This document shows positions 1 through 64,000 of a stretch of DNA of 64,000 nt, in pieces. Numbering within the stretch: position 1 is the stretch's first letter; every line of letters starts with the position of its first letter. The notes under the pieces are model-generated. The model saw nothing but the letters and a program-made list of their open reading frames with translations, did no database searches and was not told where the DNA came from. The position numbers were made by a program, and so were the translations under genes. Origin of the DNA: Mytilus trossulus (lineage: Eukaryota). The stretch lies in the NCBI RefSeq assembly GCF_036588685.1, contig NC_086377.1, positions 5,084,001 through 5,148,000 on the forward strand, written 5' to 3'.

Positions 1-141
1 TAGAACACTAGGCCACTGAGGCCCTGTAAACTACTGAAGTCTCTAATCTAGTGATGATATTATATTGAAACTCACTGCTACTTTTTGTAAATTTTCAGTC
101 TGTTCAACATGTTCACTTTTTCCCTTTACATTAAAACTGAC

Positions 142-901
142 CTTTTGTATAAATATTATAATATGTTGTGTCCCATTCCTCCACTTTAATATCACAAACT
201 GTAAAAAAACAACATCAACTTACATGTATTTACTTTAATATATTTCATTTCGTATAAAAAAGAAGATTTTTGGTATGATTGCAAATGAGGCAACATTTCA
301 CAAGAAACCATATGACACTGAAATTAAGAACTATAGGTCACTGTATGGCATCAACAATGAGTAAATCCCATACCACAAAGGCAGCTATAAAAAGCGCTGA
401 ATGACAAATGTAGTGTTTTGTTATTTGAAGTATTGAGTGTTGACTGCAATTCTTTCATTCATCATGGTGAGTAGGGAGTGCATGAAGAGATCCATTAACC
501 TTCAGTGCAGATCTTTGATGTGTCTTTTTTAATTGGAAAATTTATATAATAATTTAAATACATGTAACACCTCATTCAGCTCTTTTGTAGTTTCAGTTAA
601 ATTTATTAACAACATGATTATAGTTTGTTAAATTAAGGTTTCTGTTATTTTATTATATTGGGTGTTTGCTGTCTCAATAACCTATCCTCTTGCCTTACAT
701 CTCAGATGTGCAATGATGAGGCTCTATATGTATATATCATTTCTTACTTTGCTGACACAGTTTCTGCCATATAATATCAGTTCTACATATTGATCTTAGT
801 TGTGTACATGTTCGACTTAAACGTCCTATATCTCTGCCAGGTAAATCTTCAAGTATCCTGATGATAAGTTCTGGTGGTAAATTTGTTAAAAGTACTGTCA
901 T
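142..901 (-). CDS. FBXO31: FBXO31-like F-box protein, paralog 1, partial (first two coding exons; gene continues off the left edge)
   Basis: Exon 748-901 encodes MTVLLTNLPPELIIRILEDLPGRDIGRLSRTCTQLRSICRTDIIWQKLCQQ (F-box) with a GTAAGA donor. Exon 142-198 encodes ICDIKVEEWDTTYYNIYTK with AG acceptor and GTCAGT donor. Phases match, and both exons closely resemble the exons at 25666-26550. Confidence 0.85.
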
Positions 902-2509
902 ACTGACCACTAAATGTCATTATTTATCTAATTCACAGATGTCCTCATTCATTATCTGAAAAAATTATCACTGAACTAGTATATATACTTGTTTAGGGGA
1001 CAGCTGAAGGACCCCTTAGTTGCAGGAATTTCTTGCTGCATTGAAGACGGGGCCTGTTGGTTACCTTCTGCTGTTGTCTGTTCTATGGTCCGGTTGTCTC
1101 TTTGACACATTCCCCATTTCCATTCTCAATTTTAGAGATCAAAGTAGTCATCATTACAGATAAATATTTCAATACTTGGTTATCCAAATTATGCATGATA
1201 TGGATATAAAACTAAAGTAGACATTACACTAGTGACTTTGACAGTGGCGGATCCAGAACCTTTCCTAAGGGGGGCCCGCTCCAGTCATGCTTCAATGATT
1301 CCCTATATAATCAACCTATGCTATGAGTTACTGACACAATTATCAAATTTAAATTTCAATTATGATGTTGATTATATGGTGGGGGTCTTACTTCCTATAT
1401 TTTTAGTGATATGAGTGTGCTGCAAAACAAGGTCTGTTTTTCATGTCCTGCTGGTGAGAACAGGGTCTTTTTTTAAAACAAAGTACAGGATCCCATATTT
1501 AACATGTTTAACTGTTTGAGATACAGTCTACAACCCAGGTCTAGAACAGCATCAGTATTTTATACAGTCTAGAACAGGGACGGTATACATTTTCTGAGCA
1601 TGTCTAGAACAGGGTATGAATTTCAATGTTTTCTGATTAGAGCAGGGTATGATTTGGCAAGTGCTGTCGGCACATTTATACCCTTAAGGGTAGTCAGTAA
1701 CCCCCCTCAGGCAGGTTGAAGGGATCATGAACGCTGCGTCCTTCTATTTCTGGCTAACAAGACCACTGTATTGTGCATGTTGTGTGTAAATACTTATTAT
1801 AAATAATTTAAATTTGTAACAACATGAACAAAGGCTTATTTTTATATTTCATTCTTCAATTTACCTAGTTGTAGATTGCTCTGATGTACAATGGCTGTTT
1901 TGCAGGGTAAGGGTCACACAGCACTAAGTCGAAATAAATATGAGGTTTGGCAAGGCTATTTAATATTTTTCGGGGACGCGTACCACCGTCCCAGCAGAGC
2001 TTGGACAGCCATTAGACGTTAGAGTCTCTGACTTTTATGGAAGAAGTGACATATTATGAAGCAACATCATGGCCTTTGTATTACTACTAGGTTTTATAAA
2101 ACTATCTATAAGCATGATAAGGTGTGAACTTAAATTATCTGACAGCATAAAAATCCAGTTTTAATCCAGTTTTTACACTGTTGGTGTAGTTTTTCAGATT
2201 AATATACAAATCCATTTACAAATATACATTTATATATCATGTAGGTCGATCTGTCTTAAGGTTGTCATTTTTCTAGACGTACTTATCATAGACATATCAT
2301 ATTTATTTCTCAGTGACAGATGCAAAACAAAAATGTACAGGAAGATGATAGGTGAAAATAATACACGAAATCGGATGACAAATTTTTATTTCCGGAATAT
2401 CAACTTTCGCATGGAGCAGGATCTGTAACCAGGTAACCTGGTACTCGGCTGACTTCTACACTTTGTTCATAGGTAGTGAAGCGAAATACAAGCGGATTCC
2501 ATTCGAACC

Positions 2510-4781
2510 GGTCCGTGTAACACTTATCATTTCAAAGTTTTAAAAAGTTTTAAAATTTTAGATTTTTGGAATTTTGATCAAAGTTTTAAAATATCAAAAT
2601 TTCAATTTTGAAATTTTAACCAAATTATTAAAATATCAAAATTCTAAATATCGTTTATAAATTTGATAGTTTAGAAATTTGATCAAACTTTTAAAATACT
2701 AAACCTAATGTGCAATTTTGATTATTTCACTTTTTGAAAGTTTAATTTTTTAAATGTTTGCTTTTAAAAAAAATCAAAATAGAAAAGGGGCGACAAGAGG
2801 GGTACCTGCAATCACGGATGTAAACACGGCTCTGAGAAGAATTATTTTTAGTTATAAATAAATAGCATGGAATATATCAAATCATTCTTAATAACAAAAT
2901 AAATAATGAAAAGAAGAAGTCGGGTTTTTTTTATGAAACATATTAGACATCACATGGGATAACAGTATCCTGAAATTTTAAGGTTGTGCATCTATCAAAA
3001 AAAAAAAAAAAAATTAAACCTATTTAAACCGGAATCAACTACGTTAATTCAAATCTCTTATATAAGGTTAGCGTTTGAGATAAATAATTCAAAGCTATTT
3101 TGTGTTCCCAGTGCCCAACATTTAGAAGTATCAGTGAAAAATGACCAACTCGCAGTAAACCATATAGTATTATTCGCCTTTTTGACGTTCCATAAAAAAT
3201 CCATAATGCAGCTGACAGTGTGGCTTCTCTTTGCACGCACCATTCTGACTGGGTGTACATGTGAACTTTTAGTTTGCTAAAAGTCGATTGTCGTACGATA
3301 ACTTCAAAATACACAAATAACAAAATGCAAATACGGGACAGTAATATCCTTTAATACAAAAAAATCTATTCCCTTTGTTTACTATAATAAAACAGTGGTT
3401 GATTTAGAACCTATAATGGAGCTACGTGTATGATAACCAGTCCAAACGTTGTCTTTAAGGTAGCAACCATGTAACTTTAAAAGTGGGGTGAGGTTGTTTT
3501 GTCGAAGCGCTAACAATTTTATTAAGTTTTTCATCGCCATCAATCAACTTGTCTGGTTCAAAATTTAACACTAAAGGCATGGATAATTTTTCTTTTGTCC
3601 TCTTCTGGCACAGAATATTATATCATCAAATTAGGGATCAGAATATTTTAATGTACCATTATCGAAGCCCCTAGTGGTAGTATCAAGTAAAAAACAGGTA
3701 CTATCTAAATATTGGTTCCCCAGAAGATTACTATGATGAGTTTTTGTAGATACCTTGTAACAGTATCTTGGCTCCAATTTGCTGATATTGGATCCTATTA
3801 CCGTTTTAATTTCAGCGTAAAAAAGATTATATTAAAAACCTCCCACACTGTGGTCTAGCACAACCTTAAACCATGCATTCAGTATCATGAAGCGCTTTTC
3901 TTGATCGACCTCCTTACGGAACGCTTAAAGCTGAATATTTAGGGCAAACAACTTACAAAGAACAGATAAAAACGTTTAAGATGATCTTTCATTTTGTACA
4001 TGAAATGATGTATTCTTTAGCCAACATGATTGCAGAAAGTAAGTCGTAAAGCAAAACAGAAAAAAATGAATCAAGAGATAATACATCGTGTATTGGGCCT
4101 TTTTATGGCTTAGAGTTCAGTAGAAAATGTATATACATGCTCAACATTACCATACTATATGACCTACTGCAAGTTGTTCAGTTTTTACTGTTACTCCTGT
4201 TTCTCCTAAAATATGGGTGCTAGAAAAACCAGCAGGTAAAATGGTCAATACCAGAGCCGTACTTCTGGTTTTGAAATGAATTATCTTCTTTTAAGAAATA
4301 TTAATTTTGTCATCCAATTTTTCACCGCTTTCAACTGTCCGTTTTATTTCATACATACACTTTTAAGTATCAGTATGTTTTTAATTCATATTGTTTCGCT
4401 TCGTTTCGCTTTTTACAGGTATCCCTCTTATTGCCTCTTTTCTATTTTTATATTTTAAGCAAACATTTAAAAAATCCAACTTTCAAAAAGTGAAATAATC
4501 AAAATTGCGCGTAAGGGTTAGTATTTTAAAAGTTTGGTCAAATTTCTAAACTATCAAATTTATAAACGATATTTAGAATTTTGATATTTTAATAATTTGG
4601 TCAAATTTCTAAACTATCAAATTTATAAACGATATTTAGAATTTTGATATTTTAATAATTTGGTTAAAATTTCAAAATTTCAAAACTTTAACACAATTTC
4701 AAATTTTGATATTTTAAAACTTTGATCAAAATTCAAAAAATCTAAAATTTCAAAACTTTTTAAAACTTTGAATTGATAAGT
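2510..4781. mobile_element. Foldback/long-TIR non-autonomous DNA element
   Basis: AT-rich imperfect inverted arms at ~2522-2810 and ~4413-4781. Absent from copy 2 (empty site near 28118-28165). Flanked by a 47-bp direct repeat (2463-2509, 4781-4827). Confidence 0.75.
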
Positions 4782-5049
4782 TGTTCATAGGTAGTGAAGC
4801 GAAATACAAGCGGATTCCATTCGAACCCTTAGGTTACTACTGATTTTTGTGGGTTTCGTGTTGCTGAGTCATATCATAATTTTCCTTAAATTGCATGTTA
4901 AAAGTATTAAAAACTGTGAACGTCCCTTGTAAAAGTCAAAATAAAACATGTAAACCTCCTCTGTAAAAACACATAAAGACTTAAAAAAAAAATTTCGTTG
5001 TGTTACGATTGTTAATTTATTCTTCATGTATATATTATTTTTATTTTTT

Positions 5050-6158
5050 TGGTGGTGGAACTGTTCGACAAACGAAAGTATGGTTACCCTATAATGGGTG
5101 TAAAGATCCAGAGAAGAAGAAGAAGTTCAGTATGTATACCAAGGAATTGTATATTTAAAAGGATGCTATATAATGCGGGGTTCACACATTGCCGATTATT
5201 GCTCCCGATTGAGATCAGACAGCAATACGACACGAAAAGTGAAAAAGTCGGATTAGTATCCTCAATTATCTGGAATGTCCTATCATTGTCTGAACGCATT
5301 CGTTTTAGTTCGTAACAGATTCCTACGGATCGGGAAGGGTCCGAATAGTTCGGCAAAGCATCCCGACAGTTAGGTGCGTCCCGTAACATTCGGGGCAACT
5401 CAACCGATTTTGTCTAGTCGGATTACAATCGTGGCTATGTTGTGACAGATTCTGCTGTGTCGGATCGAATTCCGAACAATGTCTTGTGTATTCTGGACGG
5501 TGTCCTGTGGAACGGGAATGATCCGGAGTAATTTTTCATAGTTGTTTTTCTGCCGATTGAGTCCAGATTGCATCCCGATTGCGAACCGTTTTTTGCCGAA
5601 ACCGTTCCGAAACAGTCCCTTTATTAATACGAAATTCGTCAATGATACCCACGTCAGAGTCCCGACAATTACAGAATACAATACGACTGAGACCGGACAA
5701 AGCCGTTTACAATGCGATAGAGCGGACTATGATAGGATTACGTTCCGACAGTACTTGATCATCCCGAATATGCCGACAGTTTTCGAACGGATAACTTCCG
5801 TCAGCGTCGGTTCACTGTCCGGTCACTGTCTGATCTCAGTCGGATAACATTCGGTAGAGTCGGGACGCAGTCGTGACAGACTCGGTCGAATTTTACCTGG
5901 CGAAAAATACAAATCGGATTAGAAGCGGATTCAGAACGGTATTATCGGGACTAATTCGCTTAGAAACGGTTGAATATCGGTGCTTCCTGAATACTATCTG
6001 ATTGTTGTCGTGATCAAATTATTTTTTTTACAAATTTTAATTTAAGTTTGAATTTCCATCCACGATTCACAGGATCTTGATCAGACTTTTAATAAATCTT
6101 AATCGGGAATGGTCCTATCAAGAACGGTAGTAAAAAACGTGAATGTGTGACCCCAGCT
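5050..6158. mobile_element. Truncated DNA transposon remnant, possibly PIF/Harbinger-like
   Basis: CG-rich insert absent from copy 2. Right end ...gaatgtgtgaccccagct|taa looks like a TIR end at a TAA site; no matching left end found. Confidence 0.45.
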
Positions 6159-6805
6159 TAACCAGTGTAATTTTCTGATAATATGGTTGAAATTTTTATA
6201 TTTTTGTCAAAGGGTCAGTTGAAAGAAAATACCCTGTAAAAAATTTATGTAAATTAAACGAGCCAAATCAATTTTAGCGAAAGTGTTGGGTATCATGTAC
6301 CTTAAAATTAGTTTCGCGGTATTCAAGTTCAACAAATATTAGACCATAAATAACGGATTTATAAGTCTTCAAGTAAAATTAGCATTACTTATGTCTTCAT
6401 TTGTTGAATGATTTTTTTTTTACAATATAAGCTGAAACTGTAAAGTGTAATTTATTAAATACAATTTTATGGCTTCTCTACAATTGCACACTAGCAGCAA
6501 TTACTAGAAAACAGGGTTTGGGCAGAATACTCTTACCAGGAAAAAGTAAAATCACAAAAATACTGAACTCCAAGGAAAAGTGTTCTTGTTATAAACTATT
6601 CAAAATAATTTACCAAAATTTATCGACATCTTGCAAAACCAAAACACGTACTTGAAAAACATAAGTTGCAAAAAAGCGTTCGGACTCGAACTATTTAAAA
6701 AAATATATGCATTTTCGTCAGTATAATAATGATTACATGGATTATTACTACACGCAATAAAACTAACTTTACATTGCAGTATTCTTACCATAATAATTAA
6801 GAGTG

Positions 6806-9562
6806 CATTTCTTTCTAACCAAAATTTTGTGAACGTTGTTTTGCGTTTTTACTCGTTTGCTAAACGCTATAAAAGAAGAAACAAATACATCTTTTAATAA
6901 ATGTTTTGATCATTTCTTTTTAACACAAACGACGCAAAAGGCTAAGCGCGCAGATGTTTTGATCATTTCTTTCTAACACAAACCATGCAAACGGCTAAGC
7001 GCGCACATGTTTTGATCATTTCTTTCTAACACAAACGATGCAAACAGCTAAGCGCGCAGATGTTTTGATCATTTCTTTCTAACGCAAACGATGCAAACGG
7101 CTAAGCGCGCACATGTTTTGAATCTTTTGATTATTTTTTTTAAACACAAACGATGCAAACGGCTAAGCGCGCACATGTTTTGATCATTTCTTTCTAACAC
7201 AAACGATGCAAACGGCTAAGCGCGCACATGTTTTGATCATTTCTTTCTAACACAAACGATGCAAACGGCTAAGCGCGCAGATGTTTTGATAATTTCTTTC
7301 TAACACAAACGACGCAAACGGCTAAGCGCGCAGATGTTTTGATCATTTCTTTCTAACACAAACGATGCAAACGGCTAAGCGCGCACATGTATTGATCATT
7401 TCTTTCTAACACAAACGATGCAAACGGCTAAGCGCGCAGATGTTTTGATCATTTCTTTCTAACACAAACGATGCAAACGGCTAAGCGCGCACATGTTTTG
7501 AATCTTTTGATTATTTTTTTAAAACACAAACGATGCAAACGGCTAAGCGCGCACATGTTTTGATTATTTCTTTCTTACACAAACGAAGCAAACGGCTAAG
7601 CGCGCACATGTTTTGATCATTTCTTTCTTACACAAACGATGCAAACGGCTAAGCGCGCACATGTTTTGATCATTCATTTTTAACACAAACTATGCAAACG
7701 GCTAAGCGTGCACATGTTTTGATCATTTCTTTCCAAGACATACGATGCAAACCGATAAGCGTGCACATGTTTTGATCATTTCTTTCCAACACAAACGATG
7801 CAAACGACTAAGCGCGCACATATTTTGATCATTTCTTTCCCGTGCACACAAGCAATGCAAACCGCTAAGCGTGCACATGTTTTGATCATTTCTTTCAAGT
7901 ATTGTGACAGTTTTGTATTATTTTCGTTTTTATTTATTTTATTAAAAAAGTTTGAATTTTGAAACTTATAGGTGTCAGTCGATCCCGGCCTGCCTCATCA
8001 TCGGCAACAAAGCCCGGCGGCTTGCCTTAAGGGCATACGATACAGTTTTGATCCATTGTAAAATTAGTAGTAGACACAATGATTTCTATTCATATCATAG
8101 ATATTCTTTCCCAGTGGCAACCTCTTTTTTCTGACATTCACCACAAATCTTTTACTTTGTAGGACCCACTGACTGAGCAATAGATTTATTCTATACTGAA
8201 TTTCAGATGTCCTTAATATTGCATGAAATACTTGCCACTGAACGTTGAGAAGAGAACAATTTATCAATTAACATATTTTAAAGATATTTCGTGTATGTCA
8301 ATAACAGTGTGTACTTATCATAGTAAATGACAATAAATTATTATTGATTCATTTTCACTTGTAGACAATAGAAATTCATTGTAGAGAATTTCTTCTCTCG
8401 TTTTTACTATGTTTTATTTATTCGTATTCTCTAAAATTTTGAGCAATAAGTGGTCAACAAAAGAATAATGAAACATGATTAAAAAATAAGCAAAATGAAT
8501 ATCGATAATAAATTTTATATAAAAGATATATCCTCGCCTACCGAAACAAGGATTGAAATCATGATAATTTTAATCTGAAACGTTTGATACTTTACAACAA
8601 GAAGTAGTTTAACTTTATACAATCATATAGCCGCTGCTCGGAGATTTTATTTATTTCTTTATTAATTTGTACACGCTTTGTTTTTATTTTTATTTTCTTT
8701 GGGTGCCGTTGTTTTGCCGTTTATATAATGATTTGAGAGGTGTTTTTTTTTTACAGTATCCTACCAATTACCTAATAAAAAAAGGAGAGTAAATATTTTA
8801 GTATTTTATAGGTGATTAAGAATCGTTTATGCATTTCACTTGACAAAGATAAAACAAAGTCGCCTTCAAAGCTAATATCAAAGCTAGTATAGCAGTTGGT
8901 ATATTATTTTCAATTTATTTTAAGCCGACAAGAAAGATAAAAAAAAATATATTCCAAGGTTGAAAGTTGTATTTTTAAATAACGTTTTATTAAAAACATC
9001 GTTTATGACAATCTTAGAGCAATAACTTCCGTAAAACTACTTATACATCGCTTTTCATAATTATGGCTACATTGACGCGGGAAAAAAACTATGGACGGCG
9101 GGAAAGCGCAGTTCTACAGAGAGGCACAAGTTTTGCAACGTCACAGATAAGAAACGTCAAGATGCTTTTGGCGCGACAAAGCAAGAAAAAAACTCGGCAG
9201 CAAGAGGATTAACAGCGGCAATACCAAATACCATCCAAGGCATTGTACACGACTAGTTCTCCCACAAAATGTAAGATTCCAGACTCAGCTCTCACAGATG
9301 TAGTTCATATTTCGAGAGGCCAAGAGAAAAGAGCAACAAGAAGAACAAACTACAGTACAGAAATAACACCTTCTATTTTTTTGTTATAATACAAGCATAC
9401 GTTTGCAAAGTTTACATAAACTTTGACAAACGATGCAAACGATAAAAATGCGTCTGCAGTGTGTCGTTTGTTAAACGATGTACTTGTTTCTACTTTTGTA
9501 GCGTTTAGAAAGCAACAACAAACGCGACACAACGTTTACAAAATTTTGGTTAGAAAGATATG
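6806..9562. mobile_element. TIR element carrying a 53-bp satellite
   Basis: ~80-bp imperfect TIRs (ctttctaaccaaaattttgt... / ...acaaaattttggttagaaag). Second copy at ~32477-33630 has a ~1.2-kb internal deletion. Confidence 0.65.
6900..7897. repeat. 53-bp tandem repeat (~18 units)
   Basis: Unit tgttttgatcatttctttctaacacaaacgatgcaaacggctaagcgcgcaca. Confidence 0.95.
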
Positions 9563-9681
9563 AGACCTGTATTTCATATGTATGAAAAGGTGTAGCCTAT
9601 GATTAAGATTATTACTTACAGTGTTTTGGGATTTTTGCTTATACTGTTGATAACAATAACATTAACGGTACCAACTTTCCT

Positions 9682-9725
9682 GCACCAGATGCGCATTTCG
9701 ACAATACATGTCTCTTTAGTGATAC
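9682..9725 (-). ncRNA. Degenerate minimal hammerhead ribozyme (core mutated); paralogous copy at 33750-33793
   Basis: Minus strand GUAUCA-CUAAAGA-GACA(UGUAU)UGUC-GAAA-UGCGCA-UC-UGGUGC; the CUGANGA box is mutated. Confidence 0.55.
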
Positions 9726-12419
9726 TCGTGGTCGAAATATTTGAATTCCAAAGCTTAAATAAAAGATAACCACGGGGACCGAGAACACAGTTATTTCGTA
9801 TTGCATTTCTTTTTGATAATAAATTCAAATAAAAAAAACCCATCAAAATTGCACTAACTCAAAAAGAACTTCACAGTGTAGTGTACTACAATTTGGAAAA
9901 ATAAAATCAAAGTTATAGAAAGGTCTACCAGCTCTAACTCAAAATACTGACAATTCTGTGTTAACGGGTCTAAAATTCCTTTTGAAATATTCAGACATAC
10001 TAATTTGACCAAATCACTACTTGAAAGAAAGATTCAGCACCCAATTAAAAAAAATGTAATTTCATAATATTAATATTTCATGCATTAAGAAATAAAGTTG
10101 GAAAGTTCCCAGACTTCACGTTCATCATATAATAGCTTCATATACGAAATTTAGTTGACCTGTTTCATACAGTATTTTAAAAAGACCAAAAATTAAAAAA
10201 GAAACCTTTTTTTTTTACCTCTGAACCATGAGAATGATGTCAAGGTTATATGACACCTTCAAGTTAGACAAGTACAGCTTATAATCATTCAATACGCAAA
10301 ATATGTTAGACCTATTGGCATTGAATATTTTATCTGGTATATGGTCAATAAAAACAGTCATGACGAACAGGAGGACCTTGCGAGGTACGCAAAGACTAAA
10401 TATAATTATTATATTACTCATAGTAAGAAAGAAATTGATTAAAATTAAAAAGGAAATACTCTAATCAAATGGAAAGAACATCAAAAGCTCCAAAAATATC
10501 AAACGAATTGATAACATCTTGTCATATTCCAAGAACAAAAATATTAATTTGAAAAATCCCGGTGTCCCTTCTATTGATAAGTAAGTAGTACTGATATGAC
10601 CGTATATGTCAAACTCTAGGTAACGGTATAACACCCAGGTGGAGGAAGCTGTGTCTATTGTTTCTTTAATTTCATGTTCTCAATCTGTGGAATATATCAA
10701 TGGAACCTAATTAGAATTCAAGATTGGATTGTTAATGAAAAGAACGTCATCAAAATATCTGAAAGTGAAATTAAATGATCTGGGTTCTTCGAACTTATTC
10801 GACATGTGGTGTTGTGTTGTCATTTTGATGTTATATGTCACATGGCCACAACAGAGGGAGGTTTGGCATGCCACAAAACCAGGTTCAACCCACCATTTTT
10901 TCCTTTAAAAATATCCTGTACCAAGTCGGGAATATGGCTATTGTTATCTTATTGTTCGTATCTGTGTGTGTTACACTTTAACATTGCGTCGTTTGTTTTC
11001 TCTTATTTTTGAGTGTGAATTCACATTGCGATAAGACGTGTCACGGTACTTGTCTATCCCAAATTCATGTATTTAGTTTTGATGTTATATTTGTTATTCT
11101 CGTGGGATTTTGTCTGATGCTTGGTCCGTTTCTGTGTGTGTTACATTTTAGTGTTGTGTCTTTGTTCTCCTCTTATATTCAATGCGTTTCCCTCGATTTT
11201 AGTTTATTACCCCGATTTATGAGTTTTGAACAGCAGTATACTACTGTTGCCTTTATTTAATGTTTTTGACAAGACTTAGTGTCTGGGGAAACTCCAATTT
11301 TATATGAGGTCAATGACAATAATCAAATGACGGACGGAAAGTAAGTAACATAAGGCATCTATATTTTAAGTATAACGCATCCAGGTCTCCACTTTCTAAA
11401 TTATAAAGTTTTTAATAAGTTTACTAACGCTATCTTCTGCGCCGGATCACTATCCCTGTGTCCAGCGTTCTGCGACAAACATTGCAGGCTCGATAAAAAT
11501 GCATACGAATAAATTGTTTTTCAGCTTAATTATAACGTCATGATTAATTTGTTTTATTCCAATCATACTCCTGCGCGTTCTGCCTTTTAAGAATGAGCTA
11601 CCAAAGGTCAATTGGCGACAAATGCGCTATTGAAGGATTAAGTAATGATATAATTATTCAAAGGAAAATGCTTGAATGCAAAACTGAAATTCGTGGAAAA
11701 ATGGAAAGATTAACTTACAATGATACATGAAATAATCATTTGAATAAGTTCAAACATGTCTGTGTACTTTCACCTATCTATTAGAAATGCATTGGGTCTT
11801 AAATTAATAATGAATTGATCACGAGTTTGCACTTTATGCCGTTATGTTACCTTTTGCTATCCAGCTCCTTTTCATTGAATTATTTTGCAAATATTGTTAC
11901 AAGTAAAAGGCTTAGCTAGCTATAAAACCAGGTTAATTCCACCATTTACTACATCACAAAACAAGGGTGATTTCAGGTGCTCCGGAAGGGGAAGCAAATC
12001 ATGTTCCACATATGGTATCCGTCGTGTTGTTCAAGTTGTTACAAAGGCGGTAAAATAGTCTAATTCGGCAGGTCACATTCGTGAAAAGGGAAGGGGATTG
12101 TAATTACACATAACGACATAACGAGCAAATCTGGTATCATCTGTATAACGAATATTCTATAACAGTCAATCTGGCTGACTATATATATTGTACCATCAAT
12201 TTTAAGTTAGACAGGTTAGATTTCGTTCAAGATATAGTCACCAATCTTTGAATTACTTAGTAAAAGGACATCATCTTAATAACGGAACGTTGAACTACAT
12301 GATCATCAAATTGAGAAAGGAAATGGGAATGTGTCAAAGGAACATCAACCTGACCATAGAGCAGACAACATTTATGCATTTATTGTATTTGACAAAAAGC
12401 TCTGTAAAACACAATCAAT

Positions 12420-13530
12420 AACCAAGAATACACACGCTGAAATGTCCCGCCTTCTTTACTAACCATTGCTTTTATGTTAATAGTCCTAAATATGAAGCTT
12501 TACTAAAAGTATCAAATAGAATTAACATCCAAGATAATGAGGTCAAGGTCAGATAAACCATCGATATTTACACCTTACATTTCTTCAATAGACAAAACAT
12601 AGTATACCTATTGCTTATGGTTTCTAAGAAATAGACTTTACCAAGAAAACATTTGACCAATGAACCATCAAAATGAGGTAAAGGTCAAATGAACCAAGCC
12701 AGACCATACAATCAATCTATGCATTAAATATAGTTAACCTATTGCTTATAGCATCTTAGAAACAAACGTAACCATAAAAACTTAACATTGACCAATGAAC
12801 CATGAAAATGAGGTCAAGGTCAGATGATAACTACTAGACAAACATTAATCGAGAATTACTGATGGTTCTTTTGTGAACAAAACGCGTGTGTGATGTAAAT
12901 ACAAATTTTAATCCTGGTAACTATGATGAGTTTATTTACAGAATACAATATTTCCATATGCAACATATAGTTGATCTTTTTCATAAAGTGTTAAAAAAAA
13001 GAACACAAAAACTCATCAACTTAACATTGACCACTGAATCATGAAAATAAGGTCAAGATCAGATGACACATGCCTGTTGGAAATATACACCTTACAATCA
13101 TTCCATACACCAAATAAGAAGACATACTGTTATATGGACTAGATCACGAAACTTTAACCTTGTTCACTGATCCATGAAATCAGGTCTAGGTCAAATGAAA
13201 ACAGTCTGACGGACAAGAGGACCTTACAAGGTACACACATACTAAATATAGTTATCCTTTCACTTAGAATAAGAAAGAAATTAACATTACATCAAATCTT
13301 GTATTTTTTTAGCGGTCACTGACCCACAAAATGAGGTCAAGGACAAATGACATATGACAGACAGAAACTTCGTAACATAAGGCATCTATACAGAAAGTAT
13401 GAGGCTTGAAGTTCTTCCACCTTCTAAAATATTAAGCTTTTAATAAATTAATTAAAGCCGCGGCCATGGCAGCTGCTGCCAGTCACTATCACTAGGTCGA
13501 TCTTTCTGAGAGAAAAGTTGCAGGCTAGAC
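12420..13530 (+). mobile_element. Helitron/Helentron-associated (HINE-type) non-autonomous repeat with internal tandem core
   Basis: Recurring gaaaatgaggtcaaggtcaga core units, a GACA/GCC microsatellite and a 3' imperfect hairpin before an A-run; related fragments near 10330-10400 and 11270-11495. Confidence 0.55.
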
Positions 13531-13938
13531 AAAAAAGATTTATATTTGGAATTCAAAATATAATGCTGGAAAAAACAAAACTGCCTTGTACTACAATATT
13601 GTGTTTGGATTCAAGAGACACTGACAAGTTAAGTGATTACAAGCTTTTAGTTCAGACACTCGTTAAGTAATATTTTTATTTATTTTATTATTCTGTACAA
13701 AAATCAGGGCCGTTAGTTTTCTTGTTTGAATTGTTTTGCATTGGTCATTTGGTTGTATGGTATTGTTCCTAGTAAGGCGACCTGAAATTGTTAATGTCTA
13801 CATTATTTGTTGTCAGTGGATAGTTGTCTTATTGACAATAATACCACATCCTCTAATTCTTAGAATAGACAATTATGTTTTTGTAGTTTTAGTTGTAAAA
13901 TAACAGTAAATATTTTGTTAAATTAATTTTTAATTGTC

Positions 13939-14098
13939 TTATATGTTGAAATCTTTTATTCTGTAGAAACCATCCATGTCCCAAAACTTGAACCATAAAA
14001 CAAAGAAAACGTCATGGGCCTCAAAAGGCACAAAATGGACTGAAATAAGGTCTGGATCCCTGTAATCGTCACCTGCAATACGTCCTCTGGCAAAATAT
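13939..14098 (-). CDS. FBXO31: FBXO31-like alternative terminal exon B (distal)
   Basis: tttatttacag acceptor, phase 2; open frame (R)YFARGRIAGDDYRDPDLISVHFVPFEAHDVFFVLWFKFWDMDGFYRIKDFNI*. Confidence 0.8.
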
Positions 14099-17000
14099 CT
14101 GTAAATAAACAGTGTTTTGTTTCTAAAAATAAAAGACAGAATTCTTAGCTACCAAAAAAATTTCACATGCAACATTTGTGCAAAGCATAATATATAAAAT
14201 AGCAAACATTTCTTTGATAAAACAGTTCTACCTTAAAACACAGAACTCTGGTCCATAATTAATAAAAATCTTATCCATAATCTAATAAATAGATGAGGCC
14301 TTACAGAATGTAATCAACATCATGACAAAACATTCATTAGAAAGAATTGTGGACATAAAATGTGCAAGCCCTAATACAACTGCATACCAAATATCATTGA
14401 CCTGTCACTAATAGACACCCTATAAACTGACCTAGTTACAAACATCAGTAATATCCTCCAGTAGAAACTGACGCCAAAGACAGAAAGATAGTCTCACTTT
14501 ATAGGACTTTGTCCATGCTACAAAAGGAAGTGGTAATTCATTTGCAGAAGGAAGAAAAAAAATGACCTTGTTTTATTAAAAATCTTTTATTCTGTAATAA
14601 CCAAATATACAATGCATCAACAACCAGAGATTATAAAAAGTATCTTGGGACTGTACACTGAAATGTCCTGGACTAAATGAGGGATTGGTGTATCCAGTCC
14701 CAGCCACTCTCCCTTTAGACAAGTACCTACAACAGAAAGATAGTAAGGCCTAAAATAAAATATTAAAAAAGAAGATGTGGTATGATTGCCAAATGAGACA
14801 ATTATCCACAAAAGACCAAAATGACACAGACATTAACAACTATAGGTCACTGTACGGCCTTCAACAACGAGCAAAGCCCATACAGCAGATTGTTTGTTTC
14901 CTCAATCCCAACCAACCCTGCAAAAACAGTGTTGACTCATAAAATTTTATAGTCTAAACTATATCAAATATTATTTTATTCAATTCTGATTTTCAGGTTT
15001 GCCTGATCTACCCATATTGTTAAAGCTGTTTGAAAAAAATAAAATTATTTCCCTACCTACACCTTCCACATCTTGCTTGGCAGGGTTGTGATTTGAGGAA
15101 AAAAAACAATATATCAATTTAGGCCTAAATGAAAGGTTGGTGTATCATATAGATATAAGAAGATGTGGTATGAGTACCAATGAGACATCTCTCAATCCAA
15201 ATTACAATTTATAAAATTAAATCATCATAGGTCAAAGTACGGTCTTCCCAGGTAGCCTTGGCTCATATCTAAGCTATAAATGGCCCCAAAAAGACTGGTG
15301 TAAAAAAATTCAAACAGGAAAACCAATGGTCTAACCTCAAATGAAGAAAAAAACAAACACTTATCAACAAATGACAACTACTGAACGTCAGATTCCTGAC
15401 TAATGACAGGCACATACTATATGTCATCTATATCAAGATACCTTGACTGCTGAACTGACAATTACTGAATTTTAAGTTAAAGGTCTTTCAGACAAAGGTA
15501 CTACTACAGGTACCACATTAACTTAACATTATTAATGATCCATGAAAACGAGTGCAAGGTAATAAGAAACCTGCCTATGGGACATGTACGCCTTATAATA
15601 ATCGATTAACCAAATTTAGCTTACATATTGCGCATTTCATCTGGGGTAGTGACTTTACAAAGACAACTTAAGCATAATAAATGAATGTGGGTGACCTATT
15701 CTAGTACCTCTCATGTTCAACATCATAGTATTGAAAGTGATACATGTGGCATGAGCAGAAAGCTGTTTCCATCATTAACCTTATCAACATATTCATTTTA
15801 TCTTACCTCCTATACATTTCTGGGAATATGATTGGTTCAAAGTGTCGGCGTGGAGACTGTGTATATTCAATATTAGGTTAGTAGGGAGGCACTGAGGGCT
15901 TAATTTAATACATGGTTGGTAGTGGAGTTACAACTTTGGCACTGTTTGATTATTCAAAAGTATTAAAAGTTCTGTTTAATTTTGTCATATAAAGGTTATT
16001 GATAATAAATAGTTATGTTTGCATTATTTTTTTAGTGCAGACCAATTGAAGAAGGTTCTTAAAATTGAACACTTGAACACTTTCATATGGAAATAAGCAG
16101 ATGTGTTGTGATAGCAAATGAGACAACTCTAGTCTAAATTCAACAAATAAAGATAGTCGGTATGATAAATGTGTTACATATTGTGCTAGTCACAATGCTC
16201 TTTAACTTTATACTTAATTTTTGGCCTTTTAACAATTTTTTCTTTCAAGTGTCACTGACGAGTTTATTTGACACTTCCCAATTTCCTTTCTAAATTTTAT
16301 CACACATTAATGAGTTCTTGCTCATAACATCTATGAAAATAATCTAACAATCAAAACTTAAAACAACAAGAATGTGTCCAAATACCACTGATGTCCCACT
16401 CACATTATCATTTTCCATGTTCAATGGACCTTGAAATTGGGTAAAAAATCTCATTTCGCATAAAAACTAAAAAGATCATACCATAAGGAACATGTATACT
16501 AAGTTTCAAGTTGATTGAACTTCAGCTTCATCAAAAACTACCTTGACCAAAAACTTTAACCTGAAGCGGGACAGACTGACAAATGGACGCACTGACAGAC
16601 CAATGGACCAAAAGACCAGGAAACATAATGCCCCTCTACTATCGTAGGTTGGGCATAAAAAGTAATGAAAATGAGGTCAAGATCAGATTAAAAGATGGCC
16701 ATGTTTACCTTACAAAATACAATATAACAAACATAGTATTGACCAATTGTTATAGATAATTAGAGTTACTATAAACCAACTTATTTTCATGGATACTTAA
16801 TTTTTCTTCAAGCCCATTCTAGTCAACTTCGCAGTGACTTACTTTCCTCAATTTTTGAATTTATTTCATGTAGTTTTAAATAGGTAAAGATCCTTTATTC
16901 ACAATGATCTATATTAGCAGTTTTTGTTGAGCCTTGAATTTTGTTGAATAAGCGAAACACAGCAATATTTTATTCTGTCGTTGTTGTTGTTGAGAGACTG

Positions 17001-20000
17001 CTGCATTCCGTGGATACCTTACAATTCTTGTTTATACTAGCCAAAGGAACAAAATTAAATTGCTTGTACAATAATGTTGGTTTACAACTAATGTTTATAG
17101 TTTGTTCTAATGTTACAGATCTGTTAAAGGTCATGGGAGGATTGTGAGCCCACATTGTGCCTGTCCAATGTCAGGAGACTGTAATTCACTGTTTTAACAT
17201 ATTTATTTTTCGTTTGTTGAATTAGTTTATACATAACTGAAGCTGTTGGTTTTCTGGTTTGATAACTTTTACAATTTTTTCATGTGTGGGTCTTTTATAA
17301 ACTACTATGTTATGGGTTTTGCTCATTGTTGAAAACCATATCTTGACCTATTGTTGCCCACTTCCACATCCTTTGGTCTTTGGTGGATAGGTGTTTCATT
17401 GGAAATCATTCCATTATATAATTATTTCGTATCAGTAAAAAAAATCTTGAGATAAAATAACAATGAATTGAATGTGATTTGTTGTAAAAACAATTCTTTT
17501 TGTGTCTGATTTTGTTATTCACCTCCCTTTTCTAATGTTGACTGAGCGTTGTTATCTTAAAGCCTCAGAATCCTTTCCCCTATTCAGCATGCCAAAATTA
17601 GAATTCTGTTTTATTAGAAAATCAAAGACAACTTTTGAATGAAAAGACACCAGAAGATTGAAGCTTACAATCAACATTGGTAATATATTATAGGTCATTA
17701 CCTGTACTCGCATGTCGTTGGTGTAAAATCATCTAAAAAGGTAGAAAAACCTGGAGGTATCACAAATGGCTGGTTTCTAGGTTGTACATCATCTGAATCA
17801 GGTATATCCTCCTCCTCTAAAAGTAACAAGCTATTGACATCTAACTGCTGGTCTTTAGTGAGCTGCATAGGTTTACGTAAGTTAATGTAGATACTGGTCT
17901 CTCCTGCTGGTACATTAGGATCACCCTGTAACACAGTAAATAAAGAATGCCAAAGTTTAAATCACATTTTGCTGCAATGCCCATCTGAGTGTTGGTTGCC
18001 TTAATGTCAAATTGGTTTAAATTTCATTCTGATTCATCAGAGGTCTCTGTATCTGTTTCTGTTATGTTTGATTAAAGTCAGTTTATCTGGTTAAAGAAAG
18101 TGTACATTCTATCATCATCAACATATAATTGTTCTAAATATAATCATTTGGCAAAATTATTTAGTTTTTCGTCATGATGGTCCACCCATTATGACACTCA
18201 AACACATGCATTCTTGTTCCTGTCTCATGTTAGGAGACTCTGGCCTTTGTTAGTATTGTATGATTTTTTATTTTATTTTCTTGTGTATTATTCAGAGTTT
18301 AGGGCCTAAATTAATATATTGTTTCCCCAATCTAGACCCTGCCAAGCCAGGTGTTGGTAGGTAGGTAGGGAAATAATAGTATAACCTCCATTATTACTGA
18401 ACTAGTATAGATATTTGTTTAGGGGGCCAGCTCAAGGACGCCTCTGGGTGCAGAAGTTTCTCGTTGCATTGAAGACCTATTGGGGACATTCTGATATTCT
18501 GGGTCAGGTTGTTGTCTCTTTAACACATTCCCTATTTCCATTCTCAATTTTGTATTACATATAGATAGTATTGAAAAATTTTCTATAGTAAGAAAAGGGA
18601 AAGAATGGGCCTAAAAACATCAGGGAGTTAAGAACTTACTGTAATTTTGATAACCTCAGCTTCTTTTTTATTCATATCATATTTCAACAGGAACATTTCT
18701 ATCCCATGAGCACTGTAATGTGCTAGGAACAGACCTGGCTGTATCGGGTATACTGGGTCAGGTCTCTGGACTTCTATACGTGTCAGCCTATACTTTGGAC
18801 TGAAAGAAAAAGCAAACATGAAAAAAGACTTAAGGGGGCTGGGTATAAATCTTTTTTTTTTCTAATATAGGATTTTGCTATATTTTTTTTATAAATGAAC
18901 TTTATCATATACTTCAAAGAAAAATGAAATAAAAAGATGGAGTCACCGTTCATTTAAGCTCACAATCTGCCTCTGGAAGATTTTTGTTAATGTCCTTTTT
19001 TTCTGTTGAACTAATAGGAGAAATAGATGTAATATCGAAATAAAAAAATATAATCTAATTACAGAAATAGCTTAAATTTTACAATATTTAGTTTATGTAC
19101 AGATTATTTGAAAACAATAATAAAAAATATAGGTCACCGATGAGTTAAAAAAGATATTTCAAATTTGGTACCCAAAAATAGCATTTTTGCACCAAAGGGA
19201 GATAATTTGGAGCTTTTTCAATGATATAAACATTTTAAAAGTCATCTGGGGCCAAACGGAATCAATTTTTTGGGTTGATTTGTGTCTCATATCATAAAGA
19301 AATAACTAATAGTGTAATAAATAAAACTTGTAATGAAAAAATAAAGGTTTATTTGTTTGCTGAAATTTTTGTACCCAGGAGCCACCTTAAAAACACAATG
19401 TTTGATTTTATGACTTTGTACTTATAAGTATCTACATTAAATTCTTGGATTATTTTTTATTTCACCAAAATATCTGCTTAATTATTTGTTTTTTCATCTC
19501 TTGATAATTATTTGGTTGTGATTTCTCCTGTAACTAAATAATGGCGTCAATACTTAAAATCTCAAGCAATCACCATGTTTCACATTATCTAGCAGAAGTT
19601 ACTGCCTCTTGTGTGTATTGTATAAACCACTTACACATTCTTCATGTAGCACTCTAATCTTTTCTGATCATCTATTGTAAATGGTATAGTGTGGTTGTTA
19701 GTCTCCTTCTTAATCATGATAGATAACTCCTGTCATCAAAAAACATAAAGAATTCATCTAATCATGGTAGATAACTCCTGTCAAAATACATAAAAAAAAT
19801 CTTCTTAGTCATGGTAGAATTTTAGATACTTCCTGTTAAAATGCATAAACAAATTCTTCTTAATCATGGTATATGACTCCTGTCAAAATACGTGAAACTT
19901 CTTTTTAATCATGGTATATATAACTCCTGTCAAAACAGATGATTTTTTTTAATCATGGAAGATAACTCCTATCAAAATATGTGAAAATTTCTTATACTAG

Positions 20001-23000
20001 ATAAATTTTGTTAAAATAAATGAACATTTCTTCTTAATAAGGGCAGATAACTCCTGCTTAAATCAAGGGTCAACTTCAGTTTGTTGTTGTTTTACATGGT
20101 GCATGTCATTGCTTTATATTTTAGCTACAAACCTCCAAATTATGACTAAAACAACACTGCATAGTCAGCTATAAGGACCTCAACAAAGCTTGGCGAAAAA
20201 TAGAAAAAAAATAAAATTGAGAATGGAAATGGGGAATGTTTCAAAGAGACAACAACCCCATCAAATGAAAAAAACAACAGCAGAAGGTCATCAACAGGTG
20301 TTCAATGTAGCGAGAAATTTCCGCACCTGGGGCGTCCTTCAGCTGGCCCCATAACAAATATATACTAGTTCAGTGATAATGAACACCATACTAATTTCCA
20401 AATTGTACACAAGAAACTAAAAGTAAACTAATACAAGACTAACAAAGGCCAGAGGCTCTTGACTTGGGACAGGCGCAAAAAAAGCCTGTTTAAATTTTGT
20501 TTAGTCTGCAGATCCCATTTCCAATATATGATGGTGTTAATTAACATAAATATTAATTATTCATGTGTCTTCATCATACAGCAAGAAAAAGTTTTCCAAA
20601 TTTATATAAAAAAATTTGTGGATGTCTATAACAGAAGATTACCTAGGGCAGGATAAATACTTGAACTGGAGATATGAAAAGAATGATTAATCCGTAATTC
20701 ATTACTTTGACAAAATACTTGTATTTTTTGTCTATCTGATGAGTTTTATAGTTCGTTCTTATGTTGTACTGTTATACCACTGTCCCAGGTTAAGGGCAGG
20801 GTTGGGATCCCCCTAACATGTTTAACCCCGCCACATTTTTTATGTATGTGCCTGTCCCTAGTCAGGAGCCTGTAATTCAGTGATTTTCGTTTGTATATGT
20901 GTTACATATTTTTTTCCGTTAATTTTTTTTACATAAATAAGGCCGTTAGTTTTCTCGTTTTAATTGTTTTCCATTGTTTTATCGGGGCCTTTTATAGCTG
21001 ACTATGAGGAATAGGCTTTGCTCATTGTTGAAGGCCGTACGGTGACCTATATTTATTAATGTTTGTGTCATTTTGGTCTTTTTGTGGGTAGTTGTCTCAA
21101 TGGCAATCTTACCACATCTGCTTTTTTATAAATCAATACATATTTCTATTAATAACTTACAACAGAGGATCCCTTTGGATGAGCATGGCTTGACATCTGA
21201 CAACACTTAAATACAACATCAGATTCTTCTGTTTCCTGAAAAGTAATTAAAATAATTCCCTTTTATATTTAGTACCTCCTTTATTCCTTTAATCCTCATT
21301 TTCTTAATCAAATTACAAAGAAATAAAACAAAAAAGCATTATATTTCCATCAATAATTTTTGCGTAATTCAAAAATATAACAGGTGTGGATTTAAGTCAT
21401 TGGACAACAATGCATCACTAAAAATTGTTGTCTTCACTTTTTCCAATGCTAATATCTAAACTAGAGGCTCTAAAGAGCCTGTGTCGCTCACCTTGGTCTA
21501 TGTGCATATTAAACAAAGGACACAAATGGATTCATGACAAAATTGTATTTTGGTGATGGTGATGTGTTTGAAGTTCTTACTTTACTGAACGTTCTTGCTT
21601 CTTACAATTATATCTATAATGAACCTTGCCCATTAGTAACAGAGAAAAATATTTGGTAAAAATTGACATAAATTTACCGAATTAATGAAAATTGTTAAAA
21701 ATTGACTATAAAGGGCAATAACTCCTTAAGGGGTCAATTGACCATTTAGGTCATGTTGACTTATTTGTAGATCTTACTTTGCTGAACATTATTGCTGTTT
21801 ACAGTTTATCTCTATCTATAATAGTATTCAAGATAATAACCGAAAACGGCAAAATTTCTTTAAAAATTACCAATTGGAGGGCAGCAAGCCAACAACCGAT
21901 TGTCCAATTCATCTGAAAATTTCAGGGCAAATAGATATTGACTTGATTAACATTTTAACGTCCTGTCAGATTTGCTCTAAATGCTTTGGTTTCAGAGTTA
22001 TAAGCCAAAATCTACATTTTACCCCTGTTCTATTTTTAGCCGTGGCGTCCATCTTGGTTAAATGGCCAGGTCATCGGACACAATTTTCAAACTAGATACC
22101 CCAAAGATGATTGTGGCCTAGTTTGGATTAATTTGGCTCAGTAGTTTCAGAGAAGATTTTTGTAAAAGATTACTTAGATTTATAAAAAATGGTTAAAAAT
22201 TGACTATAAAGGGCAATAACTCCTAAAGGGGTCAACTGACCATTTCGGTCATGTTGACTTATTTGTAAATCTAACTTTGCTGAACATTATTGCTGTTTAC
22301 AGTTTATCTCTATCTATAATAATATTCAAGATAATAACCAAAAACAGCAAAATTTCCTCAAAATTACCAATTCAGGGGCAGCAACCCAACAACAGGTTGA
22401 CCGATTCATCTGAAAATTTCAGGGCAGATAGATCTTGACCTGATAAACATTTTTACCCCATGTCAGATTTCCTCTAAATGCTTTGGTTTTTGAGTTATAA
22501 GCCAAAAACTGCATTTTACCCCTATGTTCTATTTTTAGCCGTGGCAGCCATCTTGGTTGGATGACCGGGTCACGCCACACATTTTTTAAACTAGATACCC
22601 CAATGATGATTGTGGCCAAGTTTGGTTTGATTTGGCCCAGTAGTTTCAGAGGAGATTTTTGTAAAAGCTAACGCCGGACGACGGAGGACGGACGCCGGAC
22701 GCCAAGTGATGAGAAAAGCTCACTTGGCCCTTTGGGCCAGGTGAGCTAAAAATAGTATAATCTTTATGTATCTGACATATTTTCAAAGAATATGATAACA
22801 AATTTATGGTATGACACTGTTGTCATCTTCATAATCTGTGATTGCATTTGAGAACAACTATATGTTTAAGATAGTGGTTATAATATATGCATGGGAGTTT
22901 TTACACAAGGATTCCTGATTTTGATTAAAGTAATGATTCACCTATATTTCAACATAATTTTGTGCATATGTATGTGTGACTATTTTTTTTGTCAGGTGGT

Positions 23001-26000
23001 GTAGGTCGATTAAGTAGTCAAACACACCTTCCACATATGTGTGTTCTATACTTACAAACTCTATACTCCCTTGATGTGCCTCACCATATCTTTGTGTGTT
23101 CTATACTTACAAACTCTATACTCCCTTGATGTGCCTCACCATATCATTGTGTGTTCTATACTTACAAACTCTATACTCCCTTGATGTGCCTCACCATATC
23201 TTTTTGTGTTCTATACTTACAAACTCTATACTCCCTTGATGTGCCTCACCATATCTTTGTGTGTTCTATACTTACAAATTCTATACTCCCTGGATGTGCC
23301 TCACAATATCTTTGTGTGATCTATACTTACAAACTCTATACTCCCTTGATGTGCCTCACCATATCTTTGTGTGTTCTATACTTACAAATTCTATACTCCC
23401 TGGATGTGCCTCACAATATCTTTGTGTGATCTATACTTACAAACTCTATACTCCCTTGATGTGCCTCACCATATCTTTGTGTGTTCTATACCTACAAACT
23501 CTATACTCCCTTGATGTGCCTCACCATATCTCTGTGTGTTCTATACTTACAAACTCTACTCCATTGATGTGCCCCACCATATCTTTGTGTGTTCTATACT
23601 TACAAACTCTATACTCCCTTGATGTGCCTCACCATATCTTTGTGTGTTCTATACTTACAAACTCTATACTCCCTTGATGTGCCTCACCATATCTTTGTGT
23701 GTTCTATACTTACAAATTCTATACTCATTTGATGTGCCTCACCATATCTTTGTGTGTTCTATACTTACAAATACTATACTCCCTGGATGTGCCTCACAAT
23801 ACCTTTGTGTGATCTATACTTACAAACTCTATACTCCCTTGATGTGCCTCACCATATCTTTGTGTGTTCTATACTTACAAACTCTATACTCCCTTCATGT
23901 GCCTCGCCATATCTTTGTGTGTTCTATAATTACAAATTCTATTCTCCCTTGATGTGCCTCACCATATCTTTGTGTGTTCTATACTTACAAACTCTATACT
24001 CCCTTGATGTGCCTCACCATATCTTTGTGTGTTTTATACTTACAAATTCTATACTCCCTGGATGTGCCTCACCATATCCATGTAAACACAGTATCTCTGT
24101 TCGATTCTTGGACTTATTAATGCTGATACTAAACACTTTTTTAGGTCGTAATGGACCGTGAACATCTGATACATAAGGTGGTTTGTATTCTGTGGCTAAA
24201 AGTCTGCCATTGTCTACCTGTACAGAATTAAACATAAATTTATAGGGGAAAACAGGTTTTTGTAGGTACAACATTGAAACTAAACAAAATAGACAGTTAT
24301 ATGCAGTTTTTAAAGTTTAAAGCAGAATAACATATTGAAATTATTACAAGAATAATAAAGAGACATTTTCATAATTTCAATTCTTTTATTTTTAAACATG
24401 TAAATCATGTAAATTGAATATTTTACTTTTGTCATAAATCAGGTTGTTTGTTTTTTCCTTTGAATTATTTCATATTTTGATATGACTAGCTTGGTCATTA
24501 ATATCTGAATATGCAGTAGGTTTTGATCATTGGGGAAGGCTGTACATTAGCCTGTTATTGCATAAATCAACATCATTTGTTAGATAGTTGTCTTACAGCC
24601 AATTACAGGGAATCATGTGACATCTCAAGAAGAACTGGTTGATTTGCATTATGAGGTTATCTGAAGAAGTTACTCTTTATCATGAAACATACATAGCAGT
24701 CAAAAGCCACATTCAAATAATAAAACACTTAATATCTTAGCTAGAAAGTTACCAAACAAAGAAGATTTAACTAAAACCATACTTTAATTTGCATCAATCC
24801 ACCATAGGGCCTCATGTTTCTTTTCCACAACCCAAGACATCTGCCATATTTGTGAAGAACTGTAAATCAAATACACACATTTTGTTAGTTTTACATATCA
24901 GCTGTGTAGAACAGTAAATTGGTAACACACATTTGTTAGTTTACTCTGCTAGAGTGCTTGAGTTCATCAAGTGTTTGAGGGCGTAGTTAGTGATTCTCAA
25001 TTGCTGTTTTCTGTATATATGAACACATGACTACACTAGATAGAGTTAAGATGCCTTCACTGCAGTGCTTTGTGTACATTTCTGTTTAGCTTTTTTGTTT
25101 TGCTTTTTTGTTTTGATTGTCACCATGTAAATTTCTTCTGTTTCATCAATATTTTTGAAGAATGACATATTTCCACTTTTTCAATATTTCAGTAAGAGCA
25201 GGCCTGAGGAGTAGCTGCGGAACCATAGCTCTTACATGTAGGTCCTTTTGCTATTTTTTGACAATTTGCGGACCATAAAAAGGTATGTCATATCCTAGAA
25301 AAATATCTAATATCGACTAACCAATACAAATACAAGCTTTGCATTGATTATAAACAATAAATTTTGGGAAAATAAGTGCCACCTGAACCTGAGTCGCAAT
25401 TCCGAACGTTTTGAAATAGGAAAAATCCGTAGCTCTAAGATCGGCAAATAGTAAAAAAATAGCATAAGGACCTAAGAGCTACGGTTCCGTAGCTAGAGCA
25501 GGAGATGTCTGGAATTTTGTTTAACTTTGAATAGCTTGATTTTAATCTTCTTAATTATTTTTTCAGATTTGAATATCAGTTCACTGATGTCTCTTCAGTA
25601 TAAATTTCCAGTTTTTTGAAAAAAAATCTTTAAAATCTTAAAACTTACCAATGTATGTCACTGACCTTTTGTATAAATAACATAGTATGTTGTGTCCCAT
25701 TCATCCACTTTAATATCACAAACTGTAAAAAAATAACATCAACTTATTTACTTCTGTATATATTTCATTTCGTATAAAAAAGATTTTTGGTATGATTGCA
25801 AATGAGACAACATTTCACAAGAGACCTAATAACACACAAATTAAGAACTAAGGGTCACTGTACATGCTGTACAGCCTTAAACTATGAGTAAATGCCATAC
25901 CGTAAATTCAGCTATAAAAAGCCCTAAATGACAAATGTAGAAATGATTTGGGTGAAAACAACTTGACTTTGTTTAATTGTTAAATAATCAATGAAATCAA

Positions 26001-26550
26001 TATGTAACCACTTGTATGAAATTGAACTTAATTGTACTGCTCAAATTATTGGGCGTCATAATTGACAATAAAAAACTAAAGTGTTGTATTGTATTGTATC
26101 ATGTGTATCATGGTGACTAGTTTTAAATGGAGTAGGGAGTGCATGTAGAGATCCATTAACCTTCAGTGCAGATCTTTGATGCGTCTTTTTTAATTAGAAA
26201 ATTTATATAATAATTTAAATACATGTAACACCTCATTCAGCTCTTTTGTAGTTTCTGTTAAATTTATTAACAACATGATTATAGTTTGTTAAATTAAGGT
26301 TTCTGTTATTTTATTATATTGGGTGTTTGCTGTCTCAATATCCTATCCTCTTGCCTTACATTTCACATGTGCAATGATGAGGCTCTATATGTATATATCA
26401 TTTCTTACTTTGCTGACATATAATATCAGTTCTACATGTTGATCTAAGTTGTGTACAAGTCCGACTTAAACGTCCTATATCTCTGCCGGGTAAATCTTCA
26501 AGTATCCTGATGATTAGTTCTGGGGGTAAATTGGTTAAAAGTACTGTCAT
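13939..26550 (-). CDS. FBXO31: FBXO31-like F-box protein, paralog 2, 9 coding exons, ~384-387 aa
   Basis: Phase-consistent GT-AG exons: 26409-26550, 25666-25722, 24783-24859 (LHKYGRCLGLW..PYGGL), 24044-24217, 21161-21235, 19635-19729, 18640-18799 (IQPGLFLAHYSAHGIE..KIT), 17702-17925 (GDPNVPAG..QPFVIP), then terminal exon 14576-14726 or 13939-14098. Motifs match FBXO31 (KPGLFKGTYGSHG, KITGDPNIPAG, QPFVLP, GLIAG). Confidence 0.9.
14576..14726 (-). CDS. FBXO31: FBXO31-like alternative terminal exon A (proximal)
   Basis: ttctgttgtag acceptor, phase 2; open frame (R)YLSKGRVAGTGYTNPSFSPGHFSVQSQDTFYNLWLLMHCIFGYYRIKDF*; AATAAA overlaps the stop codon. Confidence 0.8.
16365..16660 (+). mobile_element. 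Short HINE-type non-autonomous element
   Basis: aacaagaatgtgtcc start, GACA/GACG microsatellite, 3' hairpin atgccc...gggcat then an A-run. Confidence 0.55.
18834..19386. mobile_element. Kolobok-like MITE in an FBXO31 intron
   Basis: TTAA at 18830-18833 and 19387-19390; imperfect TIRs gggggct-gggta / taccc-aggagccacc. Confidence 0.6.
19707..20060 (-). repeat. ~45-50-bp tandem array made from the splice acceptor and first codons of FBXO31 exon 6
   Basis: About 8 units of ttcttaatcatggtagataactcctgtcaaaata; the first unit is the real acceptor and exon start. Confidence 0.8.
20735..21128. repeat. Abundant interspersed repeat family (representative copy)
   Basis: Related copies ending in ...ccacatct(t/g)cttttt at ~258-410, 14765-14885, 47240-47710, 49785-50360, 55100-55375 and 60415-60530. 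Confidence 0.7.
21459..22750 (+). mobile_element. HINE-type non-autonomous Helitron-like element with two ~500-bp core repeats
   Basis: ctagaggctctaaagagcc 5' palindrome, duplicated core (~21700-22200 and ~22200-22670), GACG microsatellite, 3' hairpin agctcacttggcc..ggccaggtgagct. Confidence 0.7.
23037..24078 (-). repeat. 55-bp minisatellite (~19 units) made from the 3' end and splice donor of FBXO31 exon 4
   Basis: Unit gtgttctatacttacaaactctatactcccttgatgtgcctcaccatatctttgt; minus strand reads ...GAGTTT|GTAAGT in each unit. Confidence 0.95.
25212..25495. mobile_element. MITE, Academ-like termini
   Basis: TIRs tagctgcggaaccatagctctta / taagagctacggttccgtagcta; 3-bp TSD GAG; TAG..CTA ends. 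Confidence 0.6.
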
Positions 26551-26871
26551 ACTGACCCCCAAATGTCATTATTTATCTAATTCACAGATGTCCTCATTCA
26601 TTATCTGAAAAAAAATATCACTGAACTAGTATATATATTTGTTTAGGGGCCAGCTGAAGGATGCCTCAGTTGCAGGAATTTCTTGCTGCATTGAAGACGG
26701 GGCCTGTTGTTTACCTTCTGCTGTTGTCTGTTCTATGGTCTGGTTGTCTCTTTGACACATTCCACATTTCCATTCTCAATTTTAGAGATCAAAGTCATCA
26801 TTACAGATAAATATTTCAATAATTGGTTATCCAAAATATGCATGATATGGATATAAAACTAAAGTAGACTT

Positions 26872-27013
26872 TTAGGGGCCAGCTGAAGGACGCCTCCGGG
26901 TGCGGGAATTTCTTGCTACATTGAAGACCTGTTGGTGACCTTCTGCTGTTGTTTTTTATTTGGTCTGGTTGTTGTCTCTTTGACACATTCCCCATTTCCA
27001 TTCTCAATTTTAT
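26872..27013. repeat. Second abundant interspersed repeat family (representative copy)
   Basis: gacacattccccatttccattctcaatttt tail, also at ~970-1135, 18390-18552, 20210-20480 (reverse), 26615-26785 and 52150-52295. Confidence 0.7.
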
Positions 27014-28920
27014 TACACTAGTGACTTTGACAGTGGCAGGTCCAGAACTTTTCCTGAGGGGGGGGGGGGGGGGGGGGGGGGGAGCTTCAGTGAATGCTTC
27101 AATGATTTCCTATATAATCAACCAAATTTTTCCCACAAAAGGGGGGGGGGGGTGTCAGGCCCCAGGGCCCTCCCTGAATCTGCCTATGCTTTGAGTTACT
27201 GACACAATTATCAAATTTAATTTTAGATTATGATGTTAACTACTAGTATATGGTTAACCTCAGGGCAATCACCAGGTGGGGGTGTTACTTCCTATATTTT
27301 TAGTGATATGAGTGTGCTGCAAAACAAGGTCTGTTTTTCATGCCCTACTGGTGAGAACAAGGTCTTTTTTTAAAACAAAGTACAGGATCCCTTACATGTG
27401 TTTAACTGTTTAAGATACAGTCTACAACCATGTCTAGAACAGCATCAGTATTTTATACATTCTAGAACAGGGTATGTTTTTCAACTTTTTCTGATTAGAG
27501 CAGGGTATGATTATAAATAATTCAAATTTGTAACAACATGAACACAGGCTTATTTTTATATTTTATTCTTCAATTTTCCTCCAATGGACGTACCTAGATG
27601 TAGATTGCTCTGATGTACAATGGCTGTTTTGCAGGATAATGGTTACACAGCCCTAGTCGAAATAATTATAAGGTTTGGTAAGGCTATTTAATTTTTTTCT
27701 GGGACGCGTACCAACGGCCTTTTTATTACAGCTATTATAAGACTAACTAAGGTGTGAATTTAAATCCCGTTGAGGGACAAATACTAAATTGTCTCACAGC
27801 ATAAACAAATACACTGTTGTAGTTTTTCAGACTAATATACAAATCTATTTATAAATATACATTTATATATCATGTAGGTCGATCTGTCTTAAGGTTGTCA
27901 TTTTTCTAGACGTACTTATCATAGACATATCATATTTTTTTCTGTGACAGATCAGGGGAATATAAGTAAGACAGATGCAAAACAAAAATGTACAGGAAGA
28001 TGATAGGTGAAAATAATACACGAAATCGGATGACAAATTTACATTTCCGGAATATCAACTTTCACATGGAGCAGGATCTGTAACCAGGTAACCTGGTACT
28101 CGGCTGACTTCTACACTTTGTTCATAGGTAGTGAAGCGAAATACAAGCGGGTTCCATTCGAACCCTTAGGTTACTACTGATTTTTGTGGGTTTCGTGTTG
28201 CTGAGTCATATCATAATTTTTCCTTTAATTGCATGTTAAAAGTATTAAAAACTGTAAACTTCCCTAAAAAGTCAAAATAAACATGTCAACCTCCTCTGTA
28301 AAAACACATAAAGACTTAAAAAAAATGTAAATATAGTGTATATAATGTTGTTGTGTTACGATTGTTAATTTATTCTTCATGTATATATTATTTATAACCA
28401 GTGCAATTTTTCTGATAATATGGTTGAAATTTTTATATTTTTGTCAAAGGGTCAATTGAAAGGAAATACTCTGTAAAAAATTATGTAAATTAAACGAGCA
28501 AAATCAATTTAAGTGAAAGTGTTGGGTACCATGTACCTTAAATTTAGTTTCGCGGTATTCAAGTTCAACAAATATAAGAACATAAATAACGGATTTATAA
28601 GTCTTCAAGTAAAATTAGCATTAATTATGTCTTCGTTTGTTGAATGATTTGTTTTGTACAATATAAGCTGAAACTGTAAAGTGTAATTTATTAAATACAA
28701 TTTTATGGCTTCTCGACGATTGTACACTAGCAGCACTTACTAGAAAACAGGGTTTGGGGAGAATACTCGTACAAGGAAAAAGTAAAATCACAAAAATACT
28801 GAACTCCAAGGAAAAGTGTTCTGGTTTTAAACTTATAAACTATTCAAAATAATTTACCAAAATTTATCGACATCTTGCAAAACCAAAACACGTACTTGAA
28901 AAACATAAGTGGCGAAAAAG

Positions 28921-31900
28921 TACGGAAGCCGATAAGGGCCATTCAAAAAAAAAAATTATGTCGTAATTACGACATAGCATGTCGTAATTTCGACATAACA
29001 TGTCGTTATTACGACATCGCTATGTCGTAATTTCGACATAACATGTCGTTACAACGACATCGCTATGTCGTAATTTCGACATATCATGTCGTAATAACGA
29101 CATCACTAAGTCGTTATAACGACATCGCTATGTCGTAATAACGACATCGCTATATATAAAACAATATGTATTATGATTGCCCAGAGACTAAATGACACAG
29201 ATAATATTAACAACTATACGTCATCATAATGCCCCCTATAATTAGAAAAGCCCCCGCAAAGTCAGCTATAAAAGAGGGAGGAAAGATACCAGAGGGAGAG
29301 TCCCCGAAATGCTGTGTGGCAGACAGTGTTATTATTCAATTATTAGCTCCCTTGGTAAAACTCAAAATTTCATATTTAATGCATTTTATTGTTAAATAAT
29401 TTACATGAAGCTTAATAAGTACATATTTGTTAATTGCATAGCTTTTGCTATTTGAATTCATTGGTTAAAGATATTTATTTATATTGTAAAGTTTAATATT
29501 TGCATCGTCGCAAAATCTTTGGATACCTTCTTAGAATACCGTCAGTGAGAAAGTTATATATTTTACAAAAAAACTGAGGTGAATTAATGAACATTAATTA
29601 AACGGCTGTATAGACAGTTGTATGCGAGCCTTACTTGGCAGCTAACCATCCCATCTCCCTCAAAATAAGGGTATACTGCCTGGTTTCTTGTAATGAGGGT
29701 GAATTAAAGTATCAATTGCTCTAATGCTACTTTCAAATGTTGGGCACGATATTCCTTACAACACGTTTCACTTAAAATGCGACGTCGAAGAGGGTCTTTG
29801 ACTTCGATTAATTTTTGCAAGTTTTATTCGGTTTTTTATATTGTTGGTTGATTCTTGTTCTGTTCGTTTTGTGATGTCATTTTATAAAAAAATTACCTCG
29901 AGTTGTGGAAATCGATAAAATAATGTTTACCCTTTAAATTATTTCAACTTAAAATGCAGTACTGTAGGACGGAAAGATGGGACGGAAGTACATGTATACG
30001 GTTTTCATAATTTATTTTTATCATAGGATGTTTAACTTTCAAGTTGCACATCATCTGTCATTGTAAAATTTCTATATCTTAATTTATCCCCAATACAAAT
30101 ATATCTGACACTCTGCAAGTAAATCGAACATTTTTACCCTTGGTTAAATTTGAATAGAATTGTATTTTCCCTGACACATAAGTTGTCGAAATACACCCCT
30201 TCAATTACTTGAACCTTGGCTTGAGATTTATTTTCCCAAGTCATCTTCAGATATATACATTTTAAAATATAGTAATCTACTCCTGGGTCGTCCGCGTAAA
30301 CGGCAAACAAAAATATAATCCCGGTTTGTTTTTATAATTCGATGAAACGGTTTTCGTTGCTGTTTGGGATTCGTCTTTCAATTACCTCCATTTCATGCAC
30401 AAGTTTACATTGATGAAAAGTTCCGGCTTCGCTAGTACAGGAATTACTTTCATCACGAAATAGCAGGACAAATCGCGAAGTAAAACATTCCGTTAACTGG
30501 TATTAAGTGTTTTGATATTGGTGATTGCACCTAACTGAAGTGACGACTTTAAATGATCTATTTCGGAGTACTTCCGTAACATAAATTTCAATTTATTTTA
30601 TAAAATGGAATTTCCCCCCCCCCCCCCCCCCCCCCTGTTCCAAATTCTTTTAAATAAATCGTCAAAAGCTATACAATTAATAAAAATTGCAAAATTTAAC
30701 CTGTGTCAAACCTATTTCCCCGGGCGCCGGGAGTCTTTAGCAACATGCACTATTTTTTTTTCGGCAGCAATCATTAACATCTTTCTCCAAATTTCATAAC
30801 ACGATTTGTTTTAATTACCGTAAACATTTAATTGATACTTTAGCACATTTAACGTCGGAAATTAGCGTCTTTAGGATTTTAGACGTTTTCAGACATTTGG
30901 AAAAATTGGCTACCGTTTTGTAATGTATGGAAGCATTTTATTCCTTTAAGACTCAAATATGTAGTTAATAAGGAAAGAATCTTGGCATTTTTTACTCTTC
31001 GTATATCTAACTTTTGTTTTGATCAATTATAAAAAAAAAAATACGCCTTAACTGCTTTGAGGCAAATATTTGTACTTTTGTTAGATATTATTATTGTCTT
31101 ACTATTTTTATTCATTTTCTACTATAATATGCAGTCGAGTCAAATGAAATTTGGTAAAATAACGGTTTTAACGCCACAAAGAACCGACATATGTCGTTGT
31201 TCCTGTCAAAAATCAAGAAGATCACAGAATAAGAAATAGGATCACTATACATAACAGTTAAAACAGTTTTTCATAAATGTAACGTTGGATGGGGACATCC
31301 GTTTTTTTTCACATAGCTTTCTTTTTTTAATCCTCAAATACACTAAATATTAATTAGGAGATGATCAAGAGCTATAAAAACATAATTCAAAACATATATT
31401 GAATTTGTTTTAATATTGGTTCGTATTTTCTAACATTTTTATTATGTTTTGCGGATGAAATTTCGAAGATTCTGTTTTAAATCCTAGGGGTTGTAAGAAC
31501 ATCGCGCGTGCCCAACGTTTGAAAGTAGAAATAGAGCTATCTATACTTCAATACCCCCTTATACGAAGAAGCCATGCAGTTTGCGCTTATTTAAAGGGAG
31601 ATGGAAAGCTTGGCTTGACTTGGTTGTACAATTTCAGTCCTCTAATAATTCCACATTTTATTCTTACTGCATAGCTGTTCTACGACCGGTAGCTTGATAA
31701 TCTAAACGACTTTGTCTGACTGTACAGCCCTAACACTATGGGCCATGTTAATTGATATTGGTATATATAACATATATAAGTTTCTCACTGAAGGTATCCA
31801 AAGAAGGTAACCAAAGATTTTGCGACGATGCAAATATTAAACTTTACAATATAAATAAATTATCTTTAACCAATGAACTCAAATAGCAAAAGCTATGCAA

Positions 31901-32341
31901 TTAACAAATATTTACTTATTAAGCTTCATGTAAATTATCTAACAATATAATACATTAAATATGAAATTTTGAGTTTTACCAAGGGAGCTAATAATTGAAT
32001 AATAACACTGTCTGCCACACAGCATTTCGGGGACTCTCCCTCTGGTAGCTTTCCTTTTATAGCTGACCATGCGGGGACTTTTATAATTATCGGGGACATT
32101 ATGATGACGTATAATTGTTAAATTCTTTGTCATTTAGTCTCTTGCAAATCATAATACATATTCTTTTAAATATAGCGATGTCGTTATTACGACATAATAT
32201 GTCGAAGTTACGACATAGCAATGTCGTTGTAACGACATGTTATGTCGAAATTACGACATAGCGATGTCGTAATAACGACATGTTATGTCGAAATTACGAC
32301 ATAATTTTATTTTTTTTGAATGGCCCTTATCGGCTTCCGTA
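28921..32341. mobile_element. 3.4-kb non-autonomous DNA transposon with ~600-bp TIRs, IS3EU-like
   Basis: Ends tacggaagccgataagggccattc / gaatggcccttatcggcttccgta; 6-bp TSD AAAAAG (28915-28920, 32342-32347); empty site in copy 1 near 6670-6677; no transposase ORF. Confidence 0.85.
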
Positions 32342-32569
32342 AAAAAGCGTTCGGACTCGAACTATTTAAAAAAAAATATGCATTTTCGTCAGTATAATAA
32401 TGATTACATAGATTATTACTACACGCAATCAAACTAACTTTACATTGCAGTATTCCTACCATAATAATTAAGAGTGCATTTCTTTCTAATCAAAATTTTG
32501 TGAACGTTGTTTTGCGTTTTTACTCGTTTGCTAAACGCTACAAAAGCAGAAACAAATACATCTTTTAAT

Positions 32570-33182
32570 AAATGTTTTGATCATTTCTTTTTAACCCAAA
32601 CGATGCAAACGGCTAAGCGCGCACATATATTGATAATTTCTTTCTAACACAAACGATGCAAACGGCTAAGCGCGCAGATGTTTTGATCATTTCTTTCTAA
32701 CACAAACGATGCAAACGGCTAAGCGCGCAGATATTTTGATCATTTCTTTCTAACACAAACGATGCAAACGGCTAAGCGCGCACATGTTTTGAATCGTTTG
32801 ATTTTTTTTTAAACACAAACGATGCAAACGGCTAAGCGCGCACATGTTTTGATCATTTCTTTCTAACATAAACGATGCAAACGGCTAAGCGCGCACATGT
32901 TTTGATCATTTATTTTTAACACAAACGATGCAAACGGCTAAGCGTGCACATGTTTTGATCATTTCTTTCCAAGACATACGATGCAAACCGATAAGCGTGC
33001 ACATGTTTTGATCATTTATTTTTAACACAAACGATGCAAACGGCTAAGCGTGCACATGTTTTGATCATTTCTTTCCAAGACATACGATGCAAACCGATAA
33101 GCGTGCACATGTTTTGATCATTTCTTTCCAACACAAACGATGCAAACGGCTAAGCGTGCACATGTTTTGATAATTTCTTTCA
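32570..33182. repeat. 53-bp tandem repeat (~11 units)
   Basis: Same unit as 6900-7897. Confidence 0.95.
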
Positions 33183-34625
33183 AGTATTGTGACAGTTTGT
33201 ATTATTTTCGTTTTTATTTATTTTATTAAAAAAGTTTGAATTTTGAAGTTTATAGGTGTCAGTCGATCCCGGCCTGCCTCATCATCGGCAACAAAGCCAG
33301 GCATTGTACACGACTAGTTCCCCCACAAAATGTAAGATTCCAGACTCGGCTCTCACAGATGTAGTTCATATTTCGAGAGGCCGAGAGAAAAGAGCAACAA
33401 GAAGAACAAACTACAGTACAGAAATAACACCTTCTATTTTTTTGTTATTTATATAATACAAGCATACGTTTGCAAAGTTTACATAAACTTTGACAAACGA
33501 TGCAAACGATAAAAAATGCGTCTGCAGTGTGTCGTTTGTTAAACGATGTATTTGTTTCTACTTTTGTAGCGTTTAGAAAGCAACAACAAACGCGACACAA
33601 CGTTTTCAAAATTTTGGTTAGAAAGATATGAGACCTGTATTTCATATGTATGAAAAGGTGTAGCCTATGATTAAGATTATTACTTACAGTGTTTTGGGAT
33701 TTTTGCTTATACTGTTGATAACAATAAAATTAACGGTACCAATTTTCCTGCACCAGATGCGCATTTCGACAATACATGTCTATTTAGTGATGCTCGTGGT
33801 CGAAATATTTGAAATCCAAAGCTTAAATAAAAGATAACCACGGGGACCGAGAACACAGTTATTTCGTATTGCATTTCTTTTTGATAATAAATTCAAATAA
33901 AAAAAAACAAACCATCGAAATTGCACTATCTCAAAAAGAACTTCAGAGTGTAGTGTACTACTATTTGGAAATATAAAATCAAAGTTATAGAAAGGTCTAC
34001 CAGCTCTAACTCAAAATACTGACAATTCTGTGTTAACGGGTCTAAAATTTATTTTGAAATATTCAGACATACTAATTTGACCAAATCACTACTTGAAAGA
34101 AAGATTCAGCACCCAATTAAAAAAAATGTAATTTCATAATATTAATATTTCATGCATAAAAAAATAAAGTTGGAAAGTGTTTGAAAATAATATACAAGAT
34201 ATACACTGTTTTCACTAGGGACTAAGTGACGATATATGTGTCCTTGTGGTAACTCTCTGTATCATTGTTATACGATGATAACGGCTGTACACATATTTTG
34301 ACTATTCTATTAATTGTGTCTGTTTAGTTAACACATCAATGTAAATATAACGGAATTTAATGAGATTGTCATCAAAGTGAGAGGGTTAGCGCTATAAAAC
34401 CAGGTTTAATTCACCACTTTTTACATTTGAAAATGCCTGTACCATTTCAGGAATATGACAGTTCTTGTCCATTCGTTTTTATGCGTTTTGTTATTTGATT
34501 TTGCCATGTGATTATGGACTTTCCGAATTGATTTTCATCTAAGTTCAGTATTTTTGTGATTTTACTTTTTTCTGTTCCAATAACTATACTGTGTTATTAT
34601 CATGCCCATCAATAATAAATATATG

Positions 34626-35861
34626 TTAATGAATTTTGAATATAGATAAACACGAATATCCTACATGAATATAAATATCAGTAACAGCATGTATATCTAT
34701 GGTATCACGCAAGCTTAAAGAAACAACGGCTGAACCTGTACCGGTATGATGATTTTCGATTTGGTCACCAGAAAAGCGTGGCACTATACGCACATAAACT
34801 AAAGTGTTTTTGTTTTTCCTGATTTGATATTCTGCATCAGATAAATGGGTCATTATGCTAGCAATGATCAGGTATAGTCCAGGTTTCTCACATGTAAACT
34901 TTCCATTGGTTTGTAAGGTGGATAACGTATTGATTCCGTATGATGATCTGATGTTAGGAAATCTGATCACTGAATTGTTGTTATAGCGGTCACCAGTAGC
35001 GCACGCAGTAACGGCAACTGTAAAAGAGAAAATAAGATACATATAGCTAACAAATAGTATTTAAATATAGTAATGTGATAATGACCTGTAATCTTGTTTT
35101 TTTTTTAGGAATAATTCAACAGTATGTAATAATGCTGTATTTTGATTGGACGAGAGACCAGTTTCCCCCAGTAATTTCTATAAATTGAGAATTTCTTTTC
35201 TCTGCCGGTGTATCTGTCATTAAGAAATTTGAAGTTTGAATATTAAGACTACTGCCAGCAGCCGGTTGGATATTAAATCGTGTGAATATCGAAAAACGAA
35301 AATCGAACTTGCCGCTTACTTCACATGGCTGCATGCTTCTATTTGAAAATAAATCACAGACTTATCAAAAAACATTATGAACATATCAATTTCGTGAGTC
35401 TAACGCTCATTCAAAAAGAAGTCTTAATTAACTTATCATAATAATTATCTACCTTGCTCACTTTCCTTTGTCTGTTTATCTTCCAAGACCATTATGTCAT
35501 TTTTAATTCTATTTAACATTGTCATGGTTATCTTAGACGAATAATTTCTGTAGTAAGAACAACAATTTTCGAACTGTGTAGATTTTGATTGAACTGTATG
35601 TAGCTCTGAACGCAATATTTCAAAGTCCTTCAGAATGATAGGTATTTTAGATGTAATATTGGTAAGTTTTTTCACTTCCATTTCAAGTTGTCCAATATTT
35701 TGTATAATTTGTTTTTGTTCTTTTCTTTCCTCTATGATGATATCAAAGAGCGCATTGTAACGGCTATTTGTTATTTCACTATTTAAGGAGCCAGGCGTTG
35801 TCAGTTCAAAAAGAAACCCGAATATTGTAGGAAGAAGAAACAGCCAAATTACTCCCACCAT
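34626..35861 (-). CDS. Secreted C1q-domain-containing protein (C1qDC), 2 exons, 266 aa
   Basis: Exon 1 35453-35861 (signal peptide and coiled-coil, phase-1 GTAGAT donor). Exon 2 34626-35017 (gC1q: VIRFPNI..GKFTCEKPGLY..HTGTGSAVVSL..SCLSIFKI). Confidence 0.9.
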
Positions 35862-36297
35862 AATTTATATTTTTTTCACATGAAGTCGAACGGTGTCGGA
35901 GAAGCTTTTGGTACTTAAAACATCTACGATGTTTGAATGTTATCTATAAGTACCCACCTTTTGGCAAAACACCCAAATTGCATGGAGCTTATATAATGTG
36001 TTGATAAAATAAACTCTTCAACATGTTCAAATATAGATATTTGACTTCATCAAAAGACACGTGCATTTAATCATCTTTAATAGTGAACAAGGCAGGTATA
36101 CCATAAATAAAAACAACCAACATTTTTCATAGCAAACGACGTGAATTAGAACTGAAAACACTACAATGTTAAAAATTGTAAAAATTAAAACATGTTAAAT
36201 GGCAGACAATGACTTGCAATTGATATGACTTATTAACGACTAAAATGAAAACGGGGAATAGGTCAAGGAGACACAACCCGTCCAAAGAGATGATAAC

Positions 36298-36499
36298 TGA
36301 AGTACCTCAGGGTCATTGGTGGTGCTCCACATTGGAGGCAGATCCGGAAGACGAGAGAGCCTCGTTTCGGATCTGCCGGCAGTCGAAAACCTAGAAGCAG
36401 AAGCCAAAGCACGCTGATTCTAGCCGACCCAGAGAATAATTAGATAACCGTCTAACTGTACTTGCAAGATAGCCAGGGTAAGTTTTGAGAAAGCTTACA
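36298..36499 (+). repeat. 5' LTR (202 bp)
   Basis: Identical to 45801-46002 except base 3 (TGA vs TGT). Confidence 0.97.
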
Positions 36500-36500
36500 T

Positions 36501-36514
36501 TGGCGCTGCGAGCA
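36501..36514 (+). promoter_or_regulatory. Primer-binding site, probably tRNA-Ser
   Basis: TGGCGCTGCGAGCA, 1 nt after the 5' LTR; complementary to a tRNA 3' end ...TGCTCGCAGCG-CCA resembling tRNA-Ser(CGA/TGA). Confidence 0.75.
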
Positions 36515-37185
36515 TTCGTTTTCGAACAAATTCACTCGGGGAGTTGAATTCTACATCGAAATTGCAAATTTCAAGGGGCCAAAACAGCACCTCCATTTTG
36601 TTTTTAGGGATCCCTGACAGGTCACCTATTTTCAGTTTTCGCTAACCATAGCTTTGCTAGGTTAGTTTTATCGGGAGGGAAAAGTTAAAGCACCGGGAAG
36701 GGAACCTTGTGTGGCTAAGTTTCAGTCACCGTTTGTTATTTTTGAGGGATTTTTTCATACTTGGCCGTTTGCGGAGCCCTTGTAGGAACAAGTGTGAACC
36801 CCTTACTCGTTCTGCAAAACCCTTGTAGGGAATTTTGTAAACCCCAATCCAGTTCCGCCGCGTATTGCACTCAATTGACCTACGCAGCTCAACTTCCATT
36901 TGCAACCATAATTTGCAAATCTTCCGGTTGTAAACAGAAAGAAGAAATTGTAAGTGTCAAATTAAAGCAAAAAAACACATTGCACATACACCTGCCATTG
37001 TATATACACTCCTCTGGGGTCAACTTATAAGCTTGATCCCCAGTTAAAAAAAGTTGTTATATTAAAACCATACAAAACAGTCAAATATTATAAATACCCC
37101 TTTCCAGTGGATACCCCTGCCAAATCCCTAAACTAAACCTAAATTGTTTATTGTTTAATTATTGTGTTCCCATTCAAGTGTGACC

Positions 37186-38916
37186 ATGGCTAGAGTCCAC
37201 ATAAACTCTGCCACTTTTGAGGAATTGTTATCAATTCCAGGGGTAGGGGCTAAAATTGCCGCAAAAATTTGGGAATTGAGGGAGGATAAAGGAATTCTGG
37301 AGTTGGAGGACCTACGGGAGGTTCCTTATATGAGAATAACGGAGGCAGCTCTAGAATCTATGGATTTTAGTACCTCCCTGCCACCCAACAGGGGGTCTAA
37401 TAAATTTTGCAAAGAGGAGATAGGGCATCAAGAGAAGGTGCAAAGGATTGATAGCCTCATACAGGCCAGGGGTAGGGGGCAAACAGAGTATCCCAGTCAA
37501 TCAGTAGAAACACCCAGAGCCAGGGAGTCCGTGTCCACATCTCCATCCCAACACATCAATTTCCAAGATGGTGGGGAACTTAACCGGGGTTTCAGGGAAG
37601 ACATGGGGACCCACCAGGACCGATGGGACAGGCCCATGGGTGCTTATGGGGGTCCAAGAGATTACAAGTATGAAGGGGAAACACCTCGGTCTAGATATAA
37701 CAATGCCGGAGATACAGGAAGGGGAAGAGGGGGTTTTCAAAACCAGTTTATTGATAATGAGGGTCCAAGGCTCAGAGATGCCCAGCCGGAGAGCGAGGCT
37801 CCGGCATCAAGGCACGCCAGTAGCATGGGGTACCCCACAGGGTCAGGGGAACCCAGACGGGGATATGGGGACCAGAGAAGCTCTCGTCGGGATGCATATG
37901 ACCACCAGGGGAACATGGGAGGGTCAGATAACCAAAGACAGAGGGGGTCTATGGGGGTTAGACCTCCCATCCTACAAAAGAGCTTAAAGTATGATGGGAA
38001 AACTAATTGGCAGGCTTTCTATGCCAAATTTTCCCGATTATGCCAGGTTAGTGGGTGGTCTTCAGGGGAGTGCAAGGATCAATTGTGCTGGTCCCTTGAT
38101 GGGAAACCCAGTGAGTTTTATGCCTTGCTCGTGGAAAGAAGGCATGACTTGTCTTATGAAGACTTGGTGAGTAAGTTGGCCAAACGATTTGGGTTCAATG
38201 AGTTGCCAGAAACAGCCCAAGTCCAATTTAACATTGCCAGGCAGGGTGGGGATGAAACCTTAGAGGACTGGGCCGACAGGGTCCAATCACTCGCCACAAA
38301 AGCCTTCCGTCACCTTCCTGAAGATCACATGTACCAGCAAGCCATCATGAGATTGTGTCAGGGGGCCTCAGATAAGGAGAGGGGAATGTTGGCCTCCAAT
38401 GCCAAACCAAAGAGTATTGAGGAGGCAGTGGATAAAATTCGTATGCACCAACATAACCACCAGGCCATATATGACCGTAGTGCCAGAAAAGAAGTAAAAA
38501 GTGTAAGTCCTGAGATCCGAAGCCGGGGTGGGGATCACTATACTGTCTGTTCCACATCAGGACCAGTCCCCAATAATGCTCCTTCCAAAATTATCCCCAA
38601 AGAACATTCTCCTAAAGATGTCCAGGATTTGAAGGACCAATTTCATGCCTTCAAGGGGGAGGTAAGTGGGACTCTGGGCAATATCATGTCTGAAATACAA
38701 AAGCTATCTTTTGCTGTCCGCAATAATGCTAGGCCCCCATCCAGAAGCCCCTCTCCTCGTGCCGGTGGTTGTTTCCATTGCGGGGAGGCAGGCCACTTTA
38801 AAAGGGAATGCCCAAAGTTTCAAAGGTCTAATTCTCCTCGACCTGGGGGAAAAAAGGTAACCTTCCAGGACAACAAGGGTCCGTTAAACTCCAACGGGTC
38901 GACTCAAGAGGTCTGA
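37186..38916 (+). CDS. gag: Gag with N-terminal helix-hairpin-helix, capsid-like domain and CCHC zinc knuckle
   Basis: ACCATGG Kozak start; VHINSATFEELLSIPGVGAKIAAKIWELRE (ComEA-type HhH); YDGKTNWQAF..RQGGDETLEDW; CFHCGEAGHFKREC at 38770-38811. Confidence 0.92.
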   Translation: MARVHINSATFEELLSIPGVGAKIAAKIWELREDKGILELEDLREVPYMRITEAALESMDFSTSLPPNRGSNKFCKEEIGHQEKVQRIDSLIQARGRGQTEYPSQSVETPRARESVSTSPSQHINFQDGGELNRGFREDMGTHQDRWDRPMGAYGGPRDYKYEGETPRSRYNNAGDTGRGRGGFQNQFIDNEGPRLRDAQPESEAPASRHASSMGYPTGSGEPRRGYGDQRSSRRDAYDHQGNMGGSDNQRQRGSMGVRPPILQKSLKYDGKTNWQAFYAKFSRLCQVSGWSSGECKDQLCWSLDGKPSEFYALLVERRHDLSYEDLVSKLAKRFGFNELPETAQVQFNIARQGGDETLEDWADRVQSLATKAFRHLPEDHMYQQAIMRLCQGASDKERGMLASNAKPKSIEEAVDKIRMHQHNHQAIYDRSARKEVKSVSPEIRSRGGDHYTVCSTSGPVPNNAPSKIIPKEHSPKDVQDLKDQFHAFKGEVSGTLGNIMSEIQKLSFAVRNNARPPSRSPSPRAGGCFHCGEAGHFKRECPKFQRSNSPRPGGKKVTFQDNKGPLNSNGSTQEV

Positions 38917-38951
38917 GTCTGGCCCCTAAACCACGGAGTATAAAGGACCTC
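38883..38951 (+). promoter_or_regulatory. Putative -1 ribosomal frameshift signal (slippery heptamer plus H-type pseudoknot)
   Basis: G TTA AAC, 6-nt spacer, stem GGGTCGACTCA/TGAGTCTGGCCC, loop GAGGTC pairing with GACCTC (38946-38951). Pol is in the -1 frame and open from the heptamer. Confidence 0.75.
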
Positions 38952-41900
38952 ATGATAAGCCATAACCCACCTTACTTAACTAAGGAGGGTACTATCAGTC
39001 AAATAGAAATGATACCGGAGGAAATAATTTCCCCACTTGTGCAGGAATGCCTAGAGGAACCGTCCCATTCCGAGGAACTAGGGGTCATTAAATCACTACC
39101 TCCTGTCCCACCAGACCCCACGTCCACCAAGGAGAAAGACATAGCTCAAACAGCAAAACTAATAGAGGGGCCTAAGAGGGAACCCATCAATCTCATAGTC
39201 CCGGACATGTCTGAATCGGGGTCACAAGACGAAGAGTCGGGGGAGGAAGGGGAACAAACACTGTGTGATAGCTCAAACAGTGATGGGGAGGGGGACTTAG
39301 TGACAGAGGGGGAAAAAGAAATGATAACCATAAGTCAGTTAACGGGGGGTACTATGTATCGGGTGCCTGTGGTAGTCCAGGGTCACAGGGTCGACGCTGT
39401 TGTAGACACAGCAGCTCAGGTTACCCTAATATCCGAGGAAACGTACAAAAGTTTAAAGGAGCTCGAGCCACCTCCTATTCTTAAGGAAGTGGTGATGAAC
39501 ACTGCAGGAAAGGGCCTACAAATGAATGGGTTTGTTGCTGGGCCTTTTTATATTAAGTTGGGGAACCAAGATTTCACATGGGACATATATGTAGCACCAA
39601 TTGGAGATCAGATGCTTTTGGGAATAGACTTCTTAAGGAAGCAGGGCATATCGCTCGACTTGCATAGGAATCAATTGTCCATTCACGGGGAGGTCATCCA
39701 AATGTCATGGGGTCAGGCCAGTTCATTGCCCCAAACAACTGAGGTACGGGCAGGAAAGAATCACACAGTCCCAGCCAATTCAGTTCAAAGAGTCATGGGA
39801 GTGTTAGCCAAACCCATGGGTCGAGAATACATCATTGAGGCAAAGGCTGAGGGCTGTTTGCTCATACCCAGAACCTTACATGATGTAGGTCAAGATCCGG
39901 TGTTGTGTCTGATAAACCTCACCGATAGTCCCCTGGTGATCTCAAAAGGGGATCTACTAGCCCAAGCTCAGGAAGTCGACATGGGGGAACCCCCGGGCCC
40001 TAAAGTGTGCAAGATGGGGGTTGCTGGAGAGGTTAAGGAAAAATTGTTGCCCCAACACTTACAAGAGATGTTCACCAGGTCCTGTGAGGATTTGTCTAAG
40101 GGGGAGGAGGAGACCTTGTGTTCCCTGTTACAGGAATTTCAGGATGTCTTTGCTAGCAGTGACTTAGATCTGGGCCATTTCACGGCCTTGGAACATGGCA
40201 TTGACACCGGGAATCACCCCCCCCCCCCCATTAAACAGCGAATGCGGCGCACCCCCTTAGGTTTTGCCCAAGAAGAGGAGGCTCATTTGGAAAAAAATTT
40301 ACAATCTGGGGTAATTCAGCCATCCGTATCGGAGTGGGCTTCTGCCCCAGTCCTCATACGGAAAAGGGATGGTAGCGTTAGGTGGTGCGTGGACTATAGG
40401 AGGGTCAATGGGGCCTGTTCCCGCCAAATCTTTGCACTCCCCTTAGAAGAAGAGTGCCTAGACACCCTAGCAGGAAATGTGTGGTACTCCAAGCTGGATG
40501 CCAATTCGGCGTATTGGCAAGTCAAAATAAAAGAGGATGACCGGCCAAAAACGGCTTTTATCACCAAATATGGGCTGTTTGAGTTTGCACGCATGGCTTT
40601 CGGGCTATGCAATGCCCCAGCCACATACGCCCGGGTCATAAGCCTTGTACTCCGGGGGTTAATATGGCGGGTAGTGTTGGCTTTTTTGGATGACATATTA
40701 GTCTTGGGAAGGGATTTTGGGGACCACTTGGCAAACCTGAGGGTAGTATTTGAAAGGTTTAGGACGTACGGGCTCAAACTAAAACCCAGGAAGTGTGATT
40801 TATTTAGGAAAAAGGAAGAATTTTTAGGGAGGGTGGTAGGTCCCGAAGGGATGGAAATTGGGCCGGGATATGTAAAAGATGTAAAAAACTGGCCAAAACC
40901 CCGGAACTCAAAGGAAGTAGAACGGTTTTTGGGATTCGCAAACTATCACAGGGCCTTTATAAAAGACTATACTAATATAGCCTTACCCCTTCAAGCCTTA
41001 ACCGGAAAACGCCCCTATTTCTGGGGAAACGAGCAACAACAGTCTTTCGATAGACTCAGGGAAGCCATGGTGTCAGCCCCTGTTTTGTCATTACCCAATG
41101 CCACTGATCCCTTTATCTTAGACACGGATGCTTCCGACAAGGCTATTGGGGCAGAATTATTGCAGGTCCAGGGGGGACAGGAACGGGCCACGTCCTATGC
41201 TAGCTTTACCCTTACCCCAGAACAGCAGAAATATTGTACTACCCGAAAGGAGCTGTTAGCCATTGTCAGGTTCACCAGGCTATTCAGACATTACTTGCTT
41301 GGGCGGAGGTTTACGGTTCGAACAGATCATAGTAGTTGGTTAACGAATTTCAAGGAACCCCAGGGACAATTAGCCCGGTGGCTGGAAGAAATCAGTCAGT
41401 TTGATATGGAAATCAAACACCGGCCAGGGGCTAAACATCCTAATGCAGACGCTTTGTCTCGATTGCCTCAATATGGACCGTGTCCCGAGTTTCAAGTAGA
41501 CAAGGTTCTAGCCAATTTGCCCTGTGGGGGATGTACCTACTGTGCCCGAGCTCAACAAAATTGGGGACAGTTCACGGAAAATGTTGATGATACCATACCC
41601 TTGGCAAAGAGACCCTATGGTAGTACACAACCCAAAGACACACGAGAACCAGTGGTGCAAATATCCCGGGTGTCTGTGTCAAAGAGGGGGGACGAATTAG
41701 CCATATGGTCAAAGGGGGAGGGTGACATCTGGGTGCAGGAAGTAGGAGGGGACCTAGGGGTCAACTTGGGCTACAGTCAGGAAGAGTTAAAAGAAAACCA
41801 AAGTAAGGACCCAGACTTAAAATGGGTGGTTCAATGGAGGAAAACAAAAGGGGAACCCTCTGAGGAGGAAATCTTCCTCAGCGGTCCCGCCTCCAAGTAC

Positions 41901-43292
41901 TACTGGTTAAATCGGGAATTATTTGTCCTTAGTGGGGATGGTGTACTGTACAGGAAGGGGGTGAAAGGAGAGGCAGATAGGGTGGTCATTCCCCAAGTAT
42001 CAAGGAAGGAACTCATGGAGTTGTGTCACGATATTCCTGCAGCGGGCCACCAAGGGGGGGACCGAACCTACCAAAGGATCAAGCCAAGGTATTATTGGAG
42101 AGGGATGAAGAAAGAGATTGAACAGTATGTAGCAAGTTGTGCTTTGTGTAGCCAAAACAAAAAGGCTACTCGCCCAAACCGTCACCCTATGGTGAAACAT
42201 CACGCCGGGGCACCAATGGAAAGGGTTCATCTAGATTTTGTGGGGCCCCTCCCAAAAACAGAAAGGGGAAATGAACATATCCTCATGATGATCGATCAGT
42301 TTACCAAATGGGTGGAATGTGTCCCTCTCCCCGCCTAGGGCGCAGAACTAACAGCCCGCACGGCAGTGAATGAGTTCTTCTCCCGTTTCGGGAGTCCCTT
42401 TCAGGTATTCACTGATCAGGGGAGGAACTTTGAATCCCATCTGTTTAAAGCCATGTGTGACCTGCTTCAAATACACAAAAGTAGAACCACCCCATACCGC
42501 CCCTCCTCCAATGGTCAAGTAGAGCGTTGCAATCGAACGCTGATGGCTTCAGTGCGGTGCTTTGTGGGAAAAAATCAAAAGTCCTGGGATCTATTCCTTC
42601 CGCAATTAGCTGGTGCGTTCCGTGCTTCAGTCAGTAGAAGCACCGGGTTTACTCCTAATCATCTCATGTTGGGCAGAGAAGTCAATCAACCTGCTGAGTT
42701 GATGTTCAGGGGGCCACAGGGGGAGGAAATTCAGGATAGAGAAAAATATGTTTCAGACTTAGAGGAGGCCATCCAAGGGGCACACGAGCTGGCCAGGGCC
42801 AACCTAAAAACGGCACAAGAACGCCTCAAAAGGGATTACGATCTCAAGGTGGTAGTCAAAAGGTTTAAGGTGGGGGATCTAGTGTACCAATTGGACACGG
42901 CCACCATCAAGGGAAAATGTCGGAAACTGACACCATCTTGGAAGGGCCCTGGGGTGGTGGTGGAAAGTCTCACTCCATATCTTTACAGGGTCAAAATGAA
43001 AACAGCAATGGTGGTGGCCCATCATGACCGGATTAAGTTGTGTAAAGATAGGGAGGTCCCAAATTGGTGTAAAAAACTACAAGCCCAAGTTTTAAGTAGA
43101 AATTGGAAGGAAATAGAGGAGTTGGAACCCAAGGGAAAAAGGGGAAAAAACATTTATTGCTCATACCGGGGACCAGAGGATGGGGGTCTCATGATTAGAT
43201 GTGACGAGTGCAGGGAATGGTTCCATGGACGATGCGTGGACATCACTCCTGAGGAGGCGGACAGAATGGACGCTTATCAGTGTCCTGGATGT
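38883..43292 (+). CDS. pol: Pol polyprotein (protease, RT, RNase H, integrase, C-terminal PHD); interrupted by an in-frame TAG at 42336-42338
   Basis: DTAA protease (39405), FLDD RT (40683), DTDAS..TDH RNase H, HHCC and D-D-E integrase, WKGP motif, PHD at 43155-43292. The frame resumes directly after the stop. Confidence 0.93.
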
Positions 43293-43355
43293 TCGGTCTC
43301 CACAGAGGTGCACGTGTCCAGGATCTCCCTGCACTCTAAGGTAAATCTATTTCAG

Positions 43356-45394
43356 ATGAATAACAACACCAACAGTATTGACAAAACAGGGGATGGAAGC
43401 CAGCCACCTTCTCCAGAGCAGGCCTCCGTCACAGAGGTGACGGAGGAACTGGTAGTGTGTGTGTCGGAGGAGGAGCTGAGGCAGCTGGACCCTGAGGTCC
43501 AGGGGAGCCCAGGGGCTGCCTTAGAGGTATGTGGGGGGTCCGAAGGGGGGTCTGAAGGGGTTGAGGGGAAGGGGGAGGTGAAGAAGACCAAGAAGAAGAG
43601 GAAGTCGAGGAGCAACAAGAAGAGCAGAGCTGCCAAGAAGAAGGCCACGGCAGCAACCTCACCTCTCCTGACAACCTCACCTCAGGGGGTGGCTCAGGGT
43701 CAGGAGGTGTGTCGGGGCCAGTCTGGCTCCCCAGCTTCCGGTGAGGTGGCAACACCTCACTATGGAGTTCAGGGTGAAGCAGTTGGTACTGGACTGTCTT
43801 GTCCAGTTTCTGGCTGTGAAACCCGGGGACCAGGCCTGGAAGGGCACATTCTCGCGGAGCACGTGGCCGAGGTGTTCCGTGACCTGGTAGTCTCCGACCC
43901 AGGGTTAGCCCGGGTGCGTCTCACATCGCTGAGCACACTCTTCAGGGCCCTGGGGGGGGCTGCTGTTGGGGACCCCATCCATTGGGTGATAAGCCAGCTG
44001 GAGACTGTGGGGCTGACTCCAGAGGACTTGACCGCTGAGTGGGGAGCCATGGCAGCAGTGTGCCAATTGGCGCGATGGGAGGTTCCGCGAACCTTTACAC
44101 TGTCACCAATAAACTCACCTGCAGTCCTTATGCATTGGAGGGCGCAGGTGGAGTTGATGGCTTTACTACAGGAACATCAGCGTCAGGCCTTTCTGGGGAA
44201 GGTTAACCTTAGCTCCAGTGAGCCGTCCCAGGCGAGCTCTTCTAGTGAGCAGGGGAGTCCACCAGCCAAGGCAGGAGTTTTTAGCCGGCTGGGGGCTCCG
44301 GTTTGCACACAGGGGACTCCCAGGCCCATGGGGCAGGTTGGGGCGTTCAGTTCCACGGGGCCCTCTCCCAGGTCCATTCCCTCCCTCATGTCCCTCCCCA
44401 CCCGGCCTGTACCCTCCCTCATGTCTCTTCCACGTCCTGGTCCCAGCAGGTCACTTCCAAGTCTAGGGTCAAGAGGCTCATCCTCATCTGTGGGGGCACA
44501 GGGATCAAAGTACCCGGGGAATCCCTCAGGGAGTAGGGGAGTGGAGTCTCAATTGTGCAGGGATCTTCCGGAGGCATTTGACAGCCATATGCATCTGGAT
44601 AGGTCCCTGACCAAGATGGGGCTGCCTCCTCGGACATCTCTGGGTGATTTCCTAAGGGTGCGGTTGGACCCTGCCCCTGTGGATCCAGTCAAGCTGGCTG
44701 GAGGGGTTGCAGTTTTCTGCAACCCGAAGACTTGGCCCAGTGTGCCTTTGAGGCTGGAGCCAGGGTGGGTTGGAGCAGTGGGAATCCACCCAAAGAGTGC
44801 TGGGCAGTTTGAGGACGCCGTTTAGCACCGGTTCCACCAACTGGTGTCGCACCCAAGTGTGTCCGCCCTTGGAGAGGTGGGAGTGGATTACACTGTGGAG
44901 GAAAAACTACACGCCCGGCAGATATCGACCTTGCGATGGGCACTCCAGTCCTGCCGCTTTGACCAGCCTGTGGTCTTGCACATTCGGGGTGGCAAACTGG
45001 ATAGGGTTCACGCCCGAGCCCATCGCGAGGTCTTAGAGGTTCTGAAGAGTGTGGTAGTCAATCCGCTGCAGTTAATTCATCTCCACTGTTTCCAGGGGGG
45101 ATTGCTCAGGTGCGGGAGTGGCAAGACTCATACCGCAACGCTTATTTTGGGTTTGGTATGGGTGTCAGGTCCTTTAACTCTGAGCAGAAGGAGGCCTTGA
45201 GGTCGGTGCCCCCATACAGGATTCTCTTGGAGAGTGATGCCCCTTACTTCCCCCCACCAAATGCACGGCATGGCCACCCTCATTAACTTTATGAGGTGGC
45301 AAAGGTGGTGGGGACAGTGAGGGCAGAATCACCGAGGGAAATTGTACGGGTGGCCCACCTCAATGGTAGCCGTCTGTACGGAGTTAACCCGTAG
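43356..45394 (+). pseudogene. tatD: Env-position ORF in frame with pol: basic NLS, C2H2-like finger, TatD-family nuclease domain (44571-45394); disrupted in this copy
   Basis: DSHMHL, AVGIHP, ALGEVGVDY, PVVLHIRG, HLHCF, YFGFG, RILLESDAPY, GHP..LYEVAKVV..NGSRLY. Lesions: TAG 44823, 1-bp loss in the G-run 45095-45100, TAA 45284. Confidence 0.88.
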
Positions 45395-45786
45395 GTGGGC
45401 AACTCCCAACATGTACATAGCAACAGAAAGGCCCGTTGGCCAGTTACAATTGTTAGAGAAATTAGTTATAGCCAGTTGGCTTCCAATAAATGAATTTACA
45501 GCCCGTTGGCTCCTAAATTAACCATAGTTATAGCCAGTTGGCTCTTAGTAATGAATTTGAGGGCCCGTTGGCCAAAAGGGGAGGATGTATATATGCGTAA
45601 TCCTGGGGTGTGTGTCATGGGGATCCCGAGGGTGAGGGGAATGGGGGGTGACCAACTGTAGTTCAGTCTCCATAGGGCATGGGTGGGGGCGGGTTTACTG
45701 TGTTTCTGATCCTGTTTTTGGTATATTCCCTACTGATTTCCCTAGCATGATCTTTTGTTTTTACCCGGGGGTTACTCCTTTTGTAC

Positions 45787-45800
45787 AAAGTTGGGGGGAG
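45787..45800 (+). promoter_or_regulatory. Polypurine tract
   Basis: aaagttggggggag immediately before the 3' LTR. Confidence 0.85.
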
Positions 45801-46002
45801 TGTAGTACCTCAGGGTCATTGGTGGTGCTCCACATTGGAGGCAGATCCGGAAGACGAGAGAGCCTCGTTTCGGATCTGCCGGCAGTCGAAAACCTAGAAG
45901 CAGAAGCCAAAGCACGCTGATTCTAGCCGACCCAGAGAATAATTAGATAACCGTCTAACTGTACTTGCAAGATAGCCAGGGTAAGTTTTGAGAAAGCTTA
46001 CA
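45801..46002 (+). repeat. 3' LTR (202 bp)
   Basis: TGTAGTACC...AAGCTTACA followed by the TAAC TSD. Confidence 0.97.
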
Positions 46003-46659
46003 TAACAGTCGTATAACATCAATGGGTGTTCAACGCAGCGAGAAAATCCTATATACTCAGCGGTTGGTATCAGCTTAATAAAACTGTGTACTTTTTCAAT
46101 GAAAACAGACGTCATACTAAACTTAAAACCATATAAATGAACTTAAATTACAATTCATACAAGAATATCAAAGACAAAAGGCTCCTGACCTGGACAGGTG
46201 CACAACGCTGTGGGGTTAAACAATTCTGTAAGATACCCTTTTTGATAGCAACAAGTGGTGCCTGTGTTAGGACTGGAACGGCGTGTGGTCACAACGACCT
46301 GATACCAGAAATGAGGTTGTAGAAATCTAAATACTATTATTCCGAAACAATATAGTAATGAAATTAAAACAATATAAAGAAATATGCACAGGCACTTGTT
46401 TATATCCATAGAAAGGTCGACTATCCATATAGATAGAAGTACACGTATGTGGCTAACGGAATTGATTTAAGGTCACGACCGTCTCCGCTTCGGACTCATT
46501 TTGTACCCTTTAAGTTAAAGCAAAAATCTGTACATTATATGAATCGAAAAATTGAATATTCACCTTCAACACAGTTCATATGGTTATGTTCATTTTAATT
46601 TGCAATGAAAGATGTAGATTTTGGTGTAAAAAAAATATTTTATAAACAATCTGTATATT

Positions 46660-46977
46660 GAGTTGACTTTGTCCCTTTGGTATCTTTCGTCCCTCTTTAA
46701 TTACCACTGGGTCAAAGTTTCTGCTGGTGGACATTTTGTCTCCGAGGGCATCATCCGCCCAGTAGCAAAACTACAATTGCATGAATTTAGATTTATGAGT
46801 TTGACTGTCCCTTTGGTATCTTTCGTCCTTCTTTTATCACCACTGGGTCGATGTCTCTGCTGGTGGACATTTTTCTCCCCGCTCGAGGGCATCATCCTCC
46901 CAGTAGCAAAACTACAGTTGCATGAATTTAGATTTATGAATTTGACTGTCCCTTTGGTATCTTTCGTCCCTCTTTTT
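46660..46977 (+). repeat. Tandem ~140-bp repeats of a Penelope-like element 3' terminus
   Basis: Three copies of ttgactgtccctttggtatctttcgtcc, matching the reverse complement of the element end at 62695-62745. Confidence 0.65.
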
Positions 46978-48281
46978 AACCTCAATTCACAATTGCCAGA
47001 ACTGTTCCAATTCACATGAATTAGTTATCATACGATTTTGAAACTCGTGACTATGAAAGTTGCATCTACGGACAAAATATTTGTAATCCTGATCTCAGAT
47101 CTAATCTATGTATTTGTGGTAAATAATTACGCCAGGGATTTGTCTATCGATACCTATATCTTGGCATTGCACAAGGTCATGTTTTTTTCTCTGACCATTT
47201 TGACGTCCTTACATTGAATCCATTTGATGATGGGTGTGTACTGATTGATAATTTAGTCTTAGATAAAAACATTTTTATTAATTGTTAGTGGCTTTTAACT
47301 AACTGTCAGTAACTGCAAGAACTCTCAGATTTGTACTTAGTGTCTTTTTGTTTTTTTGATTTTACTTGTACCATTTCACGTCCACTTGTATTTGTAGTAT
47401 TTGTTTTTTTTTATCAATCTAATGAGTTAAGCCTTTGTAAACTTATTTTTATAGTTTGTTCTTGTATTGTACTGTTCAGTGGTATTCATTTGTTTATGTG
47501 TTACATATTTATGTTCGCTCATTTTATGTACATAAATTAGGCCGTTAGTTTTTCTCGTTTGAACTGTTTTACGTTGTTATTACGGAGCCTTTTACAACTG
47601 AATATGCGATACATACTTTGCTTACTGTTGAAGACCTATTTTTGTTAGTTTCTGTGTCAGTTGGTCTGTTGTGGATAGTTGTCTCATCGGTAATCATGCT
47701 ACATCTTCTTTTTTTAAAATTTTTTTTTTATATCTCACGCAAACTTTAATGCTTTAATGAGTCACTCATATATGAAATATAAGTCAATATTACCTTATTT
47801 TCATCAGGAATCCTTCGGAGACACATCATGCACATCTATGAACAATATCTCACGAAAGGAGTATTTTTTCTAATGATAAAAACCGTATACTTAATAATAA
47901 AAATAGATTATGTAAAAAACATTTTTTTTTAACTATAAATCATTTCCCAGGTTCCGACGACGAGTTGTTGCAAGAACATTTTTTTTTACATTTTTAAAAA
48001 TAACCTGGATTGTGAATTCCCAAAAAATGGATAACGCATTGTGTCCAAATAAAACAATGAGCACTCATTGTCATGAATATGTTGTGATGTCTTTTTGTAT
48101 GTTCCTCTTATATAAAATTTAATGATTTTTTTTTCAAATTACTTAACTCTTTAATTTGGCATATACAGAAAATAAAAATATAGATTCGCAGATAATCATG
48201 AAACAATCTCAAACCAATATCATTTAATGGTTTGGTTATAAATAAACTCATCATAGATACCAGGACTAAATTTAGTATATA

Positions 48282-48323
48282 CGCCAGACGCGCGTTTCGT
48301 CTACAAAAGACTCATCAGTGACG
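48282..48323 (-). ncRNA. Minimal type I hammerhead ribozyme (Penelope-associated type)
   Basis: CGUCA-CUGAUGA-GUC(UUUUGUA)GAC-GAAA-CGCGCG-UC-UGGCG: intact core, palindromic helix III. Confidence 0.8.
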
Positions 48324-48907
48324 CTCGAATTAAAAAAGTAAAAAAAAACCTATTTATATCTAAAAGTTATAATTTCTGTATTTTGTATGTAATATCAGGA
48401 TTTAAACAATTTATTGTTGCTACGCACTGAAATGATGTCATATTTCTTACATACGTATTGCATATAACATGCTTGAACAATACATATTGACATCTGTTTT
48501 CCTAATTAATATTGGCAAACATTAAAACTTAAATCATACAGAAATTTCTGATTTTCAATGATATCCTTTTCCCTATCTTAACATTTTCTATCTCGTTTCC
48601 CTATCATGAGCTTTGATACGCATGACGGGTAGACACTTACACTGCCAATTCTTCATTTGGGGTTGATTTTATTTCCGTATTGATTTCACTTTAGATTGTA
48701 TATAAAAAATAATCTCCACACGTTTTGAAGGTCGGCATTACCACTGGCGTATCTTATTCCATTACAGGAAACCAAAGGTTGAATGTATACTGAAATTAGG
48801 AGTTGCTTATAAAAAATAAATGTACAGTTTAGTATGAAGATGAAAAATAATCACAAAGTTAAGGATTAAGATTATTTGTACTAGAATATGTACAATAAGT
48901 AACTATA

Positions 48908-51900
48908 TTAATCAATTTTGATGATAGACAAACACGAATATTTCCCATAAATGTAGCTATTGGTGACCACATGTATTTCTAAAATATCATGTCTATTCAA
49001 ATTGTCAACAGCTGATCCTGTCCCGGTATATTGTTGTTGAGGACCACTAGAATAGTCTGGTACTATACGGACGTTAACCAAAGCATTTCCATTTTTTCTT
49101 ATTTGATAAGCTGCATTAGGTGAATGGGAGGTTATGCTAGCAACGATGAGGTATAATCCAAACTGATCACATGTAAATTCTCCACGAGTTTTAAAAGGAA
49201 CTACACTAACGACTCCATGTGAGGTTTTGAAGTCCGGAAATTTAACTGCTCTATTATTGTAATTGTATCCACCATCAGTACACGCAGTCAAATAAACTGT
49301 AACAGAAAAAAAACTCAATACTACACAATCAGCAACAAATATAATTTATAGATCATAAATTGCTAAACTGACGATAACATAAATAAATGGTTCGCATATT
49401 AAGATTGAACGGACTTCTTTTGGTCGGAATTATTTGACACTAGTTATATAGAGACTTGTACAATCAAACTCAGGAGAGCAAAGACCATTCCAATCCGATT
49501 AAATAGATCTACGAAGAGATGATATATTTCCTTTGGCACCATCTTACGGTGTTTATATTTCACAACTAGTTCACTATTCCCGTGTCTGTTTTGACGTTTT
49601 GATTTTAACGAACGTATTCTATGTATTAATGGTAAATTATTAAGCCAGGGAATTCATTACCACAAATTACTCAAAACCTAAACTAAGTTATTCCATAGAT
49701 ACACAGATTTGGTATAGAAGTGTGGTTGTACCTGTAAAAACTTATTTCAAACGGGATAACACATCCTCATTTTTACGGAAATGTAGATGCATGATTTTTT
49801 TATTAGTTGTTAGTGGCTTTGAACTAGATGTTAGTAACTGCGAGAACTCTCAGATCATTACTTATTGTCTTTTTGTTGTTGGGATATACAAGTATCCGGC
49901 CACGTCTACTCTGTATTTTTGTTAGATGTATTTCTATTTGTATCTATCTAATGAGTTTTTTTCAACTGATTTTGATAGTTCGTTCTTATGTTGTACTGTT
50001 ACACCACTGTCCCAGGTTAGGGGAGGGTTGAGATCCCGCTAAAATGTTTAAACCCGCCACATCTGTATATATGTGCCTGTCCATAGTCAGGAGCCTGTAA
50101 TTCAGTGGTTGTCGTCGTGATGTGTTACAAATTGATTTTTCGTTAATTGTTTTTTACATAAATTAGGCCGTTAGTTTTCTCGTTTGAATTGTATTACATT
50201 TGTCATTTCGAAACCTTTTATAGCTGACTATATTTATGAGGTATCGGCTTTGCAAACTGTTGAATACCGTACGACGACCTATAGTTGTTAATTTCTGTGT
50301 CATTTGGTCTCTTGTGGAGAGTTGTTTCATTGGCAATCATACCACATCTTTTTTTTTTTTATATATATTAGCTCTATTCAAGTAAAAGTACTGGTGTATA
50401 TCTACAATAACGGATGAATTATGTTTACGGAAACAACCTATGTGTCTTTTGTCTTTATACAAATTATATTGCTCCATTGGTGTTTACATGAATATTGAAA
50501 TTGACCCCTTCTCAGAAATTAATTTGAAACATCATTAACACCACTATCACCATTACATGAATAAAACAAATTGTTTATTTTGATTTTATTAATACAAATA
50601 ATTGAAGGGTATACGAGGAGTATGTGGCATGGCATAAATTATTCTTAAACAATTGCATCCCAGTATCAAAATCATATGAAAAATATACTTTCATTAATTC
50701 TTAAAATAAACTGAAAATAAAGGTTAATTTCGAATTCAAAAAAAAATTTGTATACACAGACAGTCGTTTTCTCTTTTGATTAGTACAAATCTCAACTGTC
50801 AGCTGAGGAAAATTCATTTCATACCATACAGTTAAGGTTGTGCTCGTTATTAAAGACCGTGAATTAATCGTGATTTGTAATTAATCAAATATGTGTCCTC
50901 TGCTCTTTAATTGATTGTTCTTTGAATGGCGATTATACAACACCTCTTTATTTTCATAGCGTGATGGGGTTCATTATAACAATATACTAATTTGGAATGT
51001 TAATTTATGTATGTTTTTAGTGCTAAATAATTAAAAAAAGGGCTAAGGAAGAAATAAATAGATTCAAACCAAAAATATTAACGTGTATATTTTCATTAAA
51101 ATGTTCTTTAATTACAAAACTTATTAAACACACATATATTTTCATGAATACCAATGTCCTAAATTAGAAAAAAAATCACTTACTTCTTAAGAACAAAATA
51201 ATATGCATTATGTATGTAGGACTCGGATGTGCGATGGGGACACTGAATTATGATTGTCCGTTTGATCATGTGCGATGGTCTATTTGACGCATGATGACTA
51301 GTTTAAAATCGACAAAATTATGTGCAATTTTTATGAGATTGTATTTTGGTCATGTTGGTATCTATGTATGATTGTAAGTTTATAAGCCCCTTTAAAACTG
51401 TTCCGATGTTGAATATGCATAAAATATTTTCAACTCGAATTTAAAAATTAGCCATCCATCATTCGGATAATTTTTAAACGATTGTATGAACAGTGGCTTA
51501 TTTTTGTCCAAGCCAATTTACAAAGTACATTACAACGATACAGACATGAATGGTTATTCGATAACTATAAACCAGGACTGATTTAAATTGAAAGGGTAAC
51601 ATTCTCGATGATTAACTTAATAAACATGAAAAGCCGCTTCTAGGAAACAACTTGATCTCATCGTCGACATGTGAACATGTTGGTATGATACGGGTTATGT
51701 TATTCTCATATATCATGTATATTTTATGATTGTATAATACTAAACCGCTAACGGGAGGGATTGTGCTTGATTTTCATATGATGAAGACAAAATCTTTCTA
51801 TCAGTTTAATTGAGGTCTGGAGCTGGCATGTCAGTAACTTCTAGTAGTTCTTTGTTAATTTATGTATCATTGTCATTTTGCTAAGTTTCTTTTGTTACCT

Positions 51901-52836
51901 ATTCTGACATCGGACTCGAACTTCTTTTAAACGGAGTTTTACTGTGCGTATTGGTGTTTGTTTTTCTTCATTGGCTAGAAGTATAGGGGGAGGGTTGAGA
52001 TATCACAAAACATGTTTAACCCCGCAGCATTTGCGCTTGTCCAAAGTCAGGAGCCTCTGGCCTTTGTTAGTCTTTGTTAGTATGATTTTTTTTATTTTAG
52101 TTCATTTATATGTTTTTGAGTTAAGTATGACGTCCATTATCACACGTTTTTGTTTAGTGGCGAGTAGAAGCACATCTCTGGGAGCGGGATTTTCTCGCTG
52201 TGTGGAAAATACATTGATGGCCTTCAGCTGTTTTCTGCTCTTTGGTCAGGTTGTTGTCTCTGTCACATATTCCCCCATTTCTATTCTCAATTTTATGAAA
52301 AGCATTGACATTATAGTTTATGTTCAACGTGACCATCGATGTTTTGAGTACCATCGCAGTCCAGATTCCTTCATATACAGAACCGATAATGAATAAAAAA
52401 AACGCCTTATAATTTGTATGCATGCGAAGCGCTTTTTTTGTGTATCTTCATCACGTACAATGAATTGAATTTATCAAAATAATTACTGACCTTGCCCTCT
52501 TGTACTTGTCAGTTGGTACTGCATACCACTAACGACACCTTTAATTTCACTTTCAGCTATTGAAAAGGCAACAGTTAGATTGTGATAGCGTTCATCAATG
52601 TACTTCTGAATAATAGGTATTTTAGATGTAATATTGGTCAGTTTATTAACCTCTATCTCAAGTTGTCTGATATACTGCTCCATCTGTTTTCGTTCCTTTC
52701 TCTCCTCAGTGATGATATCAAATAGCGCATTGTAATGACTATTTGTTAATCCACCATTTACTGGGCCAGGCGTGGTAATGTCAAAAAGAAACCCAAATGT
52801 TGTAGGAAGAAGGAAAAACCAAATTCTGACCTGCAT
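48908..52836 (-). CDS. Secreted C1qDC protein, 2 exons, 244 aa
   Basis: Exon 1 52491-52836 (signal peptide and coiled-coil, GTCAG donor, phase 1). Exon 2 48908-49296 (gC1q: GEFTCDQFGLY..YTGTGSAV..SCLSIIKI). TATAAATA ~80 bp upstream of the ATG. Confidence 0.88.
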
Positions 52837-53511
52837 ATTTTTTTTTTTTTACATGAAGTCTAACAGTGTGAGAAAAGCTTTTGATACTAGATATCTATTG
52901 TGTTGGAAATTCATATTTATAAGTATCGCCCGTTTTTCAAAATAACAACTATGCATAGATCGTATAAAATGCTTTATAAGATAAGCACTTCTACGTCTTT
53001 AAATGCAGATAGGTGATAATAGGAACAGACATGTCTGATAAATAGGATTTGAAATAATTAAACAGGCGTTATAAACCAGATGCAATTCCCCGACAGAACA
53101 CTGTATGTAAATTTACGCAATAATCTACATGCCTCCGTACCAACGAAGTTTAACAGTGTCAGATAAACTTTTGATACTAAATATCTATAGTGTTAGAAAT
53201 TGATATTGATAAGTATCGCCTGTTGCGACATTTTATCTAATTTATTACGTTTGTTTGGATAATTTTTTATCCTATTAAACATTTTATAAGATCTATGCAA
53301 TGTTGTAAAAATAACAACATTGCATAGATCTTATAAAATGTTTTATATGATAAACACTTCAACATCCTTAAATGCAAATAGGTGATAATTTGAAATGACA
53401 TGTTTAATAAATAGGATTTAAAAATTATACATACAAGCGTAGTAAAATTTCGCAACAAAAACTATTTGTAAATAAACCATCATAGATACCAGGATTGAAA
53501 TGTGAAATTTG

Positions 53512-53553
53512 CGCCAGACGCGCGTTTCGTCTACAAAAGACTCATCAGTGACG
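53512..53553 (-). ncRNA. Minimal type I hammerhead ribozyme, second copy (within repeat ~53470-53760)
   Basis: Identical to 48282-48323. Confidence 0.8.
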
Positions 53554-54254
53554 CTCGAATTATCAAATGTTAAAAAGGCCAAAATAAAGTACGAAGTTAA
53601 AGAGCATTGAGGACCAACATTCCTAAAATGTTTGCCAAAGACAGCTAAGGTAATCTATTCCTGAGGTAGAAAAGCCTAAGTATTTCAAAAATTAAATTTT
53701 GTAAACAGTTTATTTATAATTCTGACCATATCAATGATAACTCAAGTCAACACAGAAGTGTTAAATTTATGCTATATTACCACATGCCTCCTTACCAACG
53801 ATTATTGTTTCGAAATAAAGAAGAATACAGCATTTTGTTTATAGCAACATATATGCAGTATAGCCAATGAAACAGTCACCCATCGATACAAAAAAGGATC
53901 CGAGATATGTATGGTTCTACATATAGGCTTCGAAAACTTACAGGTGTCTATACAACATATATAAAGGTAAAACCACATGAGATATGGGGACATATGTCAT
54001 TGATACGGTGTTCCATCAAAGCTTATCATTCCACGTACAAGTGTGACACTCTGAAAGTTATTTTCGCTAAAGAATATGTGTATCAGAGGGTCATCAATTT
54101 AATATCGAATTTATGTTTCAATGAAATTTTAAATTCAGCGTTGATTCGTTGTCGTATTTGTTTGATCACAAAGAATTTTGCAATCACACTGTGTTAATTT
54201 CGATTCAGCTTTTAATTAATTGGAATTTATTTTGTTATAGTTCTCATGAGTAGT

Positions 54255-54476
54255 AGGTATTTTAGATGTAAAATTGATAAGATTTTTTAAATTCTACTTC
54301 AAGTTGTCTTATATACTGTTCTATATGTTTTCGTTCTTTTCTCTCCTCTGTGATGATATCCAATAGCGCATTATAAAGACTAATTGTAATTCCACCATTA
54401 ACAGAGCCATGTGTGGTCAGTTCAAATAGAAACCCAAATGTTGTAGGAAGAAGGAAGAGCCAACTCTGCCCACCAT
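54255..54476 (-). pseudogene. Orphan C1qDC exon-1 pseudogene
   Basis: WLFLLPTTFGFLFELTT..YNALLDIITEERKE homology; 1-bp deletion just after the ATG, a second frameshift near 54282, truncated. Confidence 0.8.
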
Positions 54477-55754
54477 ATTTTTTTTTCACATGAAATTTTA
54501 CAGTGTCATTTAATGTAATTTATAAGTATCTTACCGTTTGTCAAAACACCAAAATTCCATGGATTTTATATAATGTATCCATAAAATAAACACTTGTTCA
54601 AATACGGATATAGGATTTTATCGAAAGACTCGTGTATTAAATGATGTTTAAAAAATGAACCAAACACATATACTCTTCAAAAAAGGAAACGCAACATCCT
54701 CCATTTTCGAAAACAAAAGTAAAAGTTTGAATGAACGAAATCGAATAAAAACTAGTCAGTATACGTGACCTTTTTGGAAAAAATTATAACGCTGTGTGAG
54801 GACGGCATACGGAAATAACAACTGAAGTTGCTTGCACGAAACTGGCTTTTTTCTAAGCTGGTTTCACTTTAGAGTATTAATCAATGCTTTCATAGATGCA
54901 ATTATTCTATAATTGACTAAACATCATCTACTCTTTAATGGACAGTTATATAATTATTGCTATCACATTTATATCAATTTTGTTTTTATTTTCATACTGA
55001 AATTCGATTCCTGACAACAGTGACGTGAATGAATGTAATATATGAATGATAAATGGCAATTATTGTGGAAACGTGAGATTGAATAGATAAACAGATTCTA
55101 AGGGTGTAATTCAATGGTTTTCGTTTGTTGATTTGTTACATATATACATATATATATATATAAATTTTTAAATTTTTGTACACAAATTAGGCTGTCAGTT
55201 TTCTCGGTTGAATTGTTTTACATTTGTCATTTCGGGGCTTTTCATAGCTGACTATTCGGTATGGGCTTTGGTCATTTTTGAAGTTCATACGGTGACCTAT
55301 AGTCGTTAATTTCTGTGTCATTTGGTCTCTTGTGGAGAGTTGTCTCATTCGCAATTATACAACATCTTCTTTTTTTATACAAACATATTTCTATCAACAA
55401 AATTAATTCCTCCAAACAAAAAAGTAATGACTAACATTTTTCAAAACAATTGAGAAATAAAAAAAACCCTGAATACTAATATTTAAAAAATTTAAATGTT
55501 AGATGTTGAGGTGATATTTGAAAAGTGCGTCATGATGTTTAGGATAGCATTATCTTTGATGAAATTTTACAGGAACCTTTAACTAGAATGCTGAAATACT
55601 AAAATAAATCGTTAACAGCAGTAGTTCAATAGTTGTGTTAAAACTAATAATGTCCGTAAATAGTCCATTTGCCAATTACCGATTTGATTCTGTTATTACA
55701 CACTTTTTTTTTTAACAAATTACTGCCCTCTGTCAAACGTAGACTGGTTCTTTA

Positions 55755-56189
55755 GGGAAAACGGTAGTATTTAATTTTCCCAGCATTAGGTTGGCCTTTT
55801 GTGTACCCAAGACAGGTGAAGGAAGTCAAATTAGGAGCGCTGTGATTGGATGTAGAGTACAATATATTTTTTTATTTATCTATGAATAACTGCAGTGTGT
55901 AAATTTATAAAATAAATTTTAAAACCTATTGAAATATTTTCTAGAGAATTATTCGAAAAGGCTTACAAAATTTCAAAAATTTGGTGCAAAATGACGGTGG
56001 GCATGGATAACATAAACTAGCTCCGTTGGAAATTGGTCATGATACTATTTGGCTTTAATTTTTAGAGTACAATAATAAAGTTGTAACACCACACATAACT
56101 GTTTTGTCCAGGTTTTTATTATAAAAACTGGTAAATTTAGAAAATGTTAGTATTGTCGCCTATGGCAGAATAAATAGTACCGTTTTCCC
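55755..56189. mobile_element. 435-bp MITE copy 1 (GGG..CCC ends, 4-bp flanks; Sola2-like termini)
   Basis: TIR gggaaaacggta / taccgttttccc; flanks TTTA (left) and TATA (right). Confidence 0.8.
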
Positions 56190-57422
56190 TATACTCAAGA
56201 TAGCAAGGGAAATCAAAATCAATCAGACTTCAGTCATATTATACTATTTTGAAGCATTTGATAAGAACATTTGATTTTTATCACAAAGAATAGAGATTTT
56301 TATCTGAGAACAGTAATGTGTTGAGAAAAGTGCTGAGTCATCATAATAAGTCAAATTGGTGGGTACTGATATAAAACTTTATTCCAGGGTGTCAATATTA
56401 ACTATATTGTATAAACTGCACCAAACTATTGTTCTTTTGTATTTGTTTTCACCTTTCGCAATGATTAATTCAATTCGAAAACCCAGAATTCAAGTCGCGA
56501 CAAATATTTTGAACTGAAATATTTGCCTTTTTTGCTGTGGAATTCCCTAAATGTTTCAATTGGGTATTTCCCTTGACACAATCTATTTAAATTGGATATT
56601 ATCTGGTTAAGTTTGTACTGCTTATATAGTAAGGCAGTATTTGGTCATACTAGAAGCATTTTCACTCTTAGAATTGCTCATGTAAGAAAAAAAGAGGCCC
56701 ACTTGAGGCTAAATTTAGATAGAATTTATACTCTCCTGTGTAAAGAATTGCTCACATTGTTGGCAATTCATGCAGCAAATATTTCAATAGTGCTTCATTT
56801 TGTAGTTTCTATCTTTTATTATATCAGGCATATATAATTTGTCATTTTGTACTGTTTGAAAGGACTTTTATTGGAATTTAATACTCCCAAGGGACATAAT
56901 TCAGCTTTTTCATAGATTAATACTGGCAACAAAGGCAACTTTACAGCTGAGTATTTTGCAGATTTAATGTTTTAAGTGTCTAATATCCTTGTTTTTATCA
57001 TCTCAAGAGAGAATAATGTATTTTATAACCAGCTCTGAAATTTTGAACCACAATATGGCATATACTAAAGCATGGACTGGAGATTAGTATGACAAATCTT
57101 GAATTTGTGCTTATGTTGTAAATTTTGGATAAAATGTATACAAATTGAATGGAACTGTCATTTTTATCTGTTTAAATGGAAATGTTTATTATTCTTTTTA
57201 GATAAGATAAGATATAGTTGGATACAGGTTGTTTGTTAAGCCTTATCTGAAAGAAGTAGAGAAAGAGGTAAATCAGCATTTAAGGGTGGGGACATAAAAT
57301 TATCCATGTTTCTTTAAGTAATGGGGACATACAAGTATTAGTTATAGTCAAGGTTTCCACAATAACCCAGTATTGCATGGATGGTGTTATAAAAATAATT
57401 TATAGCTTTGTGTCACAGTATA

Positions 57423-57857
57423 GGGAAAACGGTAGTATTTAATTTTCCCAGCATTAGGTTGGCCTTTTGTGTACCCAAGACAGGTGAAGGAAGTCAAATT
57501 AGGAGCGCTGTGATTGGATGTAGGGTACAATATATTTTTTTATTTATCTATGAATAACTGCAGTGTGTAAATTTATAAAATAAATTTTAAAACCTATTGA
57601 AATATTTTCTAGAGAATTATTCGAAAAGGCTTACAAAATTTCAAAAATTTGGTGCAAAATGACGGTGGGCATGGATAACATAAACTAGCTCCGTTGGAAA
57701 TTGGTCATGATACTATTTGGCTTTAATTTTTAGAGTACAATAATAAAGTTGTAACACCACACATAACTGTTTTGTCCAGGTTTTTATTATAAAAACTGGT
57801 AAATTTAGAAAATGTTAGTATTGTCGCCTATGGCAGAATAAATAGTACCGTTTTCCC
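57423..57857. mobile_element. 435-bp MITE copy 2, direct repeat of copy 1
   Basis: One visible mismatch to copy 1; flanks TATA (left) and TTTA (right). Confidence 0.8.
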
Positions 57858-60800
57858 TTTACTAGTCTCGATTACCCAAACGCATATTTAAATATAGCGT
57901 CTGGGGTGATTAACCGGATTGGTCAAATATTTATAGGGGGCGTAACAAATAAGTAAATATAGAACATATCTATAAATAACACTTCCGTTATCCCAAATAT
58001 ATTAAAAAAAAAACCAAAAAACAACAGTAAACAGTCTAGTAGTAAATGTACATGTATATATGACATTATTGTAGCTCACTCTATGTTGGCCAGCTTGCTG
58101 ATGGGAAATTTTAATACAAACGTGAAGTCAAATAAATGGAACTGCTTAAAAAAACCCATTTCACATGTATTCATGTTCTCAGAGTTCTTGTCTGAAACGG
58201 AATGATTTTAAAAATGTAATAAAGATCTAAAAGTCAAAATTAAGCTTTAATTGGCCGTACTTTATATTCAGATTTCGGATATTTTTTTCGTTGATTAAAA
58301 GTACTTTATATAAGTTTGACTCTTTTTTTTGGTCATGGTTTTTATCTAAGTCTGAATTGATCATTAACTACTTTTCTAGTTTTCGGCCGGTTGTGTCACC
58401 CCTGGTTTCCCCATTACCTGGGTACCACAGACGGCGGCACCCAAACGCCTGCCTCGTTTTATTGTGAGGCATAGTTACGGCCCTGTGTAAATATTATAGC
58501 ACTGTTATAAGCGGAACCCCCCCCCCCCCATTTTTTTTGTAGGAAAAATGTGGTTGATTATATAGGTAAACCCTGTAGCATGAGTGAGTGTAGTTCCCCT
58601 CCCTAATAATAAGTTCTGGATTGCCACTGTTCGTGTATAGATGATACCAAGCTTTCTGCACGCTTAAAAAGGAGTCCCTAGGTGGACCGTTATACTCTTA
58701 TTTTTAGAGAGTCGTAATTTTTCCAACCTGTATCCCGAACGGACTATAAATTAGGACCTTCTTTTTACAATTATTGTAAATTTCTTTGCGTCCTGAACAT
58801 TACCATTATTTACCACAAGACGATAAAAAAAGTAACCCACGATCAAACTATTCTTATATTATTGCACACCTGTCCACTTTTTCTCTTATCTTCATACTAT
58901 AAAATACCACTTTTCTCTATTCTTTGTTTAGTATTACATCGTCTTAAACATGCATGAAATATTTGTCACTGGACTTTAAGCAACGATCCATCAGTATATT
59001 GTGTCACCGTCAGTCTCTATTCTTTATTTTTTTATCCATTTTTCCTTGTTTTGTCTCATTATTCTCAGTTCCCCTTTTTTAAATACATATCTGATGCACT
59101 TACCTTACAAAAAAGCACACATCAAGTTACGTCTATGTAAAGAAAAACATCTCATACAAATACTAAGAATGCATATGTAGAAAAACTTTCTTAACAAGTA
59201 TAACTTGCAGATCAGCGAGATCACACAATGAGCCAACTCAATTTCCATTTACAAAATAAACTGATCTTAAAACTGCAAACGACAGAATAGTCTGAATGTT
59301 TCTTAGCTGTTACACCAATAATTGCCTATCCTTTTGGGAAAAAAATATTTAGGAATCAACCTTCACACAAAACCACTTTGCCAGTGTAGCCCGTGTCCAT
59401 GGAGAAATACAGAACTTAACCAGTCAGTCATGAAACCCAATATTCTTTGAATGCATGTTTTAATCACGCACATGGAAAAGATGGAATGGGATTTATCCCA
59501 TTCTGCATAGTAACTTGTAAAAAAAAAGATAATAACTCAAAAGTGTATTCTACTTCTCTTATAATTTCCATCATGTATAAGCATGCAATAAAGGACAGCT
59601 TCACAAGAAAAATAACTTCTGCTGTGAACCTTTTATATAAAAATAAGTAAATTGGTATGATTGGTAACGAGGCAACAACCCAGCAGAGTTCAAGGACATG
59701 TGTATACGCAAATGTGATCACTGCATGGCCTTCAATATTAAGACAACTCCCTACCATATAGTCAACTATAAAAGGGCCCGACATGAAAATGATATACAAT
59801 TCAACCGTAAAAACTAACTGTTCATATGATTTTTAATTTGTTAATACAAATCTAATTTCCCTAAAATATCTGACAACAATGTGTTTCTTGATATTTGTTT
59901 CATTTAATCAATATACGTCTGTGCATTTTTTTTTCGCTTTGTGGCGGATGTCAACATAATGTATACACAACATTTTTGGAACTGTGATCTATTTATACTG
60001 ATTGATGCTTCAGTATTTAAAAAAAAATCTTTCAGTTTGAATCTTGTTCATGTTTTTGATACAATGAAAATCCTGAGTATTTTTTTTTAATTCTTCACAT
60101 TTTACACATAAAATCTGTGTCCATAAATCATCATTGGTTTGTCTACAAAAGAAAGTAAATATAAAAATCATATAAATTCTTAGTCACCAGCATAGCATGT
60201 ATATGAAAAACAAATTGTTTAAAAAAAACATCATAGAAATATATTGTATAAATTATTGTCCTGGGGAAAGCTGAATCCGGCTTCAGGGTGCAAGATTATC
60301 TCGCTGCGTTAAAGACCCGACCCATTGGTGGTATTGGGCTGTTTACTGCTCTTTGGTCGGGTTGCCCAGTGTCTCTTTCAAACATTCCCTGTTTGTATTC
60401 TCTATCCAAACCATGCATGGATTTTTCTCATTGTTGAAGGCCATACAGTTGCTTATAATTGCTCACATTCAATTCATTTGAACTTGGGTGGATAGTTCTC
60501 ATTGGTATTCATACCGCATCTCCTTATTTGTGAATGTTGAGCTTTTGGCAATTTTATATTCAATTTTTGTTTTAGTCTACATGATAAACTCTTAATCATG
60601 ACGATGTCTACTTTTCGTAATTTATGTCATTGGGTTCACTGGTTGCTGCCTCATTGACACATTTTTTCATTGATGCTGAATATATTGTTTAAGTGTCTTT
60701 TGTCTTGCAGAAAATCGAATGTATAAATCATTTTGACCGTTTATTGTACTATGCAAAAAATGGCATCTTCTAGATACACTTTGTTTTACTTTGAATGTGT

Positions 60801-62253
60801 AAATCATTGTGTATCTCTTCTCCCCACTTTTTTTTTACACATATCAAGATGCAAATCCCCTTATTTAGATAGATACAACGAACTTTTCTTGGATGAAGGT
60901 GATATATCGGCGTTATAGCAGTTTTCCATCAAGTATTTATAAAGTGAACGATACTACATATCAACCCACAATGTATTTATAACGTATACGACTGTCCGAG
61001 TGGTCCCAGTCAACATAACAATTGACATTTATTGTATAATTATAAACTCGTTTTCGTTGAACGGACATGAATGAAAGAATATAACTACTCGGTGTATCAG
61101 GTTGCATTGCAATTTATGTTACAGTGTGAGTTGTTATCACATCTTAACAAGGTTGAATGTGCTGGTTTCCCTTCGCGTCCATGCCCATGCAAGCCATGCA
61201 GAATGGTGTTTTCCATGAATTGAATGTCGTCACAAAAATATATAAATAGCGTTCAACGACAATCGGTTCACTCGGGCGTTGCAATAATATTATCGTAATG
61301 TCACTTCTTCCGAAGTCAATAACCAACTTCTTGGTTATTCGTCTTAGACATTATCTCAACAACAAGTTGAAAAAGTCGATACTATTCCGAATGTCATAAA
61401 TTACCATTTTTATATCTCTTCTCATCCAGACGATCTACCTTGAACAATAAAGCGGCTGGATGATCGACTAGTTCTATACCGGACAAAATTGGCTATTGCC
61501 AATGCAGAGCATGATGAATCAAAATGATGTATCGGCAGATTTTGAAAAACTTTAAGAATGCTCACATTACGCACAGGGTAAATGTGCTCTTTCTGCTAGC
61601 TTTTCATTGCAAATAAAATAATGTCACTTATAAGGGAGACAACTGAAAAAGGATCTCTAATTACAGGGTCAATAACGAGAATTGGCAAATGGACTATTGA
61701 ATGAAAACTCCGGATAGTGATTGTTGATCACCGATAACCTTTTGAGGTCAACATGTAAAACGCTGGGCAAGGAAGACGTACGATTATAATAAGTAAAAAT
61801 GCGAATTATGTCTTATCTCTGATCGGGTTCACCAGGTACGCGAAAGATACAACAGTTGCGTTTTATAGTTAAAGAGCTTTATGTAACTGATAAATTATCA
61901 GGGAGTTCATAACCACACATTATTTGAAACCTTTAGCCAATTTGTTCATATGAAGGAAGAGTGACTGAAAGAATATGAATTATCATTAAACTGTTAAATC
62001 GGGATATCATATCATAAATTTTACGGTGCTGTTGTGTATATAGCCAATTAGTTTAGATACGATCAATGTAAACGTATTTATACTTGAGTACACTTATTCT
62101 TAAAAGTTATCAATTTGACACATTAGTGCACTCTGATTATTTTGTAATTAAAAACAAAATGATATATATATAACAAAGTACAGCTATGAGATCTGTAAAT
62201 AACATGTTTGCTCTTTAGATATATCATAGTTGATAATCGAATAAAAACGTTAA

Positions 62254-62652
62254 TTAATGAACTTTAATGTCGGAAAAACAAGCATGACCCAGATAAATGT
62301 AAGTATCATTAACTATATCAAAAGTATCAATAACTATATCAAAAGTATCATGTTGGTTCATGGAAACAGTTGAACCTGTACCGGAATGAAAATGGTCTTC
62401 GTGACCATCAGTAAAGTTTGCTACTATACGGACGTAAACCAAAGCAATTTCATTTTTCTCTTATTTGATATTCTGAATTAGGTGAAATAGACATCATAGT
62501 GGCCACAATGTGGTATAAATACAGGTTTCTAACATGTAATTCGTCAGTGAAATGTAAAGGAGATACATTATTGATTGCATATGTTTCTTTGGTGTTAGGA
62601 AAATTAATCACTCCTTTGATATAACCACCTTCAGCACATGCAGTAACAGCAA
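62254..62652 (-). pseudogene. C1qDC exon-2 pseudogene
   Basis: AVTACAEGG..VINFPN..HSGTGSTV..HACFSDIKVH; acceptor AG lost, frameshifts, and a 21-bp tandem duplication at ~62310-62350. Confidence 0.8.
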
Positions 62653-62694
62653 CAACAAGAGAACAACATTATTTACAGTGCGCTTCAAAGGAGT

Positions 62695-64000
62695 AAAAGA
62701 GGGACGAAAGACACCAAAGGGACAGTCAAACTCGTAAATCTAAAACAAACTGACAACGCCATGGCTAAAAATGAAAAAGACAAACAGAAAAACAATAGTA
62801 CACATGACACAACATAGAAAACTAAAGAATAAACAACACGAACCCCACCAAAAACTAGGGTGATCTCAGGTGCTCCGGAAGGGTAAGCAGATCCTGCTCC
62901 ACATGCGGCACCCGTCGTGTTGCTTATGTGATTACAAATCCGGTAAATAGTCTAATTCGGTAGGTCAAATTCATGAAAGGGAAGGGGATTGTAGTTACGA
63001 CGTAAGGAACATATCCGATATCATTTGTGAAACGGTTATTCCATAACGGTCAACCAACTCGTGATGGCGTCCGTAAAATTTACGAAGGGATGATTTCAAC
63101 TTCACCATTTGGAACTCTTGGTTTAATAGCTTCCTTGTGAGCAGTAACCCTCTATCAAGAAAATCATGATAGGAAATGCAAGCACGGGAATATCGTATCA
63201 ATTGGGAGATATATACCCTGTATGCAGGTGCTGCTGGAATGTTGCTACTTAGAAATGGAAAGTTCACAATTGGAAAGCTGAAATCATCTCTTTTGTCGTA
63301 AAGTTTTGTCTTCAACCGACCCTCATTGTCAATTTCTAGATGTAAGTCAAGATATGAAGCCGACTTAACTGTATCTGTAGTATCCTTTATCTCCAATTCG
63401 ATGGGATAGATGCGATCCACATAGTCACCAAATTTTGAATTGTTTAGTGAAAGAACGTCATCTATATAGCGGAAAGTAGAGTTAACGGATATTGCTAACT
63501 TCTTATCTTTCTTCCTAAGAAGTTCCTGCATGAAGTCAGCCTCATAATAATAAAGAAACAAGTAGAGGGGCACAGTTTGTTCCCATTGGGATGCCGACAG
63601 TCTGTTGAAAAACACGTCCTCCGAACGTAACAAATATGTTGTCAATCAAGAAATCAAGCATCTTGATAATATCGGTTTCAGAGAATTTTTTGTTTGAATC
63701 AGAATGGTTCTTTACAAAGTATGATTTATCCCTCCCTAAGACAAGATACTTGTATCTACGTTGGCCATTCTTTTTTATGAAGCAAAGTAATACCAACTCT
63801 TTTAATTTGTCTTTTAGTTTGGAATGTGGAATACTTGTGTAAAGAGTAGAAAAGTCAAATGTTTTAATACTGTTACAAGATGAAAGAGAGTTAGATTGTA
63901 TGTACTCTAAAAGATCTTTGGAATTTTTAAGTATCCACATCTGATTCACGCCACCTCTAGAATAGGCAGTTTCACAATAACTTTGAAGCCCGTCTTTGAT
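62695..64000 (-). mobile_element. Penelope-like retroelement, Naiad-type (RT at the ORF C-terminus); 3' part only
   Basis: MWILKNS, FDFSTLYTSIPH, an insertion in the fingers region, GIPMGTNCAPL, RYIDD, LYDKRDDF..SQLIRY. ORF stops at 62995 with no C-terminal GIY-YIG; small deletion frameshift near 63560; 3' UTR 62695-62994. A degenerate 3' fragment lies at ~11965-12170. Confidence 0.85.

Follow-up and report, generated by a model that had tools for sequence, protein, structure and literature searches.

The FBXO31 locus and its two last exons

The window, a 64,000-nt stretch of the Mytilus trossulus genome, carries on its minus strand a gene of the FBXO31 type whose last coding exon is present in two versions. 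From an ATG at 26550, a nine-exon model is open with either last exon and encodes 384 amino acids (form A) or 387 amino acids (form B), with no internal stops. The first coding exon (E1, 26550-26409) encodes the F-box and is 12 nt shorter than in two other copies of the gene. Exons E2 to E6 (25722-25666, 24859-24783, 24217-24044, 21235-21161, and 19729-19635), which are shared by both forms, were placed by tblastn of database isoforms, GT-AG boundaries, and an open frame. They are followed by shared exon E7 (18799-18640), which encodes strands 1 to 3 of the barrel together with Y239 and K262, and by the last shared exon, E8 (17925-17702), which encodes the GDPNV pocket loop (D266, V269, and S275) and supplies the phase-2 donor for both last exons. 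Exon 4 is also where a 55-bp tandem repeat of 19 copies begins (23038-24078). The repeat unit includes the end of the exon with its splice donor, giving 17 donor-like motifs in a row, and the other two gene copies have shorter arrays.

The proximal last exon, A (14726-14576, minus strand), completes a split Arg codon and encodes 49 residues before a stop at 14578-14576. The distal one, B (14098-13939, minus strand), completes the same kind of split codon and encodes 52 residues before a stop at 13941-13939. A polypyrimidine tract and TAG directly precede exon A, a polypyrimidine tract and CAG acceptor directly precede exon B, and both exons are compatible with the phase-2 GT donor at 17702/17701, from which the B acceptor lies 628 nt farther than the A acceptor. 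An earlier note on this DNA, made by eye, had described two homologous, open, phase-2 last exons with good acceptors, and each part of that description was borne out. Its estimate of 35 to 40% identity was also close: 20 of 49 aligned residues are identical between A and B (41%), with an alignment score of 104 against a maximum of 43 in 2,000 shuffles. At the DNA level, 84 of 147 nt are identical (57%; pS = 0.67), which makes the A/B duplication old compared with the divergence of the gene copies. We found no third copy of the terminal exon in the 64-kb window or in two 40-kb blocks around the other gene copies. Exon B has an optional in-frame 5′ extension of 24 nt (14099-14122, minus strand), which starts from an upstream AG acceptor at 14122, keeps the frame open, and adds eight residues at the start of strand 5. 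This acceptor is used by database models P0005 and P0068 and is absent among the splice joints listed from aligned contigs.

Several lines of evidence identify the gene. Full-length proteins of a neighboring gene copy, P0010 (A form) and P0009 (B form), match Pfam family PF12014 with 83.5 and 67.7 bits (cut-off, 22) and score above the cut-off for F-box families PF00646 and PF12937. Taken singly, E7 and exon A each match PF12014, and exon B has no match at E values up to 1. The sole PDB sequence match is human FBXO31. Among named proteins, Mytilus "F-box only protein 31-like" isoforms come closest, and identity then falls to about 36% in scallops. Together with the top structural match to human FBXO31 described below, these results uphold the earlier assignment of an FBXO31 gene with alternative last exons. 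Because no further PF12014 locus was found among the loci scored in the genome, the tandem cluster to which the gene belongs appears from its sequence to be the animal's FBXO31. One database model, P0013, fuses FBXO31 to GINS4; its GINS4 part lies on another contig, and we set it aside as a probable mis-joined model.

The cluster consists of three tandem copies on contig C5 (4975192-4985337, 5067806-5084901, and 5097939-5110550). The last of these is the window's copy, and the other two lie about 30 kb and 125 kb downstream of it. Exons A and B are open and preceded by AG acceptors and polypyrimidine tracts in all three copies. The window's copy differs at its other end, where a 12-nt in-frame deletion in E1 removes four residues, including an F-box Trp that is invariant in all 73 aligned homologs having that column. 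The other two copies keep the full F-box exon, and database models matching the window's copy begin downstream of the F-box. Since the invariant Trp is lost, SKP1 binding by the window's copy is doubtful. This copy may be impaired or SKP1-free, or the 12-nt deletion may be an assembly error. In M. edulis and M. galloprovincialis, the RefSeq accessions look like one isoform series each, and copy number may vary.

Other features lie upstream of the gene. Related coiled-coil/C1q-like exons occur on the minus strand at 34629-35864, 48911-49345, and 52486-54519; one matches Pfam C1q, and two others that we tested had no match. On the plus strand, 37159-45283 resembles an LTR retrotransposon with gag, protease, reverse transcriptase, RNase H, and integrase, preceded by an N-terminal helix-hairpin-helix motif and with a PHD finger after the integrase region. 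The frames that follow this element appear TatD-like by eye. At the edge of the window (62998-64000, minus strand), frames bear a resemblance, judged again by eye, to a Penelope-type reverse transcriptase; the part that was searched had no Pfam match at an E value of 0.001.

Transcript evidence for the two exons

To follow the junctions named in the earlier note (17702^14726 for A and 17702^14098 for B), we used sequencing runs. Four of 23 available runs, chosen from four studies, were aligned as contigs to window positions 12800-19000. These runs are not recorded as RNA, and the label "RNA" is a program's guess, but their contigs join across introns. The E7-E8 joint was present in three of the four. 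The E8-B joint (14098/17702) was seen directly in two, namely, in two contigs of run X1 and in run X17, where a single 600-nt contig runs from E8 through exon B and on into 3′ sequence as far as 13714. The 15 joints listed, beyond which a further 147 exist, do not include E8-A, and use of that joint was instead read from contig ends. Specifically, the E8-A junction has 3 + 2 ambiguous bases, and two contigs end at 14723 and 14728, at the two limits within which a spliced E8-A junction can be placed. The first, from run X5, spans 14571-14723 and leaves 92 letters over; its depth of 42.7 recurs at 17743 in E8. The second, from run X1, covers 14088-14728 with six letters unplaced, and the intron at that point is identical in all three gene copies. 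We strongly infer from these ends that splicing to A occurred in two of the four runs (X5 and X1). Thus, of the two proposed junctions, that of B was listed and that of A was recovered indirectly. Missing cover (B in runs X4 and X5; A in X4 and X17) is uninformative, as contigs drop rare forms and alignment had a 90% likeness limit.

The contigs also bear on the 3′ end of the A form. The A-B spacer (14099-14575, minus strand) is intron in the B form. In run X1, however, a contig crosses it at a depth of 69.4, compared with 3 to 9 for listed intronic pieces of the same run, a sign that in A transcripts the spacer and exon B may be retained as 3′ untranslated region (UTR). As to a possible role of alternative polyadenylation in the choice, AATAAA motifs lie at 14591 and 14577, and the X5 contig ends close by at 14571, shortly past the stop codon of A, yet the X1 contig reads into B, and contigs cannot show RNA ends. 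In the gene model, exon A ends in a stop and lacks a donor for further splicing, and A and B should therefore exclude each other. Such exclusivity was seen for B and is strongly indicated for A. B was the sole form in run X17, and its joint contigs were the deeper ones in run X1, although contig depth is a poor measure of level. The X5 contig runs unbroken into A and the X17 contig unbroken into B, which is only a hint of sample-dependent exon choice.

Of 12 listed variants, the X1 contig shares 9 with the third gene copy, as well as both deletions; the X17 contig agrees fully with none of the copies. As no contig among the aligned runs could be assigned to the window's own copy, expression is not shown for that copy. 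Protein records extend the evidence to other mussels. Among Logan-derived proteins of one 90% cluster, P0011 crosses the E8-A joint and P0038 crosses the E8-B joint; the shared part of P0038 is identical to M. californianus at 109 of 110 residues. RefSeq contains both A and B isoforms from M. edulis, M. galloprovincialis, and M. trossulus, as well as B from M. californianus. In the first three species the two are annotated as isoforms X1 and X2 of "F-box only protein 31-like" (e.g., XP_071141069.1/XP_071141070.1 and XP_076082197.1/XP_076082198.1). Database models identical to the window could derive from the same assembly, or one very like it, and cannot serve as independent evidence for the DNA.

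Age, spread, and constraint of the exon pair

We drew homologs from the best 150 of 478 library matches and built trees of terminal segments from 44 and 43 hand-picked rows of 135 distinct segments (52 columns), the second tree omitting P0072, a long-branch row of the first. A and B each formed starred clades and fell together on one side of a branch with support of 90/85, opposite 30 other rows. We also considered whether B is an old bivalve lineage akin to Mercenaria-type exons. This idea gained no support, as the free tree groups B with A at 90/85, although the AU test did not reject the alternative topology (P = 0.057). Between edulis-lineage and californianus-lineage mussels, identity in exon A is 82% (28 of 34 residues, from a truncated record). 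The window's form of B is 65% identical to that of M. californianus (34 of 52), while the adjoining shared part is 92 to 93% identical (102 of 110).

The exon pair was seen only in Mytilus and Mytilus-like proteins, a distribution that falls short of deep conservation across species. Oyster, scallop, and clam proteins each have one kind of terminal segment per protein. In a metagenome scan, a terminal exon was found in 19 of 33 nonmussel loci and was always single, with at least 800 nt of downstream sequence in only 9; the scan contained no mussel-like locus, its best segments being 24 to 50% identical. The simplest reading of these sequences is that the exon was duplicated in mussels at a time when the edulis and californianus lineages had not yet parted. 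Oyster FBXO31 (P0018, P0019, P0021, P0025, and P0041) comprises several diverged proteins with differing terminal segments, some of them fused head to tail in database models. Oysters appear instead to have several whole-gene FBXO31 copies. Bivalves may diversify the pocket via gene duplication, and mussels also via exon duplication.

The earlier note had called for dN/dS of each exon across bivalves. The comparison made here was among the three gene copies, and in that narrower setting both exons appeared constrained. Synonymous divergence among the copies in E7 plus E8 was 0.11 to 0.21, and omega for these shared exons was 0.11 (20 synonymous and 8 nonsynonymous changes). For the same three copies, omega was 0.19 for exon A (4 synonymous and 3 nonsynonymous; P = 0.033 versus neutral) and 0.30 for exon B (6 synonymous and 8 nonsynonymous; P = 0.032 versus neutral). 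These values are modest, weak evidence that both exons are under purifying selection, as they come from 7 and 14 changes. Exon B has an omega roughly threefold higher than the shared exons, and its divergence also fits relaxed constraint.

The barrel and the meaning of exon choice

To place the two exons in the protein, we compared AlphaFold models of P0010 (A form; 91 aligned sequences; pLDDT, 94.1) and P0009 (B form; 92 aligned sequences; pLDDT, 93.7). Human FBXO31 (5VZT) was the top structural match for both, with TM scores of 0.87 (A) and 0.86 (B), although the alignments used for folding were rich in outgroup sequences and would tend to force a barrel on either exon. The two forms are identical up to residue 339. 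In the models, the C-terminal domain has eight strands, four from E7 and E8 (233-283) and four from the alternative exon (338-385), in agreement with the earlier suggestion that this segment is part of the substrate-binding barrel. The FBXO31 fold is described as a continuous antiparallel calycin barrel with a loop funnel and a Lys at its base, in which upstream degron residues contact strands and loops (PMC9098119). Given this topology, the loops after strands 1, 3, 5, and 7 should lie at one end. Those after strands 1 and 3 carry Y239 and D266/V269, so that those after strands 5 and 7, both encoded by the alternative exon, would be expected to border the same entrance.

The human protein is the substrate receptor of an SCF complex and a recently recognized reader of C-terminal amides left by oxidative protein cleavage, and human Y309, D334, I337, and T343 are each reported to be required for amide binding (PMC11821526). 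The mussel equivalents, Y239, D266, V269, and S275, are all encoded by shared exons and hence do not differ between the two forms; nor does K262, the counterpart in E7 of human K330. Both residues that the earlier note had singled out, the Asp of GDPN and the Tyr of YSAHG, are indeed present. At the last pocket site (human T343), 51 of 92 homologs have Ser and 39 have Thr.

The alternative exons themselves differ at positions that the family tends to keep. Among 119 outgroup exons (conservation counts leave out rows P0005, P0018, and P0041), the prevailing residues are His (58%) and Gly (63%) following strand 5 and, where strand 8 begins, Ser (57%) and Ser (73%). At these four sites, exon A has Thr, Gly, Cys, and Phe and exon B has Asp throughout, a residue found in only 9%, 2%, and 1% of outgroup exons at the His/Ser/Ser sites. 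The three Asp residues of B at those sites (Asp349, Asp379, and Asp381) are all kept in M. californianus B.

We favor, with moderate confidence, a tandem duplication of the last exon in which both copies were kept and are spliced and in which the two forms differ in side-chain preference. The last coding exon of FBXO31 would have been duplicated in the mussel lineage before the split into edulis-like and californianus-like mussels, leaving donor 17702 to join either the proximal acceptor (A) or the distal one (B). Each isoform is predicted to fold as a complete F-box protein with an FBXO31 barrel. Strands 1 to 4, with the Tyr, Lys, Asp, and Ser/Thr that would read the substrate C terminus, would be common to both. 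Strands 5 to 8, as placed by the models, and two of the four entrance loops, as placed by topology, would be swapped. Both forms would then most likely still read C-terminal amides and differ in their preferred last or near-last side chains. B, with Asp 349, 379, and 381, might favor basic residues or repel acidic ones, and A, which has Thr, Cys, and Phe there instead, might favor apolar termini.

The earlier note had gone further and proposed that exon choice could switch substrate specificity. Because the four amide-binding residues are all in shared exons, a tuned side-chain preference is most likely, judging from the sequence, rather than a full specificity switch. Such tuning may matter little, however, since human FBXO31 is described as largely sequence-agnostic and binds almost any amidated terminus (PMC11821526). 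The note had also taken the cyclin D1 C terminus to be an established substrate. That view is disputed by the same source, which found no FBXO31 binding of the unmodified cyclin D1 C terminus. A bolder version, in which splicing rebuilds the degron pocket, tissue or stress switches between half-barrels with two sets of C-terminal degrons, and acidic B reads basic amidated termini or another mark, is one that we hold only tentatively.

Shared pocket residues and a permissive human protein are also what would be expected if the two isoforms are both produced and function in the same way, the duplication being tolerated or regulatory (through 3′ UTR length, mRNA stability, or protein turnover) and the exons drifting under weak constraint. 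The apparently longer 3′ UTR of the A form in run X1 and the wide variation of terminal exons across the family are also in keeping with this. We nevertheless regard it as doubtful. From the edulis group to M. californianus, B kept three unusual Asp residues while a third of its other positions changed, and the exons differ in net charge (A has 2 D+E and 4 K+R; B has 9 D+E and 6 K+R).

B could alternatively be binding-impaired, still assembling with SKP1 and serving as an off-switch or a decoy, with the ancestral function left to A. It is the more diverged form, with 33 to 42 bits on the family profile compared with 58 to 61 for full-length A and a score below 118 to 119 of the 119 outgroup exons from which that profile was built. 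It has also lost conserved His, Gly, and Ser positions, and it misses PF12014 on its own where exon A passes. Yet B has fewer amino acid changes than expected under neutrality, models as a full barrel, and keeps conserved Gly, Ala, Pro, His, Trp, and Arg residues and a second-strand Phe that is lost in A. These features, together with its place as the sole form in run X17 and in the deeper joint contigs of X1 (with the caveat on depth given above), make an impaired B unlikely.

Quite unlikely, too, is a change in the chemistry that is read, in which one form would recognize amidated C termini and its counterpart some other terminal mark or a sequence-based degron. A single charge change, D334N, makes human FBXO31 recognize a new [K/R]-X-hydrophobic degron (PMC11821526; bioRxiv 10.64898/2026.01.28.702440), and in the mussel half of the barrel is exchanged, with a gain of several negative charges. 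But the D334-equivalent Asp sits in a shared exon, and extra acid would be expected to exclude carboxylate termini further rather than admit them. A decaying pseudo-exon or an assembly artifact, for which one might cite collapsed or duplicated haplotypes among the three gene copies and the indirect reading of the A joint, is largely refuted already by exons open in three of three copies, spliced contigs for both, named proteins with A in three species and B in four, and an A-B DNA identity far below that among the gene copies, which also oppose the refuting case set out in the earlier note, that only one exon is ever spliced and the other decays in related genomes.

The exon pair is real, is expressed in mussels, and is already in database annotation, and its architecture is not itself new. 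In the literature on FBXO31 in Mytilus, in bivalves or molluscs, and in invertebrates, where subscription papers are thinly covered, we found no published study of Mytilus FBXO31 isoforms, and the literature matches listed included no case of duplicated terminal exons in a ubiquitin ligase. No such exon pair was found in the other animals sampled. The two mussel forms, which we favor as tuned variants of one reader, make a natural matched pair for a direct test of what strands 5 to 8 and their loops add to degron choice, a question that bears on FBXO31-based degraders (bioRxiv 10.64898/2026.01.28.702440).

The mussel gene resembles human FBXO31 (5VZT/5VZU) in its F-box and PF12014 domain, its fold (TM, 0.86 to 0.87), and its pocket of Y, K, D, I/V, and T/S. 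It has two versions of strands 5 to 8, both of which depart from the W-x-x-L-x-S-x-S pattern of the FBXO31 family. Its arrangement recalls substitutions derived from tandem exon duplication, such as FGFR2 IIIb/IIIc, in which a C-terminal half-domain is swapped and ligand-contacting loops are altered (PMC8373072). That class includes 3′ events through alternative last-exon use, as here, where two homologous exons of the same phase lie in tandem and each completes the domain. The main text of that study does not contain the word "ligase," and its supplementary list holds 236 events. Most human events of this kind are more than 425 million years old and conserved (PMC8373072), whereas the mussel pair seems limited to mussels and fast evolving.

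A parallel within bivalves is the oyster alternative oxidase pair CvAOXA/CvAOXB, in which the last exon (AOX exon 10) is duplicated in tandem and 3′ alternative splicing joins either copy (PMC5589949). There, too, conservation is greater in one copy, and the other carries novel changes close to functional sites; in mussel FBXO31, the more diverged copy is the distal one. Unlike FBXO31, oyster AOX is a mitochondrial enzyme, and its variant rises under stress (PMC5589949). If the A/B ratio were to shift with tissue or stress, the mussel gene would parallel oyster AOX and could tie splicing to the removal of proteins damaged by oxidation in an animal of the intertidal zone.

Follow-up and report, generated by a model that had tools for sequence, protein, structure and literature searches.

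In this study, a Ty3/Gypsy LTR retrotransposon of Mytilus trossulus was found to carry, behind pol and in the position of env, a third open reading frame (ORF3) in which a zinc-finger/helical (ZnF/helical) domain is followed by a TatD nuclease. The best reading of this ORF3 is an accessory gene for an anciently captured nuclear nuclease of RNA or R-loops, with a presumed activity and a presumed origin from spliced RNA. The element occupies positions 36298-46002 of the window, by which we mean the whole stretch of 64,000 nucleotides that was analysed, and very probably belongs to an old Gypsy lineage marked by the TatD-bearing ORF3.

Structure of the element

The element was identified as a Ty3/Gypsy LTR retrotransposon from its domain order, its LTRs and the match of its reverse transcriptase (RT). 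The features observed are as follows.

36294-36297, no strand: target site duplication (TSD), left copy TAAC; right copy at 46003-46006
36298-36499, + strand: 5' LTR, 202 bp, 201/202 identical to the 3' LTR
36475-36483, + strand: splice-donor-like site AGG/GTAAGT in the 3' portion of the LTR, a consensus match and putative donor
36501-36514, + strand: primer binding site (PBS), pairing with the 3' end of tRNA-Ser (CGA/TGA); host tRNA-Ser genes end complementary to it
37186-38916, + strand: gag, 576 aa, open
37192-37332, + strand: N-terminal helix-hairpin-helix (HhH) of Gag, ComEA/EEPD1 type (Pfam HHH_3, aa 3-49, E 5.6e-8)
38089-38349, + strand: capsid region of Gag (Retrotrans_gag, E 2.2e-5)
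38767-38817, + strand: CCHC zinc knuckle of Gag (zf-CCHC, E 5.9e-6)
38832-38916, + strand: gag/pol overlap of 85 nt, pol in the -1 frame
38847-38853, + strand: candidate slippery heptamer, putative frameshift site
38832-43355, + strand: pol (Pfam), broken by a stop at 42336-42338
about 39363-39638, + strand: protease (Pfam)
40356-40829, + strand: RT (Pfam)
41022-41402, + strand: RNase H (Pfam)
41988 to about 43040, + strand: integrase (Pfam)
43164-43292, + strand: C-terminal PHD finger of the integrase, of PHF2/BPTF type (Pfam E 3.5e-9)
43338-43355, + strand: splice-acceptor-like site just before the ORF3 ATG, weak (7/15 pyrimidines)
43356-45394, + strand: ORF3, with a disordered basic N-terminus (putative NLS), ZnF/helical domain, linker and TatD; broken in the window copy
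43800-44213, + strand: zinc finger resembling C2H2, packed against a helical domain (model and alignment)
44571-45391, + strand: class II (HxH) TatD nuclease domain, putatively of TATDN2 type
45787-45800, + strand: polypurine tract (PPT), purine-rich, ahead of the 3' LTR
45801-46002, + strand: 3' LTR, 202 bp, with a single mismatch to the 5' LTR

Direct LTRs ending in CA, a tRNA PBS, a PPT and a short TSD are all present, as is a Gag with capsid and CCHC followed by a pol in the order PR-RT-RH-IN (Pfam). Ty3 is the nearest PDB entry to the RT-RNase H (E 1e-65), the next standing at 2.5e-43 and retroviral entries at 6e-26 or weaker, and the RT resembles that of Ty3 more closely than it does retroviral or caulimoviral RTs. 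The element has a GC content of 44-55% and a GC skew of +0.07 to +0.15; its flanks have about 33% GC and a skew near 0. An Rfam search gave 0 hits.

The LTRs had been described in an earlier note on this DNA as nearly identical and very short. The first is confirmed by the one difference over 202 bp, whereas the shortness is nothing unusual, as LTRs measure 213-329 bp in the 15 sister elements whose LTR pair was scored, of which 12 also have a 4-bp TSD. The same note took the element to be complete and young. Its structure is complete, but it is not intact: stops private to the window copy were found at 42336, 44823 and 45284 (a stop in 0/8, 0/10 and 0/10 other covering loci, respectively), and its TatD switches frame near 45.09 kb. 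The window copy is a recent insertion that has since decayed and is dead, and youth cannot be extended to the lineage, which is old and wide, beyond one young insertion.

Replication would be ordinary, with priming by tRNA-Ser, Gag and Gag-Pol made by a -1 shift, and a 4-bp TSD. The frameshifted Pol proposed earlier is borne out by the 85-nt overlap with gag in the -1 frame; the slippery heptamer is absent from an 85% relative, and the RNA fold downstream of the overlap, where a stimulatory hairpin was sought, is ordinary (z -0.5). The Gag HhH, with human EEPD1 as its best PDB sequence match (E 2.8e-8), may add non-specific DNA binding.

The best PDB matches of the PHD finger are PHF2 (E 2.7e-12) and BPTF (1.4e-11), PHF8 being also among the best. 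Its cage residues Y, M and W are kept in 7/7 other elements compared, with the second cage tyrosine mostly missing, and comparison of copies showed that the window copy is without one zinc ligand. Sequence kinship and the Y/M/W cage place the finger in the PHF2/BPTF class, which reads an active histone mark. Gained later, it probably reads H3K4me3 and would bias integration toward active chromatin.

Distribution and inheritance of the modules

The HhH-Gag and the TatD-bearing ORF3 mark a broad Gypsy lineage that takes in 24 of the 27 RTs in the tree (support 100/99). The PHD subclade comprises 15 rows of the RT tree (100/100), and a TatD-less group is nested in the PHD clade (100/100). The earlier note had singled out HhH, PHD and TatD as three modules of one element; they are real, and at least five families within one genome combine all three; integrase and PHD were also found upstream of TatD there in 20/20 TatD-selected loci. 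As a co-segregating toolkit, however, they did not hold up in our test of 19 elements: all seven elements of the nested subclade, which looks young, keep the PHD and the ZnF/helical ORF3 and have no TatD, and all nine sister-clade elements, picked by RT alone, have the TatD ORF3 and no PHD. The three modules are layers, not a single unit, and TatD is dispensable in the one subclade that lacks it. The likeness to a virus or DNA-repair module that had been proposed is likewise abandoned, since the core is an ordinary gag-pol and the nuclease an accessory ORF in env position.

Beyond Mytilus, relatives were found in further bivalves, in sea urchins and in a brachiopod, with ORF3 genes also in oyster and Lingula; clam, scallop and sea urchin each have several copies of the element-type TatD. 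In the mussel genome, 140 TatD matches were obtained, most of which look like element copies, and several copies are annotated in RefSeq/GenBank as ordinary TatD-like genes. These labels, and the subclade that does without TatD, would suit a TatD that is a useless passenger (a transduced host gene), or matches that reflect host TatD-like genes. We hold either to be very improbable, and largely refuted by selection and co-inheritance: TatD is intronless, always lies behind the integrase in LTR elements, has several copies in clam, scallop and sea urchin, and has a dN/dS well below 1. Furthermore, the TatD tree gives the same two groups as the RT tree, and TatD has therefore been inherited with the RT, over deep divergence.

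The TatD nuclease

TatD_DNase was matched on two pieces of the window copy (Pfam E 1.5e-12 and 1.1e-7), and the HxH motif, the conserved E, H, H, E and D ligands and the TIM barrel are those of a class II TatD as defined in PMC10085689. In a survey of 129 near-full TatDs among 158 proteins, the catalytic residues are kept in about 95% of the 129 relatives (H407 118/120, H409 115/121, E503 122/129, H538 121/129, H573 121/128, E622 127/129 and D624 125/129). By our own mapping through shared E. coli equivalents, E503, E622 and D624 align with E593, E705 and D707 of TATDN2 (PMC10711561). Purifying selection acts on TatD, with dN/dS of 0.14-0.33 in five of 11 pairs, the others being saturated at synonymous sites (five) or without synonymous change (one).

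In the TatD tree, a branch with support 100/98 unites all 23 element-type TatDs, two further TatDs that look mobile and a host gene with introns, and 24 prokaryotic TatDs and the host TATDN1-like and TATDN3-like genes fall outside it; the tree includes no reference TATDN2, and its row for the host third paralog is partial (171 aa). Since this third host gene is a poor match to both TATDN1 and TATDN3, we take it, by exclusion and on its motifs, to be probably TATDN2. The element TatDs are kin to this intron-containing paralog and, under a label reached by exclusion, appear to be of TATDN2 type. Metagenome and viral scans for genomic context outside Mytilus returned ordinary prokaryotic TatDs only, and the ESM Atlas, queried with TatD, generic TatD clusters only.

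Layout and expression of ORF3

With a zinc finger and a TatD TIM barrel, ORF3 is not an envelope glycoprotein of the errantivirus type. The zinc ligands C, C, H and H are nearly invariant in 68 sequences, and the ZnF/helical domain was modelled with a pLDDT of 88.5. Fold comparison gave a best Z of 4.4, which is at noise level, Foldseek returned 0 hits at E<=0.001 and the ESM Atlas 0 hits; patterns of the domain found 0 relatives among viral or prokaryotic genome contigs, and the BFVD search with it yielded one TatD-like giant-virus protein only.

The ZnF-TatD had been read earlier as a frame of its own, yet in the window element it continues the integrase-PHD frame with no stop between, as it does in 7/8 other copies of the window's family (10 loci, two copies read twice). 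This arrangement would suit a nuclease carried with the integrase in Pol and acting on DNA during replication or integration, by trimming 3' cDNA ends or by AP-site or gap repair. TATDN1, TATDN3 and E. coli TatDs are described as having 3' exonuclease and AP-endonuclease activity, DNA being preferred by the other class II TatDs (PMC10085689), and the Gag HhH is itself closest to a repair nuclease, EEPD1. We nevertheless consider a role on DNA unlikely, as ORF3 is a separate ORF past the pol stop in families B, C and D and in 9/9 sister-clade elements, and the TatD is kin to a putatively RNA-preferring paralog, human TATDN2 being reported to degrade the RNA strand of R-loops and also hairpin RNA (PMC10711561). 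A long Pol-TatD fusion protein was found 0 times among 8000 protein-database candidates scored, which is a weak test.

In 10/14 elements an acceptor-like site lies no more than 30 nt from the ORF3 ATG, as compared with 73/1851 other ATGs, a background skewed by base composition; the window's own site is below the threshold used. The LTR donor-like site recurs in family B and in two of nine sister-clade LTRs (L186 and L193), and most other LTRs are without it. ORF3 is probably made from a spliced subgenomic RNA, and the basic stretch in the window's family suggests that it may enter the nucleus. Contigs from four runs, whose RNA status was guessed, contained 0 LTR-to-ORF3 splice joints, an uninformative result. 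General in-frame splicing from Gag to ORF3 was also considered and is unsupported across families, in-phase donors inside gag being restricted, among the families tested, to A and B, plus one far-upstream site in one element.

These donors bear also on the idea that ORF3 is mainly a nuclear regulator of RNA export or transcription, like CERV of Cer1, in which the ZnF would do the work and TatD would be a binding or secondary module, possibly within a spliced Gag-ORF3 fusion. CERV is described as a spliced, Gag-linked ORF3 required for genomic RNA export (PMC10309623), and the sea-urchin gene model P0226 joins an HhH-Gag to the ORF3 Met. The ZnF domain survives the loss of TatD, and outgroup elements bear small ORF3s with C2H2 only. 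Even so, the restriction of in-phase gag donors and the retention of catalytic residues, of which a pure scaffold would need none, make this reading quite improbable.

Proposed role of ORF3

We therefore return to a nuclease of RNA or R-loops. The ancestor of the lineage would have set a host TATDN2-type nuclease behind the ZnF/helical domain, which seems to be the part of ORF3 that came first and cannot be dispensed with, and which probably directs the protein to nucleic acid. Like TATDN2, the TatD may act on RNA in RNA:DNA hybrids or on structured RNA; its most likely target would be R-loops, or hybrids left behind, on the G-rich and G-skewed DNA of the element itself, and clearing these would let the element be transcribed and copied. 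TatD would then be an advantage, which one subclade has lost. Judged from sequence, the chance that TatD acts on RNA or R-loops for the element is somewhat below even.

The cutting of hairpin RNA by TATDN2 would also fit an anti-silencing or anti-sensing ORF3, whose nuclease might destroy piRNA or siRNA precursors, nascent-RNA silencing scaffolds, or stray cDNA that alerts sensors. Rotifer LTR elements repeatedly captured DEDDy nucleases in env position, for which the authors note relatives in the piRNA pathway (PMC5408684), and both gain and loss of TatD on the tree are what an arms-race gene could show. The catalytic domain, however, is under strong purifying selection with no sign of rapid adaptation, and we regard such a function as unlikely.

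The fullest account is offered tentatively, as a composite: a Gypsy lineage of marine invertebrates (bivalves, brachiopods and echinoderms), undescribed and perhaps several hundred million years old, would have domesticated TATDN2 as a spliced accessory gene, aimed by a ZnF/helical domain whose model suggests a new fold, and clearing RNA:DNA hybrids or defeating RNA-guided silencing at the loci of the element, while the PHD of one subclade would land it at active promoters via H3K4me3.

Significance

A new enzyme class joins the few kinds of accessory gene known from LTR retrotransposons. This ORF3 is tied to what is probably the host paralog only recently shown to resolve R-loops, and the kinship therefore offers a testable link from R-loop metabolism to retrotransposon success, for which one genome supplies natural controls, in families that carry both TatD and PHD or just one of the two. 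The PHD on the integrase is a candidate device for active-chromatin targeting. Among the gene models called 'TatD-like' or 'uncharacterized' in annotations of bivalves and sea urchins, many are probably ORF3s of transposons and do not reflect expansions of host genes.

Comparison with known systems

The element fits none of three known Gypsy groups. It is not a chromovirus, having a PHD and no chromodomain match (Pfam) at the integrase C-terminus; it does not have the integrase upstream of RT that defines the Gmr1 clade (PMC2774666); and its tRNA-Ser PBS and 202-bp LTR differ from the tRNA-Lys PBS and the LTRs of about 1-2 kb (in Culex) of Osvaldo (PMC3286476). A Ser PBS fits the Mag lineage, though it is not diagnostic (PMC3286476). 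The mollusc Gypsy clades MolGy1-16, defined by RT/RNase H only (Thomas-Bulle et al. 2018, PMC6238403; PMC8556966), share hosts and superfamily with the TatD lineage, which probably falls in one of them; the words 'TatD' and 'PHD' occur 0 times in the 4/5 MolGy supplements searched (PMC6238403). The earlier suggestion of an undescribed lineage thus stands for the modules, as no paper was found that describes an LTR retrotransposon with TatD, TATDN2 or HhH-Gag, judged from literature listings that leave Repbase Reports, Dfam, GyDB and subscription papers outside; it may not stand for the RT clade, which may already be named (MolGy).

Chromatin readers are known from other mobile elements: chromoviruses also carry one at the integrase C-terminus, but there it is a chromodomain (PMC2774666), Ginger1 transposases bear a PHD as well (PMC2836005) and arthropod Copia elements use an MBD (PMC6673714), whereas here a PHF2/BPTF-type PHD sits on a Gypsy integrase. 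With human and vertebrate TATDN2, the element TatD shares the class II HxH site, the same catalytic acidic residues and a C-terminal TatD preceded by a long disordered N-terminal part (PMC10711561, PMC10085689, PMC12709183). Unlike TATDN2, it is intronless, multi-copy, located inside LTR elements and joined to an added ZnF/helical domain, and its activity is a predicted one. CERV of Cer1 (Caenorhabditis) is described as lacking a nuclease and as having homology in nematodes only (PMC10309623), and its comparison with ORF3 implies no likeness in sequence.

The closest design is that of Juno and Vesta of bdelloid rotifers, whose ORF3 encodes a DEDDy exonuclease or a GDSL esterase (Rodriguez, Kenefick and Arkhipova 2017, PMC5408684). 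They too have a Gypsy-like gag-pol followed by an env-position ORF3 for an enzyme whose catalytic site is intact; this ORF3 was gained and lost by family and is taken to be the product of a spliced RNA (PMC5408684). The present lineage differs in having a TIM-barrel TatD in place of an RNase H-fold DEDDy, in the fusion of TatD to a conserved ZnF/helical domain, accompanied by the HhH-Gag and the PHD subclade, and in the many families that share the ORF3, in sea urchins and a brachiopod as well as in bivalves. A nuclease as env-position accessory ORF is thus a known design, as in the bdelloid DEDDy ORF3.

Boundaries and state of the window copy

The Ty3/Gypsy element was placed by its direct repeats and target-site duplication (TSD) at 36298-46002, exactly where the earlier note had it, and the 202-bp, nearly identical LTRs described there were borne out.

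Landmarks of the window copy
36298-36499 and 45801-46002: LTRs, direct repeats of 202 bp each, 1 mismatch
Either side of the LTRs: TSD, 4 bp, TAAC
36501: PBS, just after the 5' LTR; its sequence is the complement of the 3' end of the host's tRNA-Ser(CGA/TGA) genes
Directly before the 3' LTR: purine tract

Other features of the window
2522-4781 and 28958-32324: two elements bounded by long terminal inverted repeats, with short tandem units inside, probably non-autonomous DNA transposons
6848-7960, 22928-24215 and 32519-33302: 53-bp and 55-bp tandem arrays and a segmental duplication, offset ~25.6 kb
34626-35864 (-): C1q-domain gene cluster (C1q E 7.6e-6), the element lying ~430 bp upstream of one copy's first coding exon
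Near 48911-49345, 52486-52848 and 54236: C1q gene paralogs
62998-64000 (-): RT-like ORF fragments, possibly Penelope-type by eye

GC content is 44-55% in the element, with positive GC skew, against 30-37% in the flanks, and the closest database proteins come from M. edulis and M. galloprovincialis (96-98% identity). The Pol frame is -1 relative to gag, with an overlap of 85 nt. The distance of ~430 bp to the C1q-domain gene exon is a single anecdote.

The window copy is young but dead: the element, called complete in the earlier note, is complete in structure but not intact, with three nonsense changes and a changed TatD frame. At positions covered by at least three other loci, 36 of 9299 (0.39%) were private to this copy; the coding ones comprised 12 synonymous, 19 missense and 3 nonsense changes with 2 indel columns, a pattern that matches neutral decay and agrees with the 1/202 LTR divergence. 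Its three stop codons recur in 0/8, 0/10 and 0/10 of the other loci covering them, the TatD frame shifts near 45.09 kb, and one PHD zinc ligand is missing. The third ORF (ORF3, zinc-finger (ZnF)/helical domain plus TatD nuclease) had been taken for a separate frame; in the window copy's family (family A), its Met at 43356 instead continues the PHD frame, and among 10 other loci of this family 8 have the junction open (7/8 distinct copies).

Analogy with env and further ORF3s (PMC5408684, excerpt) suggests that ORF3 may be expressed by splicing. Of 14 elements, 10 have an acceptor-like site no more than 30 nt from the ORF3 start codon, compared with 73 of 1851 other ATGs, a contrast inflated by the T-rich spacer, and the site of the window copy is weak; the LTR has a consensus donor in families A and B, as in two sister elements, and lacks it in most. 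A general Gag-ORF3 fusion, tested across families, was unsupported. The primer tRNA of the family is highly amplified. The tRNA-Ser 3' end has 391 matches in a tandem array from G000:C8:7773964 onward (L233), where Ser(CGA) and Ser(TGA) genes alternate in units of ~739 bp.

Relatives within the mussel genome

Searching the 1.3 Gb assembly with the element DNA gave 24 matches (79-99%), and a protein search with P0001, a truncated copy's natural ORF3 frame of 675 aa, gave 81. All 20 loci fetched from those 81, representing five families, have integrase and PHD on the strand of ZnF-TatD and upstream of it, with HhH within view in eight. Families B and C carry HhH ~4 kb upstream of RT, and in families B, C and D the ZnF-TatD part forms an ORF of its own, beginning past the pol stop.

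Co-segregation was judged on 20 elements chosen by RT similarity and not by TatD, 19 being usable. HhH, PHD and TatD, which the earlier note had joined in one toolkit, do not co-segregate: seven elements (66-69% RT identity) have PHD and a ZnF/helical ORF3 without TatD, with HhH in 6/7, and nine (55-57%) have a separate TatD ORF3 of ~490-600 aa without PHD. By Pfam, PHD was found in 0/4 Pol ends tested from the latter group and HHH_3 in 6/7 Gags tested, five above the cut-off. Three elements at ~49% have neither PHD nor TatD, two of them with a small zinc-finger ORF3, and HhH was absent from both Gags tested.

In the RT tree (27 rows, all from one genome, root assumed on the three ~49% elements), the 24 non-outgroup rows received 100/99, the PHD clade 100/100 and the no-PHD group 82/81; the TatD-less group (100/100) is nested beside family D (95/92). 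With that assumed root and single genome, the simplest history is a zinc-finger ORF3 first, then gain of HhH and TatD, then of PHD, and a single TatD loss. In sister elements the LTRs measure 213-329 bp and are 98-100% identical, with 4-bp TSDs in 12/15 scored pairs; short LTRs and recent activity are therefore traits of the lineage.

The TatD-less subclade L158-L164 has Gag joined to Pol within one frame of up to 2395-2548 aa, and its ORF3 has a different short C-terminal domain, possibly ubiquitin-like by eye. In the outgroup Gypsy elements L174 and L176, the small C2H2 zinc-finger ORF3s span 242-274 aa and follow T-rich spacers.

Relatives in other animals

A phmmer search over 1.84 billion representatives returned 5158 matches. 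Among 158 proteins examined, a near-full TatD was present in 129 and the ZnF/helical domain in 109, the latter rising to 61 of the 65 with at least 250 residues ahead of TatD. Those with a named source among the 30 representatives looked up come from the bivalves Mytilus, Ruditapes, Pecten, Ostrea, Pinctada, Argopecten and Mya, and also Lingula, Diadema, Lytechinus and Strongylocentrotus. Near-identical members (13 in Mya, five in Argopecten) are as expected of mobile copies; a few matches assigned to bacterial MAGs from bivalve symbionts are probably host contamination. HHH_3 was found in 11/34 Gag relatives. In P0226 (S. purpuratus cluster), an HhH-capsid Gag, 34% identical to the window Gag, is fused directly to the ORF3 Met; although this is a gene model, it places HhH-Gag and TatD at one echinoderm locus.

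Element proteins are also annotated as host genes, for example a Pol-PHD fragment as 'nucleosome-remodeling factor subunit BPTF' and ORF3 as 'tatD' (P0012, P0002, P0004). In the 510-aa database protein P0013 (20 members), an element-type TatD is fused with a NADAR domain.

The accessory domains and the probable origin of TatD

The PHD is nearest to those of PHF2, BPTF and PHF8, which are H3K4me3 readers, and judged by this likeness may bias integration; the Gag HhH, nearest to EEPD1 and ComEA, would bind DNA. A role of ORF3 at DNA ends or in repair, alongside integrase, seems unlikely. The ZnF/helical domain has a confidently predicted fold (pLDDT 88.5) with no known match by fold comparison. 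That ORF3 is a regulator like CERV, the ORF3 protein of Cer1 of Caenorhabditis, is quite improbable.

A structure model and Foldseek gave TatD a TIM barrel fold, and it is assigned to class II because it has the HxH motif, the mark of that class (PMC10085689, excerpt). Its ligands are conserved in 94-98% of relatives, and dN/dS was 0.14-0.33 in the five computable pairs, five deeper pairs being saturated at synonymous sites and one lacking synonymous change. TatD as a passenger is, in our judgement, very improbable indeed.

At least 140 Pfam TatD matches occur in the mussel genome, those inspected being mostly intronless element copies. The genome has three host-type TatD genes: one matches TATDN3 (E 3.5e-85) and an exon of another TATDN1 (E 3.5e-17). 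The third contains introns and, since it matches both poorly, we take it by exclusion, and partly on its motifs, to be probably TATDN2. The TatD tree (52 rows, 24 of 86 prokaryotic rows sampled, three database proteins without the start motif excluded) has a 100/98 branch that sets 23 element-type TatDs, a further two TatDs without introns and this third gene apart from 24 prokaryotic TatDs and the remaining two host genes. Both element groups are recovered (100/99 and 93/67), consistent with the RT tree.

The two other intronless, TATDN2-type genes, L199 (G000:C14:38791933-38795685) and L206 (G000:C22:98064-101840), lie outside the Gypsy ORF3 family and form their own pair (100/98). Beside L199 lie an OTU protease ORF (E 2.5e-12) and part of an RT, which suggests that TatD may also be carried by another kind of mobile element.

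Possible role and comparison with known systems

In humans, TATDN2 acts on RNA as a 3' exo- and endonuclease and strips the RNA strand from R-loops (PMC10711561, excerpt). The reading we favour, tentatively and at somewhat less than an even chance, is that the element would replicate by the normal Gypsy cycle while an accessory nuclease, located in the nucleus, would act, at the R-loop-prone DNA of the element itself, on RNA that is structured or part of a hybrid. An anti-silencing role of ORF3 is a doubtful alternative.

In the open-access literature searched, neither TatD nor HhH-Gag turned up as a part of an LTR element. To that extent the lineage may pass as undescribed, as the earlier note proposed, but its RT clade may coincide with a mollusc Gypsy clade already named (MolGy) in the excerpt of PMC6238403. 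Enzymatic ORF3s and integrase-borne chromatin readers are already known, according to the portions of PMC5408684, PMC5718144, PMC2774666 and PMC2836005 consulted.

Follow-up and report, generated by a model that had tools for sequence, protein, structure and literature searches.

An apparently undescribed Ty3/Gypsy variant in Mytilus trossulus with a predicted ComEA/EEPD1-type helix-hairpin-helix domain at the N terminus of Gag

The window, a 64,000-nucleotide stretch of Mytilus trossulus DNA to which all positions below refer, contains a Ty3/Gypsy LTR element at 36298–46002. It has direct TG...CA LTRs, a target-site duplication, a primer-binding site, a polypurine tract and the Ty3/Gypsy gene order, that is, gag followed by pol with protease, reverse transcriptase (RT), RNase H and integrase. 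A third open reading frame (ORF3) lies downstream of pol. For comparison, we used six loci (L001 to L006) that were picked by capsid motifs only, inside GTDB symbiont assemblies, and thus provide an unbiased check. The features of the element are as follows:

36294..36297, + strand: left copy of the target-site duplication, 4 bp (TAAC), with the identical four bases at 46003–46006
36298..36499, + strand: 5′ LTR, 202 bp, TG...CA, 201 of 202 positions identical to the 3′ LTR
36474..36483, + strand: putative 5′ splice donor near the 3′ end of the LTR, cut after 36477, by consensus match
36500..36511, + strand: primer-binding site, adjoining the LTR; 12 identical bases follow the LTR end in L005
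37186..38916, + strand: gag ORF, 576 aa, intact
37186..37368, + strand: ComEA/EEPD1-type helix-hairpin-helix (HhH) domain, Gag 1–61, by HHH_3, AlphaFold2 model, ComEA fold match and column conservation
37381..37968, + strand: linker between HhH and capsid, 196 aa, low complexity, rich in G/R/S/P/Q, by composition and low identity
37969..38505, + strand: capsid domain, Gag about 262–440, by Retrotrans_gag and PNMA matches
38767..38817, + strand: CCHC zinc knuckle (nucleocapsid), PF00098, E 5.9e-6
38832..43292, + strand: pol, with protease, RT, RNase H, integrase, SH3-like fold and PHD finger
38883–38889 and 38896–38925, + strand: putative −1 frameshift signal, heptamer and hairpin
43164–43292, + strand: PHD finger at the integrase C terminus
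43334..43355, + strand: putative branch point and 3′ splice acceptor, directly 5′ of the ORF3 ATG
43356..45394, + strand: ORF3, with low-complexity N terminus, conserved Cys/His domain and TatD nuclease domain
45787..45800, + strand: polypurine tract, a purine-rich run adjoining the 3′ LTR
45801..46002, + strand: 3′ LTR
46003..46006, + strand: right copy of the target-site duplication, matching the left copy

The insertion appears to be recent because the two 202-bp LTRs differ at one base, and the window Gag is 98% identical to one Mytilus edulis protein. As read in the assembly, the window copy is defective: an in-frame stop (42336–42338) breaks pol inside the integrase core, and ORF3 has three breaks, namely stops at 44823–44825 and 45284–45286 and a frameshift near 45095. 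In L001, L004 and L005, pol is unbroken and includes the PHD finger. The pol frame is −1 relative to gag. The end of Gag carries a slippery heptamer, with AAAC as its last bases, in the window and in all five loci that include this end. The z score of the frameshift hairpin is −2.4 in the window and −3.3 to −3.6 in three of the five loci; in two it is not significant. Conservation of Leu-Asn near the Gag end is explained by the overlap of heptamer and hairpin (38883–38925) with the gag stop. By −1 frameshifting, Gag-Pol would also carry the HhH domain. Rfam gave no matches within 36200–46100.

Some further observations concern the element's surroundings and intervals. From the PHD finger to the ORF3 ATG (43293–43355), the window sequence is free of stops; in L004 and L005, pol ends before ORF3. 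Two imperfect 48-bp direct repeats (45463–45572) occupy the interval from ORF3 to the polypurine tract, and short direct repeats (68–93 bp, 91–96% alike, spacing about 140) lie just beyond the 3′ LTR (46670–46976). In L005, a primer-binding site follows the LTR at the 3′ end (about 9700–9970), which may mean that the contig is permuted or carries copies in tandem. A C1q-domain coding piece (Pfam E 7.7e-6) with an upstream 139-aa ORF that has a hydrophobic start is found on the minus strand at 34626–35864; the element is about 430 bases away, near enough for a possible effect of the LTR on a host gene with a C1q domain. A 178-aa ORF on the minus strand (62995–63531) had no Pfam match.

The segment 37186–37332 on the plus strand is the start of the 576-aa ORF, with only nine codons, and no Met, between the upstream stop and the ATG. 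The ORF encodes Gag, as seen from its Pfam matches to Retrotrans_gag (residues 302–388), PNMA (272–392) and zf-CCHC (528–544); furthermore, the family profile matches PNMA2 capsid chains. The original prediction had translated this segment and read it as a ComEA/EEPD1-type HhH at the Gag N terminus, and on both points it was borne out. Pfam HHH_3 matches Gag residues 3–49 (E 5.6e-8, 33.2 bits, curated cut-off 27), and the score is 38.7 bits when residues 1–65 are scanned alone. NCBIfam ComEA models match as well (E 1.8e-8 and 1.3e-7), with scores under their whole-protein cut-offs (34.3 versus 53.1 and 31.6 versus 152.35 bits). The predicted start at 37186 stands, but the predicted end was slightly short: conservation extends to a D60-F61 motif, and the domain therefore comprises 37186–37368. 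None of 2260 shuffled Gag N-terminal regions was matched by the domain profile.

An AlphaFold2 model of the domain (53 sequences) reached a mean pLDDT of 86.2. Its best fold match among 48,161 chains was ComEA of Geobacillus stearothermophilus (8dss; Z 10.1, rmsd 1.5, 61 aligned residues), followed by Tex (Z 8.9), Thermus ComEA (Z 8.2) and, at Z scores of 5 to 6, TEFM, GspK, Spt6 and PsbU. Foldseek gave no match at E ≤ 0.001; its top chain was also 8dss (E 0.011). The Atlas fold comparison led to generic HHH_3 clusters (0.84–0.91). In sum, the model confirms that Gag residues 1–61 are predicted to form a ComEA/EEPD1-type HHH_3 fold. A sequence search of the PDB listed EEPD1 first (9yi2, E 3e-8) and ComEA next; per domain, the two tie (37.7 versus 39.3 bits), so no single donor is favored. 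A donor search with residues 1–64 found only two self-like proteins among 55 candidates.

To follow the domain through the family, we retrieved 179 related proteins with the whole Gag as the query, taking the best 150 of 3671 representatives in one retrieval; this query favors HhH-bearing matches. A capsid match of at least 100 bits was present in 176 of the 179, and in 113 the capsid was preceded by 140 residues or more. A domain profile built from 56 of these 113 long Gags found the HhH in 94 of the 113, including 38 of the 57 non-seeds, and in one of 63 relatives with a shorter N terminus. Pfam HHH_3 alone detected it in 75 of the 113 (43/57 plus 32/56, E ≤ 0.01). There is one HhH domain per protein across all 179 scanned. 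Among the loci picked by capsid motifs, HHH_3 exceeded its cut-off in all five Gags scanned (32.3–51.9 bits), that is, in five of six loci; no match was obtained by tblastn in L006, a fragment of 1.6 kb. Thus, the domain is neither without a profile match nor absent from related Gags, the two outcomes that would have spoken against it. In a capsid tree made by a quick method, in which 109 of 113 rows were used, four being omitted because their capsid was short, and 48 of the 106 inner branches stayed open, the HhH occurs on all major branches and its absences are scattered (17 changes versus 17.8 with shuffled labels). Of the 19 long Gags that lack it, three were shown to look like N-terminally clipped predictions, and the scatter fits clipped gene predictions or sporadic loss. 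Median identity to relatives is 34% for the HhH, 22% for the linker (median length, 205 aa) and 45% for the capsid; the domain, kept better than the linker and less well than the capsid, is thus under constraint. Judging from these comparisons of sequence, the HhH is an ancient, conserved N-terminal Gag module of one marine-invertebrate Ty3/Gypsy lineage.

The loci L001 to L006 lie in GTDB genomes of SUP05, Sedimenticola and a gammaproteobacterial MAG and are animal retrotransposon DNA; Gag copies in symbiont genomes are labelled as a bacterial HhH protein. Most likely, host DNA has contaminated these assemblies and given rise to "bacterial" annotations of HhH and TatD.

The second unusual component is ORF3, and its TatD gene is arguably more surprising than the HhH in Gag. 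Pieces of the broken window ORF3 match TatD_DNase (E 1.5e-12 and 1.1e-7). An unbroken ORF3 with TatD has 926 aa in L004 (6894–9674) and 801 aa in L005 (6965–9370). These two, the only fetched loci long enough, combine HhH-Gag, Pol-PHD and a separate TatD ORF3; L001 has the HhH and the PHD finger and ends about 140 bases past pol. HhH and TatD are thus seen together in just three elements, the window copy, L004 and L005. With the L005 ORF3 as the query and 8000 candidates scored, at least 69 relatives were found; those with a named source come from bivalves, gastropods, a hemichordate and sea urchins. The Pfam cut-off is passed, the TatD metal ligands are kept in 58–60 of 60 aligned relatives, and the model of the unbroken L005 gene has a TIM-barrel fold that matches TatD/YcfH (Z 30.2 and rmsd 2.4 against Staphylococcus aureus TatD). 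ORF3 is therefore a predicted TatD nuclease; it differs from known TatD/YcfH nucleases in being the third gene of an LTR element and in standing behind a Cys/His domain. This middle domain had no Pfam match, scored <0.9 in the Atlas (TM <0.4) and lay outside the coverage of the fold search.

ORF3 is probably expressed by splicing, from the donor at the LTR end to the acceptor before its ATG. A pyrimidine-rich stretch ending in CAG at the ATG, or one base before it, is present in the window, L004 and L005, and a donor-like site occupies the equivalent place at the LTR end in L005 as in the window; a spliced message is likely because the acceptor precedes the ATG in three elements and the donor is at the LTR end in two. 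Such a message would resemble the env mRNAs of retroviruses, which are spliced. We also considered a Gag-TatD fusion made by splicing, which would yield an HhH-nuclease like EEPD1. Within gag, the window has a perfect in-phase donor (38661); no equivalent was found in L002, L004 and L005, and the sole donor-like site of L001 is elsewhere. The residues at 38661 are not conserved, HHH_3 matched none of the 69 ORF3 relatives, and the fusion was rejected.

Residues tied to DNA binding are kept in part. Hairpin 1 has the GhG motif in the window (G19-V20-G21) and GxG in 62 of 89 relatives, and Lys or Arg follows within three residues in 62 of 89. Position 23, in the register of Vibrio cholerae K62, is basic (K/R) in 49 of 90 and position 50 in 52 of 92. 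By fold alignment, the essential lysine of ComEA maps to I24 of the window Gag, and this position is K/R in 3 of 89 family members. Hairpin 2 has GxG in none of 90, so this is not a canonical two-hairpin (HhH)2 domain. Net charge has a median of −1 and exceeds zero in 27 of 81; the best-kept columns are N7 (81/83), A25 (81/90), R32 (90/93) and F61 (88/91). GspK and PsbU, which share the fold, are to our knowledge not known as DNA binders. A dRP-lyase lysine as in polymerase beta, which has a similar motif, was rejected, since position 27 is Lys in only 13 of 90.

For ComEA, passages of two papers report the need for a lysine (K164/K166/K63; K166 in Geobacillus, K63 in Vibrio) (PMC9747964, PMC3879209), and the latter passage adds that loss of either HhH motif abolishes binding and that R71 of V. 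cholerae ComEA, in whose register Gag R32 lies, is thought to be structural (PMC3879209). HhH-DNA contacts are described, in a section of the former, as typically running from backbone NH to phosphate (PMC9747964). According to part of a study on EEPD1, its isolated (HhH)2 shows no stable DNA binding, and several (HhH)2 units are needed (PMC12988330). Binding of DNA by the Gag HhH is thus plausible and less secure than the original prediction implied, given the ComEA lysine in 3 of 89 and the absence of the hairpin-2 GxG. A single Gag HhH is probably a weak binder because the lysine and the hairpin-2 GxG are lost and EEPD1 needs several copies; its function would depend on avidity.

We propose that the HhH tips of Gag tether the particle multivalently to host chromatin, a reading to which we give somewhat less than an even chance (about 0.45). 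If Gag assembles with its N terminus outward, hundreds of HhH tips per particle would be displayed on long linkers, which may be disordered to judge by their composition; the domain lies about 200 residues before the capsid domain. Each tip would grip the DNA backbone weakly and without sequence preference, using hairpin 1 and the basic residues close to it, and avidity would hold the particle, or a Gag-containing preintegration complex, on host chromatin. The PHD finger of the integrase, a candidate chromatin reader, could then refine the site. In the Ty3 particle, as a passage on its structure describes, the N-terminal segment of CA runs outward, and nucleocapsid and genome are inside (PMC6525542). 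By analogy, the Gag HhH would lie outside the shell and away from the cDNA. A precedent is p12 of murine leukemia virus (MLV), a part of Gag upstream of the capsid that tethers the capsid-containing complex to chromatin, according to PMC6021111. However, the outward orientation is borrowed from Ty3, and the protease may cut the HhH off.

The original prediction had suggested that Gag binds cDNA or chromatin directly from the matrix position. Of these targets, chromatin fits the topology better. "Matrix position" holds for the place in the protein but not for homology: Gly2 is found in only 2 of 83, and metaviral Gag N termini are not matrix homologues in the account given in part of PMC10516033. 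A myristoylated matrix was rejected on the same Gly2 count, the HhH fold and the median net charge of −1. That an HhH is unusual for a Gypsy Gag holds true; the only fold that this paper describes for the region is the PNMA-type RNA-binding domain (PMC10516033).

Other explanations of the domain have to be weighed against chromatin tethering. The topology that would place the HhH outside the shell is the reason why we favor tethering over binding of the element's own encapsidated cDNA, in which the HhH would coat or protect linear cDNA after cleavage or uncoating. Descent from dsDNA binders, the HhH that −1 frameshifting would put on Gag-Pol and a linker long enough to reach inward are consistent with such a role, but the outward course of the Ty3 N-terminal extension (PMC6525542, in part) and the expectation that exposed host DNA would out-compete cDNA for a binder without sequence specificity make it very unlikely in our view. 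Binding of RNA during assembly, for the selection of genomic RNA, primer tRNA or export, would make the domain a counterpart of the PNMA-type N-terminal RNA-binding domain. The capsid is indeed PNMA-like, the linker is R/G-rich, the next-best folds are Tex, TEFM and Spt6, and PNMA-type metaviruses carry an RNA-binding domain in the equivalent slot (in a passage of PMC10516033). However, the closest matches in sequence and fold are the dsDNA binders ComEA and EEPD1, and with its zinc knuckle Gag has a module for RNA already, which we count in favor of chromatin tethering; we consider an RNA-binding role distinctly unlikely.

The domain could also have lost DNA binding and have become a protein-protein module that brings about Gag oligomerization or recruits a protein of the host or the element, like the HhH of XPF-ERCC1. 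The best-kept residues (N7, A25, R32 and F61) are core or structural, the critical lysine and hairpin 2 are lost, and GspK, PsbU and Spt6 are among the fold neighbors. On the other hand, the hairpin-1 glycines and adjacent basic residues are kept in about 70%, and self-association of the EEPD1 (HhH)2 region is negligible in the part of PMC12988330 that bears on it, so we regard this explanation as unlikely. Finally, a recent capture or mis-joined gene without a role is hardly credible: although the window copy is broken in pol and ORF3 and 19 of 113 long Gags are without the domain, the gag ORF is uninterrupted in genomic DNA, and the HhH is kept across Gags whose capsids are only about 45% identical. 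The profile survey, the capsid-motif loci and the capsid tree have already largely refuted a passenger or artefact.

Compared with ComEA (PF12836 HHH_3; 8dss, 8dfk, 2duy), the Gag domain shares the whole-domain fold, the IN-x-A/C start, hairpin 1 and the conserved Arg but is without the critical lysine and the second GIG hairpin, and it is fused to a capsid, whereas ComEA is fused to a membrane anchor or signal peptide. EEPD1 (9yi2), the best whole-chain sequence match, likewise lacks the +3 lysine and aligns through the terminal Phe; it has two (HhH)2 domains and an EEP domain, whereas Gag has one domain and no EEP. MLV p12 and the foamy-virus chromatin-binding sequence have a similar proposed job, the tethering of a capsid complex to chromatin by a part of Gag (PMC6021111), but these peptides are short, bind nucleosomal histones and have no homology to the Gag HhH, which is a folded module of the DNA-backbone type. 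PNMA-type metaviral Gag shares the order of nucleic-acid-binding fold, capsid and zinc knuckle and has a related capsid (part of PMC10516033), but its N-terminal domain has an RRM-like alpha/beta fold and is not an HhH. The term "helix-hairpin-helix" used for CERV of Cer1 was rejected as a precedent; as far as one passage shows, it describes a leucine-zipper domain of a different family. The lineage is probably one of the clades into which Thomas-Bulle et al. 2018 divide mollusc Gypsy elements (MolGy1-16, C-clade, others), which are defined by RT/RNase H only; PHD fingers and extra ORFs are not mentioned in the available sections of that paper (PMC6238403).

The literature searched, which did not extend to Repbase, Dfam, GyDB and subscription journals, contained no description of an HhH in a retrotransposon Gag, nor of TatD in LTR/Gypsy elements; the part of one TatD paper that was checked concerns the host TATDN2. 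Automatic annotation already tags Gags of relatives with HHH_3, so the trait is visible in databases. The element is a real, conserved and apparently undescribed Ty3/Gypsy variant. Taken further, and more doubtfully, this might be an undescribed Gypsy lineage, found in molluscs, echinoderms and hemichordates, that integrates with three borrowed modules: capsid-displayed ComEA-type HhH tips for chromatin, an integrase PHD finger and a TatD nuclease, expressed by splicing, with a role in cDNA trimming, in the removal of RNA:DNA hybrids or in repair of the integration intermediate. If true, neither an HhH DNA tether displayed on a capsid nor a TatD accessory gene of an LTR element would have a precedent.

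The region of Ty3/Gypsy Gag upstream of the capsid has a poorly known role; it is not a matrix, according to PMC10516033. Here, the domain is well folded and 61 residues long, it is of a type whose mechanism is known, and its residues can be mapped, so that function becomes directly testable; it would show how an element without env reaches chromatin. With TatD, a new class of accessory gene is added, and its occurrence suggests that, in mollusc and sea urchin genomes, many gene models named "TatD" belong to retrotransposons.

Follow-up and report, generated by a model that had tools for sequence, protein, structure and literature searches.

A PHD finger that is predicted to read methylated H3K4, and that selection has kept, defines by its place at the C-terminus of the integrase a broad branch of animal Gypsy retrotransposons. 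Our data directly show the domain and its position, the one branch that carries it, the conservation of its aromatic cage and its fold. As an overall explanation we favour, at a probability of roughly 0.55, a captured histone reader that would bind H3K4me2/me3 during integration and give the element a soft bias towards K4-methylated regions.

A Gypsy integrase that ends in a PHD finger

The window, i.e. the whole 64,000-nucleotide stretch of Mytilus trossulus DNA analysed here, contains a young 9.7-kb Gypsy LTR retrotransposon on the forward strand (36298–46002), framed by a 4-bp target-site duplication (left copy at 36294–36297, the same bases at 46003–46006 after the 3' LTR). The 202-bp 5' LTR (36298–36499) and the 3' LTR (45801–46002) are identical at 201 of 202 bases. 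The LTR pair, the duplication, a primer-binding site starting with TGG (36501–36518, in the same position in sibling copies), a polypurine tract (45793–45800), the pol order PR-RT-RH-IN and a GPY/F-type motif reading WKGP-G are those of a Ty3/Gypsy element. Its gag (37186–38916) encodes an N-terminal helix-hairpin-helix, a capsid-like region and a CCHC knuckle (Pfam HHH_3, E 4.2e-8; Retrotrans_gag; zf-CCHC); the HHH_3 domain at the start of Gag (37186–37330) is also present in PHD-less sister elements. The first part of pol (38832–42338) comprises protease, RT, RNase H, the integrase H2C2 region and the first catalytic motif, and pol continues (42339–43154) with the rest of the integrase core, the WKGP motif (42939–42950), the C-terminal domain and a linker (Pfam rve and Integrase_p58_C). 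A premature in-frame stop (42336–42338) separates the integrase's first catalytic motif from its second, at a position where the frame is open in a sibling copy, and because of this stop the window copy is unable to make an integrase–PHD protein. With this stop, a Tyr in its finger and an ORF3 broken by a stop (44823–44825) and a frame change near 45095, the window copy is dead.

[quoted passage not shown] It was also right that the second zinc ligand is a Tyr in this copy. The C4HC3 ligand set, incomplete in the window copy, is complete in its family, with Cys at ligand 2 in all seven closest genomic copies (L002–L008, 96–99% DNA identity); Phe or Trp stands there in three older copies.

The genome yielded 143 matches in a protein search, from which we examined eight copies of the window element's own family (A), six copies of four further families (B–E) and ten elements that matched the WKGP part only. 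All five families carry the PHD finger, and none of the ten elements matching only the WKGP part has one. Pol ends 6–20 residues past the last PHD cysteine in families B, C and D and 25 residues past it in E. In family A, rather than ending at the PHD finger, the frame runs on into ORF3 without a stop; this holds for all 10 copies whose stretch was read in frame, although two of them already meet a stop within the PHD and one, L006, meets a stop at the junction. The nearest named database protein (99% identical, labelled Mytilus galloprovincialis) reads through into ORF3 as well.

Several further features of these families deserve mention. With Pol and ORF3 in one frame across 43293–43355 of the window, family A may make a Pol–PHD–TatD fusion. 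In families B and C, Gag and Pol form one frame of 2,400–2,550 aa (L068–L073, L078) and the LTRs end in TA, not CA. Other PHD-like peptides, unrelated to integrase, lie near or among the genomic matches (L016/L020 on contig C5 at about 48.2275 Mb, opposite strand; L021–L025 on contig C1 at 54.47–54.49 Mb), one of them followed by a stop and one in a tandem array.

Conservation and reader class of the finger

A database protein search returned 427 matches, and finger statistics were taken from the 120 matches listed. Complete C4HC3 fingers are present in 75 of these 120; the remaining 45 are mostly truncated, frameshifted or altered in one ligand, and some are without a finger. Named hosts among the matches listed are Mytilus, Pecten, Mercenaria, Plakobranchus, Strongylocentrotus and Diadema, the fingers of the two urchin proteins (Strongylocentrotus and Diadema) being incomplete, and most matches are unnamed metagenome or assembly proteins. 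Public annotations label such integrase fragments 'COMPASS component SPP1'. Among the matches listed, the tail after the finger is at most 15 residues long in 70 of the 75 complete homologues.

The pattern used to find the finger left the cage, Asp and loop positions free. Nevertheless, Met and Trp of the cage are each present in 75 of the 75 complete fingers among the matches listed, and the position before the first Cys holds Tyr or Phe in 72 and His in three of them. In the same set, the residue after the third Cys is Asp in 64 and Glu in five of the 75 fingers; it aligns with an Asp of PHF2 and BPTF that we take to serve the Arg2 pocket there. A loop position, whose aromatic residue presumably forms a fourth cage wall, is occupied by Trp or Tyr in 40 of these 75 fingers, and 30 have Asp there. 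In a 54-row alignment that includes more distant members, Trp is found in 54 and Met in 52 rows while adjacent columns vary freely, and the WKGP–PHD regions of different families are only about 40–50% identical. It is the binding surface of the finger, and not just its fold, that selection has preserved.

According to the passages of PMC3241642 on reader classes, the aromatic cage of PHD fingers that read H3K4me3 contains an invariable Trp, which separates the K4 and R2 pockets, and an acidic Arg2 pocket is often present; fingers that read unmodified H3K4 are described there as having no aromatic cage. The fingers of the mussel elements and their homologues have both the cage with the invariable Trp and the acidic residue at the Arg2 site. 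The best of 50 sequence matches in the PDB were PHF2 (6.6e-14) and BPTF (1.8e-13), followed by PHF8, Spp1, KDM7A, CFP1 and DIDO. The fingers of PHF2/PHF8, BPTF, Spp1/CFP1 and DIDO share with the element PHD the C4HC3 fold, the cage of Tyr, Met and Trp, the acidic Arg2 site and 40–50% identity over 50 residues, but reside in host proteins; the comparison gives no single family as the host donor. An alignment-based structure model of the finger (pLDDT 88, pTM 0.50) superposes on the H3K4me3-bound fingers of BPTF and PHF2 at 1.1 and 0.9 Å, respectively, over about 50 residues. Prediction from the single sequence reached a pLDDT of 36, and a predicted complex with the unmodified H3 tail, computed without an alignment and with methylation outside the model, scored 0.19. 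The earlier view that the Y..M..W residues form the aromatic cage of an H3K4me3 reader thus finds support in sequence, in predicted fold and in the conservation of the cage residues on the surface throughout the clade, and we regard binding of the finger to H3K4me2/3 as likely.

One branch and its PHD-less sisters

In a tree built on RT, RNase H and integrase without the PHD region, seven PHD-bearing rows separate from eight PHD-less rows with a split support of 100/100. A tree of the integrase core sets 29 PHD-bearing rows, among them those of scallop, clam, sea slug and urchin, against seven PHD-less rows with an SH-aLRT value of 91. As both trees are unrooted and their rows were picked by likeness to the query, a single gain of the PHD finger is compatible with them, but not proven.

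PHD-less sisters in the same genome share with the PHD families the helix-hairpin-helix Gag and the TatD-type ORF3. Their integrases end in a basic-Pro-aromatic motif in all eight cases, preceded by an acidic tail with 18–23% Asp/Glu in the seven measured. The PHD finger occupies the place of this acidic tail and end motif. What tail and motif do in the PHD-less elements (L223–L232) is a matter of speculation; they are possibly a nucleosome anchor.

A TatD nuclease in the third open reading frame

ORF3 (43356–45394) has an acidic, low-complexity start, a C2H2-like finger (43800–43862) and, from about 44570, a TatD nuclease domain, which Pfam detects on two pieces of the broken window copy (TatD_DNase, E 1.5e-12 and 1.1e-7) and on the unbroken stretch of a sibling with E 8.2e-36; a PDB search also matched this assignment. 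Across families A, D and E and the PHD-less sisters, six of six full ORFs scanned give E values of 1e-36 to 1e-46. The motifs GExGxD, HxR, HCF and E(S/T)D are found in 12 of 12 sequences and HxH in 11 of 12, all of which we take to be motifs of the TatD nuclease. A C2H2-like finger together with a TatD nuclease with intact motifs occurs in ORF3 of L060, L075, L223, L226, L228 and L229. Families B and C have lost TatD and kept the upstream part of ORF3 (blastp E 1.5e-9 to 4.6e-5). TatD is thus present in the PHD-bearing families A, D and E and in the PHD-less sisters and missing in B and C, so that the two domains vary independently of each other. In the literature searched, there is no report of a TatD ORF3 in such elements.

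Directly 5' of the ORF3 ATG, the window element has a pyrimidine-rich, AG-ending site resembling a splice acceptor (43340–43355), and such a site, with the AG at most 22 bases from the ATG, was seen in 12 of 12 families (scored by eye and without a chance model). A donor-like site in the LTR is present in three of the seven families examined (at 36478 in the window), and no pol stop codon precedes the acceptor-like site in family A. As sequence features, these sites suggest a spliced subgenomic RNA. Public contigs from four runs, presumed to be RNA, cover most of the element, and the joints listed for these contigs include none between the LTR donor and the ORF3 acceptor.

Insertion sites and the possible role of the finger

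The explanation that we favour, a captured reader acting in integration, runs as follows. One Gypsy branch would have captured a host histone reader and kept it as the last domain of its integrase, where it would stand in for the acidic tail and basic end motif found in the PHD-less sisters. During integration the PHD finger would bind the tail of H3 with K4me2/me3, with Tyr/Phe, Met and Trp forming the methyl-lysine cage and the Asp beside the third Cys taking up Arg2, and would thereby hold the integration complex on K4-methylated nucleosomes. The most likely outcome would be a better engagement with open germline chromatin, i.e. a soft bias towards K4-methylated regions and not strict insertion at promoters. 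That the finger acts during integration is probable; whether this translates into a measurable bias of insertion sites is nearly an even call, leaning slightly towards no. The broadest version of this reading, in which an old branch of animal Gypsy elements with a wide distribution exchanged its integrase tail for an H3K4me3 reader and so integrates at K4-methylated germline chromatin, as an active-mark counterpart of the chromoviruses whose integrase itself reads the mark without a host adaptor, is tentative, with the odds rather against it.

Evidence on insertion sites comes from LTR searches with the five PHD families and three control families, which yielded 110 PHD and 13 control flanks after partial or unclear LTR matches had been dropped; two flanks that belong to the same insertion do not count as independent observations. 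Median GC of the 110 PHD flanks was 0.322, against 0.329 for the background of the window (p 0.25); CpG observed/expected (o/e) was 0.79 against 0.805 (p 0.65), peak CpG was likewise in line with the background, and a comparison of promoter motifs with background gave p 0.053. Close to the insertion, in the first 250 bases, CpG o/e was nominally higher (0.86–0.89) than further out (0.74–0.79). Strong CpG depletion (o/e below 0.5) in eight of the 110 PHD flanks points to methylation of this DNA, and at such places one would not expect H3K4me3. Among 148 ORFs of at least 80 aa in PHD flanks, ten were Pfam-positive, with five transposon domains, three host exons (Ig, ankyrin and C2H2) and two unclear cases; 11 ORFs in the control flanks had no Pfam match. 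Insertions of PHD families thus adjoin RT, protease and Mutator sequences and an internal Ig exon, and 18 of all 123 flanks start in sequence common to another flank. Composition barely separates promoters from background in this genome, since a true histone promoter, taken as the 300-base stretch upstream of an H3 gene, scores like background (GC 0.38, CpG o/e 0.82). Of tethering to active promoters, which the initial annotation had proposed as a possibility, there is thus no signal in the GC, CpG, promoter-motif and Pfam proxies of the 110 flanks, in a test of low power that covers only insertions that survived selection.

Other patterns did not hold up. With nine full-length controls, PHD and control flanks seemed to differ in CpG (p 0.03), but with all 13 this was gone (p 0.41). 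Targeting of tRNA genes was rejected, as there was no tRNA in the 123 flanks or the window, and so was a fixed target sequence, the duplications being varied and weakly NTAT-like. On contig C5, the interval 43–73 Mb (2.3% of the assembly) holds 14 of 76 PHD-family insertions, but clustering there was dismissed as an effect of the PHD finger (14/76 versus 1/25 insertions, p 0.11, for an interval chosen post hoc); several partial LTR matches in it share flanks, pointing to segmental duplication. Within the window, repeat pairs about 25.6 kb apart suggest local duplication as well, and there are 53-bp and 55-bp tandem arrays and a large inverted-repeat element (6848–7960, 22928–24215, 32519–33302; 28958–32324).

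Background-like flanks alongside strong conservation of the finger would also be accounted for if the PHD bound methyl-lysine without choosing the site, be it as an activity switch or a device for chromatin retention, by recognizing an H3-like motif of a non-histone host protein, or in a role after integration. The PHD finger of RAG2 is an activity switch or chromatin-retention module, and the PHF2 PHD, the best sequence match here, has been solved with a peptide of the non-histone protein VRK1 (according to PDB titles). However, the integrase C-terminus is the usual place of targeting modules, as the portion of PMC6673714 dealing with chromodomains indicates, and we consider this alternative rather improbable.

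Slightly less probable still, and unlikely overall, is strict promoter targeting, in which most insertions would lie within about 1–2 kb of active transcription starts and the element would act as a chromovirus of opposite polarity. The reader class of the PHD finger fits this idea, as does the slightly higher CpG o/e in the first 250 flanking bases, and a passage in PMC9940879 reports that a PHD-bearing Gypsy element of Chlamydomonas is intergenic 2.6 times above chance and often in UTRs. A gene with a C1q-type exon has its putative start codon (35861, minus strand) 436 bases from the window copy itself, but this is a single anecdotal case, set among a cluster of similar genes and dependent on a start codon that is inferred. 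C1q-domain-like sequences surround the insertion at 34626–35864 (minus strand) and 48908–49345 (minus strand), with repeats at 52595 and 54236. Against strict targeting stand the resemblance of the flanks to background and the insertions beside transposon sequences and the internal Ig exon and in shared repeats.

That the finger is a neutral passenger or a recently captured host exon without a role, as its broken state in the window copy and several older copies might suggest, is largely refuted by its retention across families that are about 40–50% identical in the WKGP–PHD region, its occurrence in hosts that, judged by their source names, include bivalves, a gastropod and sea urchins, and its invariant surface residues.

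To our knowledge, the choice of insertion sites by retroelements is understood for few systems only, and the self-encoded chromatin readers known to us so far mostly point to silent chromatin. If the favoured explanation is true, an integrase that comes with its own reader of H3K4me2/3 would follow the opposite strategy. This would matter for the origin of regulatory variation in the genomes of bivalves and echinoderms, and it would account for the 'COMPASS component SPP1' labels on integrase fragments. Because a single genome houses young sister families both with and without the PHD finger, the targeting question is directly testable, with the sisters, otherwise of the same layout, as a ready-made control.

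Relation to known systems

Precedents for single parts of this design exist. PHD fingers in retrotransposons are called widespread in a passage of PMC6673714, and PMC8557442 mentions them, in the text relevant here, in CR1 ORF1, in Chlamys elements and in other Chlamydomonas transposons. In the literature searched, which had Repbase reports, GyDB, subscription journals and supplements outside its scope, we found no PHD finger at the C-terminus of a metazoan Gypsy integrase; 'PHD' is absent from the main text of mollusc and annelid LTR surveys (PMC6238403, PMC8556966), and the accessible parts of 10.64898/2026.05.21.726589, PMC5563155 and PMC4255032 hold nothing relevant.

Gypsy-7a_cRei of Chlamydomonas is, like the mussel element, an LTR element with a PHD finger in its polyprotein; it has an intergenic bias, and the authors suggest targeted insertion (excerpts of PMC9940879). 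It differs in residing in a green alga and, to judge from a figure legend that lists the PHD after RNase H and before integrase, probably in the position of the finger, and the same excerpts neither give a reader class nor mention a TatD ORF3 (PMC9940879). In the DNA transposon Ginger1-9_HM, as described in part of PMC2836005, the PHD finger does lie C-terminal to a Gypsy-like integrase with a GPY/F motif; this is, however, a cut-and-paste transposon, in which the PHD comes with a Ulp1 protease and in only one of the 16 families tabulated. The third open reading frame of the mussel element recalls Juno and Vesta of bdelloid rotifers, which likewise have a non-env ORF3 nuclease, typically made from a spliced message; in the sections of PMC5408684 concerned, this ORF3 is a DEDDy exonuclease or GDSL esterase and not TatD, no chromodomain follows GPY/F, and the sole mention of PHD is in a reference. 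REM1 is reportedly another LTR element with a PHD finger in its polyprotein for which targeted insertion has been suggested.

CopiaMBD of arthropods is similar in principle, i.e. an animal LTR element with a captured host chromatin reader proposed to guide integration, yet it is a Copia element and reads methyl-CpG, unlike the PHD-bearing Gypsy elements of the mussel (as outlined in part of PMC6673714). Close in design are the chromoviruses, Ty3/Gypsy elements with a chromodomain at the C-terminus of their integrase (same source, in a passage citing Gao et al. 2008). The idea that the finger is a chromodomain analogue stands with respect to its position, which is where chromoviruses carry their chromodomain, but does not extend to membership, as no chromo family was found by Pfam on the integrase C-terminal ORF at E values up to 0.1; the element is an analogue of the chromoviruses in design, not one of them. 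In place of a chromodomain, its integrase carries a PHD finger whose predicted ligand is not a heterochromatin mark but the active mark H3K4me2/3.

Follow-up and report, generated by a model that had tools for sequence, protein, structure and literature searches.

A TATDN2-related TatD domain as an accessory gene in the envelope position of a lineage of Ty3/gypsy retrotransposons

In a lineage of Ty3/gypsy retrotransposons with a helix-hairpin-helix (HhH) Gag, the env position is occupied by a long-standing accessory gene, ORF3, for which we reconstruct, with a probability of about 0.95, a single fusion of a TATDN2-related TatD domain to an older zinc-finger ORF3, followed by descent under purifying selection with the metal-binding residues kept and with loss of TatD in at least one family. 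The copy described here lies in a window, that is, the whole stretch of 64,000 nucleotides analysed, from Mytilus trossulus (GCF_036588685.1, contig NC_086377.1, positions 5,084,001 to 5,148,000); coordinates below count from its first letter. A sequence-only reading of this DNA had described a TatD module in place of env and had weighed it against a one-off, neutrally evolving capture nearly identical to a host TATDN mRNA. The domain proved to be multicopy, distant from the host gene and subject to purifying selection, as befits an accessory gene of a lineage.

The element (Table 1) is a Ty3/gypsy LTR retrotransposon in which paired TG..CA LTRs, a primer-binding site, a polypurine tract and a short target-site duplication are all present, and in which Gag precedes the domain order protease-RT-RNase H-integrase. 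The two LTRs are identical at 201/202 positions, and the primer-binding site, which we take to be tRNA-Ser-like, starts identically in the elements L208 and L043. The PHD finger at the C-terminus of pol lies at about 43164-43292. As had been claimed, TatD sits between the integrase(-PHD) region and the polypurine tract/3' LTR, inside the element bounded by the duplication; ORF3 (ATG at 43356, stop codon at 45392-45394) is thus env-like in position, between pol and the 3' LTR with a splice acceptor in front. Pol has a single RNase H region, TatD being the extra domain, and the intact RNase H motifs rule out TatD as a replacement for a dead RNase H. The three lesions noticed earlier in TatD were all found (stops at 44823-44825 and 45284-45286, with a frameshift near 45090-45095 between them), but pol carries a further stop, within the integrase, at 42336-42338.

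Table 1. Features of the TatD-bearing element in the window
Feature	Position	Strand	Details
Target-site duplication, left copy TAAC	36294..36297	.	4-bp TSD
5' LTR	36298..36499	+	202 nt, TG..CA; splice donor between 36477 and 36478
Primer-binding site	36501..36514	+	
gag	37186..38916	+	N-terminal helix-hairpin-helix (HHH_3 E 4e-8), capsid-like Retrotrans_gag, zinc knuckle
pol	38832..43355	+	protease, RT, RNase H (acidic motifs present), integrase, C-terminal PHD finger
Splice acceptor	43330..43355	+	pyrimidine tract; AG abuts ORF3 ATG
ORF3, env position	43356..45394	+	disordered N-terminus, zinc-finger/helical domain, linker, TatD; three breaks
Basic tract, putative nuclear localisation signal	43581..43643	+	NLS role predicted
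Conserved zinc-finger plus helical domain	43788..44213	+	finger at 43800-43862
TatD barrel, TATDN2-related	44568..45391	+	broken in window copy
Polypurine tract	45790..45800	+	
3' LTR	45801..46002	+	carries splice donor
Target-site duplication, right copy TAAC	46003..46006	.	

The motifs DSHMH, GIHP, GEVGVD, LHIR, HLHCF, ESDAP and N..RLY all occur in the window copy in the order first described, spread across two frames. Two pieces of this broken copy match the Pfam TatD_DNase profile (PF01026; E 1.5e-12 and 1.1e-7), and the first and last pieces, each searched alone, gave no Pfam match. The profile and structure checks that had been proposed both bore out the assignment: a naturally open copy matches at E 8.6e-34 over model positions 1-245 of 253, the curated cut-off of the profile being passed, and is modelled as a TatD barrel with a pLDDT of about 95 over the domain, for which Foldseek returned PDB entry 6l25 at E 2.6e-13. 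The His pair, Glu, His, His and Glu-x-Asp residues of TatD_DNase are present in the element TatDs, the D-x-H-x-H and E-x-D columns having served as filters. The other four metal-ligand columns, which did not, are kept in 151-152/154 relatives with a divergence of about 50% or more. In human TATDN2, residues equivalent to the GE glutamate and to the ExD pair are reported to be required (PMC10711561).

TatD is not confined to the window copy but occurs in many copies belonging to at least ten families. Of the 116 TatD loci in this Mytilus genome, 69 have a same-strand integrase match less than 9 kb upstream, and none has one downstream. LTR pairs enclose TatD in the window family and in two others, the latter pairs having been found by direct comparison. 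Two foreign contigs (L043 and L123) show the same layout, and the named homologs belong to bivalves, abalone and a sea urchin; the lineage apparently extends to other molluscs and to sea urchins. Among the matches listed for one generic-pattern search, 1/80 metagenome and 1/80 genome loci fell in the TatD-element family, the others being ordinary-looking cellular TatDs. TatD holds as a lineage gene for most families, with the exception of one nested family, L033, which lost it: about ten integrase matches of this type, at 60-61%, were found, with TatD listed for none. L033 thrives without TatD, which indicates that the domain is not strictly essential. The window family is GC-rich and G-skewed (GC content 0.50, skew +0.11), a make-up prone to R-loops; R-loop-prone composition was rejected as a general trait, five elements of the second clade having a GC content of 0.36-0.39.

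For 11 elements, the integrase tree and the TatD tree are congruent (rho 0.85, 0/5000 permutations; the window family's integrase is missing from this comparison), with the same two deep clades in each. Between subfamilies, the dN/dS of TatD is 0.12-0.20, that is, purifying, and that of the zinc-finger/helical domain is 0.11-0.26; in diverged subfamilies, the linker shows values of 0.21-0.46 and the ORF3 N-terminus 0.47-0.71. The three breaks of the window copy, and the presence elsewhere in the genome of a TATDN3-like host copy without introns (L035), might point to a host TATDN mRNA transduced into this element as a single or neutral event. The dN/dS values and the congruence of the trees refute this reading, and the integrase linkage, the foreign contigs, the retained metal ligands, the placement in the TatD tree and the fraction of Pfam TatD rows open across the whole domain (41/140, 38 of them integrase-linked) are also contrary to it; we regard its probability as negligible. 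Outgroup elements and L033 have a zinc-finger ORF3 without TatD, which indicates that TatD was added to an older accessory gene.

The element TatDs are not near-identical to the host gene, with only 37-40% identity over short stretches to a spliced TATDN2-like gene. In a quick tree in which TATDN1 was not sampled, 47 element rows group by themselves on one side of a branch adjoining TATDN2 (SH-aLRT 91), and bacterial TatD and TATDN3 types fall outside the element-plus-TATDN2 side (SH-aLRT 98). Judged by sequence, the element TatDs are related to animal TATDN2 and are not nested inside it. The cysteine of the FCD motif is found in 143/154 relatives, 35/37 TATDN2-labelled proteins and 13/119 cellular TatDs; that of the HCF motif is kept in the element TatDs and also in 105/119 cellular TatDs, and both are matched to C538/C656 of human TATDN2 by spacing only, a predicted correspondence. 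Animal TATDN2 shares with the element protein the barrel with D-x-H-x-H, GxHP, GE, LHxR, HCF and ExD, the FCD cysteine and a long disordered N-terminus, whereas the element TatD is intronless, multicopy and mobile and follows a zinc-finger/helical domain of which TATDN2-type proteins are devoid. With bacterial TatD/YcfH/YjjV and TATDN1/TATDN3 (PDB 1yix, 6l25, 4p5u, 2xio, 2y1h), the fold and metal-binding residues are common, but identity in structural alignments is 16-24%.

Outside the barrel, the basic tract lies where it had been reported, and at least 4 K/R per 7 residues occur upstream of the finger in 7/9 ORF3 proteins. The C-x4-C-x9-H-x4-H finger is likewise present, but it opens a conserved folded domain of about 140 aa (model pLDDT 92.5) and does not stand alone between linkers. 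A profile of this domain finds 12/12 lineage loci and none of two outgroup loci, two host TatD loci or the TATDN2-type proteins. Foldseek gave no match for it at E<=0.001 in PDB or BFVD, the best VIA-align Z score is 4.6 (rmsd 3.7, 74 aligned), a value that unrelated helical proteins reach equally, and the best ESM Atlas score is 0.88, to unnamed clusters; TatD is the sole domain matched in a Pfam scan of the ORF3s. The presence of a finger-bearing ORF3 in the TatD-less outgroups and L033, which makes the finger the ancestral working part, would fit a barrel kept for binding or scaffolding without catalysis in an ORF3 acting mainly as a zinc-finger regulator of element transcription or splicing. 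A dead enzyme is expected to lose its metal ligands, and the unfiltered ligand columns are kept almost throughout, so that we consider this possibility highly improbable.

No membrane anchor is evident in 8/9 ORF3 proteins, in which the maximal 19-residue hydropathy is only 0.92-1.42 (1.75 in L043), and the N-termini of the nine proteins are hydrophilic or weak as signal peptides. Pol ends in a stop before ORF3 in 11/11 other TatD elements, and AG lies within 1 nt of the first ORF3 ATG in 8/10 elements. The pol stops, the position of the AG and the lack of strong hydrophobic 19-mers favour a separate, putatively nuclear ORF3 protein. In the window family, no stop separates integrase-PHD from ORF3, which continues in the same frame (7/8 copies), and a Pol-ORF3 polyprotein is possibly made there too; a search of databases for Pol-TatD fusion proteins returned 0/1612 among candidates of 1183-3375 aa, which is weak evidence.

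The statement that the module has no introns is true within ORF3, but a working splice acceptor precedes it. The splice evidence consists of RNA-like contigs, none on record as RNA, from runs chosen for holding ORF3; the contrast in depth between ORF3 and gag-pol was set aside on account of this choice of runs and of the use of contigs. Contigs of 3/4 runs leave the LTR at 36477/36478, and the donor motif is the same in the LTRs of 4/4 families inspected. The acceptor at 43355 is used in contigs of runs X1 and X3, which join a host exon with a GT donor to ORF3, and an X6 contig starts at 43356; in X1 and X3, the donor of the 3' LTR is joined to a downstream host exon. None of the listed contig joints links the LTR donor directly to the ORF3 acceptor, both sites being joined to host exons, and the mapped splicing is host-driven exonisation. 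The insertion implied by X1 and X3 was not found in the assembly: none of 38/38 candidates has an LTR on C1, and the part of the intron examined, 10 of its 22 kb, contains no match to the element. A putative env-style subgenomic mRNA, spliced from the LTR donor to the acceptor at 43355, is strongly implied as the source of ORF3.

As for function, human TATDN2 is described as preferring R-loop RNA and acting only slightly on DNA, AP sites or plain RNA-DNA duplexes, as cutting hairpin RNA and as requiring its long disordered N-terminus for binding (PMC10711561); it has also been studied in medaka germ cells (PMC12709183). If activity is conserved, this substrate preference makes an RNA-directed role likelier than proofreading of cDNA or repair of AP sites, although the distance between the element TatD and host TATDN2 means that the substrate may have changed. 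We tentatively propose, at somewhat less than even odds, that ORF3 is a nuclear zinc-finger-tethered RNase that clears R-loops or nascent RNA at element loci. The protein would enter the nucleus via the basic tract, the zinc-finger/helical domain would bind element DNA or RNA, and the barrel, a metal-dependent 3' exo/endoribonuclease after the manner of TATDN2, would clear element RNA from chromatin, whether it forms the RNA strand of R-loops or is bound there otherwise, such that element loci would stay transcribed and small-RNA-guided silencing would lose its foothold on nascent RNA. The full scenario, in which an early TATDN2-type R-loop RNase was captured and combined with a new zinc-finger DNA/RNA-binding domain into a self-targeted anti-silencing nuclease stripping element RNA from element chromatin, in a cross-phylum lineage of LTR retrotransposons of marine invertebrates, is a more doubtful proposition; ORF3 would then be a counter-defence gene of a sort for which we found no earlier account.

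The in-frame Pol-ORF3 arrangement of the window family speaks against a chromatin-directed RNase, as it would allow packaging into particles; so do the success of L033 without TatD and the low GC content of the second-clade elements. A Pol-borne form could then exist, and TatD might work in the particle or the pre-integration complex, trimming or proofreading cDNA ends, removing primer remnants or helping integration-gap repair. The HhH DNA-binding module of Gag, the 3' exonuclease activity of bacterial TatD on single-stranded RNA or DNA and the AP-endonuclease activity of TATDN1/3 (both PMC10711561), and the extra RNase H domains gained by other LTR lineages (PMC5348765) would suit such a role. 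It is nevertheless unlikely given that ORF3 is separate from pol in all the other TatD elements, that the native RNase H is intact in its motifs, and that TATDN2, the nearest relative, has the substrate preference cited above. Rather improbable, too, is a counter-defence nuclease acting outside chromatin, which would break down either the small RNAs of the host, mature or as precursors, or stray cDNA and hybrids before these could trigger nucleic-acid sensing. Such a function would accord with an accessory gene in the env position with functioning splice sites, with its dispensability in one family, as might be expected of arms-race genes, with the faster divergence of TatD than of integrase between families (identities of 22-73% vs 41-88%) and with the cleavage of hairpin RNA by TATDN2; the basic tract and zinc-finger domain would instead suggest the nucleus, and the dN/dS of the domain is purifying, not positive.

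Accessory genes reveal what limits a retroelement, and a TatD in the env slot that has been conserved between families with deep splits, and apparently between molluscs and an echinoderm, implies a pressure that has gone undescribed, be it R-loops, silencing or cDNA processing. The elements form a natural comparison set: outgroups with a zinc-finger ORF3 alone, most families with finger plus TatD, L033 with TatD lost, and the window family with a Pol-fused form. The abundance of genes annotated as 'TatD/YcfH-like' or 'TATDN2' in bivalves finds an explanation here, since these are probably transposon genes that can inflate counts of gene-family expansion, and the same probably holds for animal-type TatD genes in symbiont MAGs. 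Should the R-loop reading be true, the more than 100 divergent natural versions would supply a collection of sequence-tethered R-loop nucleases, and proteins of the host could acquire the enzyme by fusion with exonised copies.

Known captures by retroelements comprise envelope proteins, extra RNase H, chromodomains and dUTPases. In the freely accessible literature searched, we found no description of TatD in LTR retrotransposons; a squid study labels a TATDN2 gene in a Hox cluster. The mollusc Gypsy clades MolGy1-16, C-clade and Cigr-1 were classified on RT/RNase H only, and TatD, ORF, PHD and nuclease are absent from the text available, as are TatD and PHD from the supplements searched (PMC6238403). 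Because M. galloprovincialis was among the species surveyed there, the TatD lineage probably belongs to one of these RT/RNase H clades.

In errantiviruses and similar Ty3/gypsy elements (Metaviridae), env or an env-like ORF3 is expressed from a spliced subgenomic mRNA. The TatD elements share with such env-bearing elements the layout LTR-PBS-gag-pol(PR-RT-RH-IN)-ORF3-PPT-LTR, a donor in the LTR or leader, an acceptor just before ORF3 and a 4-bp TSD, but their ORF3 has a zinc-finger/helical domain and TatD in place of a signal peptide or membrane anchor, their Gag begins with an HhH module, and one clade has an integrase PHD finger. Plant Tat and oomycete Chronos and Archon are LTR lineages with an additional RNase H (PMC5348765). 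As in these, a Ty3/gypsy lineage captured a host nuclease domain that selection retained; in the TatD elements, however, the domain is a TIM barrel and not an RNase H, it is encoded in most families in a separate, putatively spliced ORF3 and not in Pol, and the native RNase H motifs remain.

TatD-bearing retrotransposons form a lineage that is real, widespread and selected. In the window, the lineage is represented by a 9.7-kb island (GC 0.50, compared to 0.33 in the flanks) with paired LTRs, a PBS and a PPT, flanked by the target duplication TAAC; it carries an accessory gene, ORF3, in the env slot. All the TatD motifs that the sequence-only reading had named are present in ORF3 in the right order, and TatD_DNase was recognized by Pfam in two ORF3 pieces (E 1.5e-12 and 1.1e-7); two other pieces gave no Pfam match when scanned alone. 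The closest named protein comes from Mytilus edulis (96%). The window copy is dead yet young. The PHD finger that ends the integrase is limited to one of the two deep clades of these elements and is possibly a chromatin-targeting module, analogous to chromodomains. By eye, similar Gag N-termini are found in both deep clades (the window element; the elements L206 and L207; and the metagenome contig L043), and the L043 piece gives no Pfam match despite this likeness.

Features of the element and its surroundings (window coordinates)
Feature	Position	Details
5' LTR	36298-36499	202 nt; LTR pair match 201/202
Splice donor in LTR	36477/36478	contig loose ends in runs X1, X3, X6
ORF1		HhH, Gag, zinc knuckle (Pfam)
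ComEA-like helix-hairpin-helix module at Gag start	37186-37332	HHH_3, E 4e-8
pol		protease, RT, RNase H, integrase (Pfam)
Stop in pol	42336-42338	
PHD finger ending integrase	43164-43292	Pfam; also in L031, L033, L034, L043, L123
Predicted ORF3 acceptor	43354	contig loose ends in runs X1, X3
ORF3 (+)	43356-45394	
ORF3 breaks	44823-44825; near 45090-45095; 45284-45286	
3' LTR	45801-46002	202 nt; LTR pair match 201/202
Tandem host genes (-)	34626-35864; 48908-49345	repeats at 52595, 54236
Long inverted repeats	28958-32324; 2522-4781	internal 21-22-nt or 63-nt subrepeats
Old segmental duplication	469-9743 vs 26130-34178	about 24-26 kb apart
Satellite arrays, 53 nt and 55 nt	6848-7960; 22928-24215; 32519-33302	

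Tandem host genes surround the element, and their products have a signal peptide, a coiled coil and a putatively C1q-like domain at the C-terminus; the long inverted repeats in the window are probably foldback or MITE-type elements.

With 40 of 54 candidates scored, 50 stretches of the genome match the ORF3 DNA; a dozen of these are near full length at 81-100%, and among the 10 best copies, 6 have an uninterrupted TatD domain. The LTR pairs of five further copies match at 202/202 (three copies), 193/195 and 197/202, and exact 4-bp TSDs flank three of the five with both LTRs fetched. With 150 of 158 candidates scored, the Pfam TatD model yielded 140 genome matches, corresponding to 116 loci after merging. 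In at least 69 of the 116, and in at least 62 of the 85 long loci, a same-strand integrase lies upstream at less than 9 kb (median 1.4 kb for the 69); among the integrase matches listed, none lies downstream of a TatD locus. The linkage counts are lower bounds because the integrase list comprises the best 149 of 1343 candidates. TatD as an accessory gene in the env position of gypsy elements is thus a lineage trait. Among the matches listed, TatD follows 11 of 17 integrases that are 80-100% identical to that of the window, 15 of 17 at 63-79%, 4 of 21 at 54-62%, 35 of 39 at 45-53% and 5 of 55 at 36-44%. We count 41 of the 140 Pfam matches as uninterrupted over the full domain, and an integrase is linked to 38 of these. 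Two distant families have LTR pairs that are 237/237 identical (L206/L032, TSD GCTC) and 99.5% identical over 196 nt (L208/L031), with Gag N-termini resembling the window HhH by eye.

Several loci depart from this arrangement. L003/L012 (G000:C5:52.26 Mb) consists of the acceptor, a fully open ORF3 and the 3' LTR, the 9 kb upstream of ORF3 containing neither gag nor pol, and is a candidate for host co-option, or for simple truncation. Intronless TatD frames without a listed integrase nearby are L035 (C10:9330557-9331288), C14:38793433 and C22:99564; L035 falls among cellular TatDs in a quick tree, presumably resembles TATDN3 and is perhaps a retrocopy.

When codons were compared pairwise with those of a single naturally open frame, the six diverged copies had TatD dN/dS ratios of 0.14, 0.15, 0.14, 0.12, 0.20 and 0.20, with a silent-change excess in the five tested (p 2.5e-6 to 3e-19, assuming 26% silent sites). 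The ratios elsewhere in ORF3 are 0.21-0.46 for the linker and 0.47-0.71 for the N-terminus where alignable. Ratios scatter among the youngest copies (0.18-0.59, with amino acid changes only in one of them), as expected after insertion. The neutral dN/dS of a one-off transduction was not seen in the diverged copies, and neutral transduction is an exceedingly improbable explanation of TatD.

A filter requiring both end motifs and 220 residues retained 154 of 192 homologs (38 dropped); in the retained sequences, the active-site columns outside the filter are nearly invariant (GxHP His 151, GE Glu 152, LHxR His 151, HCF His 152), and it is quite improbable that TatD serves in a non-catalytic role. 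The structure prediction that had been proposed for the enzyme, made for a natural copy, gave a confident barrel that matches solved TatDs by structure as well as sequence, a disordered linker and a confident 140-aa zinc-finger/helical N-domain (pLDDT 92.5), for which the structure searches returned no assignable relative. In a quick maximum likelihood tree of 103 sequences (TATDN1 not sampled; root assumed), a single branch (SH-aLRT 91) separates the 47 element sequences from the others; they adjoin TATDN2-type proteins, and most cellular TatDs lie farther off (98). At the FCD motif, 143 of 154 relatives, 35 of 37 TATDN2 and 13 of 119 cellular TatDs have a Cys, which is aligned in 7 of 11 element loci. 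The spliced TATDN2-like host gene (L042), which is 50-59% identical to named coral TATDN2, shows no near-identity to the element TatD (37-40% over two short stretches). Given this divergence and the tree position beside TATDN2, the sequences indicate that the capture is ancient, from the TATDN2 side, and not from this host gene.

Pairwise identities of integrase and TatD correlate across 11 elements, the window family left out (rho 0.85; 0 of 5000 permutations as high), and the two trees agree on the sub-pairs and on two deep clades, supported at 100/100 and 99/98. The tree comparison proposed earlier, run here with integrase, thus shows congruence that reflects co-inheritance rather than co-adaptation because relatives share history. 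The presence of TatD in other members holds for the integrase-linked loci and fails for one family, L033, which is nested in the PHD clade and retains the N-domain (E 5e-23) without TatD, and thus has lost it. In L033-type ORF3, an unrelated tail replaces TatD; the open frames that run through integrase are very long in L033 and about ten related integrase matches, reaching 2395-2548 aa. In two outgroup elements, L209 (G000:C7:7.60 Mb) and L210 (C3:41.08 Mb), the same slot holds, by eye, an ORF with tandem C2H2-like fingers and a coiled-coil-like tail, with no match to the N-domain profile and no TatD among the matches listed, suggesting that a zinc-finger ORF3 is probably older than TatD. This ORF, located after integrase behind a pyrimidine-rich tract, is another uncharacterized accessory gene.

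A donor motif is present inside the LTR in all four families examined, and in 8 of 10 other elements, the first ATG of ORF3 follows a T-rich tract whose AG is at most 1 base away. Contigs containing ORF3 came from four runs of four studies, none recorded as RNA and taken as guessed RNA. One X6 contig starts at 43356, and contigs across the three ORF3 break sites are open there. The X1 and X3 loose ends match two host exons on contig C1 that are separated by 22 kb, the first ending at GT and the second beginning after a pyrimidine tract and AG (host gene, C1:69081061-69103108; paralog pair, C1:72196412-72208506). In these animals, whose organism labels differ, an intronic copy was apparently exonised as a cassette of ORF3 and part of the 3' LTR, which by our reading continues the frame of the upstream host exon; the part of the intron checked in this assembly shows no such insertion. 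The cassette uses the LTR donor and the ORF3 acceptor, which shows that both work as splice sites. The joint of the element's own subgenomic mRNA is absent among the junctions listed for the four-run contigs.

Outside this genome, contig L043 carries a whole element with open gag and pol-PHD and a separate 690-aa TatD ORF3. A profile search of 1.84 billion representatives recovered 1374 proteins at E<=1e-30, and among the best 150 clusters, many align with the N-domain as well as with TatD. Most of 30 clusters looked up carry no species name. Named homologs, compared as proteins only, come from Mya, Mercenaria, Dreissena, Ruditapes, Ostrea, Haliotis, Pecten and Lytechinus. L123, filed in a bacterial symbiont MAG, encodes integrase-PHD followed by TatD and is best read as animal DNA inside a bacterial bin. 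Element-type TatD proteins under Thiodiazotropha and Sedimenticola MAGs (P0008, P0023, P0024, P0324-P0326, L123) are probably host DNA in symbiont bins.

Human TATDN2 degrades R-loop RNA from the 3' end and requires its disordered N-terminus for binding; DNA, D-loops, plain hybrids and AP sites are poor substrates for it (PMC10711561). TATDN2 also shields fish germ cells from R-loops (PMC12709183). ORF3 has no membrane segments, a basic patch before the finger is usual in ORF3 proteins, and the RNase H motifs in pol are intact. Together with the TATDN2 activity, these features favor, with a probability of about 0.4, a nuclear, finger-tethered RNase: ORF3 would enter the nucleus, the zinc finger would tether it at element loci, and TatD would remove R-loop RNA or chromatin-bound RNA. 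Against this reading, the element TatD is distant from TATDN2, AT-rich families occur in the second clade, a Pol-fused form exists and a TatD-less family thrives. No stop separates pol from ORF3 in 7 of 8 window-family copies, and pol ends before ORF3 in all 11 other TatD elements. Processing of cDNA or of integration by TatD appears doubtful, and a cytoplasmic counter-defense function is unlikely.

No description of a TatD-bearing retrotransposon was found in the literature searched (Repbase and closed journals lying outside the search), and TatD is unmentioned in the text and readable supplements of a mollusc LTR survey (PMC6238403) and in the accessible part of a bivalve TE survey (PMC10294476); the lineage is apparently undescribed. 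ORF3 is not an env, the element TatDs are not nested within TATDN2, and the TatD element is distinct from the elements with an additional RNase H (PMC5348765). The window element is a member of Ty3/gypsy, and its ORF3 enzyme is a member of the TatD family.
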